Positions 1 to 64,000 of a stretch of DNA of 64,000 bases are shown here, in pieces. Both the position numbers and the translations under genes were made by a program. The DNA is from Mobula hypostoma (lineage: Eukaryota), in NCBI RefSeq assembly GCF_963921235.1, contig NC_086108.1:67830001-67894000 (forward strand). Reading direction: 5' to 3'. Position 1 is the stretch's first letter. Every line of letters starts with the position of its first letter. Under the pieces are notes generated by a model. The model ran no database searches and was not told the origin of the DNA. It was given only the letters and a program-made list of their open reading frames with translations.

Positions 1-203
1 TAGTTTTTGTGTGAGAGAGGGGGTGGGGGGTCTGGCTTTTGTTTTGTTTGTTTTTCATACGAGGGGAGGTGTTGATGTCTTTTCTTTCAACAACTCCCAT
101 GGTAGTCTGTATTTCATGGCTACCTGGAGAAGTCGAATATCAGAGTTGTATTGTACCTGCATACTTTGACAATAAAATGAACCTTTGAACCATTGAACCT
201 TTG
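1..203 (+). mobile_element. 3' end of a LINE (Rex1/Babar-like tail)
   Basis: AATAAA followed by a TGAACCTT-type repeated tail. A similar tail occurs at 55318-55487. Confidence 0.5.
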
Positions 204-639
204 TCAAAGAAGAAAATGGTTATCTAGATATTGCTGACATTCCCAGAATTCTAATGAATATATCTGTGTGATTGAGTTCATTACAAAACAAGGAACATTG
301 TTGGAAAACGGAATTGGCTCTGCAGTAATTATGATGCATCAATTGCAGTTTTAATGCCTTTTTTACAGATGGTGCTCTGCCTTCTTTCATGCCTACCAGT
401 AGAAAGGATCAAGGCAATAGGTATAGCTGAATTCAGAATAGGAAGAGATCAAATAGAAGCAGAACTACCCATTCTGAATTTTCTCAGTCAAGTAGTGAAC
501 ATGATAGGCTTTCAAATAAAAGAAAGATTGAGGAGGTATCAAGAGCTGGTAGAGAATGTATTTACCTGGAAGCTTTTTCCAGCAGCTGAAGGACATTGGA
601 AGGGACATAGGCAATGTCAAGAATATCACAAGAACCCAC

Positions 640-1940
640 TTCTCATTTCTTGTCCCATATTGAATCAACTTTGGTCAGGGATAAGCTCAAGTGGGATGAG
701 AATGTAGGGGGAATGATTAGTAAGTTTGCAGATAACACGAATGATGGAAATGTAGATAACAAAGAAGTTATCTTTTTTAAAGATACAACAGGGTATCGAC
801 CAGCTGGAGAGTTGAGTGAAGCAGAGGCAGGTGGAATTTAATCCTGACAAGTATGAGGAAATACAAATTTGAAGGTCAAATTCTGTTGGGACATAAGGAA
901 TCTTAAGAATAGTCATGTACTGAAACATTGTAGAACGCAGTCTGCAATTCCTTGAAAAAAGCAACTCAAATGGATAGCGTTATGAAAAAAAAACAGTTGA
1001 TGGGTCACGTTGTGGCACATTATGGCAATTCAGCAAACCATTGACTAGATCACACAGAGAATTGTGTACAAATCTGATTGCTACACTACAGGAAGAATGT
1101 GATAACAATTGAAAGGATACAGTTGAGCTTCACTGAGATTTTGTTTGAAATAGAGGGCAGCAGTTGTACAGATTGGATAGGCTAGGCTTATTCTCACTGC
1201 AATGCAGAAGTCTAAGGAATATAGAGGCTTACAAAATTATGAGGAGCATAGATAGGGTAGATTGACATTATCTTATTCCCGGGGCAGGGGTATCAACAAC
1301 TAGAAGGCACAAGCTTAAGTTGAAAGGGGAGATTCTCAGGGTATGTTTTTCTCTACAGAGGGTGGTGAGTATTTGGAATATTTGTAATCAGCTCCCACAG
1401 GAGAGAGTGGGGGCACATACTATTAGGCATTTGCACATTGTGTTTGATGGCTCTGGGTATGTACTTGCTGAAGTTAAGAAGAATGAGGGGGGATTTCATT
1501 GAAACCAATCAAGTATTGAATGGCCTAGATGGAGAGGAAGTGGAGAGAATGGTTTCTATAGTGGGGGAGTCTAGGGCCAGAGGGCACAGCCTCAGAATAC
1601 AAGGAAGTTCATATAGAACTGAGATGAGGAGGAATTTCTTGAGCCAGAGAGTGGTGAATCTGTGAAATACATTGCCACAGAAGGTTGTGGTGGCCAAGAC
1701 ATTGGGTATATTTAAAGTGGAGGTTGACAGATTCTTAATTAGTAAGGGTGTCAAAGGTTACAGGGAGAAGGCAGGAGAATGGGCATGAGAGGGTTAATAA
1801 ATCAGTCATGATGAAATGGCAGAGCAGACTCAATAGGCTTAATTCTGCTCCTATGCCTTACAGTCTAAGGTACTTTTGTTAGGAAGGGAGTAGAATGGCA
1901 TGATTCCAATGCAGGCAAATGGGATTAGCATAGATAGACC
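640..1940 (+). mobile_element. Degraded CR1 3' region with a nested second CR1 3' end (~1435-1870)
   Basis: ISKFADNT, RRMRGDFIET..ESRARGHSLRI..RNFLSQRVVNL and a CR1-type 3' UTR. Confidence 0.8.
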
Positions 1941-3864
1941 TGAGCAAGCTGATTATTGGGATGCACTTTGAATGCACTGGACTAATTTCATTCATTGTTC
2001 ATCTGCTTCTGGAACTGGCACCACTAAAGAGGATACACATCGGAAAAATATATAACCATCTTCTCAACAACAAACCAAGCTGCACCATTTGTGACAAATG
2101 AGGAAACCAGCAAACCTACTGACCCAAAAATGTGGGAACATTTATTTTACAGTTTTATTTTAACATTGTGTTTTTTATTGCTGTTTATGTATGTTTGTTT
2201 AAGGAGGAAGTGTATGTTCTAATCTTTTAAGAGATATTGTAATTCTATTATATCAACTCAAATTGAGATGGAAATAAAAGGATATGGACATTTTGGAGAG
2301 TGATGGCCTTTTGGTATTAAAGTAAAATAGGAATATGAGACTAGTGTGCACAAGTAGCAATGAGCTAAAAGAATCAGCCATGACCTTATTGGAAGACAGA
2401 GCAAGCACAAAGGGATAAATGGCCCACCATTGCTTCCATTTTGTATGCTGTTACGTTGAAATGATGCCTTTATCTTAATTTATTGAATATTCAATGCACC
2501 GTCAAGATTGAAGGGTAATTCTTCTGTTAAATAACTAATGCATATTGCTCGGTAAGTTCACATATTTTCATGAGTGGCAGTAGAAATATCTGCCTTTGCG
2601 CTTAATGAGTGTGCTGGGGGTTACTTTTATATAAAAATATAACTAATAAGTACATTTAACACCCTTATGAAGGCAGGTTAATTGTATTATTACTCAATGA
2701 AATGAAGCCTAAAAATCCGGCAGCCTGAGGAAAAAATGATTTACATTGGGCTGAAAATTAGCAAACAACTTAGTTATAATATGATCCCGCCAAATTAACC
2801 CTACTATGAATTTCAGAAGCCAGGAATTGAAGAGTGGAGAAGAATTGGTCCTGCACTGTGATCAGGGCAAAGGGAGCAAGAGTGCAAAAGGGAGCAAGTG
2901 TGTTTGAAGTTTTATAGTATGTTTCAGGTTGCAGGAAGCAGATTGAGGGAATAGACACATTGTGTGGGAGGATTGGGACTTATTCTGGGGCTGGTAATTA
3001 GGTAAATAGCAGCAGGATACAATAGTCTGAGATTAACATCTCTGGTGGGGGTCTGAAAGATCGTGTATTAAAGGGTGGAAATTCAGTCCTGGAACTCACA
3101 AGATCAGATGTCATGAGTTTAAATTTGTTTGGGGGGGTGGTGGTTGGTGAGAAATATAAGCATGGGACATATCCAATACGCTCATTGACAAGGGCGATGC
3201 TAAATTTGGTTGACTCAGTCATAACCAATGATGGTTGCTCCCAGGAAAACTTGCTGTAAAATTTGCAATACTCCAAAAAGAATTTCTATAGGGAATTCAA
3301 TTGCTACTGATGTGGAAGTCAAATCAGAGCCTAGTGGTATTTTGTGCCTGAAAATTTATGATCAAATTTTCAGAGTGGTGCCAACCTACTCAGAAATGAT
3401 CATTATTGCACTTTATTTAGAAAACTAAAATCAAAATCATTTGCATAATGCTGATAAAAACATTGTACACTTAAGGCATGTAATTGAGTTCATTAGGATT
3501 ACTTCTAGCCAGCACTTTAAATCAAATTATTAGCATATTTCCTGTAATCAAGTTAACATTTCCCAGAAAAAAGCAACTAGATCAAACCTTACAAAATGCA
3601 TTGATCAGTTAATGGACAGAATATGCGAACCCATTATTTTCTATACTTAACATACTAATTATTGTGCAGAGAGATACTTTCACAAATACATTGTCAGTAA
3701 TTGTGAAGCACAGTCATGAGTTAAGAATAAAGTATTCTCTAAACATATGGATAAAGCAATGTTAGATATGCATAATAAGGATGCGTGTCCAGTGAAGTGA
3801 AAACAAATCTATAGAAATCTAATTTCCTTCAAACATTTCCACTACTTAAAGGAAAACTGCTTAC

Positions 3865-4010
3865 GAAAGAAAAGTTCACTGCATTTTAAGCTTGGGAAAG
3901 ATTGCTTGCCTCTGGAACTTCTCTTCATCCTCAAAGATGTTTCCATACATAAATCCATTCATCATAGTTGAATGAGCATGAATGTCAATGTAAAATTCCA
4001 TGCTTGCTTT
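3865..4010 (-). pseudogene. AGBL4: AGBL4/CCP6 exon (about exon 10 equivalent) with a 7-nt frameshifting deletion
   Basis: gcaatag|AAA GCA AGC ATG...TTC|gtaagc. Translates KASMEFYIDIHAHSTMMNGFMYGNIFEDEEKFQRQAIFPKL then KMQ*; the shifted frame gives NAVNFSF. Recalled human ending is FPKLLCQNAEDFSY. Length is 146 nt against 153 expected for 51 codons. Confidence 0.95.
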
Positions 4011-7000
4011 CTATTGCAGAAGGTAAAAGTCAATAGGTATCAAATGCAACTTGAAAATTAATAAACCAGCTTCAAGGCTGTAATATTTCATAAAAATACT
4101 TCTAACTTTTATTTCTGAATAAATAGAGGTCAAAGATTCAGGGGATTCATCCAAACAGGAATCAAAACAAATGGTAATAACTGTTGACTGACAAGAATGG
4201 CATGGTGTATAAAATTAAGGGAGCACTGTTGTTATGTAATATTCATATATGTGTTCAATGGTATCTTATGGTAGATGAACATCAGATTTTTATGTTTTGG
4301 GGTGAATAATTGAATATACATAAGATGTTGTATAGGAATTGTCTTGGTGTTTAATTCTCATCTGCTGTGGACATAGTTTGCAAAAATAGTCATTACCTCC
4401 AAGATGACTGGATGCTAGGAATAATATGCCCATTTTTATTCAATTTATGAAATAGTAATGTATTTATATAAAGTAAAAGAATATTTATATAAAGTGCAAC
4501 AAAAGTTCAGTTTTTGAAGTGTCTTTCTTTGCTCTTAAATAGGATTTCCATATAACCTTTCCAATGTTCTTTTAACAGTTGCTTTGGAAAGCAGTATAGA
4601 TGAATTCTGGTATTATCTGTCTCTACAACCGTACTAAGCCTTCTGCATTACTGGACTCACTTCTGCAATGCGGGACTTTACATAACATTGCCTTTAATAT
4701 ATTTGGTATGAACTTTTAAGTAGCAAGTAATGAACTTCTCTGAGACGTCTGTCATTTTAAACAGACAAAATCCAGAATTTTGTAAGCTCAAAGATCTCAT
4801 TTTCAAAATAAAACTGCTTTAGTTGGAGGTGTGAAAGCAAGAAACTGTTCTTATCAAAAAGACAGAAAATTGTAGCTTAAAAATGGTTACAGATACTGTA
4901 CATAAACGTTCCAAAATTATCTATTCATGACAGCACTTCTAGTCCTGAGGGTCATAAACACATGGTGGAGCACAAGCAACTCTGTTTTAAATTCAGTCCA
5001 CAGCAGAAGCAATTTCCTAGTGTGCAAAGTGCTGTCAGGAGCTCTGATGTTTGTGTATGAAATATAGACAAGATGACTGGCCCATCGGCAGCCATGTCAG
5101 GCTGATGGATGGCGCCTGTAAAGAAGTAAAGCGGCTGCTGTTAGGGCCAGTCTATCAGCAGCTTGAAGGAGATTCAGACTTAATAGAGGTAAAACTCTTA
5201 TAATCTGCAAATTTCCTCAGGTGATGCAAAAAGGACAAATCTAAAATATAAAATGCAGTATCTGCCTCGAGAATAATACAGCACAACATTGACAGACAGA
5301 CATAAAATAGAATGAGTATGCTCATAAGCTCAAGTAATTCAGAACGTGTTCGTGGATAAATTAAACTTGCACACATTACAGCTTATTTATATTTCACATG
5401 CAACACCATTTCTTAAAAAATAGCTGAAGCTGTAACAGTAGGTTTATATATGTCAAACTGCAACTGATGAATTAAAGACAAAATGGCTCTCAGGAATTAT
5501 ATTCATCTTTTTGGACAGAACAAATACACTTGTTTCTATTGAAATTAATTTTTTGCATTTAGAAGAGGTCAAAATGAACTTCAAAGAAATCTCAGTTATT
5601 TCTTCATTTTCAACAAATGATCTCAAATAGACTTGTCAGCTGCAGGGGGTATGTATTTCAATGATATATGTTGGGTAGAATTGATCAAACTGAATTTCTT
5701 ATTAATTTAAACAAATATAGCACCAGTTATTAAACAGGAAATTGTCTGAGCTTTCAGTTTCAGGGGTATTATGTCAAGGAGAAGATAATGTTTATTGCAT
5801 TTTTTACTGCTTTACTAACTTGCTGTAGGATGTGTTCCTTGTTTTGCTGGGAGTTAACAAAAACAGAGCTCCTGGTGTTGTGCATTATAGATCCAATTTC
5901 CATCTAAATATGAGGATGAGGAGAGGTTCCTGGGGCAAGCATTCTTTCCCAGGCTTCATTGCCAAAAATGCTGCAGACTACTTATTTATAAGCAGTTTCT
6001 TTTCAATTAGTAGAACTGTTATTTCAAGGACATCAGACCTTTATAAATGTTAACTTGGCTACATAATGTTTACACACCAATCAAATGCAGTATTAAATAA
6101 CACAAACATAACAAAACATTTTATTATGGGGAGGGATCAAGTTTAGTATGTGCAACGCACACACACGCACACATTAAATTCATTTTAAGCATATTTTTAT
6201 TCGAAAAACGGAAGGTGACATATCCTGTTGAAATCTCACCCATCGTGAAACTGTACAATTGAACTTGGCATTTTCAGGTCTGATTCAACATGTACACCTG
6301 ATTGTTTGCCAATGTTTTCTGCACATGTACGGTGTCATGTAGGATATTCATCACTATCTTACTCAAGTCAGCAAGGAATTAAAGAGTCACTAAAGGGAAA
6401 TATACAGTGTATAGCTTTCTATATCTTATACCTGACATTTTAAATATTTTTCATACTTCACACATCATGTTGTAATCTCTACCCTTTGATAAGCTATACC
6501 TCAAAACAGACTGAGACATTGGTGGTATGGAACATAATCTTCACTGATGATTGTGAGGCCAGAGCACTAAAATCATGAGTTCCTCTTGCCCCATATTTTA
6601 CTTCACCTATATACTCGGCTTTACGGGGCTCTAGGTTTTGTTGCCATTTTCAAATATTTTATGATTTGCATATTATAGAGGCACCTATACAGTGACAGTA
6701 CAATATACAAAAGTGATTGTGTCCAACAATTTATTACAGCAGTTAAGGGTAATGCACTGGTGGAACTGTTTGTTAAATAAGTTTGCTTATTTATTCATGA
6801 AGTGTCTCCTCTTCACAAAGGAAAGTAAAATCACTGCTTCATCTGAAGTTGAGAAACAACTCACCAGAGAAATAGCTATTAATACCTATCCCTAAAGCAA
6901 GCATTTAGACAAAATCTCACACTCTAAAGACAATTCACTGCGATATTGAGGAGGAAGGATCACATGAGAAAAAGGGTTGTGATGCACTGCAGAAACAGTC

Positions 7001-8521
7001 AGTAAAATTGGTGACACAGCATAATGGTCTATCCTAAAAGGTAGTCAACAATGTTGCGATAGCATGTCCAAGTAAAATAGGCAAGTTTTAAAGGTACACT
7101 TGCAATCTGACTGTTACAAATTCAAATCTGCTGCTGATATCCGAGTACAGTCAAGGCAAAAATCATCTTATCCTTCTTCTCTTCTCTGGTTGCCCCTCAG
7201 AATTGAGGATGACTTGCTCCCACCCCAATCCTACAGGGCTTGAAGTGACTTTTAGATCAATGTGGAACCCACTGACGTTACTTTGGATGGGACCCATGAT
7301 GTTTGATAGGAACAGGTAAACAAGTAGCTTGTGAGGTAAGTGTTGTTTAGACTGAATTTATGTGTGCTCCAGATAGGCAAACTTAAGTCTCCTAGTGCCA
7401 TCCAAATACTTTCCCACTTTTCACGGTCATGAGTTAGGTATTTCCAGGAGTCAGTGGGGAATTTGCAATACTTCCAGGAGTTCTTGAGGACGCTCGAAAA
7501 TTGTTAACACTTCCCACTTGGAAAAGATTGTAATTAGAGCCTTAATGTTAGGAATACTGGATTGGGGGAGGACTTTCTGGGGAAGTGTCAGCTTTATATA
7601 TGCCAAGACACAAATGCACAGAGAGGGAAAGGAGTCATTGTTATCTGGTAGAAAATGGGCTTGGTGCTGGCCTTGAACTTTTGATCTTTAAATCCTACTA
7701 TTTCCTCAGATAGTGAAAGGCTGTACTGGTGCACTAATAGTGAACCTCATTATTGATGACTACCTTTACTGAAAGAAGTTTCGATTTTCTAGGGTCTTGT
7801 TGCAGACTTTTACTTTCAGTGGACAGTATTATACAGAAGGGGCAATTTAGTTGAAGATCTAAGCAACTGAAAGAGTAAAAACATCCTGATAGGAGTTATA
7901 TGTAGTCCCTCAAACAGTAGTAAAGATATAGTCTACAAATTACCATGGGAGATAGAAAATGAATGTCAAAAGGGCAATGTTACAATAGTCATGGAGGATT
8001 TCCATATGCAGGTAGATTGGGAAAATCAGGTTGGTGCTGGATCCTAGGAGGGGGAGTTTCTAGAATGCCTACAAGATGGCTTTTTGGAGCAGCTCATGGC
8101 TGAGCCCGCTAGAGGATTAGATATTCTGGATTGGGTGTCGTGTAATGACCTGGAATTGGTTAAAGAGCTTAAGCTAAAGGAACCCTTAGGAGACGGTGAT
8201 CATAATATGAAAGAATTCACCCTGCAATTTGAGAAGAAGAAGCTAAAGTCAGATGAATCACTACTACAGTGGAGTAAAGGGAATTACAGAGACATGGGAG
8301 AGGAGCTGGCTAAAAGGAGTTTGTAAAGGAACACAAGCAGGGGTGGTGATAGAGCAGCAATGGAGCAATTCAGAAGGCACGGGATATATACATCCCAAAG
8401 AGGAAGAACTATTCCAAGGCAGACAAGAGAAGGCAAAGCCAACATAAAAGCCAAAATTAGTGGGAAGTTAGAGGATTGGAAAGCTTCTAAAAACCAACAG
8501 AAGGCAACTAAAAAAGTCATA

Positions 8522-11091
8522 GAAACATAGAAACATAGAAAATAGGTGCAGGAGTAGGCTATTCGGCCCTTTGAGCCTGCACCGCCATTTATTATGATCA
8601 TGGCTGATCATCCAACTCAGAACCCAGCCTTCCCTCCATACCCCCTGACCCCTGTAGCCACAAGGGCCATATCTAACTCCCTCTTAAACATAGCCAATGA
8701 ACTGGCCTCAACAGTTTGCTGTGGCAGAGAATTCCACAGATTCACCACTCTCTGTGTGAAGAAGTTTTTCCTAATCTCGGTCCTAAAAGGCTTCCCCTCT
8801 ATCCTCAAACTGTGACCCCTTGTTCTGGACCTCCCCAACATCGGGAACAATCTTCCCGCATCTAGCCTGTCCAACCCCTTTAGGATCTTATACGTTTCAA
8901 TCAGATCCCCCCTCAATCTTCTAAATTCCAACGAGTACAAGCCTAGTTCATCCAGTCTTTCTTCATATGAAAGACCTGCCATCCCAGGAATCAATCTGGT
9001 GAAGCTTCTTTGTACTCCCTCTATGGCAAAGATGTCTTTCCTCAGATTAGGGGACCAAAACTGCACACAATACTCCAGGTGTGGTCTCACCAAGGCCTTG
9101 TACAACTGCAGTAGTACCTCCCTGCTCCTGTACTCGAATCCTCTCGCTATAAATGCCAGCATACCGTTCGTCTTTTTCACCGCCTGCTGTACCTGCATGC
9201 CCACTTTCAATGACTGGTGTATAATGACACCCAGGTCTCGTTGCACCTCCCCTTTTCCTAATCGGCCACCATTCAGATAATAATCTGTTTTCCTATTTTT
9301 GCCACCAAAGTGGATAACTTCACATTTATCCACATTAAATTGCATCTGCCACGAGTTTGCCCACTCACCCAACCTATCCAAGTCACCCTGCATCCTCTTA
9401 GCATCCTCCTCACTGCTAACACTGCCACCCAGCTTCGTGTCATCCGCAAACTTGGAGATGCTGCATTTAATTCCCTCATCCAAGTCATTAATATATATTG
9501 TAAACAACTGGGGTCCCAGCACTGAGCCTTGCGGTACCCCACTAGTCACCGCCTGCCATTCTGAAAAGGTCCCGTTTATTCCCACTCTTTGCTTCCTGTC
9601 TGCTAACCAATTCTCCACCCACACCAATACCTTACCCCCAATACCGTGTGCTTTAAGTTTGCACACTAATCTCCTGTGTGGGACCTTGTCAAAAGCCTTT
9701 TGAAAATCCAAATATACCACATCCACTGGTTCTCCCCTATCCACTCTACTAGTTACATCCTCAAAAAATTCTATGAGATTCGTCAGACATGATTTTCCTT
9801 TCACAAATCCATGCTGACTTTGTCCGATCATTTCACCGCTTTCCAAATGTGCAGTTATCACATCCTTGATAACTGACTCCAGCAGTTTCCCCACCACCGA
9901 CGTTAGGCTAACCGGCCTATAATTCCCCGGTTTCTCTCTCCCTCCTTTTTTAAAAAGTGGGGTTACATTAGCCACCCTCCAATCCTCAGGAACTAGTCCA
10001 GAATCTAACGAGTTTTGAAAAATTATCACTAATGCATCCACTATTTCTTGGGCTACTTCCTTAAGCACTCTAGGATGCAGACCATCTGGCCCTGGGGATT
10101 TATCTGCCTTCAATCCCTTCAATTTACCTAACACCACTTCCCTACTAACATGTATTTCACTCAGTTCCTCCATCTCACTGGACCCTCTGTCCCTTACTAT
10201 TTCTGGAAGATTATTTATGTCCTCCTTAGTGAAGACAGAACCAAAGTAATTATTCAATTGGTCTGCCATGTCCTTGCTCCCCATAATCAATTCACCTGTT
10301 TCTGTCTGCAGGAGACCTACATTTGTCTTTATCAGTCTTTTCCTTTTTACATATCTATAAAAGCTTTTACAGTCCGTTTTTATGTTCTCTGCCAGTTTTC
10401 TCTCATAATCTTTTTTCCCCTTCCTAATTAAGCCCTTTGTCCTCCTCTGCTGAACTCTGAATTTCTCCCAGTCCTCAGGTGAGCCACTTTCTCTGGCTAA
10501 TTTGTATGCTACTTCTTTGGAATTGTTACTATCCCTAATTTCTCTTGTCAGCCACGGGTGCACTACCTTCCTTGATTTATTCTTTTGCCAAACTGGGATG
10601 AACAATTGTTGTAGTTCATCCATGCAACCTTTAAATGCTTGCCATTGCATATCCACCGTCAATCCTTTAAGTGTCATTTGCCAGTCTATCTTAGCTAATT
10701 CACGTCTCATACCTTCAAAGTTACCCCTCTTTAAGTTCAGAACCTTTGTTTCTGAATTAACTATGTCACTCTCCATGTTAATGAAGAATTCCACCATATT
10801 ATGGTCACTCTTACCCAAGGGGCCTCTCACGACAAGATCGCTAATTAACCCTTCCTCATTGCTCAAAACCCAGTCCAGAATAGCCTGCTCTCTAGTTGGT
10901 TCCTCGACATGTTGGTTCAAAAAACCATCCCGCATACATTCCAAGAAATCCTCTTCCTCAGCACCTTTACCAATTTGGTTCACCCAGTCTACATGTAGAT
11001 TGAAGTCACCCATAATAACTGCTGTTCCTTTATTGCACACATTTCTAATTTCCTGTTTAATACCATCTCTGACCTCACTACTACTGTTACT
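8522..11091 (-). mobile_element. Young 5'-truncated CR1 LINE with an uninterrupted 807-aa ORF2 segment
   Basis: ORF 11040-8617 has endonuclease GDFN/SDH motifs and RT motifs VYLDFQKAFD, GVPQGSVLGP and FADD. (TTTCTATG)n tail at ~8518-8545. TSD GTCATA (8516-8521 / 11092-11097). Confidence 0.96.
8617..11040 (-). CDS. CR1 ORF2 (C-terminal half of the APE endonuclease plus reverse transcriptase), N-terminally incomplete
   Basis: 807-aa stop-free ORF with canonical non-LTR RT motifs. Confidence 0.9.
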   Translation of the reverse strand: MCNKGTAVIMGDFNLHVDWVNQIGKGAEEEDFLECMRDGFLNQHVEEPTREQAILDWVLSNEEGLISDLVVRGPLGKSDHNMVEFFINMESDIVNSETKVLNLKRGNFEGMRRELAKIDWQMTLKGLTVDMQWQAFKGCMDELQQLFIPVWQKNKSRKVVHPWLTREIRDSNNSKEVAYKLARESGSPEDWEKFRVQQRRTKGLIRKGKKDYERKLAENIKTDCKSFYRYVKRKRLIKTNVGLLQTETGELIMGSKDMADQLNNYFGSVFTKEDINNLPEIVRDRGSSEMEELSEIHVSREVVLGKLKGLKADKSPGPDGLHPRVLKEVAQEIVDALVIIFQNSLDSGLVPEDWRVANVTPLFKKGGREKPGNYRPVSLTSVVGKLLESVIKDVITAHLESGEMIGQSQHGFVKGKSCLTNLIEFFEDVTSRVDRGEPVDVVYLDFQKAFDKVPHRRLVCKLKAHGIGGKVLVWVENWLADRKQRVGINGTFSEWQAVTSGVPQGSVLGPQLFTIYINDLDEGIKCSISKFADDTKLGGSVSSEEDAKRMQGDLDRLGEWANSWQMQFNVDKCEVIHFGGKNRKTDYYLNGGRLGKGEVQRDLGVIIHQSLKVGMQVQQAVKKTNGMLAFIARGFEYRSREVLLQLYKALVRPHLEYCVQFWSPNLRKDIFAIEGVQRSFTRLIPGMAGLSYEERLDELGLYSLEFRRLRGDLIETYKILKGLDRLDAGRLFPMLGRSRTRGHSLRIEGKPFRTEIRKNFFTQRVVNLWNSLPQQTVEASSLAMFKRELDMALVATGVRGYGGKAGF

Positions 11092-13189
11092 GTCATAAAG
11101 AAGGAAAAGATGGAACTTGAAGGTAAGCTAGCCAATAATATTTAACAGGATATCAAAAGTTTCTTCAGTTACATGAAGTGTAAAAGAGAGGCAAGGGTAG
11201 ATATTGGAGCACTGGATAACAATGCTGGAGAGGTAGTAATGGGACAAGGAATGGCAGGTGAACTGAATAAGCATACTGCACCAATCTTCACAGTAGAAAA
11301 CACTAGGAGTATGCAGGAAGTTCAAGAATGTCAGGGGGCAGAAGTGAATGAAGTTGCCATTACTAGGGAGAAGGTTCTTGGGAAACTGAAAGGTCTGAAG
11401 GTAGATAAGTCACCTGGACCAGATGGTATACACCCCAGGGTTCTGAAAGAGGTGGATGAAGAGATTGTGGAGACATTAGTAATGATCTTTCAAGAATCAA
11501 TTGATTCTGGCATGGTTTTAGAGGAATGGAAAATTGCAAGTGTCTCTCCACTCTTCAGAAAGGGAGAGGAAAGGAAATGATTGGCTAGTTAGTCTGACCT
11601 CTGTGTTTGGGAATTTGTTGGAGTCAATTGTTAAGGATGTGGTTTCAGAGTGCTTGAACGCACATTATAGAACAGATTGTAGTCAGTATTGTTTCCTCAA
11701 GGGAAAATCTTGCCTGACAAATCTTTTGGAATTCTTTGAAGAAATAACAAGCAGGATAGACAAAAGAGAATCAGTAAATGTTGTGGATCTTCAGAAGACC
11801 CTTTGACAAGGTGCCACACATGAGGCTGCTTAACAAGTTAAGAGCCCATGCTATTACAAGAAAATTACTAGCATGGATAGAGTATTGACTGACTGAAAGG
11901 AGGCAAATAATAGGAATGGAGCCTTTTGTGGTTGGCTGCTGGAGACTAGTGGTGTTGCACTGGAGTCTGTGTTTGGACTGCTTCTTTTTTAAGTTATATG
12001 TCAATGAGTTGGATAAGAGAATTGAGGGCTTTTTGGCCAAATTTGCAGACGATACAAAGATAGGTGGAAGGGCAGGATAGTTTTGAAGAAGTAGAGAGGC
12101 TATAGAAGGACTTAGACAGATTAGGAGAATGGGCAAAGAAGTGGCAGAGGGAACATAGTGTCAGCAAGTGTACGGTCATGCACTTTAAAAGGGTAGGCTA
12201 TTTTCTAAATGGAGAGAAAATTCAAAAATATGAGGTGGAAAGGGACCCGGAAGTCCTTGTGCAGAATTCCCTAAAGGTTAATATGCAGGTTGAGTCAGTG
12301 GTGAGGAAGGCAAATGCAATGTTAACCTTCATTTCCAAAGGACTAGAATATAAAAGCAAGGATATAATTTTGAGGCTTCATGAAGCACCAGTGAGGCCTC
12401 ACTTGGAGTATTGTGAGTAGCTTTGGGTCTCTTTTCTAAGAAATGATGTGCTGACATTGGAGAGAGTTCAAAGGAGATTTACAAAAATGATTCCAGGATT
12501 GAGAGGCTTGTCATATGAGGGGAGCGTTCGATAGCTCAGGACCTCGACTTACTGGAATTCAGAAAATGAGGTATGACTCATTGAAACCTATCGAATGTTG
12601 AAAGGTATTGATAGAGTGGATGTGGAGAAGATATTTGCTATGGTGGGGGAGTCTAATATCAGAGGACATAGCCGGAGAATAGAGGGGCATTCTTTTAGAA
12701 TAGAGATAAAGAGGTATTTCTTTAGCCAGAGAGTGTTGAATCAGTGGAATTTATTGTTACAGGAGGCTGTGGAGGCCAAGTCATTGGGTATATTAAAGGC
12801 AGATGTTGGTGGATTCTTGATTAGTCAGAAGAGATGAGATACAGGGAGAAGGCAGGAGTTCGGAGCTGAGAGGGAAAATGGATCAACCATGATGAAATAG
12901 CAAGCAGACTCAATGGGTCAAATGACCTAATTCTGCTCCTACATCTTATGGTCTTATGGAATCCTCACAAGAGACAGGGTGGGACAAAGACTAACTGAAA
13001 TAAGTCTGTAGGCTTGTAATTTGTGTGTGTGGCTAGCCCATCCCTTTGGAGGGAGACAACTGGATTGGTAATGCTTCCTGTCCGCACACAGAACTTGAAA
13101 ATTCTGTTACTACTTCTTCCAGTTTCTACTGTGTTTTCAGCTTCAAATGACCCACCTCAGAGGCTTTCATTAACTTTACAGGAGATAGG

Positions 13190-13560
13190 GCGACAAAATC
13201 AGGGCATGTAGATTTGGGAGTAATGCACTTGCATAGATTGAGAATTAGTCAATAGGTACAATTCAAATTGTAGCAAAAACTGATTCCTTCACAGATGGCA
13301 GGCTGTGCTTGGTGAGGTACCTCTGGGTGCTTTGACTTAACCATTTATAATCTGTTTGAATGTTTTGACTGTGAGGACCAAATGAATCATTTTCAAGTTT
13401 ACTGATATAACAAAATTTATGTTTGAATGTGAGCTATGATGAAGATGTAACAAGGCTTCAATGGATATAAACAAGTTGAGTGTCTGAAGATGTGGGTAAC
13501 AGTACGGCAAAAGGAGTACAGGGTAAAGAAATGTGAAGCTAGCCATTGCAGAAAAAAACA
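13190..13560 (+). mobile_element. Highly degraded CR1 RT fragment
   Basis: Remnants of the VTSGVPQGS and ISKFADDTK coding sequence (gaggtacctctggg; atttcaagtttactgatataacaaa). Confidence 0.55.
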
Positions 13561-29194: not shown

Positions 29195-31930
29195 AACAAG
29201 AAAGCTTGAGAAACTCAGCAGGTTGAGCAGAATTTCTGGAGGGAAAGGGGTGGTTGATGCTTTAGGTTGAGACTCTTCAACAAAAGTGGGAGTGTAGTTG
29301 GTATAGAGAGATGAGAGGGAAGGCAAGACAACAGCTGGTGATGAAAGAAAGAGTAAACTGTTTGGGAGATGGAGGGAGGTGGTGGGCAGCTGGAGCTGAT
29401 TGGAGGGACAGGTGCAACCAGGTGCAGGAGTGGATAGGGAAGATAGGCCAATGGAGAATGAATACAGGAGGACAGGTCTGTGTGTGTGATGACTAGATAG
29501 AAATGGAAAAGGTCAACAAAGGGAGAGAGAACCTAAAACCTAGGTGTACCAGTAGAAGTGGGAAAGGAACTCAGGGAACCTGAAGTTGGAAAATACAGCA
29601 TTCATACCACTGGATTATCAAGATGCTGTTACTCTTATTTGCATTCTACCATAGCCGTGGAAAAAGCTGAAGATGGGCGGGTCAGTGTGGGAACGGGAAG
29701 GGAACTCAAAGTAACATGCAACTTAAAGCTCAATGGCCAGAGTGGGCAGAGCCTAGGTCCTCAACAGAGCAAGCGCCTAATCTATGCCTGGCTTTGCTAA
29801 TGCAGACCACATTGAGAGCACCGAATGCAGGAAATGAGGTTGGATGAGGTGCTGTGAATCTCTACCTCACATGGAAGGGCTGTTTACGTTCCTGGATGGT
29901 GGTAGCTGAAGCATTGTTGGGACAATTGGAGGGATGAGCAGTCTGGAAAGTCAAGGGAAAAGTGGAAAATAGCTAAGGATGCTATTTTGGATGTACAGGT
30001 TGATGAGGCAAAGGAAATCTATCTCGGTGCCATCCGGGGGTGGGAGAGGTTGAGAGTACATGTCTGGGAAATGAAAGAAATGAAAGTGAAGCTCCATTAA
30101 CTACAGTGGTGGGGGAACCATATTCTCTGTGAAAGAAGGGCATTTCTAGGATCCAGGATTAGAAAGCCTCATTTTGAGATCAGATGCAGCAGTTATGTAT
30201 AAACTGAGAGAAAGGGATGGCTTCCTTACAGAAGACAAGTTGTGAGCCAGTGCACTTAAGGTAGATGTGGGAGCTAGTGTGTAAATATCCATGAATAGTT
30301 TATTTCTATGAGAAGGAGACAGAGAGGTCCAGAAAAGGGAGAGAAATGTCAGAAATGGTCCAAGTGAATTTGGGACAGGAGTGACAAAGGTGATAAAACT
30401 GATGATCTTCAAGGAGCCATGCCTTTGGAAGGATGCATCCATCACTAAGGCTCTCCACCACCCAGGACGTGCCCACTTCACACTGTCACCGTCAGGAAGA
30501 CACACACTCAGTGATTCAGCTTCGCCCCTGTGCCATACGATTTCTAAATGATCATTGAGCCCATGAATACTACCTCACTGCTTTTTTTATTTCTACTATT
30601 TTGTACTATTATTTTAACTTAACTACTTAATAATTGTTTCTTTCTCTATAATTATTTATCATGTATTTCATTGAACTGCTGTCATAAAGTTAACAAGTTC
30701 CACAACATATGCCAGTGATATTAAATCTGATTCTGATTCTGCTAGGTTTGAAACTAAACCTGATCCACATAGCCAACAAAAAGATGGGAGTTGTTGTGAT
30801 ACAGTGGCATGCCCATGATTACAAATTCTGATTTCCAGAAAGTGCATACAATATAGAGTTGAGGTATAAAGGATCATAGTGCTTAGAAACATGCCCTTTG
30901 GCCTAAATGTTCAATTTCAGCCAAGATTCCCATTGAAGTAAATTACATTTTCCTTCATTTGGCCCATATTCCTCTAAACCTTTCCTGTCAATGTAATTGT
31001 ACAAGGGCCTTCAAATGTTGTTAATGTACCTGACTTAACTACTTAATCTGGCAGCTCATTCCAAATTCAGACCTCCACCTGTATAAAAAAGTTTCCCCTC
31101 CAGTTACCATTAAATCTCTGCCCTCTCACCCTAAACCTTTTGTTCTTGATTTCCCATCTCTAGGGAAAATGCTGTGCACATTCACCCTAGCGATGCTCCT
31201 CATATTTTATTTTAAGTTTGTTGAGGCAAGAGCAGGAACAGAAAATTAGACCACCAAGACAATCCTGTTGGGTTATGGGCTGTGAGGAGTTGGGATGCTA
31301 TATCAGTTTATAGTCTGTGGAGGGGAGATCTCTTGATGTGATTACATCTAAATCCAGGAGAGGTGCGAGGTGTCTGTGAGCTGCTATCTGATCTCTGCAA
31401 GGTAAAAGTCAGTCCATGAGAAAAGAACTGCACTACCCTTGTCTGCATGATTGACGATAAGCACAGTTGCATAATGAGTCGAGTGCTGGGCATTTGGACA
31501 AGGTAATGTTGGAGTGGCTGATGGGCCAGTAGAATTTAGTAAGTCTCTTAATTCATAGAGAAATGCAGTGAATAAATCAGCAAAAATCATGCATGTAGCT
31601 GTTGGTGTCTTGAAATAACATGGTTAAGATGTTGGAAAGGAGTTTTTTATGCTACTTTAATTTTGATCAAACTGACGAAGTTAAGTGAAGTTATCATCTG
31701 AAGCCTGGAATCCTACAGTGGCAGTGCACCCATCAAATCCATTTTGCAGCTATTTGTTACTAACTCTACATTCCTCAAACAATAAGCCTGCAACAAGCTG
31801 CTAACTTCTAAATCGAGGTGGTTGAGTTTGTACCATAGGCCACAGACATCACCTTAAATTTCCCAAAGCGCTAGTGTGTTACTGAGTCCAGTTTCGAGTT
31901 CAGAAGATAAAGACCAATTATTAATAAATC
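29195..31930 (-). mobile_element. Degraded Penelope-like element interrupted by a Rex1 3' end (~30403-30741, +) and a CR1 3' end (~30870-31215, -)
   Basis: The reverse strand resembles the element at 50912-52265. HADKGSAV (Penelope ADKG motif) in ORF 31384-31590. Confidence 0.7.
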
Positions 31931-32399
31931 ATGAAGAAACTCAACCAAAAGCTACTGATATGAGCTTATAACCATTATTGCATTGTATTGCGTTCAGTTG
32001 CTGACTTGGCAAAATTGCATTTGAAGGCATATTTGTGTAAGTCACCAAAATGTGACCACTTTTATATTGATAACATTTCAGAGGGATCAGGACCAGTTCA
32101 ATGGTGCAAAATAGCTTTTGTTATATTTACTGATTTTTTTCTTGTTCTACTTGCATTCCTCTCTAATTTTGTCCTCACAAATGACTGCAAGTGTAAGGAA
32201 GAATATCTGACTTATTTTCCTCTCCGTATCCCCAAGGTGGAGGCCGGTTACTTTCTAACTTTGTTCCAATTCAGAAGAATATTCCAAAGTTCTAAACATT
32301 TTTAGGAAGCTTGCCCATCCAAAAATGGCCTACTTCTACGTCCACAATGTTGCTTAACTCCACCTGCACCAACTCATCAGCTACTGAAACCATCAGTCA

Positions 32400-33045
32400 T
32401 GTGAAACACCCTGGATTCCTTGGCTGCATGAGTCTAAGGAAGACAATTTCCAGCCCCGCCAACTCATGAGATTGAGGTGCTCGATCCCACCTTGTGTGGA
32501 TACTATGTAATTCGTTGCAAATTAGTGCCATGAAATAACAAACAGTACATTGCATACGATTAAAAGGAATTATATTTATGAAACTTAACTAAAAGTTTAG
32601 AAAAGAATAACAAAAAGAAAAGGGCCCATTCTAATTAAACAGTAAAATGTGCACAATTTGGAGCTCATCTTGAACTTTTCTGTCACTTTCGCACTGGGCC
32701 CTCGGTCAACGTGAAAGCACACACCACCTTCTGAATGTTGCTCGCAATCCATCTTGAGCAAACAGGTCTCCCACTGGTCCATATGCTATGACCCATTCTC
32801 CCCAGTGTCTTCTCTCCTCATTTCCCACCGAACAAAAGCCCCAAGCCCAACCTTAGTGTCCCTCACCAGAAAAACCTCCCCTTAATTCGATCATCCTAAT
32901 CGGCACACATTTCTCCTCATCTCTTATCTTCCACAAAAACCCGAATAAGCATGAAAACACAACAGACTGCTCAAACAGAACAGAACTGCCAAAAATGAAA
33001 TACATACAGCATAACAGTAAAAACACGAAATATGTATTTGATATT
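32400..33045 (-). mobile_element. Probable solo LTR
   Basis: ~650-bp block beginning TGTGAAACACCC with distinct composition and no coding signal. Family not established. Confidence 0.35.
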
Positions 33046-33440
33046 TTTCTGATTTGATTATTCCATATGCTCCTAGCTGACCTCTTTCATTGGAATAATA
33101 GAATCTTACAGCACAAAAACAGGCTCTGTATCTCACATGCTCATACTGACCATTATGTGCCCATTAATACTAATATCATTTTCCAACACTTGGCCCATTG
33201 ATACCTATGGTTCAGCATTTCAACAAAATTCTAGCAGGTCTAGAAAATTTTCAAATGTTGTTACATATTTGCCTTCTCCACCATCTCAGACAGTGAGTTC
33301 CAGGTTCCAAACCATCCTTAAGTCAAAGAAAAAAATCTTCCTCAGATTCCTTCCAAATCTCCTACCCTTTGTCTTAAACTATATTCTCTGTTTTTAGCCA
33401 TCAATGCTATGAGGAAAACCTTATTATTACCTAGCTTATC

Positions 33441-33690
33441 TGTTGTGTATTTAACATTTCAGTGACTTTTGAGTAATATTGTAAATATATTGTTGGATTA
33501 AGCATTCTTACTTTGTTATATAATTCATTACAGGTTATATAAAGAGGTACAGGAATGACATACACCATTATGTCATCATGTCATATGTGTGCACCTCACT
33601 AAAGAAAAGAAAAAGTAAAACAATGTAGACACATTCATCCTGCTCCTGTGTTTTCCTTTCAATTAGTTTCTAGAGTTACAAAACATAACA
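33441..33690 (+). repeat. Gypsy 5' LTR
   Basis: TGTTGTG...CATAACA. Its terminal ~48 nt are nearly identical to 39295-39342. Confidence 0.9.
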
Positions 33691-36253
33691 ATGGTGATGA
33701 GTAAATTTTTTTTAAAAACCCGAGACGACTATCTACTTGTTGAAGCGCAGCATACTTTTTTCTTCACAAGGGAAGAAAGATGAATGAGTTAAAAAAAAGC
33801 AGAAAACAGACAAAATTTATGGGTTCATAAACAGTGACAATGATAATACATTTTTTAAAAGCAGAAACAGCTGGCTATATTGGAAAGATAGATGTGTTCG
33901 ATTGCACAGCAGATAACTGGGTGATGTATATGGAATGAATTAAGTAGTATTTTGAAGCAAATGAAATAGCCAGTTTTTCTGAGTGTAATATATGGAAAAT
34001 CATACAGCTTGCTTAACAGTTTGGCTTCTCCAACCAATCCAGCCAGAATGAGCTTTGCTGATATCATGAAAGTAACATAGGAAAATTTAGAACCAAAATG
34101 ATTGTTGCTTGCAGAATGCTGTAAGTTTCATAAGTGGAATCAAAATGAAAGGGAGCCCATTTCAGCATATGTAGCTGAATTGAAGAAATTGTCCAAGCAT
34201 CGTCTGTTCAGTGATGGGCTTAATGATGCACTGAGAGATTATTTACTTTGTGGAATCTTACAAGAAATCTTTCAAAAACAGCTCCCAACTTCAAGTTGTG
34301 AAGCACAATTCACATTTAAAAGAGCAGTTGGAATCACTCTTCTTGCAGTCAGGAATGGAAGTAAGCATGAACAAAATTGTAATGTCTAAACAGAAACCTG
34401 CCTGGCCGAACAAAATGTGTTACCGTTGTAACAGGAACTCACTTTCACCAGATCAATGCAGGTTTAAAGGTGAAACCTGCAGAAAAAGCAGCAAAGTAGG
34501 ACATATGCAAAGAGCATGTCGGGCAGACAAAAATAAATGGACTGCACAGGGAAGAAGAAAAGATAAAAAGTCAATTTGCAGTTTCAAAACGAGCACTAAT
34601 CTGCATGCTGTTGATGAAAAGTATGATAATGATGAGTGTGACACAGGAATGAATAGCCTTGAGACTTATAATGTAAAAACTAACAAGACATAACCAATAT
34701 GGTTTATACTTGAAGTGAATGGCAAATTAATTAAAAAGGAAGTGGGTACTGGCTCAGGTGTTTCAGTCATTCCACAAAATGAGTTTGAAAGGCATTTCAA
34801 AGATACTGAACTGAAGCCTGCAGATATCTAACTAAGAACTTATACTGGAGAAAAATTCATAACAGTGAAATACAACAAGCAACAAGCCACATTGGGCTTG
34901 TATATGGTAAAAACAGGAGGGTCAGTATTGTGGGGCTGTGATTGGCTGAGACAACTATAATTTGATTGGGGATCCACCTACAATTTGCATGACATATCCC
35001 CTGCAATAGAGTCAACTGAAAATGAATTAAGAAAAGGTACCGGACTATGCCACAGGAGTGTTCAAGGATAGCACTGGAAAACTCAGACATATTAAGGGTA
35101 AAGAAGCATTAAATGAAAATGCCACACCCAAGTATGGCCACACCCTTCTGGTCCATATACCATCCAAGATGAAGAATCCAGTGAGCTAGATCACATGGAA
35201 GCTGAAGGAATTATTTGTAATGGTGAGTGGAGCCCATGAACAATGCCAGTGGTCCCAGTAGCCAAGATGGATGGGTCTTTCAAGACCTGTGGTGATTTTA
35301 AGGTCAGCATCAACCCAGTACTGATAGTAGAACAATATCCTCTGCCCAGGATAGAGGACAACTTTGCAAACCTTTCTGGAGATAAATACTGCAAGGTGGA
35401 CTTAACTGAGGCTTACCTACAGATGGAGATGGAAGAAGAGTCCAAAGTGTTTCCCACCATAAACATTTACAAAGGGCTTTATTGACATAATAGGCTTATT
35501 TTTGGAGTAACATCTGCACCTGCCCTCTGTCAGAAAGCTACGGACCAGGAGCTGCAAGGCAGCCCAGGCTCTCAGCATTCCCTGGATGACAAGGAACATC
35601 ACCAGAATCTCAAGACAGTGTTAAAAAGATTAGAACATTATGGGCTCAGATCTCAATGCAGCAAGTGTGAATTCTTTAAACAAAACATCACTTACAGTGG
35701 TCACACCATTGACACACAACTATTACACAAGTGTGCTGAGAAAATTCAAGCAGTGGTGGATGCCCCAAGGCCAAAGGACCGGTCACTGTTGTGGTGGTTT
35801 TTAGGATCGGTCAATTACTGTAACAAGTTCCTACCAAACCTGGCGACTGTGCTCCACCCCTTGAACTCATTACTACAGATTGGGAAGAAATGGCAATGGA
35901 AAAAACAGTGTGATGTGGCTTTCCAAAAGACAAAGGAAATAGTGACACCAGACAGTGTACTCACACATTACGATTCGCATTGTCCGGTGAAGCTTGCCTG
36001 TGACACTGTATAGGTGCAGTTAAGTCACATGTTATGTGTGATGGAAGTGAACGCTTCATAGCCTTGGCATCCTGTTCTCTTACTGCTGCAGAGAAAATTA
36101 TGATTGACAGAGAGGTCTTGAGTCTGGTTTGGAGTGTAAAACTTTTCAACCAGTTGAACCGCATTACTGATCATCAATCACTAGTGGCTGGGATCAAGAA
36201 ACGATCTCAAGCGGAATTGAAAAATTGAGCAGAAAGCAACCGCTAGACAAGTG

Positions 36254-36817
36254 CTGACGAAGGGTCTCAGCCCGAAACGTCGACTGTGCCTCTTCCTAGA
36301 GATGCTGCCTGAGTCCTGACGAAGGGTCTCGGCCCGAAACGTCGACTGTGCCTCTTCCTAGAGATGCTGCCTGAGTCCTGACGAAGGGTCTCGGCCCGAA
36401 ACGTCGACTGTGCCTCTTCCTAGAGATGCTGCCTGAGTCCTGACGAAGGGTCTCGGCCCGAAACGTCGACTGTGCCTCTTCCTAGAGATGCTGCCTGAGT
36501 CCTGACGAAGGGTCTCGGCCTGAAACGTCGACTGTACCTCTTCCTAGAGATGCTGCCTGAGTCCTGACGAAGGGTCTCGGCCTGAAACGTCGACTGTACC
36601 TCTTCCTAGAGATGCTGCCTGAGTCCTGACGAAGGGTCTCGGCCTGAAACGTCGACTGTGCCTCTTCCTAGAGATGCTGCCTGAGTCCTGACGAAGGGTC
36701 TCGGCCTGAAACGTCGACTGTACCTCTTCCTAGAGATGCTGCCTGGCCTGCTGCGTTCACCAGCAACTTTGATGTGTGTTGCTTGAATTTCCAGCATCTG
36801 CAGAATTCCTGTTGTTT
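36254..36817 (+). repeat. Penelope-like-element terminal fragment with 8 tandem 62-bp units, each a minimal type I hammerhead ribozyme motif
   Basis: Unit GAGTCCTGACGAAGGGTCTCGGCCYGAAACGTCGACTGTRCCTCTTCCTAGAGATGCTGCCT. CTGACGA cores at 36254, 36316, 36378, 36440, 36502, 36564, 36626 and 36688. TSD GCTAGACAAGTGCT (36242-36255 / 36818-36831). Confidence 0.88.
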
Positions 36818-38514
36818 GCTAGACAAGTGCTAGCGGGTTTATGACTGAGCACTGAACCTATGTTCAGGTATTCCTTAAATACTCAATTCTTGGTTACCAA
36901 AACATGAGTATCAGTTAACGGGAATGTCCTAAGCCCTTAAAAAGGCTGCACCAGCTATCCATACTCTGGAGAGCTAGAGCATTTAGACCTCAGAAGCTGG
37001 CGTGGTTGGGAGTGTCCCATAACAGTTCCACTAACGCAGCACGAGTGCAGGGACGGGTTCTGATCCTGGGCGGACACAACTACAAGACTGAAATCAGGAG
37101 GACAACTAATTATGGTAATGCTGATCGATTGTCCTGTTTCCCCCTGGAAAAAGAAATACCTGAAAAATTTACACTCTTATTTACAATCTTATTGATGTGT
37201 TCTCCCTAATGCAAATCGGAAGTCTCCCTATTATGGCAGAGCTGATCCAAAAGGAATCCGGAAAAGACTCCACACTGTCTCAGGTCTACATTGCAATTCA
37301 AAATGGCTGGAATGTGCAGCAGAAATTTCAGTTCCCCCATTTTTACCGGTGCTGAGATGAACTTGCTCTTGACAGGGGTTGCCTTATGTGCAGATTGAGA
37401 GTTGTTAAACAATCCAAGTTGAAAGTTAAAGTGCTGGAGGGAGCTACATGCTGGTCATCCAGGTGTGGTCAAAAGGGAAGTGTTGGCTCAAAGCTGAGTT
37501 TGGTCATCTGGAACAGATCAGTAGACTGAGCAGCTTGGCATGCACTGTTTGGGATGCCAACATGTCCAGAAGATGCCAAGAGTAGTACCTCTCCATCCCT
37601 GGGAATGGCTGCAGTGCCCTGGCAGAGGATTCATGTGGATTCTGCTGGACCATTCAAGGGCACAAATTACTTTGTCGTAGTGGATGTAGCTACAAAGTGG
37701 CCAGAAGTGTTCCCAATAGCCTCCACTACAGCCTTGCACACTGCTGATGTGTTGAGAAGCCTCTCCTTAAGGACTGGTGTTCCAGACCACTTAGTAAGTG
37801 ACAGTTTGGTGCAGAACAGTTTCAGTAATTCTTGAGAGTGAATGGAATAGGATACGTTGATCAACACTCTACCACCCAGCTACGAATAGTTTGTCAGGAG
37901 GTTTGTGCAGAGTCTAAAGAACACTCCATGAGCACACTACACTAACAGTGAATCAGAAGCTCGCCTATTTCGTCCTTGCATAGCACAGTGCAGCACACTC
38001 CACAACCAACAACTCACCAGCTATGCTGTTCCTGAGTCACTCCTTGCACTCAAACTTGGATCTCCTCAAACCCAGTCTCAAAAGGAACTTGCAGGACAAG
38101 CAGCTGAGACAAATGCAGGGCTCCGTAAACAGGGAGGCTGATGTTTCACTCCTGGACAGGCAGTCCTGGTGAGGGACTACAGAGGTGAACAAAAGTGGTG
38201 ATTAGGAAAGATTAAGGACCGAACCAGACACTCAGCTACATATGAAGATTGTGTCTGATGTCATCCTGAGACGTCACATCAATCAGTTGAGGAGGGCAGA
38301 GTTGATTTTTGGAGAAGAATCATGTCCAGAGCTGTCAGAACTACTTCCTGCAGTCCCAGAGTCAACTCCTACAATCACTGCAGATAAGGCTCCTGAACCT
38401 GAGATTGCTTCACAACTACAAGTCTCACCTGCCAAGCAGAGTGACCTCACCTTTGTCAGGAAAGAAATGCTCCACAGCCATTAGATCTTTAAGCCTGAGT
38501 GTGACAATATAGAA

Positions 38515-39342
38515 TTGTAAATATATTGTTTGATTAAGCATTCTTTGGTTGTTTACAGAATTCATTATTGGTTATAAGACCATAAGATATAGGAGCAGAA
38601 TTAGACCATTTGGCCCATCAAGTCTGCTCCGCTATTTCATCATGGTTGGTCCAATTTTCCTCTCAGCCCCAGTCTCCTGCCTTCTCTCTGTATCCCTTCA
38701 TGCCCTGACCAATCAATAATCTATCAACCTCTGCCTTAAATATACATAAAGATTTGGCCTCCACAGCTGCCTGTGGTAAATAATTCCACAGATTCACTAC
38801 TCCCCGGCTAAAGAAATTCCTCCTGATCTCAGTTCTAAAAGGACGCCCCTCTATTCTGAGGCTGTGCCCTCTGGTCTTAGACTCCCCCACCATAGGAAGC
38901 ATCCTCTCCACATCCACTCTGTCAAGACCTTTCACCATTCAACTGGTTTCAATGAGGTCACCCCTCATTCTTTTGAATTCTAGTGAAGACAGGCCCAGAG
39001 CCATCAAACACTCTTCATTTGACAAGCCATTCAATCCTGGAATCATTTTTGTGAATCTCGTTTGAACCCTCTCCAGTTTCAGAACATCCTTTCTAAGATA
39101 AGGGGCCCAAACCTGCTCACAATGCTCCAAGTGAGGCCTCACCAGTGCTTTATAAAGTCTCCACATTATATCCTTGCTTTTGTATTCCAGTCCTCAACAA
39201 TTATATATAAGAAATACGTTTATGGCATATATCATTACACCACCACACCATATGTGCTCACCTCACTAAAACACTGTAGACACGTTTATCCCGGTTCCTG
39301 TGTTTTCCTTTCAATTAGTTTCTAGAGTTTCAAAATATAACA
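38515..39342 (+). repeat. Gypsy 3' LTR, lacking its 5' end and split by a CR1 fragment
   Basis: ttgtaaatatattgtttgattaagcattct matches the 5' LTR. The match resumes at ~39200 and ends ...AATATAACA. Confidence 0.85.
38577..39195 (-). mobile_element. CR1 3' fragment inside the Gypsy 3' LTR
   Basis: ORFs 38663-38938 and 38939-39166 and a TCTTATGGTCT tail. Confidence 0.92.
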
Positions 39343-39492
39343 TTATCTACGTCCCTCATAATTTTCTATATTTCATTCAGGCCATCTCTATTGCAAGGAA
39401 AACAAACTCAGCCTATCCAGCCTCTCCTGAGGACAGAATTTCTCCATCCCAGGCAATATTCTGATGAATAACCTGTGTATCTCTCCTGTGTA

Positions 39493-39783
39493 GACGAACG
39501 CCTTAACCACTTGACCACGCGCCAACACAATTTAGTTCAAGCCTTGGCTGAGGCAACATGTGTGTCCTTGAGCAAGGCACTGAACCACACATTGCTCTGC
39601 GACGACACCAGTACTAAGCTGTATGGGTCCTAATGCCCTTCCCTTGGACAACATCGGTGGCGTGGAGAGGGGAGACTTGCAGCATGGGCAACTGCTGGTC
39701 TTCCATACAACCTTGCCCAGGCCTGCGCCCTGGAAACTCTCCAAGGCGCAAATCCATGGTCTCATGAGACTAACAGATGCCTG
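39493..39783 (+). mobile_element. tRNA-head SINE with an inverted 5' segment
   Basis: TSD TCTCCTGTGTA (39482-39492 / 39784-39794). The first ~40 nt are the reverse complement of the A-box head ggcgcgtggtcaagtggttaaggcgttcgtc. Confidence 0.75.
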
Positions 39784-40529
39784 TCTCCTGTGTAATCATG
39801 TCTTTCCCAAACTTGACATGCTTCGCCTGTGACCTAACCAATTTTTTGTAAAGTTGTATCATAAACTTAAATGACAAAGTTTTATGCCATGGCTAATGAA
39901 AGCAAGAATCCCTTACTCATTCTGAACCACCTCTTCTTTCCATGCTGCTGACTTCAGAGATCCTAGGACTTCTGCCTCTCTGTTCCAGTCATTCATTGTT
40001 TATGTTATAGTCCATCCAAAATAGATGGGTCAAGTAAAATCTGATCCATTGAATTTGGTCTGCCAGGAAGCTCTGTCTTGTATTCACTTCCTTCCTTTCT
40101 CACTGGAGTATTTCGAATCTGTATGAAAAGTATTTCTGAAGGAGTCCCATTGCTTACTTACTGTTTACCTTCTAATCTTTGATTCTAATCCACCTGGAAT
40201 ATACCCCTCTTACAAATGACTGAAATTAGTCTTCCTCCTTATTCTTTTTCAGTAACCACTCCAAACCTAATGCTTCCTAAATGTTCTAATGCTGAAACAT
40301 ACTGCATCTGCTGTACTTCATTACCAAGACCTTGAACATTCTCTTTCCTCGTGAAACTACATGCAAACTGATCACTGAAACATCTCATTTGCCAAGTGGA
40401 GTTAATTACTGCACATATGCTCAAAATGAACTTTCTCTTCAAGTTAAGCTAAATAATTTGATACAGATGACTTCACTATTCTTAACTGCTGCTACCGTTT
40501 CTGCATTAACACTATGATTTCATCAGGAG

Positions 40530-40920
40530 GTAGAGAAAAGTGTTCAGTTGTGGCCTGGTGCTGCTACTCCAGCTTCATGGATTCAGTCCTGACAGCAGGT
40601 GCTGTCTGGGTGAAATTTGTATGTTTTCTCTGTGATCACGTGGTTTCTGCTGGGTCAAAGGTTAAGGGTGAATGGTGAAATATTTCAGGGCAGCTGAGGG
40701 GGAACTTCTTCATTCAGAGGTTGGTACGATTGTGAATCAAATTGTCAGTGGAAATGGCGGATGCGTGTTCTGTTATCATATCTAAAACAATTTTGGTTAA
40801 GTTTATGGATGTGATGGATGTGATTCAGCTGTGATTATGCAGAATAACAGTTCAGCAAGGATTGGATGAGCTGAAGGGCCTGTTTCTGTGCTGTTGTGAT
40901 CTATATTTATGATTCTATCC
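40530..40920 (+). mobile_element. SINE fragment followed by a CR1 3' end
   Basis: tRNA-like head, then ggggaacttcttcattcagagg...gaagggcctgtttctgtgctgt..ctatatttatgattcta. Confidence 0.6.
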
Positions 40921-43139
40921 ACCTTTGTTATGTCAGCTTCAGAAGTATGTCTGTAAAAATCTGAAATTGTGGAAGTTAAAAGTAGGTTCTGTATTTATAG
41001 TAATATTTGCTACTGAAGATTTTGATTTATCAAATTATCATTCCACTGAGGAGAGAAAAACATACCAAAAGAAAATTTGTCACCTAATATAACAATACAA
41101 CATATAAAATGGTCAAGTAAATGAAAAACCACCATATAAATACATTTGATTCGTAAAGTAAGATCTGGAAGCCGCTTTCTGCAATTACTACTTTTGCCAA
41201 CTCCCTCTAAGCTCTTGCCAACCTCCTTTAGCTCACTGCAATTTTTTAAATACATGAAAAAAAATCTAATTTTTCTGTTTGTTTTGTAGAAGCAAAATAT
41301 AAAACAAAATAGCATTATTGGTCCAAACCACCCTCCATATGAAATGAAAGCCAGAAAGTAGCCCAAGTTTCTGTGAGTCAATACATGGAAGAAGTAAACT
41401 CTTTAAGTCTGAACCACAGATTTAAATAACATTCATATTTTTTCTTTCCTACAGGCAAATATATCATATTTTCATTTGTAATTCAGGGTAATAAGAAGTG
41501 ATTTGCTTTCAGCGTTCAGAATGTCTCTGAAAGGATTCCATATTCAATGTCAATAGAACATTCAATGTACAGAGGCTGTACTTAGTACCAGGCAAGTACA
41601 CATTTTTTGTTTGTTATTTGTTATCTGACACTTGCCAGCTGTAGCTTTACTGTTTATATATCTATAAATACAAGATATTTTACAATGTTAGAAACAAGTG
41701 CTGTCTATAAAACTATATTTTGCACTTTCAACATAATCTTAAGATGCTGTGCTCATGGTACCTTTCAGAAGAAACTTATAGACTCAAAATGCAGAACACT
41801 AATGGGGAGTTAAGCATACTTCTGAAGTTCTCTGTTGATTTAAGCACTGTATGTGACTATTGATTAAATGAATAAATCAGAAACCTATTCAAATGCAGAT
41901 TGTTAAACAATTGCAGGATAATCAAGATTAATGCATTGATAGTGAAATAGAGGCTGTATGAGTGTCTATAAAGTTTAGTAACCAACCAATATTGTAAACT
42001 CGTGTTGAGTTGTTACTAGGATAAAGTATGCAAATATTCCTTTAATTCTCATATTGCATGGAGTTGAAAATGAGCCATCCATATAAGCTGTAATTATGGC
42101 CAGTGTTTATTATGATCAATCCCCAATACATTCATATGTCAAAGACCTACAATGTACAGACACATAAAACACAGTTACTAGAACCATATAATTCTATCAG
42201 AAAATTTGTTTCATAATGCAACATCAAACATACCTCACAGTTTTAGATAATATCCAAACAAGGGTCAAAGTTTAGGTCAAACAGTCCGCTCAGCCTCCAG
42301 GTTTAAGTCCAGCAAACTGGTAAAGACAGACATATCAATTGCACAGAATCAAACATTTCTGCAACCAGTTACATCGGAGAATGAGGAATATCCTATGGTC
42401 ATCTCTGCCACCTTAATATTAATCTCCTGACCAGTCAACTGCTGGCTAGAATCAAAGATATGCATGTAACAGTGGTGACTATCTGCAAATCAATTCCGAT
42501 ATGAAATTTATATTGTGATTCAATAAATTATTTCAAAAGGGAAAGTTAATTTTAATATGGGGATTTATGCATGAAAAATTAACATGCACTAAATAAAATA
42601 TTAAAATCACATTTATATAAAACAGCGATCATAATTTTATTTGAAAACATTTAAATAAGAATATAATTTAACTGAACATTTAAATCTGTCAGTTCTTATT
42701 CATCTAGCAACCCAAAATAAAATGCTTTAGGGAGAAATATATTTAAAATTAGGCTCAATATTAAACAATTATTGTCAGCATACACAGAAATTCAGTGCAG
42801 TCCAGATGTTTTATGTTTCATTTTATATTATATTAATAACTTTGTGTTTGCGATGATTATGCTTGGAATGAATGGATGCTAAATGTCTTGCAGCAGTATT
42901 TGTAAAGCCTGAACGAAAGTTGTATTACTTCAATCCTTTTATATTAAAACTGGGCCAAAACATACGTTAAAGTCAATACCAAACTTGTGCATGGATATGT
43001 AAACTTACCTGTACTGTAGAGTTCATGATCTGGGTATAAATATATTTTGTTAGTAATGTAAATGTGTGGAAAAATGTGGATAAATTATGAATGTGCATAT
43101 TTTCTTGCTTAATTCGATTTACCTGCACAACAGTTTTCA

Positions 43140-43440
43140 ACTGGAATAGATTAACTTTACTTATTTGTCATGTGTACATCAAAACTTCAAAACATAGAGT
43201 TGGTTGTATCAAAGAAAATCAGGAAGGATTGTGCTGAGAGCAGCCCAGTAATGTCACCACAGTTCTTGTCCCAGTATTTACTAACCTTAACCATACATCT
43301 GTGGAACGTGGGAGGAAAATGGAGAACCTTGAGGAAACGCACATCATAAAAACTCCTTACGGACAGTGGCAGGAGTCGAACCCCGATCAGTGATTACTGG
43401 AACTGTAAAGTGATTGCACTAACCATTATACTGCCATGTC
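43140..43440 (-). mobile_element. tRNA-derived SINE
   Basis: The reverse strand has ggcagtataatggttagtgc..ggggttcgactcc (A and B boxes) and the same core as 22100-22400. Confidence 0.7.
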
Positions 43441-43812
43441 AGTCACTACTGCCAAATGTTAGAAAATATTAAGAATTATGACAAATTCACATATATCACT
43501 TTAAATTTGTTATATTTACTTGTAGTACTGACTCACATTCTAAAGAGCATTTAAGACTAATCATTTTTAATAAAAACATCTGAAAGTCTCAGAAATGAAA
43601 GATGTACATATGAGTTAATTCTGATACATTTCTGAACCATTGTAAATCAGCCTATCATAATGAAAGCATTTACATTATCTACTATTGTACAAGTATAGTT
43701 TAATGTTCAGTGTGCTGTTTGAAATATGCTGAACAAGACTGAAAACAATAGCACTATTCTATGTCCCTTCAGTGTAATTTTGTGTCATATACCTGATTTA
43801 TGCACAAGGAAA

Positions 43813-45010
43813 AGTTCAAAGTTTAACTCATTATTATACATACAGTATACGTCACCACACACAACCCTGAGATTCATTTTCTTGCATGTATTCAGAGTAA
43901 ATACAAGAAACACAATAGAATCAATGAAAGACTGCCCCACAACCGATGTGCAAAAGACAACAAACAGTGCAAATACAAAAGGAAAAAATAAATAATAATA
44001 ATAAATAAAGCAATAAATATTCAAAACATGAGATGAAAACTCTTTGAAACTGAGTTCATAGTTTGTGGAATCGATTCAGTGATAGGGTAAGTGAAGTTGA
44101 ATGAAGTTATTTCCTTTGGTTCAAGAGCCTAACGGTTGAGGGGCAATAACTATTCCTGAACCTGGCGGTGTGGGTCCGGAGGTTACTGTACCTTCTTCTT
44201 GATGGCAGCATCAAAAAGAGAGCACGACCTGGATGGTACGAGTTCTTGATGATGCATGCAGCTTTCCTGCGACACCGCTTTGCGTACGTGCTAAGTAGTG
44301 GGGAGGACTGTGATGGACTGAGCCATATCCGCTAATTTTTGTAGGCTTTTCTGTTCAAGGGCATTGGTGTTTTCATACAAAGCCATGGTGCAACCAGTCA
44401 ATATACTCTCCACCACACATCTATAGAAGTTTGAGATGATATGCCGAACCTTTGCAAACTTCGAAGAAAGGTGCTGGCGTACTTCCTTTACAATGGCATT
44501 TCTGTGCTAGACCCAGGCCAGATCCTCTGAAATTATAACACTGAAGAATTTAAAGTTGCTAACCCCCTCCATGAAGAGGACTGGCTCATGACCTCTGGTT
44601 TCCTCCTCATGAAGTCAATAATCAGCCCGTTGGTCTTCCTGACATTGATTGAGAGGTTGTTGTTATGACATCATTCAGCCACACTTTCAATCTACCTCTT
44701 ACATGCTGATTTATTACCAACATGATTTGGACAACGACAGTGATGACATCAACAAACTTAATATGGCATTGAAGATACACTTAGCCTCACAGTCATAAGT
44801 ATAAAGAGAGTAAAGCAGAGGGCTAAGCATACAACCTTGTGGTGCACCCATGCTGATGGATATTGTGGCTAATTCAAAGTGACTGGAGTCTGCAAGTGAA
44901 GAAATTGAGGATCCGATTGCACAAGGAGCTACTGAGTCCAAAGTTTTGAAGATTATTGATTAGTTTTGAGGGGTTGATAGTATTGAATGCTGAGTTGTAG
45001 TCAGCGAAGA
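43813..45010 (-). mobile_element. Degraded Rex1/Babar-like LINE 3' portion
   Basis: GAPQGCMLSPLLYSLYTYDC in ORF 44714-44941 and a TTGAACTT tail. Confidence 0.82.
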
Positions 45011-45127
45011 GGAAATATGGCAGCTCTTTAATCAGTATTGAACTTGTAGGTCAGATGAGTATTGGATAATTATCAGTGAATGAATAATAGTTCTGTTTAA
45101 CACATAACATTAATAAGTTTTATTTAC

Positions 45128-45242
45128 CTGTTATTACTGAAAGAAACTCAGTCTGGATTTAGCATAGGCACTATTTTAAAGACTAGAGCATCCTATAAGA
45201 TCTTGGTCACTGAGTGCTAACTGTCAAGAAAATCAATAAAAC
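45128..45242 (-). pseudogene. AGBL4: AGBL4/CCP6 exon (about exon 8 equivalent) with three in-frame stops
   Basis: Minus strand: ttcttcag|GT...AAC AG|gtaaat, 115 nt. Translates (G)FIDFLDS*HSVTKIL*DALVFKIVPMLNPD*VSFSNN(R), versus recalled human [39 protein letters not shown]. Stops at 45217-45219, 45193-45195 and 45148-45150. Confidence 0.93.
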
Positions 45243-46359
45243 CTGAAGAAACAAAAGCATGAGATATTTTTTCAAAATATTGTTACATTATGCCATTTTC
45301 ACTGCACAAAGAATATTTGTATAAGATTTTGTTTCTCAGATTATTGAGAATTTAAACTAATTTTAATTCATTTGGAACTCAAAAGCAACAAAAATAAGTT
45401 ATTGGTTTTATATCCCGCTTGGTGATTTACTCCATATTTTTGGATAAGATTTGATCATCCCCTGGACTAAAATTCATAGGGAATAGACCATTACTGGCTC
45501 AATTTCTAACTGAAAGACCCATTCAATAGACCTTAAGTTTTTTTTAAAAAGTCATATATCAAATTATTTAAAATACTTTAGCTTTCTTAGAAGATTCAAA
45601 GTCTTCATCTTGAATGAAAATTCAAATTGTCTTGGAATTGAAATCTATCAAGTGGAAAGTTGAATAGATGTGGAAATTCTCATTCAAAATACCTAGCCAA
45701 AAAGTATACTTCTCGAATGAAAAATGAAACAAAGTGCGACCACTTTCAAACAACTGGAATTTTAGAAGAAACATAAAATTGCAATTTTCCATTCAATCAA
45801 AATGGGCTTGTGGATCCAATAGCAGATAAATGCTTGGGAAAACCACATCAAGCTTTTCTCATTCCACCATCCTTGTGGAGTCTAGGCAAGAGCCTAGGGA
45901 GTAGTGCACAGTCAAGAAAATTCTACCATAGTCAGCAAGCAAAATCAGGGCTTCAGCATTTGTGCAGAAATCCTGACCTTGCGGAAACTTGATGGTAAGT
46001 GGAAGGGCCAAGGGATTTAGTCACTGGAGATGGGAGGTAAATTCCAGCAGTTTCCCATGAAACTGTGAACATTTCCCAGCAATTTCCAGCCAATTCTTCA
46101 TTGTCTGTGTAGCTCACATCTTCTCTGCTGATCAGCATTACTAAAAACTCATATTTTTCTTTTGACATTTCGAAGATCTGGCTTTAATTGAATTTCTTTT
46201 TTTTTCATCAGAATATTTTTTACTTCAGAATCATTCACAGAAATTTGGTGTAAGTGTTATTGCGTGTAGAGCTTATTTTACTCTTTATAAGATGAAACAC
46301 TCCGTGCGATACAAAAGAGAAATCTAGCTGAAGCAACAAGAAAGTTCAGAATTAACACA

Positions 46360-47179
46360 CAGTGGATCCTGCTTAATTGGAGCAGCTGCTTAGTTGGGAT
46401 AACCCTTCAATAACAAAAGCTAATGGAGAACATAGCCAGAATTTCCTCTGTTTATTTGGGCCACAATACCACTTAGTTGAGGCAGGAGACTGTTGCCGAA
46501 CAATTTCTAACTAGCATCAGAAACGTGCACCTGTGAGGCTGAGAGACACCACACCTTGCGTAAAACAAAGAGTTTTTAACTAGGATGAGTTGTGAGTGCT
46601 TCTTTTCAAAAAGTAGTGATTTTTGTCACTGACAGTTGGAGAGAAATAAGCAGTAAGACAACTTCGAACTGTCTTGCTCATTGTAGTTTCAAGCATTCAG
46701 GCTTGGAGATGCCAGAAATGGTTGGGAGTGAAAATGAAGCAATTTCACTACTTCAACAAGTTAGGAACTATGAAAGATTTGAAGATATCAACAATAGCCT
46801 CGTATTTTTCAATGAAAATGACGATTTGGAGGATGCAATCATTGATAACGTTATATGAAGAGTCCATTATCTACACCAGGTGGCTGCACTGATCTTTTTT
46901 AATTTAGAGTCAATCAAAAAAACGCATACATTGGATGAATTCCTCCACCAACAATGGTTAGGAACTAATACACATATTTATAGTACTGTAGTACTATAGT
47001 GTTCTAACTTGTTCTGTATTTCATTTAAATACATATTTATTACCCAGTTAAGTGGTATTTTGTCCTTTTTTTATATCCTTTTAACTATTTCCATGAAACT
47101 TCGGCTAATTGGGGCAGCCGCTTAATTGGGCCAAAATATACTAGTCCCAATGTATCTCAATTAACTGGAATCCACTATA
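46360..47179 (+). mobile_element. Tigger/pogo-type (Tc1-mariner) internally deleted DNA transposon
   Basis: Imperfect TIRs cagtggatcctgcttaattgg / caattaactggaatccacta. ORF segment FVTDSWREISSKTTSNCLAHCSF resembles the C-terminus of Tigger transposases. Confidence 0.72.
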
Positions 47180-47724
47180 CTTCTTTTACTACTGTGTTTG
47201 CAACATTTTATGCAAATTAGCTTAATGTATGGATTAAAACTAAATGACACAACTGAACTTTGCACCAAAACACTGAATACACAGTTCTTCACTAAAATAA
47301 TCTCGGTTTCCTTTCAGTAAACTGGAGCACAGTTTCTTTTGTGATGGATAGTCACTTCCTAGGCCTCTTGCTCATGTTTGCAAAGCTTGCTTCCTAAAAA
47401 CAGCAGCTGCCACTTGAACAATCAAACAGATGTAAGTAATCTTCCAACCAAGTTTGTTTAGCTTCTGTTTGTACATGGGAGTTAGTCATCAGTTCTTAAA
47501 ATGAAAATGTAAAGCAGTAATCAGTTTGAAGTTAAAAACATAGCTTTGCAAACAAGCTCTATATATAGTAGATGCTCTGTCTGTAGAAAGCAGATGCTAG
47601 CTCATACCATCCTGTCTTGCAGATCAGGAGTGCAGTATAAGACAATGGGTTGTTTAATTTGGCTTGTTTCAAAACAGACTAACTGACTAAGTTGTTTAGT
47701 TTAAGGAAGCTTGCAGACCAAGTA

Positions 47725-49252
47725 GGAAGAAGCTGGAGAGATTACGGAGGCATTAAAAACGATCTTTCAAGAATCGATAGGTTCTGGTATTGTGCCGGAT
47801 GAATGGAAAATTGTAAATGTTACTCTGTTATTAAGAAGGATAGGAAGCAGCAGAAAGGAAACTACAGACTTGTAAGCCTGACATCAGTGGTTGGGAAGTT
47901 GTTGGAATCAATTGTTAGGAATGAGATTACGGAGTACCTGGAGGCACAAGACAAGATAGGCCAAAGCCAACATGGCTTTCTGAAAGGAAAATCCTGCTTA
48001 ACTAACCTACCGCAATTTTTTGAGAAAATTACAAGCAGGGTAGACAAAGGAGATGCAGTAGATGTGAGGGTGTACTTGGATTTTCAGAAGGCCTTTGACA
48101 AGGTGCCGCACATGAGGCTGCTTAGTAAGATAAGAGCCCATGGAATTACAGAGAAGTTACTAGCATTGGCTGATCGGCAGAAAACAGAGAGTGGGAATAA
48201 AGGGATCCTATTCTGGCTGGCTGCCGGTTACCAGTGGAGTTCCACAGGGGTCGGTGTTGGGACCGTTGCTTTTTACAATGTATGCCAATGATTTGGACTA
48301 TGGGATTAATGGATTTCTGGCTAAATTTGCCGATGATACAAAGATAGGTGGAGGAGCGGGTAGTGTTGAGGAAACAGAGAGCCTGCAGAGAGACTTGGAT
48401 ACTTAAGAGGAATGGGCAAAGTGGCAAATGAAATACAATGCTGGAAAGTGTATGGTCATGCACTTTGGTGAAAAAAGTAAACGGGCAGACTACTATTTAG
48501 ATAGGGAGAGAATTCAAAATGCAGAGATGCAAAGGGACTTGGGAATTCTTGTACAGGATACCCTAAAGGTTAACCTCCAGGTTGAGTTGGTGGTAACGAA
48601 GGGGAATGCAATGTTGGCATTCGTTTATAGAGGTATAGAATATAAGAACAGGGATGTGACGTTGAGGCTCGATAAGGCACTCGTGAGACCACGCAGAGTA
48701 TTGTTTGCAGTTTTGGGGTCCTTATTTTAGAAAGGATATACAGTACTGACATTGGAGAGGGTTCAGAGAAGATTCATGAGAATGATTCCAGGAATGAAAG
48801 GGTTACTGTATGAGGAACGTCTGGCAGCTCTTGGGCTGTATTCCCTCGAGTTCAGGAGAATGAGGAGGGAATCTCCTAGAAACATTCAGAATGTTAAAGG
48901 GCCTGAACAGATTAGATATGGCAAAGTTATTTCCCGTGGTAGGGGAGTCTAGGACAGGAGGGCAGGACTTCAGGATTGAAGGATGTCCATTTGGAACAGA
49001 TGGGGAGAAATTACTTTAGTCAGAGGGTGGTAAATTGGTGGAATTTGTGGCCATGAGCAGCTGTCGAGGCCAAGTCATTGGGTGCATTTAAGGCAGAGAT
49101 AGATAGGTTCTTGATTAGCCAGAGAATCAAAGGGGTTGGGGTGAAAGCAGGGGAGTGGGATGACTGGAAGAATTGGATCAGCCCATGATTGAATGGTGGA
49201 GCAGCCTCAATGTGCCGAATGGCCTACTTCTGCTCCTGTATCTTATGGTCTA
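47725..49252 (+). mobile_element. CR1 LINE 3' portion
   Basis: YLDFQKAFD, GVPQGSVLGP, FADDTK and a TCTTATGGTCT tail. Confidence 0.93.
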
Positions 49253-50335
49253 ATGACCAGACAAATAATATAATTTAGCATATCAAATAACTGATCCATT
49301 AATGTTGGAAGACTTATATATTCAAGGAAGCTAGCTTTACAGCATAATGGTTGAAAATTGAGATCTATGTCTCCAAATAGCTCTTAGACAATTTGTGTTA
49401 AAAGGAAATATCACATACATGTGAGGTCACACAAGTAGAAAGAGAAACTGTAAAAATGTAGAAAGCAGTTTAGGTTTATTGGGAATGGTGTAAGGAGCAT
49501 CAAATACCATGAAAGAAATACAATATGAACTGGAATCCATTCCTCTGGCTTCAGTTTCTGCAACAGACGATTCATTCATCTGCATCATTGGTATGTCCTT
49601 TTAGTTCACAGGAATTGTACTTGTGTTTTGGAAATCCTTTGTCTTTTGTTTTAGAAATGGTTTGTAGTTTGAAAATACTTAAGATAGAAGTCCTCTGCGA
49701 GTTTTAAATGTGTTTTAAGAATGTTGTTTGGTTTTAAATGTGTATTACTGAACTGTGTTTTAAACTACAAACATACTTTGTCAGCTGGAAGATTCTTCTT
49801 GGTAGGGAGAGGAGACCCACAGCCCGAATAGTGGGTATTGGCAGCTAAACTTACTGTGGAAAATGAACAGGGAAGTGAACTAATCTTTGAAGATTGGGTA
49901 GTTACAGTATAATCTCCCTTTAGTGGGAGTACTCATGGTTATTTATATCCCATAAGGGTTAAGTCCTTCGTTTGAGTTTAGAACTTCATGATCAGCAAAC
50001 CACTTGGTGCCTGACATGGTCACATTATACCAAAGTATTATCTTAGAAAGAAATATAATTTGGCAGTAATCCAATTCAGAGAGCTCTCGACAAGTGCTAA
50101 GACAAACCCCTCTGTATGACCTGCTGGACTCAGACCATGACAATGTATACCAGATCCCATCAACATAGCACTAATTTGTGCCTGGACACAACAAATTTGT
50201 CCCTTTTTAGACAGAAAACAAGGACCCAGGTGGGGGCTACATGCCTATGTGATAGAACCTGGCAACCCATATCTTAATCCTGATGTATGGGGACATCATG
50301 TACTCCTCCAGGCACACATAAGGTAACGCCTACAC

Positions 50336-50416
50336 CAGTAAATTCCCAACCTGGTGTCCATGGAACTCTTGCTTAATGGTATTGGTCCATGGCATAAAAA
50401 AGTTTGGGAACACCTG
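50336..50416. mobile_element. Short hAT/Charlie-like MITE in the ERV gag
   Basis: TIR-like cagtaaattcccaacct / agtttgggaacacctg, flanked by 8-mers gcctacac / ccctagaa. Confidence 0.6.
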
Positions 50417-50911
50417 CCCTAGAAGCACTAATGAAGCCTAAAGAACAAATGCTTGGGAACATGCACAAGAGTTACTAAAAAGAATGACTATAAAATAATA
50501 CAGGGCAAGTTCCTGTACAGGGAGCCACTGCAGCTTCCTGAATACAAACTTCCCTACAAGTTTTTAGATCTTTAGCTATTCAGAGTTTGCCAGCAGATTT
50601 GTGTCACACCTCCAGCTGATGCTGAAGGAATTCTGAAGAGGCTACTTCAGAATGCTGGGAGGTTACAGGCCTTCTGGGTCAGTCACATTCACCAGCATAT
50701 ACGGCATTTCTTATTAATGTTATTTCCCATTGCCATGGTACCGCTTCCATATGAGTGTGGAAATCCATGTGTTTATAAACAAATTAATGGTGTAGATGTA
50801 CTGTGCACAGAGGACTTTGCATTGCATTGAGTAAAATAGTCAAAAGCCAGGGCCTTAATAACAGCTTTTAAGATCAGAGAACAAATGGCAAGGACAGACT
50901 TGGACCTGGTT

Positions 50912-52265
50912 CACTCCGACATTACATCAACGACTGCATTGGTGCTACTTCCTGCACCCATGTGGAGCTCATCGACTTCGTCAAATTTGCCTCCAATTTC
51001 CACCCTACCCTCAAATTTACCTGGTCCATTTCTGAGATCTCCCTCCCCTTTCTCAATCTCTGGAGACAGTTTAACTACTGATATCTATTATAAACCCACT
51101 GACTCTCACAACTGCCTGGACTATACCTCTTCCCATCCCGTTACTGTAAAGCTGCCATCCCCTTTTCTCAATGTCTCCATCTCCGCTGTATCTGCTCTCA
51201 GGATGAGGCTTTCTATTCCAGAACGAAGGAGATGTCTTCCTTCTTCAAAGAAAGGGGATTCTCTTCCTCCACCATCAACACTGCCCTCAACCACATTGCT
51301 TCCATTTCACGCATTGTCCCGCCACCCTACCAGCGATAGGGTTCCTCTTGTCGTCACCTACCACCTCAAAAGCCTCCACATCCAGCACATCTTTCCCTCC
51401 CCCCCACTTTCTGCTTTCCACAGGGATCACTCCCTATGCGATTCCCTTGTCCATTCATCCCTCCTCACTGATCTCCCTCCTGGTATTTATCCTTGTAAGC
51501 TGAACAAGTGCTACGTCTACCCCTAAACCTCCTCCTTCACTTCAACTCATGGCCTTCCAGGTGAGCCATCACCTGTGAGTTTGTTGGGGTCATCTACTGT
51601 ATCCAGTGCTCCCGGTGTGGCCTCCAGCATATCGGTGAGACCTGACGTAAGTTAGGAGACCACTTTGCTGAGCACCTATGCTCTGTCTGCTGAAAAAGCT
51701 GGATCCCCCAATGGCCACCCATTTTAATTCCACTTCCCATTCTCATTCCGACATGTCAGTCCATGGCCTCCACTACTGTCGCAATGAGGACACACTCATG
51801 ATGGAGGAGCAACACGTTATGTATATTTCATCTGGGTAGCCTCCAACCTGATAGCATGAACCTCAATTTCTCAAACCTCCAGTAATGTTTCCCCAATTTC
51901 ACCATTCCTCATTCATTTTTCCCTCTCTCACATTATCTCCTTACCTGCCCATCACCTCCCTCTGGTGTTTCTCCCTGTTTTCTTTTTTCCATGGCCTTCT
52001 CTCCTCTCCTATCGGATCCCCCCTTCTCCAGCTCTGTAACCCTTTCACCAATCCACTTCCCAGCTCCTTACTTCATCCCTTCCCCTCATGATTTCACCTA
52101 TCACTTTATGTTTCTTCTTCCTCCCCACCCCCACCTTCTATCTCTGCCTCCTCATCTTTTCCCCTCCAGTCCTGATGAAGGGTCTCAGCCCAAATTGTCG
52201 ACTGCACTCTTTTCCATAGATGCTGCCTGGCCTGCTGAGCTCCTCCAGCATTTTGTGTGTGCTGC
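50912..52265 (+). mobile_element. Penelope-like element 3' portion (RT C-terminus, GIY-YIG region, decayed hammerhead)
   Basis: TDIYYKPTDSHNCLDYTSSHP; GVIYCIQCSRCGLQHIGET at ~51587-51645; cagtcCTGATGAagggtctcagcccaaattgtcgactg at 52167-52204. Confidence 0.88.
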
Positions 52266-52616
52266 CTTGTTCATTCGACAATGTTACCCGTTTATCCTCG
52301 TGGAAATCTCTGCACCAGGTGTGGAAAGGCCCTTAATCAACACCCAATGCATGAAGGATTTCAGGACGTTGGAGAGATCCTGTGCACCCACATGGCAGTA
52401 GCTGGATTCCCACTCATTCCCACACAAGGGCAACTAAGTTCCCTGCTTTTCCCTCTAAAGGGAACGTACAGTCAGCATCAAAGTCCTCATACCAACATCA
52501 TTCTTTGGACCTATTGCATTCATACTGTTATCCTACACCAGCCTCTCTTCAGGGAAGAAGTGATCAATAATCCAAACAAGTTCTTTAGAGCCAACCCGAC
52601 TTAGGAAGAGACATTC

Positions 52617-53037
52617 GTTGTCGTCATCGTCGTGGCTATCCCTCAAGGTCGAGGATGATGGTCTTCGTTCTGAAGAAGTGGCCCACAGAGCGAAGACGCC
52701 TATGCATGTATTTGTTTAACGTGTACTTGATGTTGCACTCCAAGAAGCACACGATACTTCACAAATCAGCCAAATGATTCCAATGGCATGGAAACCATGA
52801 TGATTGGAGCTAATTGATTTGTTGCAGCCTTCATCCGCCTTCACAGTCGTTGAGTTTGAAGTAACTTCGTCTGCCTGTTCCACCATTGAGGTCTTGGTTG
52901 GATTGTTCTTTGTCAGGGACCTCACCCTTGATTTTACTACCATGGGTGACCCTACCAGGAGCATAGCTCCAGACGGCATTGCTCTTGGGATCAAAGGACC
53001 ACACAAGCTTCTCCACCACAACAAGGTGACAATCCAC
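52617..53037 (-). mobile_element. Short non-autonomous RTE-like element
   Basis: Near-TSD agacattc / agatattc and a (GAC/GAT)n-type tail. The RTE assignment rests on recalled similarity of the UTRs. Confidence 0.55.
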
Positions 53038-55098
53038 AGATATTCACCCACAACTGAGATGGCTAGATGCTAGGTATAGGCCATGGCCTTTAGCTCCACT
53101 CCCTTCTCTAGCAGAAGAAAGTCTTAGACCAAGATACTCCTTCTGGGACAGAGGTTACATTCAGAGGCCCCATCAATAATATGGAGAACAGTATGAAACT
53201 GAGCCCATGACATGAGGCCCACCTCATCCTTCACCCTCTAAATATACAGAGGGACAGGGCCCATCCCAAACATCCACTCGCTGCCCTGCAGCTCAGGGAA
53301 AACAAAATACAAAGAAGGAGAAGGCTAATGTCAATATTAAAAAAAACTGCTCGGGAGAATTTCAGCAGCAACTCTACTCAAAATGCTCCAACCGATGAAT
53401 AGGATACAGGCATACCTATTCTTGCCTTTCCATACGCTAAATCTTGGATTTTCAGCAAAATTTGACCCTGCCATTTTGATACAGTAATAGACATTATAAC
53501 AAATGCTGGAAGTATCTGACTCATAAAAGTATAAATCTCGTACAAATCTGGCCAATGGCTCCTAGTCACACCTAATTCTTGCAGGTGACAGATAGAGGCA
53601 ATGTAATTAACATTAAAAAATCTCACTGTCGCACAGAAGTAAATTTTCTAGGTATGACAATTACCAGTCAGGGATGTGGTTTAACCCCTGAATTTAGACA
53701 TAAAGTTGCTTGAGTAAGCTATCCAAAGACCATAAAAGCCTTACAATTAAGCCTAGACCTATTAAATTATGGTAGCATTTTCATGCCTCTATGCTCAATT
53801 ATTAAAACCATTACATGACAGAGATAAAACAGATAAATGAAAACCCTTTTGTTTTTGCTGCAGAAGATTATGAGGCAATAGAGAAATTCATGAATACAGT
53901 TCAACAAGCAATAGACTTCCAGACAGATTACTTAACAAAATCTCTTGTTCTGTGAATTTGTGTTTCTCCAAAAACCATATAGCCACCTGCTTTAATGAGG
54001 GAGAAGAAACACAAATGCCCATAAACTATGCCTCATATAAATTCACCCCAATAAAACAAAAAAGTACAGCCTTTGAACAATGTTTTACTATGGTATGCCA
54101 TATACTTATTGGAGTAGGACCACGGCAAGGGGACAAACTAATTGTTATACAAAAAATGTTTGTGGCTATGACAAATGATACCAAATTACTAATGAATGAA
54201 CGGAGAATTGTCATAACTAGATATGGGGGTTAGCAAATATTTTTATAAGACAACACCTTGAATTGGAATACTTTCCTGAGAGCTGTGACTTACAGTCCTT
54301 ACCTGTCATTGTGGCTCAACATTCTTTCGAGCACCATTCTCAAATATGGTACTGTGATGGATCAGCAATGAAAATCTAGAAAGGTGGATCAACTCAGTTA
54401 TAATCCCTGCTCTTTAATATACAAGGAAAAATGTTATTGAAACTAAATTTGAACCACATGAGTTGTGAGTAAAATCATACAGCACAGTTTGCAGAGGCTA
54501 AAGCCTTAGAATTACGTCTAGAACAAGTAACTATAACAGAACCAGTCCGGTTTTAATTATGTTAGGCATATGGTAGAAAGAGTTCTTCCTATCTGGTCAG
54601 CTACCAGATGAAGAACACACAGAGGAAAACTGTTTCCATACTGGTCTACGTGGAATAAGATTTGTGAATCATTATTGACTCAACCATTAGTACAGGTGTT
54701 ACATATCCTGGGACATACTGCAGGCCGATTACACAGTGATGGTAACAAACTAGGCAATAAACAAATAAAACAGGCTGCTGGGATGGACCTTATGTTAGTA
54801 AGGGAGACCAGGGTTTTGGGATTAACTAAGCAACAAATACAAAATAGCCAAGATAATATTTTAAGTGTACTCCTCGATACTACTGAACCCAATTCCAAAT
54901 GATTTCCAACACTGTACAGATTTAAGGCTGATGGCAAAGGTAAGGTTTGGGTCTGCTGCCCTAAAAATAATAAGAAACAAATCCCTCCTGTCCACAAGTG
55001 GGAAGCACTGATTCGAGAAGCTCACCAAGGATCTGGACACAATAACAGTGGCAAACAAGCCACTCATGCAAAATTAGCCATGCTATATCGGTGGCTTT

Positions 55099-55279
55099 GG
55101 GGTGCGTGTGAGGGGTAGCACCTCTAGATGGGGGGCTTGTCGCACTCCTTGGAGTGGCTCGTCATCTGCTGGTCCCCACCAATGCCCAGCTCTCACCTGT
55201 GGCTCCTCGTAGCTGTTTGCATGCGACAGCGGCCACACCCCGGGCAACATCTTCGACAGGCCGGCTAAGCCAGGTGACT
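55099..55279 (+). mobile_element. GC-rich short insertion in the ERV integrase (possibly RTE-UTR-derived)
   Basis: 9-bp TSD GGTGGCTTT (55090-55098 / 55280-55288). Removing it restores LYRWLYMLRDC, resembling PFV LYWWPNMRKDV. Confidence 0.7.
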
Positions 55280-55316
55280 GGTGGCTTTACATGTTGAGAG
55301 ACTGCAAATAATAAAG

Positions 55317-55487
55317 AATGTTATTCATTGCTATTACTTAAGTTTGCATTTGCACAGTTTGCTGTTCATTGATCCTGCTTACAACTACTGTTCTATAGAT
55401 TTGCTCAGTATGCCCGCAGCAAAGGGAATCTCAGGATTGTATATGGTGACAGGTATGCACTCTGATAATAAACTTGAACTTTGAACC
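55317..55487 (+). mobile_element. LINE 3' tail inserted in the ERV integrase
   Basis: TSD ATAATAAAG (55308-55316 / 55488-55496); AATAAA plus a TTGAACT tail. Confidence 0.65.
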
Positions 55488-56378
55488 TATAATAAAGGAG
55501 CAATCACAAGACCAACTCTTACATGATCAACAAAACCAACTGCAGCAATGCAGGTGTGGCAAATTGATTACATATGCCTATTTCTGGCGTCCTAAGACAA
55601 CCGGCCTTAACAGAAACCTATTAAGTATATTCTTGTGATAATTGATCTTTGGATGGAATATACATGGTTAGTCACCATGACTTCTTATAGTGAGATCACA
55701 ACTTTCACAGCACTCCAAAACTGCCTAGTCCCATATACTGGTACCCCTGCCTGCATGCGTACCAAATGAGGGTTTTCCCTCAGTGCTAAAAGCTTTCAAG
55801 CTATGTGTGAACAAACAGGCAAACAAGTGGAATGCAACACTCCAATCCAGCAGCAACCAAGTGTCATGTTGGAGTGAAATAATTGAAAGATTAAGGAGGC
55901 CTGGCAAAACTGATCTACTCTAGAGGCAAGGTAATCTCCACATGTCCCTGAAGTCCGACTGTCCATAAACAAAATGCCAATTGTGAAAACAGGAGTACAC
56001 AAGAATGTTACACCTTATTTCTTGATGTACAATGTTCACCTAAGTACACGCCTGATCACTAACTCAGGCCAATCATCACCTTTACCCGATACAACTATCA
56101 TCAAGGAATTGAAAGTGTATGGGAATTCAAGAGAAAGTAAAAGAAACTGACTAGACAATTTGGAGACACCAAAAAAGGGGATAGGTCCAAGAAAAGATAC
56201 TTCATAAAAATAATTCTGTCACTACGTTCCATCCTGGATGGAACCCCCCTCGTCTCATTACCCAGGTTATCAACGATAGAACTGCAGTAATGGAGACCAG
56301 AAGGGAAAACAAAACTATAAGTAAAACCTTCCCCAGGGGGAACATAAAACCTGGCCCAGCAGAATTTCTTCCCCTAGA

Positions 56379-58660
56379 ATGAGTAGAACCCTTTTATTAC
56401 ACTGGTACATGGGTTTACTACAGAACACCTAAAACCCAGCGGGATCTGGGGGGCGGGGTAGGGGAGGTAAGCTATATTGAAAATATAGAACACATGTTTA
56501 CATCTGAAAAGCAATTAAATGTTCCTGTTCACTCAGAATCAGAATCAGAATCAGGTTTATTATCACAGGCATGTGACATGAAATTTGTTAACTTAGCAGC
56601 AGCAGTTCAATGCAATACATAATCTAGCAGAGAGAAAAAAGAATAATAATTAAAATTTAAAAAAAATAATAATAAATAAACAAGTAAATAAATAAATACT
56701 CGAGGAAGAACTCACAGACGCATTGACCAGGGATAGTACATCCAGAATACCTTGTTTTTAGAGTAAGACAGACTCAAATTCCCGGAAGAAATGTATTTTA
56801 CTTTTAATATTTGTATTTGACTTTTAATATCTGTGCTTATAATAATGTTATTCAATGCTGCCTTACTTTCCATTTTCTTTTTCGCAAAGTTGCATCTACT
56901 ACGGAAATTGCCTTATCTGGCTCAAATACCCCTAAAACTTAATGACTCAGAGAATACTAGATTAAGCGGATATGCGAGCAATGATGATTCTAATTTAAAT
57001 ATCACTAAATGGTCCTTACCTTTTGGTCATCTGTAAACTAATACACTGGAACCTTTAATCTTTGCCTCTGGCAAAGTGATTGTGCCCATCCACTTAAGCA
57101 TTCACTCTGACCGCATTGCAGATGAAATGAACATAGATACGTGGGAAGGCAAAGAATCATTTGCGCAAATGATTAATGACATCCTAACAGAACTGCAAGG
57201 TTCCAGCACAGATATTGAAGGTAAACTAATAGAGAAATTTCTTAACATGGATCCCTCTACACTTGAAGAAAAGTACGGACACTGTTTTGTTGATAGATGA
57301 TCAAACTCATGGGAACATGACATTGAAATCATTAGACTAGAGCATTGTGAAGGATTATTTTTTTTTACTGAAGACTTCTCTGTTAGACGGATATTGTACT
57401 TTTCCTTTATGGCCAACAAGTAATGACATACTTACTGAAAATACATTAGACATTTTCATTTCTCCATTTATGGCCACTATTGCACTCCATTGTTAAATGA
57501 CAATTTTTGCATTTCTGGGTTATGTTCTAAATGGTTCAGCAAAGCCCTTGATCCTGGTGTTTTCATGGGAAGATAAGATCGAAAGATGCACTGAAGCAGA
57601 AGCTAGGTGCAATAAAAATGTTTTCCCCAGTCAACTGAAGCTGTTAAGTCCAATAGGTTTATTAGGGATTTTAGTCCCATAGACTATTGTAGTTGTCCAG
57701 ATCTTCAATTTTTTCTTAATCAAACACCCACAAATAGTTTGTGCTGTGGTGTGACTAATACGTTACAATGAAAATCAGTTCAGTATTATTGGTGCCCTTA
57801 CAAATTCAATTACATTTCAGAGGGACTTTAACGACGAGTTGAAAAACTATTGGAGACCAATTGATAATGTTAAACTTTGGGATTACCTAGATAACATTAC
57901 TTCCTAATTATACAATGTTACATGCATAGACAAGCCTTCAGTTATTGTTGTGTATTCACTCGCATGGTGTTATCATCAACAGGCAGAGAGAAAAAAAGCG
58001 ATTCGACCCTAAACAATTTTCATGATTTTAAAAAAAATTTAGAGTAAAACTCCCTGTACAGTCATGTCTTATCAGTGCTCACTCTCATAATAGCATTGAT
58101 ATGATGCTTTGGTTCACTGAAGGTAGAAATTTCTGATGACAAAAGTCACTCAAGCATACTGTTATCAGAGGATCACACACTTTTAAGGTTTATAAAGGGA
58201 ATGGCTTTGGAGTAATTTGATGATTTAATCTATGTTGTGCAGCTCAAGACAGAAACACAAATCCAGTCTTAAGGTACGATTTATGATGGATGCAACAAAG
58301 AATGTTCATCAACATTGGTTAAAGGACGTCAGACACATTAAAAGAATATTTCTCTATGCATTATGATAGTAACTGAACAAACACAATCAAACGAATGAGG
58401 TAGTTCCATTCACAAGTTTCCTTTGCAGGCTCATACTAAGCCCCCAAATGGCTTAATGCTCTAGCTAAAACAATAGCTAGGACCTTTCCAGCTGTTGTAC
58501 ATCTGGCTTCTGCACAATATATATAGCTTCTGGGTGAACTGGCACTACTTTAAACTGAGTTGCAGATATTTTTGTAGTTTTCCAATGGACAATTCCCATA
58601 GGCATTGGAACTATTGTTTTTATTGTGTTGCTTTGGTTGTGATATATTGAAGCCTGCAAG
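56379..58660 (+). pseudogene. env: Foamy-like env remnant (leader hydrophobic segment, SU, basic cleavage site, TM with membrane anchor)
   Basis: ORF 57076-57300 LSIHSDRIADEMNIDTWEGKESFAQMINDILTELQ...EEKYGHCFV resembles PFV LMINSENIANNANLTQEVKKLLTEMVNEEMQSL...QEFANCYL. RQREKKR at ~57981-58001. ISDDKSHSSILLSEDHTL resembles INDENLQQGIYLLRDHVI. PKWLNALAKTIARTFPAVV resembles PAWIQQLAAATKDVWPAAA. Anchor IPIGIGTIVFIVLLWL. Confidence 0.82.
56533..56698 (-). mobile_element. Rex1-like 3' tail inserted in the ERV env
   Basis: (AGAATC)n tail and near identity to 20591-20700. Confidence 0.85.
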
Positions 58661-58805
58661 GATGAAATGTTGGTGACTTCTTTTTGTATAACGGCTCCAC
58701 TCCTAAGACTCCATTAACTCCCATACTTACCCTGCAGTACTATAAGTTACCTCTTCTATAACTGTTTTGCTCTCCTCTGCCTCTTACTCACCTCTTTGCC
58801 TATTC

Positions 58806-58909
58806 AGCATCTCTAGGAAGAGGTGCCTAGAGATGCTGCCTGGCCTGCTGCGTTCACCAGCAACCTTGATGTGTGTTGCTTGAATTTCCAGCTTCTGCAG
58901 AATTCCTGT
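58806..58909 (+). mobile_element. Short Penelope-like terminal insertion with an inverted 5' piece
   Basis: 13-bp TSD TCTTTGCCTATTC (58793-58805 / 58910-58922). The body matches 36729-36812. Confidence 0.85.
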
Positions 58910-59079
58910 TCTTTGCCTATTCCTCTGGATTGTCCTTGACCCTGGTAGAGTAAAGATCAGGGCCTGCCCCGATCATGCCATTCTTGCTCCTCTCCTTTTG
59001 CTAGTCCTGATCACTAACATTGATATCATCATTTGGTTCACTTGGAAGGTAGAAATTCATGTATATTTGTCGCCTCATC

Positions 59080-59400
59080 TTGAGTAACATCAGGAAGGAA
59101 GAATATGAGAAGCTGGAGAAATACCAGGGCTTGAAACAGCAGATAGAAAGGATGTGGAAGGTTAAAGTCACAGTAATCCCGATGGTGATAGGAGCACTTG
59201 GGGTTGTGACACCTCGAATGGGAGAGTGGCTCCAACAAATCCCAGGAACAGCATTTGAGATCTCGGTCCAGAAGAGCGGAACAGCAAGGATACTGCGCTG
59301 AGCCCTCAAGCCAAGCTCCCAGGCCTCTGGAAAGGTCCCGAGATTGAGGAAAAAATACTCATACACACCACCCATAAGGAGTGAGAAAAAATTTTAAAAA
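59080..59400 (+). mobile_element. 3' end of a restriction-like-endonuclease LINE (R4/Dong/Rex6-like)
   Basis: KEEYEKLEKYQGLKQQIERMWKVKVTVIPMVIGALG..WLQQIPG..SVQKS. Confidence 0.78.
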
Positions 59401-59681
59401 TTTACAATGTACATAATAATAATACGGTTCTTAAGATTTTGTATAATGTACTTTGTAAATATTTTGATTATTGCTAATGATGGCATCATACTTAGCACGT
59501 TTACACTTTTGACTTTTAAAACAATTTATCTTACTATATTCCGTGTGTTATGGCATACAATGATGGAAGACTTACCAGGAGGAGAAAGATAGCTACCCTT
59601 GGGGCATGCTGTACTCCTGATAACCTTTTTACCTATTCTGTTGTGATTTCTTTGGAAATGGTGATGCAATTCTTGAACCTG

Positions 59682-59793
59682 ACGAAGGGTTCCGACCAAT
59701 CTTTTCCACGGATGCTGCCCGACCTGCTGAGTTCCTCCAGCGTGTTGTGAGTGTTGCTTTGACCCCAGCATCTGCAGATTATTGTGTGTTTAT
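59682..59793 (+). mobile_element. Short Penelope-like terminal insertion starting at a partial hammerhead core
   Basis: 14-bp TSD AATTCTTGAACCTG (59668-59681 / 59794-59807); CTGACGAAGGG..gatgctgcccgacctgctgagttcctccagc..ccagcatctgcaga. Confidence 0.8.
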
Positions 59794-60019
59794 AATTCTT
59801 GAACCTGCAAGGTCTCCAAAGTGTTATATTGTAACAAGGTAGAAATATTTGAATGTGCTTACTATTCACTTATTATTTTGATATAAGCATACATTGTACA
59901 TGTGGTACTCCTACAATGCAACAAGTAGGACCACTAAGCCTACCAATATTACAATTCATTTTATATTTAGTGTTACTAGAATAATTTGTATATTTGATTG
60001 ATAAAATCCCATGATTTCA

Positions 60020-63000
60020 AAAGCTGAAAGGCAGGACCTCTAGGGTAATAATCTCAGGATTACTGCCTGTGCTACGTGCTAGCGAGTGCAAGAATAGCTT
60101 GATCAGGTGTATTAATGTGTGGCTGAGAGACTGGTGTAGGGGGCAGAGATTCTGATTCCTGGATCACTGGGGCCTCTTCTGGGGGAGGTACGACCTGTAC
60201 AAAAAGGATGGGTTACACCTGAACCCAAAGGGGTCCAATATCCCAGCGGACACATTTAATAGGGCTGTTAGCGAGGGTTTAAATTAATTTGACAGGGAGA
60301 CGGGAAATGGAGTGATAGGACTGAGGAAAGGAAAAACAGAAATAAATCAAAGATAGCGTGCAAGAGCGATTATCGAATGAACAGGCAGGAGATGAGGCTT
60401 AATCAATGCCAGTGGCATGAGTTACAGGGCAATGGAGGTGTGGTGCAGTTAAAACAGAAAGCAACAAATACTGGACTGAGGGTGTTGTATTTGAATGCAC
60501 ACGGCATAAGGAATAAAATGGACGATCTTGAAATTCAGCTACAGATTGGCAAATACAACGTTGTGGCCATCTCTGAAACTTGGCTAAAGGATGGCTGCCA
60601 TTGGGAGCTGAACATCCAAGGATATACAGTATATCAGAAAGATAGGTTAGTAGGCAGGGGGCATGGTGTGGCTCTGTGTATAAGAAATAATATTAAATCA
60701 TTGGAAAGAGATGACATAGGATTGGAAGGTGTAGAGTCTCTATGGGTTGAGTTAAGAATGGCAAGGGTAAAAGGACCCTAATGGCAGTTATATACAGGCT
60801 TCCAAACAACAGAAGGAATGTGGATTACAAATTACAGCAGGAGATAGAAAAAGCGTTTCAGGAAGGCAATGTCATGATAATCGTTGGGGATTTTAACATG
60901 AAAGTGGATTGGGAAAACCAGGTCAGTACTGGACCTCAAGAGAGAGAATTTGTAGAATGTCTAAGGGATGGCTTTTTAGAACAGTTTGTTGTTGAGCCCA
61001 CTAGGGGATCGGCTGTGCTGGACTGGGAGTTGTGCAATGATCCGGACGTAATAAGAGAGCTTAAGGTTAAGGAACCCTTAGGAAACTGTAACCACAATAT
61101 GATTGAATTCACATTGAAATTTGAGAGAGGGAAAAAATGAAATCCATTGTGTCGGTATTTCAGTGGAATAAAGGAAATTACAATGACCTGAGAGGGGAAC
61201 TGGCTGAAGTTGACTGGAAAGGGACATTTGCAGAAAAGACAGCAGAGCAGCAATGGCTGGAGTTCCTGCGAAAAATGGGGGAAGTACAAGACAGATATAT
61301 TCCAAATAAAAAGAAATTTTCAAAGAGAAGAAGGACACTACTGTGGCTGACAAGTAAAGTCAGAGCCAAAGTAAAAGCACAAGAGAGGGCATACAAGGAA
61401 GCCAAAGCTAGTAGGAAGATAAAGGATTGGGGAGCTTTTAAAAACTTGCAAAAGGAAACTACGAAGGTCATTCGGAAGGAAAAGATGAATTATGAGAGGA
61501 AGTTGGAGACAAATATCAAAGAAGATACTAAAAGCTTTTTTAAATATATAAAGGGTAAAAGTATGTCAAGGGTAGATATAGGACCAATACAAAATGACGC
61601 TAGAGGTATTGTAATGAGAGATGCAGAGATGGCAGAGGAACTGAATGTGTATTTTGCATTAGTCTTCACAGTGGAAAATGTCTGCAGTATACTGGTCATT
61701 CAAAAGTGTCAGGGAAGTGAAGTTTGTGTAGCGAAAATTACGACTGAGAAGAAGCTCAGGAAGCTTAATGGTCTGAGAGTGGATAAATTTCCTGGACTTA
61801 ATGGAATGCACCCTTGGGTTCTGAAGGAACTAGCTGGAGAGATTGCGGAGGCATTAACAATGATCTTTCGAGAATTGATAGATCCTGGCATTGTACCAGA
61901 TGACTGGAAAATTGCAAATGTTACCCTCCTATTTAAGAAGGGTGGGAGGCAGCAGAAAGGAAACTATAGGCCCATTAGCCTGACATCAGTGGTTGGGAAG
62001 TTGTTGGAATCGATGGTTAGGGATGAGATTATGGAGTAGCTGGGGGCACATAACAAGATCGGCCAAAGCCTGCATGGTTTCCTGAAAGGAAAATCCTGCC
62101 TGACAAACTTACTGCAATTCTTTGAGGAAATTACAAGCAGAGTCGACAAAGGAGATGCAGTAGGGGTGGTGTACTTGGATTTTCAGAAGGCCGTTGACAA
62201 GGTGTCGCACGTGAGGCTGCTTAGCAAGATAAGAGCCCATGGAATTACAGGGGAGTTATTAGCATGGGAGGAGCATTGGCTGGTCAGCAGAAAACAGAGA
62301 ATGGGTATACTGTAAATGGATCCTATTCTGGCTGGCTGCCGGTTACCAGTGGAGTTCCATGGGGTCAGTTTTGGGACCACTGCTTTTTACGAAGTATGTC
62401 AATGATTTGGACTACAGTATTAATGGATCTGTGTCTAAATTTTGTGTCTAAGATAGGTGGAGGAGCGGGTAGTGTTGAGGAAACAGAGAGCCTGCAGAGA
62501 GACTTAGGTAGTTCAGGGGAACGGGCAAAGAAGTGGCAAATGAAATACAATGTTGGAAAGTGTATGGTCATGCACTTCGGTGGAAGAAATAAACAGGCAG
62601 TCTATTATTTAGATGGGGAGAGAATTCAAAATGCAGAGATGCAAAGGGATTTGGGAGTCCCTGTGCAAGATACCCTAAAGGTTAAACTCCAGGTTGAGTC
62701 GGTTGCAAAGAAGGCGAATGCAATATTGGCATTCATTTCTAGAGATATAGAACATAAGAGCAGCGATTTGATGTTGAGGCTCTATAAGGCACATACGGAG
62801 TATTAGGACCACACTTGGAATATTGTGTGCAGTTTTGCAGTTTTGGGCTCCTTATTCTAGAGAGGATATACTGACATTGGAGAGCGTTCAGAGAAGATTC
62901 ACGAGAATGATTCCAGGAATGAAAGGGTTACCGTATGAGGAACGTCTGGCAGCTCTTGGGCTGTATTCCCTGGAGTTCAGGAGAATAAGGGGGGATCTCC

Positions 63001-63362
63001 TAGAAACATTCAGAAGGTTAAAAGGCCTGGACAGATTAGATTTCCCATGGTAGGGATTCTAGGAGAAGAGGGCACGTCTTCAGGATTGAACGATATCCTT
63101 TTGGAACTGAGATGTGGAGAAATTACTTTAGTCAGAGGGTGGTAAATCTATGGAATTTGTTGCCACAAGAGGCTGTGGAGGCAAAGTCATTGGGTGTATT
63201 TATTTAAGGCCGAGATAGGTAGGTTCTTGATTAGCCAGGGCATCAAAGGATATTGGATGAAAGTAGGGGAATGGGGATGAACTGGATCAGCCCATGATTG
63301 AATGGGAAGCAGACTCGATGGGCTGAATGGCCTACTTCTGCTCCTATATCTTATGGTCTTAA
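60020..63362 (+). mobile_element. Long degraded CR1 LINE: ORF1 esterase C-terminus plus full-span ORF2
   Basis: ORF1 VIISGLLPV..WCRGQRF..DGLHLN at 60045-60290. ORF2 LYLNAHGIRNK, AISETWL, VGDFN, RT motifs and a TCTTATGGTCTT tail. Confidence 0.93.
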
Positions 63363-64000
63363 TAGACTGAGTAGTCCTGGCTCAGTTGAAGTTTTCTTGG
63401 AAAACTCAAAAGTTGGGAAGATGTTGTCAGTTCTTCTCAGTCAGGCCAAATCCTTAACAAAATAAAAGGGGAAGTCCTGAAATCTCGGTAGATGGTATGG
63501 TTGGTCTCACAATGTTAAGTTACAGCAACCAATGGGTGTTCACTCCCATTGTTGGGATATACCCACCCCAATATTCTGACAGCTTTTTTTGGGAGCCTAG
63601 ATTTAAAGGTATAGGCAGAAACCCCAACAAAGGAGCTGTATTCTTCCTTACTTTTGTAAACATTTCACCTTTTATGTATATCATTATATTGTGACATCAT
63701 GTAATTTTCTATAACTAAAACATGAGATTACTAATCCTTAGGCAAAAGAGGGCAGCAATACACAATCAATAACTTGTTTACAATACTCATTTTCAGGAAA
63801 CATGAGTAAAGTTGAAAGCAATGTGAACATCCTCTGAAAGAGATGAACCATCTTCAGCTTACTGAAAGACACTGCCAGCTGACCTGATGAACTAACCATG
63901 ACAGACGCAGTTATTCAAACTTCCATGAAGGAAATTGCAAGAACTGCTTGTGGAAGAAGATTTTAAAGATGGACTGATATGGACTTATAAGATGGACAAA

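What the first reader, a model, noticed from the sequence alone, without database searches (positions are those of the whole stretch)
36242..36831. Eight tandem minimal hammerhead ribozymes at a 62-nt period
Seen: each unit reads AGUC-CUGACGA-A-GGGU(CUCG)GCCY-GAAAC-GUC-GACU, with helix I AGUC/GACU, helix II GGGU/GCCY, intact CUGANGA and GAAA boxes, a GUC cleavage triplet and a palindromic ACGU in place of helix III. The first copy lacks the 5' strand of helix I. The C->U variant in copies 5-8 keeps a G-U pair. A perfect 14-bp TSD flanks the whole insert. Knowledge: Penelope-like elements carry such minimal type I hammerheads, which are thought to cleave as dimers. Inference: adjacent copies could pair in cis and release 62-nt monomers. 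The array could derive from reverse transcription around a tiny circular RNA or from repeated template jumps, as in a very small retrozyme-like unit.
Basis: partly seen in the sequence, partly recalled or inferred. Interest (0 to 1): 0.75.

Follow-up and report, generated by a model that had tools for sequence, protein, structure and literature searches.

The report
Tandem hammerhead array from Penelope retroelement
Eight head-to-tail copies of a small self-cutting-RNA motif are real, but they are the amplified tail end of a very common Penelope-like jumping gene of rays, a kind of array already described in other animals, and the copies look built in several steps, not by one pass around an RNA circle.

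Summary
Confirmed: 8 x 62 bp (36250-36745), 7 complete minimal type-I hammerhead motifs, a 72-bp unrepeated 3' part and a perfect 14-bp TSD. Unit plus 3' part is the end (pLTR) of a high-copy Penelope-like element (PLE) of rays. An older copy follows decayed PLE ORF remains at 50.9-52.3 kb, and family 3' ends fall in two clusters about 36 bp apart, the PLE 'tail'. One pass round a single circle is unlikely: two variants are shared in blocks (at least 7 parallel changes needed), the unit boundary is at helix I rather than the cut site, and the insert keeps the linear tail. Best reading: the first repeat arose at insertion by a reverse-transcriptase jump, and DNA-level expansion followed. Relatives show other junctions, including a 118-nt array in a Hypanus protein record. 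Whether the 62-bp junction occurs at other loci could not be counted, and cleavage is untested. The array meets a 2026 preprint's operational definition of a non-LTR retrozyme (units 51-972 bp). The scan noted this hammerhead family several times before elsewhere in this genome, but not this array. One lead: several junctions return to the first base of helix I.

The parts
36242..36255 (+). Left target-site duplication (14 bp); its last 6 nt match unit positions 1-6 at 5 of 6 (microhomology at the 5' joint)
36250..36311 (+). Copy 1: positions 1-6 overlap the target (G at pos 4 breaks the helix I pair next to the cut site); private G>A at pos 20 (loop II, CpG); predicted cut after 36281
36312..36497 (+). 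Copies 2-4: complete min-HHR with G10.1-C11.1 (C24) and G39; predicted cuts after 36343, 36405, 36467
36498..36745 (+). Copies 5-8: complete core but G10.1.U11.1 (T24); pos 39 is A, A, G, A; predicted cuts after 36529, 36591, 36653, 36715
36746..36817 (+). Unrepeated 72-bp remainder of the PLE pLTR; about 36783-36817 is the optional 'tail' between the two clusters of family 3' ends
   Evidence: table 7 (loose ends at 36781-84 and 36818-21); (97% match to 58826-58914)
36818..36831 (+). Right target-site duplication (14 bp)
50923..52269 (+). Decayed PLE copy: RT C-terminal part and thumb, a GIY-YIG-like stretch read by eye, a pyrimidine-rich 3' UTR, then an older copy of the same hammerhead pLTR end at 52168-52269 (80% identical to the unit)
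58793..58922 (+). Solo copy of the same young pLTR end, with a 5' inversion and a 13-bp TSD
59668..59807 (+). Solo older copy with a 14-bp TSD, 5' end at unit positions 4-7, internal deletion in the hammerhead
34235..38200 (+). Host context: decayed Gypsy-type gag/pol (weak RVT_1, RT_RNaseH_2 and rve matches, all below Pfam cut-offs), interrupted at about 36187-37005 by a short repeat into which the array inserted

Best explanation
One young, dead-on-arrival insertion of the terminal repeat (pLTR) of a high-copy Penelope-like retrotransposon of rays, whose hammerhead-bearing 62 bp were later amplified. Steps: (1) shown by anatomy: target-primed reverse transcription started at the distal end of the tail (36817) and left a 14-bp TSD. 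(2) Inferred: the RT copied 134 nt to the first base of helix I, jumped at least once to position 62 of the same or a second family RNA, copied to helix I again and joined the target by a 5-of-6 microhomology. (3) Inferred: the resulting dimer or short multimer, probably already mixed (C24/G39 beside T24/A39), grew to 8 copies by minisatellite-type unequal exchange or slippage plus one conversion. If transcribed, neighbours could form double hammerheads, most plausibly in copies 2-4, with low activity. No role for the host is implied.
For: Unit plus tail matches three other window copies, one directly behind PLE ORF remains. That ORF matches a Mobula hypostoma protein with PLE-type RT and PF26215 (tblastn E 1.6e-41), whose last residues read like the unit's own frame. 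48,374 contigs of run X1 were laid on the 501-bp stretch, with summed depth of millions over the element against 6.5 in the flank, and 3' ends cluster at two sites about 36 bp apart, as for the PLE tail (PMC11167929, PMC8557442). All 7 internal junctions carry the element's C at pos 4, not the target's G, so the first repeat is not a later copy of a finished monomer. The parent's upstream consensus ends CAGTT, so the junction is blunt. Block-shared variants need 7-9 parallel changes from one template; the shortest history found is 2 changes, 4 duplications and 1 conversion from a dimer. The family shows many different back-jumps and skips (tables 5, 5c), and an independent array in Hypanus has a 118-nt period and another junction.
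Against: The genome is not held, so the junction could not be counted. The lay showed no piece spanning the junction, but 129,389 pieces were not shown. The depth bound (0.4-0.7% of family depth in 3 DNA-like runs) still leaves room for many loci. In the putative RNA run X15 the same ratio is 3.4%, which is unexplained. All jumps could have happened in one insertion event between two RNA templates (rival 1). The dimer-then-expansion history is a parsimony result under my own event model.
Confidence: 0.58

Rival explanations
1. All eight copies were written in one insertion event: the PLE RT repeatedly reached a fixed stop at the first base of helix I (the RNA 5' end or a structural block) and re-entered at position 62, switching between two family RNAs (T24/A39 and C24/G39). 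No later DNA-level expansion is needed.
For: Only 1 private change in 496 bp and a perfect TSD, so the insert is young. The outer 5' end also falls at positions 1-6. Other junctions return to the same point: a contig joint 36717>36681 and two joints to 36684 in run X5, the Hypanus array and the solo copy at 59678. PLE protein is predicted to be a dimer (PMC11167929). Three template switches explain the marker order (my count).
Against: It needs seven re-entries at exactly the same base with no microhomology, whereas the family's listed jumps land at varied positions. One of the switches must fall between positions 24 and 39 of copy 7.
Confidence: 0.24
2. The 62-nt unit is an independent mini-retrozyme: arrays are transcribed, cut by double hammerheads, ligated into 62-nt circles and re-inserted by PLE RT at new loci; this insert came from such circles or from a transcript of another array.
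For: The array meets the operational retrozyme criteria of 10.64898/2026.07.22.740005. The double-hammerhead pairing is possible. PMC4209133 and PMC7229834 propose circle templates for PLE RT. The junction-side depth ratio is higher in putative RNA run X15 (3.4%) than in DNA-like runs, though it is confounded by two-place fits.
Against: One circle gives identical copies, but two variants are block-shared. The insert keeps a linear 72-bp PLE end. The outer end coincides with the unit boundary, which a circle does not predict (about 1 in 9 by chance, my estimate). Half of the copies have lost the G10.1-C11.1 pair. None of the 3 protein hits to the array's reading frame carries the junction peptides (a weak test). 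In PAc no RNA-seq reads ended at the HHR site (PMC11167929).
Confidence: 0.12
3. Assembly artefact: a monomer or dimer expanded, or two haplotypes merged, by the assembler.
For: No read or contig spanning the array was seen. The best run holds only 0.53 of the sampled words. Two marker blocks could be two haplotypes.
Against: No Ns in the window, a 2.6-kb imperfect (AC)n is resolved nearby, the TSD is perfect, and the mixed copy 7 and the private change in copy 1 are not expected from a collapsed consensus.
Confidence: 0.06

Closest known systems
Minimal type-I hammerheads (min-HHR) in the pLTRs of metazoan Penelope-like elements (Cervera and De la Pena 2014, PMC4209133; parts 1-2 of 4 read, 1 of 2 supplement files searched)
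   Same: CUGANGA and GAAA cores, an extra nucleotide between 9 and 10.1, palindromic 15.2/16.2 with no loop 3, helix I of 4 bp, position in a PLE terminal repeat, dimer-only architecture.
   Different: Here 7 complete motifs lie 62 nt apart inside one TSD, not at the two ends of a 3-kb element. Helix II is 4 bp (7-8 bp in the S. mansoni families described), and copies 5-8 have G.U at 10.1-11.1.
Vertebrate non-LTR retrozymes as pLTR derivatives (Li, Clavereau and Pollet 2026, bioRxiv 10.64898/2026.07.22.740005; parts 1-3 of 5 read, supplements closed)
   Same: Tandem repeat with consecutive type-I HHR units derived from a PLE terminus. 62 bp lies within the reported 51-972 bp. The class is reported in one chondrichthyan, and local amplification from an inserted PLE end is the scenario that paper proposes.
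   Different: 62 bp is near the low end, and 8 units exceeds the maximum of 75% of their families. This array keeps its TSD and the linear PLE tail, so its origin is readable. Their closed Supplementary Table 2 may already list similar arrays.
Metazoan non-LTR retrozymes expressed as circRNAs (coral, mussel, axolotl; PMC7229834; passages and Discussion read)
   Same: Type-I HHR tandem, TSD longer than 4 bp, PLE proposed as mobiliser.
   Different: Those have canonical HHRs with loop-loop contacts, 150-450-bp units, GC below 50% and shown circles. This one has a minimal HHR, a 62-bp unit, GC 0.56-0.60 and no expression evidence.
PLE partial tandems and the optional 30-40-bp tail from internal RT initiation (PAc, PMC11167929, parts 1-2 of 4; PMC8557442 and PMC3846280, passages)
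   Same: Two 3' end sites about 36 bp apart, partial-tandem and inverted 5' structures, microhomology at the 5' joint, TSD.
   Different: The repeated block is only 62 bp and has one junction repeated seven times.

Membership tests
PLE min-HHR | CUGANGA and GAAA cores with NUH triplet | tested here: met
   8 of 8 copies hold the cores; the full descriptor is met by 7 of 8
PLE min-HHR | Unpaired nucleotide between 9 and 10.1; palindromic 15.2-16.2 without stable helix III | tested here: met
   A at unit pos 12 and ACGU in 8 of 8 copies; features from PMC4209133
PLE min-HHR | G10.1-C11.1 pair | tested here: inconclusive
   G-C in copies 1-4, G.U in copies 5-8; no paper on G10.1.U11.1 found
PLE min-HHR | Self-cleavage as a dimer | not testable with these tools
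   The active fold lies 17.7-19.3 kcal/mol above the ensemble, but controls with randomised helices average 16.6-21.7, so the model is uninformative
Penelope-like element terminus | Same terminus lies behind a PLE-type RT ORF | tested here: met
   52168-52269 follows ORF remains that match P0002 at E 1.6e-41; PF26215 precomputed on 3 of 3 hits
Penelope-like element terminus | C-terminal GIY-YIG endonuclease | tested here: inconclusive
   Motif read by eye at 51565-51690 (recalled motif); Pfam found 0 families in 7 of 7 pieces
Penelope-like element terminus | Optional 30-40-bp tail (two RT start sites) | tested here: met
   Loose 3' ends at 36781-84 and 36818-21 in runs X1, X5 and X15 (table cut); window copies with and without the tail
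Penelope-like element terminus | Target-site duplication | tested here: met
   14 bp here; 13 and 14 bp at two solo copies
Non-LTR retrozyme, operational (Li et al. 2026) | TRF tandem with at least 2 consecutive complete type-I HHR units, motif MFE below -5 kcal/mol | tested here: met
   7 consecutive units; MFE -10.0 to -11.9, though not in the active fold; their rnabob descriptor itself was not run
Non-LTR retrozyme, biological (PMC7229834) | Canonical type-I HHR with helix III; unit 150-450 bp; GC below 50% | tested here: not met
   Minimal HHR, 62 bp, GC 0.56-0.60
Non-LTR retrozyme, biological (PMC7229834) | Same unit and junction at independent loci | tested here: inconclusive
   No genome; lay table cut; junction motif absent from metagenome and viral collections, which is uninformative; not in 3 protein hits
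Non-LTR retrozyme, biological (PMC7229834) | Expressed monomer and circular RNA | not testable with these tools
   Only contigs were available, and no run is on record as RNA

The most novel reading that the evidence does not exclude
The 62-nt unit is a self-propagating mini-retrozyme caught at birth from a PLE end: tandem minimal hammerheads cut in cis, the 62-nt monomers circularise, and PLE RT re-inserts the same junction at independent loci. That would put a natural ribozyme-made RNA circle well below the 150 to over 1000 nt reported in PMC7229834, and would give a compact in-cis substrate for asking whether PLE minimal hammerheads ever cut in vivo.
Probability: 0.12. Interest if true: 0.7.

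Novelty: new member of a known kind. Interest (0 to 1): 0.3.

Why it matters
As it stands this is a clean example of how a truncated PLE end becomes a hammerhead minisatellite, the route proposed for vertebrate non-LTR retrozymes. It is unusual in keeping its TSD, its linear tail and readable variant blocks. Its practical value is as a natural construct: the function of PLE minimal hammerheads is still unclear (PMC8557442), and copies 2-4 versus 5-8 give a built-in comparison of G-C with G.U at 10.1-11.1 at the shortest spacing. The recurring boundary at the first base of helix I may mark the 5' end of the PLE RNA or an RT stop, which bears on how PLE partial tandems form. That rests on a few post hoc cases.

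Tried and rejected
Whole-genome search: no genome held. Rfam: no match, so family assignment rests on the published descriptor. Junction motif in metagenome and viral contigs and core motif in metagenome, viral and prokaryote genome contigs: 0 hits, uninformative for a vertebrate repeat. Sequencing runs: no RNA holder listed. The lay placed the junction inside the reference, so junction contigs would be laid without a joint; no listed piece spans it, and 129,389 pieces, 20 + 54 joints and 695 loose ends were not shown. Depths left of the junction mix in contigs that fit two places (174, 235, 23 and 2), so they give only an upper bound. The variant table lists element positions only between 36715 and 36785 and is silent on pos 24. 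Folding energetics: rejected as evidence on activity after the control; z-scores against shuffles were -0.1 to -1.3. Pfam did not confirm GIY-YIG. The Atlas search with 50902-51078 gave unnamed clusters first and PF26215 only at rank 20. Protein search with the array's minus-strand frame: 3 hits of 65 candidates among longer proteins, none among near-length ones. Back-splicing as the origin of the unit: rejected, because the AG is retained at the junction and no GT follows position 62. Later duplication of a finished monomer: rejected (pos 4 is C in all internal copies). Microhomology-driven duplication at CCTG: it would give 55 bp, not 62. Lunse et al. 2017 is not held; I saw only its title in a reference list. 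Paper searches listed nothing on this array or on hammerhead arrays in rays; closed preprint supplements may hold such cases. Earlier-finding look-ups by sequence, by words and by relatives returned nothing on this array.
Full report
Observation. The array is real as described: 36250-36745, period 62, 8.0 copies, no indels, inside a perfect 14-bp TSD. Seven copies meet a strict minimal-hammerhead descriptor, and none appears in 200 shuffled windows. Each unit has helix I (pos 1-4 with 33-36), the CUGACGA core, one extra A, helix II (13-16 with 21-24), GAAA, the palindrome ACGU and a predicted cut after pos 32. Copy 1 takes positions 1-6 from the target, which matches the element at 5 of 6. Four columns vary: pos 4 (copy 1), pos 20 (copy 1), pos 24 (C in 1-4, T in 5-8) and pos 39 (G in 1-4 and 7, A in 5, 6, 8). 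Pos 24 is C11.1 of the pair that PMC4209133 lists as highly conserved. A 72-bp unrepeated part follows copy 8.

What the unit is. Unit plus 3' part is the end of a repeat family. The window holds other copies at 52168, 58826, 59678, 19427 and 29281. The copy at 52168 follows a pyrimidine-rich stretch and decayed ORF remains at 50.9-51.9 kb. A 78-aa piece of that ORF finds 3 proteins among 20 candidates, all with PF26215. One is an annotated Mobula hypostoma protein with RT motifs that aligns back at E 1.6e-41 and 5.6e-36 and ends in residues like the unit's own frame. The GIY-YIG part and a Neptune-type Cys linker are read by eye only; Pfam did not confirm them. The unit's minus-strand frame occurs in annotated Mobula birostris and M. 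hypostoma isoforms at 100% and 91% identity over 34-38% of the query, so the host is a ray near Mobula (inference).

Family-level evidence. Contigs of four public runs laid on 36650-37150 show a very high-copy family: 48,374 contigs in X1, with summed depth of millions over the element against 6.5 in the flank (the tool states this is no copy number). Family 3' ends cluster at 36781-84 and 36818-21, the optional 30-40-bp PLE tail that PMC11167929 ties to two internal RT start sites. Two solo copies in the window carry 13- and 14-bp TSDs, one with a 5' inversion. The insert sits in a short mid-copy repeat inside a decayed Gypsy-type pol. Organism B holds the right flank at about 99% identity; whether its site is filled was not shown.

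How the array arose. Four facts bear on this. First, the insert ends in the linear tail, so copying began on a linear pLTR RNA. Second, all seven internal junctions carry the element's C at pos 4, whereas copy 1 has the target's G, so the first repeat dates from insertion or from the template. Third, the junction is blunt against the parent's upstream consensus and lies at the first base of helix I, 32 nt from the cut site. A parent with one hammerhead cannot excise this unit by self-cleavage. Fourth, one homogeneous template needs 7-9 parallel changes to give the marker pattern, against one private change in 496 bp; the shortest history found is 2 changes, 4 duplications and 1 conversion from a dimer. 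G39 appears rare in the family: it is not among the 27 listed variant rows although both neighbours are, and the depth where such contigs could hide is 0.4-0.5% in X1 and X5. I put 0.58 on a jump at insertion followed by DNA-level expansion, 0.24 on repeated jumps between two RNAs in one event, 0.12 on a propagating circle and 0.06 on an assembly artefact.

Relatives. The family jumps often and to varied places: listed joints include 36717>36681, 36720>36684, 36715>36684, 36754>36722, 36804>36727 and 36809>36734 (15 of 35 and 12 of 66 rows shown). A Hypanus sabinus protein record (P0004) reads through four units of the same pLTR end with a 118-nt period (conflict 0.068 against at least 0.497 for other periods) and a different junction; this is inferred from a protein, not from DNA. 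So hammerhead arrays recur in rays with different units. None of the three protein hits has the 62-bp junction, which is a weak test. The direct count was not possible: no genome, and the lay table was cut. One result leans the other way: the junction-side depth ratio is 3.4% in putative RNA run X15, against 0.4-0.7% in the others. It is confounded and unexplained.

A lead. The boundary at helix I recurs: the array's internal junction, its outer end, the solo copy at 59678 (pos 4-7), the Hypanus array, and three X5 joints (to positions +1, about -3 and -5). In three junctions the two letters before AGTCC are TG, unlike the parent's TT. The parent site fits the recalled initiator consensus YYANWYY and also looks like a 3' splice site; PMC4209133 notes that the D. 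virilis intron ends at helix I. An RNA 5' end, a spliced form or an RT stop at the hairpin could each explain it. The sample is small and chosen after the fact.

Would it cut? The double-hammerhead fold between neighbours is nested and all pairs are allowed, but it lies 17.7-19.3 kcal/mol above an ensemble in which the core pairs with the cut-site strand. Controls with randomised helices give the same penalty, so this says nothing either way. Published data set a low prior: low activity of min-HHR dimers and trimers, no cleavage without protein and no RNA-seq ends at the site for PAc, and 1 of 9 Xenopus dimers active.

Comparison and verdict. It works like a PLE partial tandem turned minisatellite. 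It is a member of the PLE min-HHR kind on all sequence features tested, except the 10.1-11.1 pair in half of the copies. It meets the operational retrozyme definition of the 2026 preprint, which reports units of 51-972 bp, one chondrichthyan, and origin from pLTRs by local amplification. It fails the profile of the expressed circRNA retrozymes. Eight paper searches listed nothing on this array; the preprint's supplements were closed and may cover it. Earlier scan notes on this genome describe the same hammerhead family as known and abundant; they are unchecked and not counted as support. Verdict: new member of a known kind, interest 0.3.

Noticed in passing
window 36250, 36312, 59678; joints in run X5; protein P0004: 5' ends and back-jumps of this PLE family recur at or within a few bases of the first base of hammerhead helix I, and three independent junctions have TG just before it; this may mark the RNA 5' end, a splice acceptor or an RT stop.
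   Followed up: partly
P0004 (Hypanus sabinus LOC132385723), residues 148-311: An annotated 'protein' that is a read-through of a four-unit, 118-nt tandem of the same hammerhead pLTR end plus about 20 other bases; probably a false gene model over a second array.
   Followed up: partly
window about 36187-36241 and 36832-37005: A short repeat of about 230 bp, multi-copy in three DNA-like runs, interrupts the Gypsy RNase H end. The PLE inserted into a 7-bp-arm hairpin within it (arms 36240-36246 and, in the empty site, the bases now at 36830-36836). Family not identified.
   Followed up: no
window 58793-58922: Young solo pLTR copy with a 5' inversion of about 20 bp whose element-side end lies 4-6 bases from the predicted cut site; 13-bp TSD.
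   Followed up: partly
P0002, P0005, P0006: PLE ORF or pLTR pieces are exonised, or mis-annotated as exons, in Mobula gene models named chitinase domain-containing protein 1, LOC134357605 and RELT-like protein 1.
   Followed up: no
window 8617-11127 (-): An 836-aa stop-free frame with endonuclease and RT domains (Pfam Exo_endo_phos_2 and RVT_1), a young LINE copy.
   Followed up: no
window 23613-26256: A 2.6-kb imperfect (AC)n microsatellite.
   Followed up: no
window 30422-29201 (-) and 19427-19303 (-): Two further old PLE fragments with decayed hammerhead pLTR ends.
   Followed up: no

What the first reader, a model, noticed from the sequence alone, without database searches (positions are those of the whole stretch)
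49900..58660. Endogenous foamy-like retrovirus retaining gag, pro-pol and a spumaviral-type env
Seen: collinear plus-strand peptides across ~8.7 kb that are largely missed by the ORF track because of stops, frameshifts and insertions. Knowledge (recalled PFV sequences): the RT thumb FLGMTITSQGCGLT matches FLGFNITKEGRGLT; the connection domain plus a retroviral RNase H, the integrase N-terminal extension (DGKGKVWV..KQIPP..EAH), the Gag N-terminal GP-RWG..GNPY motif and the Env blocks are all of spumaviral type. Inference: an ancient germline insertion of a foamy-like virus in a probable cartilaginous fish, a host group with few described foamy-like ERVs. It may be an undescribed lineage.
Basis: partly seen in the sequence, partly recalled or inferred. 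Interest (0 to 1): 0.9.

Follow-up and report, generated by a model that had tools for sequence, protein, structure and literature searches.

The report
Foamy-like provirus lacking its copying enzyme
This is a decayed copy of an ancient foamy-like retrovirus that had already lost the core of its protease and reverse transcriptase before it inserted, yet spread to dozens of sites in the genome, most likely by borrowing enzymes from full-length relatives.

Summary
The element is real and foamy-like. RT thumb, integrase core and RNase H profiles match foamy proteins best. Two env pieces hit Pfam Foamy_virus_ENV. Pol groups with foamy viruses at 99/100. A foamy-type primer site follows a ~1.15-kb LTR. 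It is larger than reported (47,340 to beyond 64,000) and does not retain pro-pol: two deletions remove most of the protease, the RT fingers and the catalytic palm. At least 38 copies, the window included, share both junctions. Long-form copies and a copy with only the first deletion coexist. All are equally diverged (K2P 0.26, star tree) and have unrelated flanks. Best reading: a non-autonomous derivative mobilised in trans during one old burst. Gag and pro lie in one frame, split by TAG, unlike exogenous foamy viruses, so I do not file it in Spumaretrovirinae proper. The host group was not verified. A 2023 paper on cartilaginous-fish foamy ERVs could not be read, so lineage novelty is open.

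The parts
47340..47723 (+). 5' LTR, first part (starts TGTG)
   Evidence: Likeness to other copies begins here and flanks differ; matches both LTRs of copy L021
47724..49254 (+). LINE fragment inserted into the 5' LTR
   Evidence: Absent from other copies; 84% like the LINE at 61,825-63,359
49255..50003 (+). 5' LTR, second part (whole LTR about 1.15 kb)
   Evidence: other copies end in ATCACA
50005..50022 (+). Primer binding site, decayed, like that of exogenous foamy viruses (tRNA-Lys1,2 label recalled)
   Evidence: Same place in 16 other 5' ends, two bases after the LTR end; same layout in three foamy genomes
50103..53399 (+). gag remnant, broken by stops, frameshifts, a ~200-nt private deletion near 50,100 and insertions at about 50,343-50,416, 50,917-52,264 and 52,617-53,037
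   Evidence: central domain matches the foamy Gag profile in other copies; Y-x-L-R-like motif near 53,135 is a resemblance only
53400..53402 (+). TAG between gag and pro, both in one frame
   Evidence: TAG in 9 of 14 mapped copies plus the window; all six inter-anchor lengths are multiples of 3
53403..53484 (+). Protease N-terminal remnant, ending at deletion D1 (545 nt against L026, about 640 nt against most long copies)
53485..53585 (+). RT remnant around motif A (foamy Pol ~246-262), ending at deletion D2 (224 nt; removes the LPQG and YxDD region)
   Evidence: 14 of 21 copies hit Pol 205-275, only 4 of 21 hit 266-336
53586..54777 (+). RT thumb, connection domain and RNase H, broken
54849..56400 (+). 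Integrase (N-terminal extension, core, C-terminal part), interrupted by insertions at about 55,099-55,485
56698..58700 (+). Foamy-type env remnant, about 2.0 kb (shorter than the ~985-aa mammalian Env), hydrophobic stretches at 56,821 and 58,568
58701..64000 (+). 3' internal region (native pieces 58,701-58,805, 58,910-59,022, 59,421-59,670, 59,810-60,013, 63,361-64,000) split by SINE/LINE insertions; 3' LTR lies beyond the window and was not reached
   Evidence: no Tas or Bel2 hit

Best explanation
The stretch is one dead provirus of a multi-copy foamy-like ERV family. Shown: foamy-type Pol, Env, Gag centre, primer site and long LTRs; two pol deletions with shared edges; long, singly deleted and doubly deleted copies of equal age at unrelated sites. 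Inferred: during one germline burst a genome lost most of protease and RT fingers (D1), then the RT palm (D2, between two ~9-nt direct repeats, as in a template switch during reverse transcription). It kept LTRs, primer site, gag and env regions, so its RNA was still packaged and copied by Gag and Pol from long-form relatives (complementation in trans). After insertion all copies decayed and collected host repeats. Also inferred: the parent virus made Pol by reading through the TAG that ends gag.
For: Foamy identity: thumb profile E 5e-17 to foamy Pol versus 0.19 for the best non-foamy chain; integrase 8e-8 versus HIV 1.6e-3; RNase H foamy only. Of 84 proteins, three foamy-type Pols hit 21 of 21 copies, gamma/epsilon-type ones at most 4. 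Tree 99/100; PF03408. Shared deletions: 16 of 20 rows show a D2-sized gap, 11 exactly 224 nt; 7 of 15 rows give D1 as exactly 545 nt, the rest split or unresolved; 38 of 40 scored hits span both junctions. Helpers existed: 40 palm matches and 40 scored loci with the D1 segment. Intermediate: L055 has the same D1 edges and keeps the palm. One burst: K2P 0.259 deleted-deleted, 0.263 deleted-long, 0.258 long-long, inner branches under 0.01. Retroviral insertion: flanks of four deleted copies 46-51% alike versus 64-71% inside the LTR; deleted copy L021 has both LTRs. Readthrough layout.
Against: The star tree cannot show that the deleted copies are one clade: no inner branch is starred and the bootstrap had not settled. 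No target-site duplication was seen for L021 and the window's 3' LTR was not reached. Env hits are below Pfam's cut-off, 0 of 10 copies score in the 3' half of env, the env profile found no foamy chain in PDB and hhalign gave 1.5% probability. Whole-frame Pfam and genome-wide PF03408/PF03276 searches were blank. Copy proportions come from capped searches. Readthrough is read from frame only.
Confidence: 0.78

Rival explanations
1. The deletions arose again and again from intact templates (a hot spot at the short repeats, or splicing of genomic RNA), so each deleted copy is a dead-end product of a long-form parent and not a self-propagating sub-lineage.
For: Direct repeats at both D2 edges and a 3-base overlap at D1; no supported branch separates deleted from long copies.
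Against: Two separate events with the same edges co-occur in 38 of 40 scored hits. A D1-only copy exists and no D2-only copy was seen among those examined. The D2 junction keeps the bases a GT-AG intron would remove. Three long copies group weakly apart (85/70).
Confidence: 0.13
2. The deleted copies multiplied as DNA (segmental duplication) or as LINE-made processed copies.
For: The genome is rich in LINEs, including an 836-aa open frame in the window.
Against: Likeness stops at the LTR start and flanks are unrelated; L021 has two LTRs; primer site kept.
Confidence: 0.03
3. The element is another class III or lokiretrovirus-like element drawn to foamy viruses by long branches.
For: In-frame stop between gag and pol as in XtERV-S (PMC8278194); RNase H of lokiretroviruses groups with foamy (PMC7947760); the tree used LG+G4, has long branches and holds no row known to be a lokiretrovirus.
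Against: Env pieces hit PF03408, not the paramyxovirus fusion family; the Gag centre hits foamy Gag; the thumb prefers foamy by 15 orders of magnitude.
Confidence: 0.05

Closest known systems
Exogenous foamy viruses (simian, feline; loci L042-L051, P0010, P0011, P0085)
   Same: Pol domains, Env and Gag-centre likeness, primer site two bases after a long LTR, room for accessory genes after env
   Different: They start pol at its own ATG overlapping the gag end (PMC8278194 passage); here gag-TAG-pro is one frame. Env is ~2.0 kb here against ~2.95 kb. No Tas/Bel2 likeness.
Fish and shark foamy-like ERVs (CmiFLERV, AciFLERV, AliFLERV: PMC5512871; teleost ERVs: PMC5210030; ERV-Spuma.0-Sca: PMC10699275)
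   Same: Basal place relative to tetrapod foamy viruses; tRNA-Lys primer site; a teleost Env of 718 aa; complementation in trans was suggested for AciFLERV/AliFLERV
   Different: Only pol was found in ghostshark; no conserved Gag domain in the PMC10699275 genomes. No shared RT-core deletion was seen in the passages read. Sequences were not compared directly.
Cartilaginous fish endogenous foamy virus (Wang, Chen, Cui 2023, PMC9972966)
   Same: By title, the same kind of element in the presumed host group
   Different: Unknown: only the citation was seen; this family may be the same or related.
Defective/competent ERV pairs: bovine ERVK[2-1-LTR] D/C, ETn/MusD, IAP-I-delta-1/IAP, RecKoRV/KoRV-A (PMC10924933)
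   Same: A shorter non-autonomous form copied by a competent form of the same clade
   Different: Those are orthoretroviral (class labels recalled) and recent; here the pair is foamy-like, long dead, and made by two internal pol deletions with an intermediate preserved.
P0001 (unnamed 1,687-aa protein, Logan)
   Same: Sister to this family in the tree (81/77, weak); Gag and Pol in one frame
   Different: No stop between Gag and Pol; intact; host unknown.

Membership tests
Spumaretrovirinae | Pol groups with foamy viruses | tested here: met
   99/100, basal to the tetrapod group
Spumaretrovirinae | Foamy-type Env with N-terminal anchor and C-terminal membrane helix | tested here: met
   PF03408 E 3.5e-5 and 0.021, below cut-off; 8 of 12 copies at 5 bits or more in one block, controls 0; two hydrophobic stretches
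Spumaretrovirinae | Foamy-type Gag (central domain, N-terminal domain, chromatin-binding motif) | tested here: inconclusive
   Centre met in 4 of 14 copies; N-terminus 0 of 11; C-terminus 0 of 16
Spumaretrovirinae | Primer site as in most foamy viruses, two bases after the LTR | tested here: met
   about the first 15 bases agree in the best-matching copies
Spumaretrovirinae | Pol from its own start codon in a frame other than gag | tested here: not met
   Gag end, TAG and protease are one frame; stops per frame 5/36/49 before and 5/14/12 after; no Met seen in the 10 protease-start pieces printed
Spumaretrovirinae | Accessory genes tas/bel2 and internal promoter | tested here: inconclusive
   Native DNA lies between env and 3' LTR but gives no profile hit; one weak TATA-like word
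Spumaretrovirinae | 4-nt target duplication and GGGTG at the PPT/LTR border | tested here: inconclusive
   One copy only (L021): G-rich tract present, neither motif nor duplication clear at 20% divergence
Spumaretrovirinae | No Cys-His box in Gag | not tested
   Not scanned; none noticed in the pieces printed
Non-autonomous ERV complemented in trans | Many independent insertions share one disabling deletion | tested here: met
Non-autonomous ERV complemented in trans | Competent relatives of the same age | tested here: met
   Long copies of equal divergence; their past competence is inferred
Non-autonomous ERV complemented in trans | Deleted copies form one lineage | tested here: inconclusive
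   Star tree
Lokiretroviruses | Env like paramyxo-/pneumovirus fusion protein (PF00523) | tested here: not met
   Only PF03408 on the window's env pieces; feature from PMC7947760

The most novel reading that the evidence does not exclude
An early branch of the foamy lineage that already had foamy Env, Gag core and primer site but still made Pol by stop-codon readthrough, so that separate Pol expression arose later in foamy evolution; and its germline burst was overtaken by a defective-interfering derivative whose stepwise origin (full, D1, D1+D2) is preserved as fossils, a case not found for foamy-like ERVs in the papers searched.
Probability: 0.4. Interest if true: 0.72.

Novelty: new variant of a known kind. 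Interest (0 to 1): 0.52.

Why it matters
Endogenous foamy viruses are called extremely rare (PMC8922424), yet this family has roughly 80 or more loci by lower bounds (38 deleted, about 39 with the palm). RT-based screens would miss the deleted form. It extends the defective/competent ERV pattern to the foamy branch and to deep time. The in-frame amber stop bears on when the foamy-specific way of making Pol arose.

Tried and rejected
Whole-frame Pfam scans, genome searches with PF03408 and PF03276, a phage DNA search, Rfam, the protein atlas (best 0.81), a word-indexed search with the thumb alignment and a viral-contig scan with P0001 were blank or uninformative. First idea of one large deletion was replaced by two. 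A separate pol ATG overlapping the gag stop was considered: the ATG is not shared by the copies and the frame test favours the in-frame layout. GT-AG splicing was rejected for D2 and is undecided for D1. L032 was first labelled long; it and L038 are unresolved. L034 was dropped from the flank count because its LTR start was mis-anchored. LTR pairing for L036 failed. Sequencing runs: no RNA holder listed; a second organism label holds 0.51 of the words and three others 0.05-0.08; none was laid, so orthology is not shown and the small shares are no evidence. A full ultrafast-bootstrap tree timed out; one search used 24 of its 42 rows. Earlier scan findings: none.
Full report
Observation. The window lies in a 3.48-Gb assembly of 200 contigs. 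Three-frame reading of 49,600-60,100 shows short retroviral-looking peptides among many stops. Whole frames gave no relevant Pfam hit, so I used other copies. A search with 53,400-55,100 gave 59 matches from 40 scored of 364 candidates, mostly at 71-80% identity. Twenty were fetched as 10-kb loci; this sample favours copies built like the window.

Anatomy. Comparison with the 20 copies separates native DNA from later insertions. The element starts at 47,340. Its 5' LTR (about 1.15 kb) is split by a LINE and ends near 50,003. A primer site follows two bases later in other copies, as in exogenous foamy genomes. Gag runs to 53,399, pol remnants to about 56,400, env from about 56,700 to 58,700. 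Native pieces continue to 64,000 and beyond; 3.5 kb further downstream held more insertions and no 3' LTR. About 8.8 kb of the 16.7 kb from 47,340 to 64,000 is native.

Foamy identity. Profiles of short single-frame pieces searched against PDB gave: thumb, foamy Pol 5e-17, best non-foamy chain 0.19; integrase core, PFV 8e-8, HIV 1.6e-3; RNase H end, 5 of 5 hits foamy-type. Against 1.84 billion representatives the RNase H/integrase profile gave 9 hits: six amphibian retroviral proteins, an unnamed intact Gag-Pol (P0001), a 47-aa piece and one repeat-rich chance hit. Of 84 proteins collected, three foamy-type Pols hit 21 of 21 copies and P0001 19; gamma/epsilon-type proteins (label from Pfam content, recalled) hit at most 4. 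A tree of 24 of 42 rows, 568 columns, LG+G4, puts four copies with P0001 (81/77) inside a 99/100 clade with the foamy viruses, apart from ERV-L-like, gamma/epsilon-like and Gypsy rows. Env: two window pieces hit PF03408 and nothing else (E 3.5e-5, 0.021); 8 of 12 copies score in the second block with no control hit, but 2 of 14 in the first and 0 of 10 in the 3' half. PDB and hhalign tests of env were blank or weak.

Two deletions. The window and 11 of 20 copies have only 173-177 nt between the protease Asp region and the thumb (9 lacked an anchor). Foamy Pol residues 1-205 hit none of 21 junction regions, 205-275 hit 14 and 266-336 hit 4. L025, L026 and L033 keep the missing DNA. D2 is 224 nt in 11 of 20 rows and of similar size in 5 more. 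D1 is 545 nt with the same edges in 7 of 15 rows; the others aligned in pieces or not at all. L026 has itself lost about 95 nt there, so D1 is about 640 nt. D1 begins inside the protease catalytic motif; D2 removes the LPQG and YxDD region. Long copies carry a ~9-nt direct repeat at both D2 edges, which fits a template switch (mechanism from general knowledge).

Family. 38 of 40 scored hits of 200 candidates span both junctions. The palm segment gave 40 matches from 40 candidates, an equal-length thumb query 132 candidates. Sorting those 40 thumb hits by hand against searches gives 14 long, 12 doubly deleted, 1 other and 13 unknown. So the long form is about a third and the deleted form one to two thirds. 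L055 has D1 with the same edges and keeps the palm. Distances are the same within and between classes (0.259, 0.263, 0.258) and the tree is a star. Four deleted copies have unrelated flanks and L021 has two LTRs. A genome without protease and RT cannot copy itself, so helper enzymes are required (inference). PMC10924933 describes the same pattern in cattle and names mouse and koala cases.

Gag-pol border. TAG stands at 53,400 in the window and 9 of 14 mapped copies (2 CAG, 2 TTG, 1 TAA; 6 of 20 did not map), 78 nt before the protease Asp in 6 of 10. All six inter-anchor lengths are multiples of three, and this frame has the fewest stops on both sides. Exogenous foamy viruses use a separate start in another frame. 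This defining feature is not met, so the element is foamy-like, not a member of Spumaretrovirinae proper. Readthrough is inferred; a spliced pol message with an upstream start is not excluded.

Age and host. The LTR pair of L021 differs by K2P 0.199 over 1,083 sites. With the amphibian rates used in PMC5512871 that is 65-108 Myr, for illustration only; shark rates are reported as low, which would make it older. The host group was not verified; cartilaginous fish rests on recalled repeat types.

Literature seen. Named sections, passages and supplement passages: PMC5512871. Named section and passages: PMC5210030. Abstract and one section: PMC10699275. Passages only: PMC7947760, PMC10924933, PMC8278194, PMC8922424, PMC10587355, PMC10581153, PMC11468914, PMC12386078, 10.1101/2020.12.18.423569, 10.1101/2021.11.23.469661. 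Citation only: PMC9972966. Searches showed no report of an RT-deleted non-autonomous foamy-like family or of readthrough in one, judged from listings and passages. Figures, bioRxiv supplements and PMC9972966 could not be seen and may hold either.

Verdict. A real foamy-like ERV of a known kind, with two features that lift it above routine: a defective form amplified in trans with its intermediate preserved, and an in-frame amber stop before pro. Interest 0.52.

Noticed in passing
P0001: Unnamed intact 1,687-aa foamy-like Gag-Pol in one frame on a 10,956-nt Logan contig; possibly a young or circulating basal foamy-like virus.
   Followed up: partly
P0012: Unnamed 1,156-aa Pol with the foamy protease family on a 10,295-nt Logan contig, basal to the mammalian foamy rows.
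   Followed up: partly
window 8,617-11,127 (-): 836-aa open LINE-type endonuclease/RT frame, a young copy.
   Followed up: partly
window about 23,400-26,350: About 2.9-kb CA-rich simple repeat array.
   Followed up: no
window 34,235-36,013: Gypsy-like Gag and RT/RNase H fragments (label by eye).
   Followed up: no
L021: Deleted-form copy that also lacks env and most of the 3' region but has both LTRs.
   Followed up: partly
G000:C91:46943157-46943620: A copy that seems to carry a different single pol deletion, joining the protease/RT start directly to the thumb.
   Followed up: no
L039; L032: L039 has an internal inversion of env and 3' region; L032 has a rearranged gag/pol border.
   Followed up: no
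window 50,343-50,416: About 75-nt element with inverted ends in gag, also found at other places in L023, L028 and L031; MITE-like by eye.
   Followed up: no
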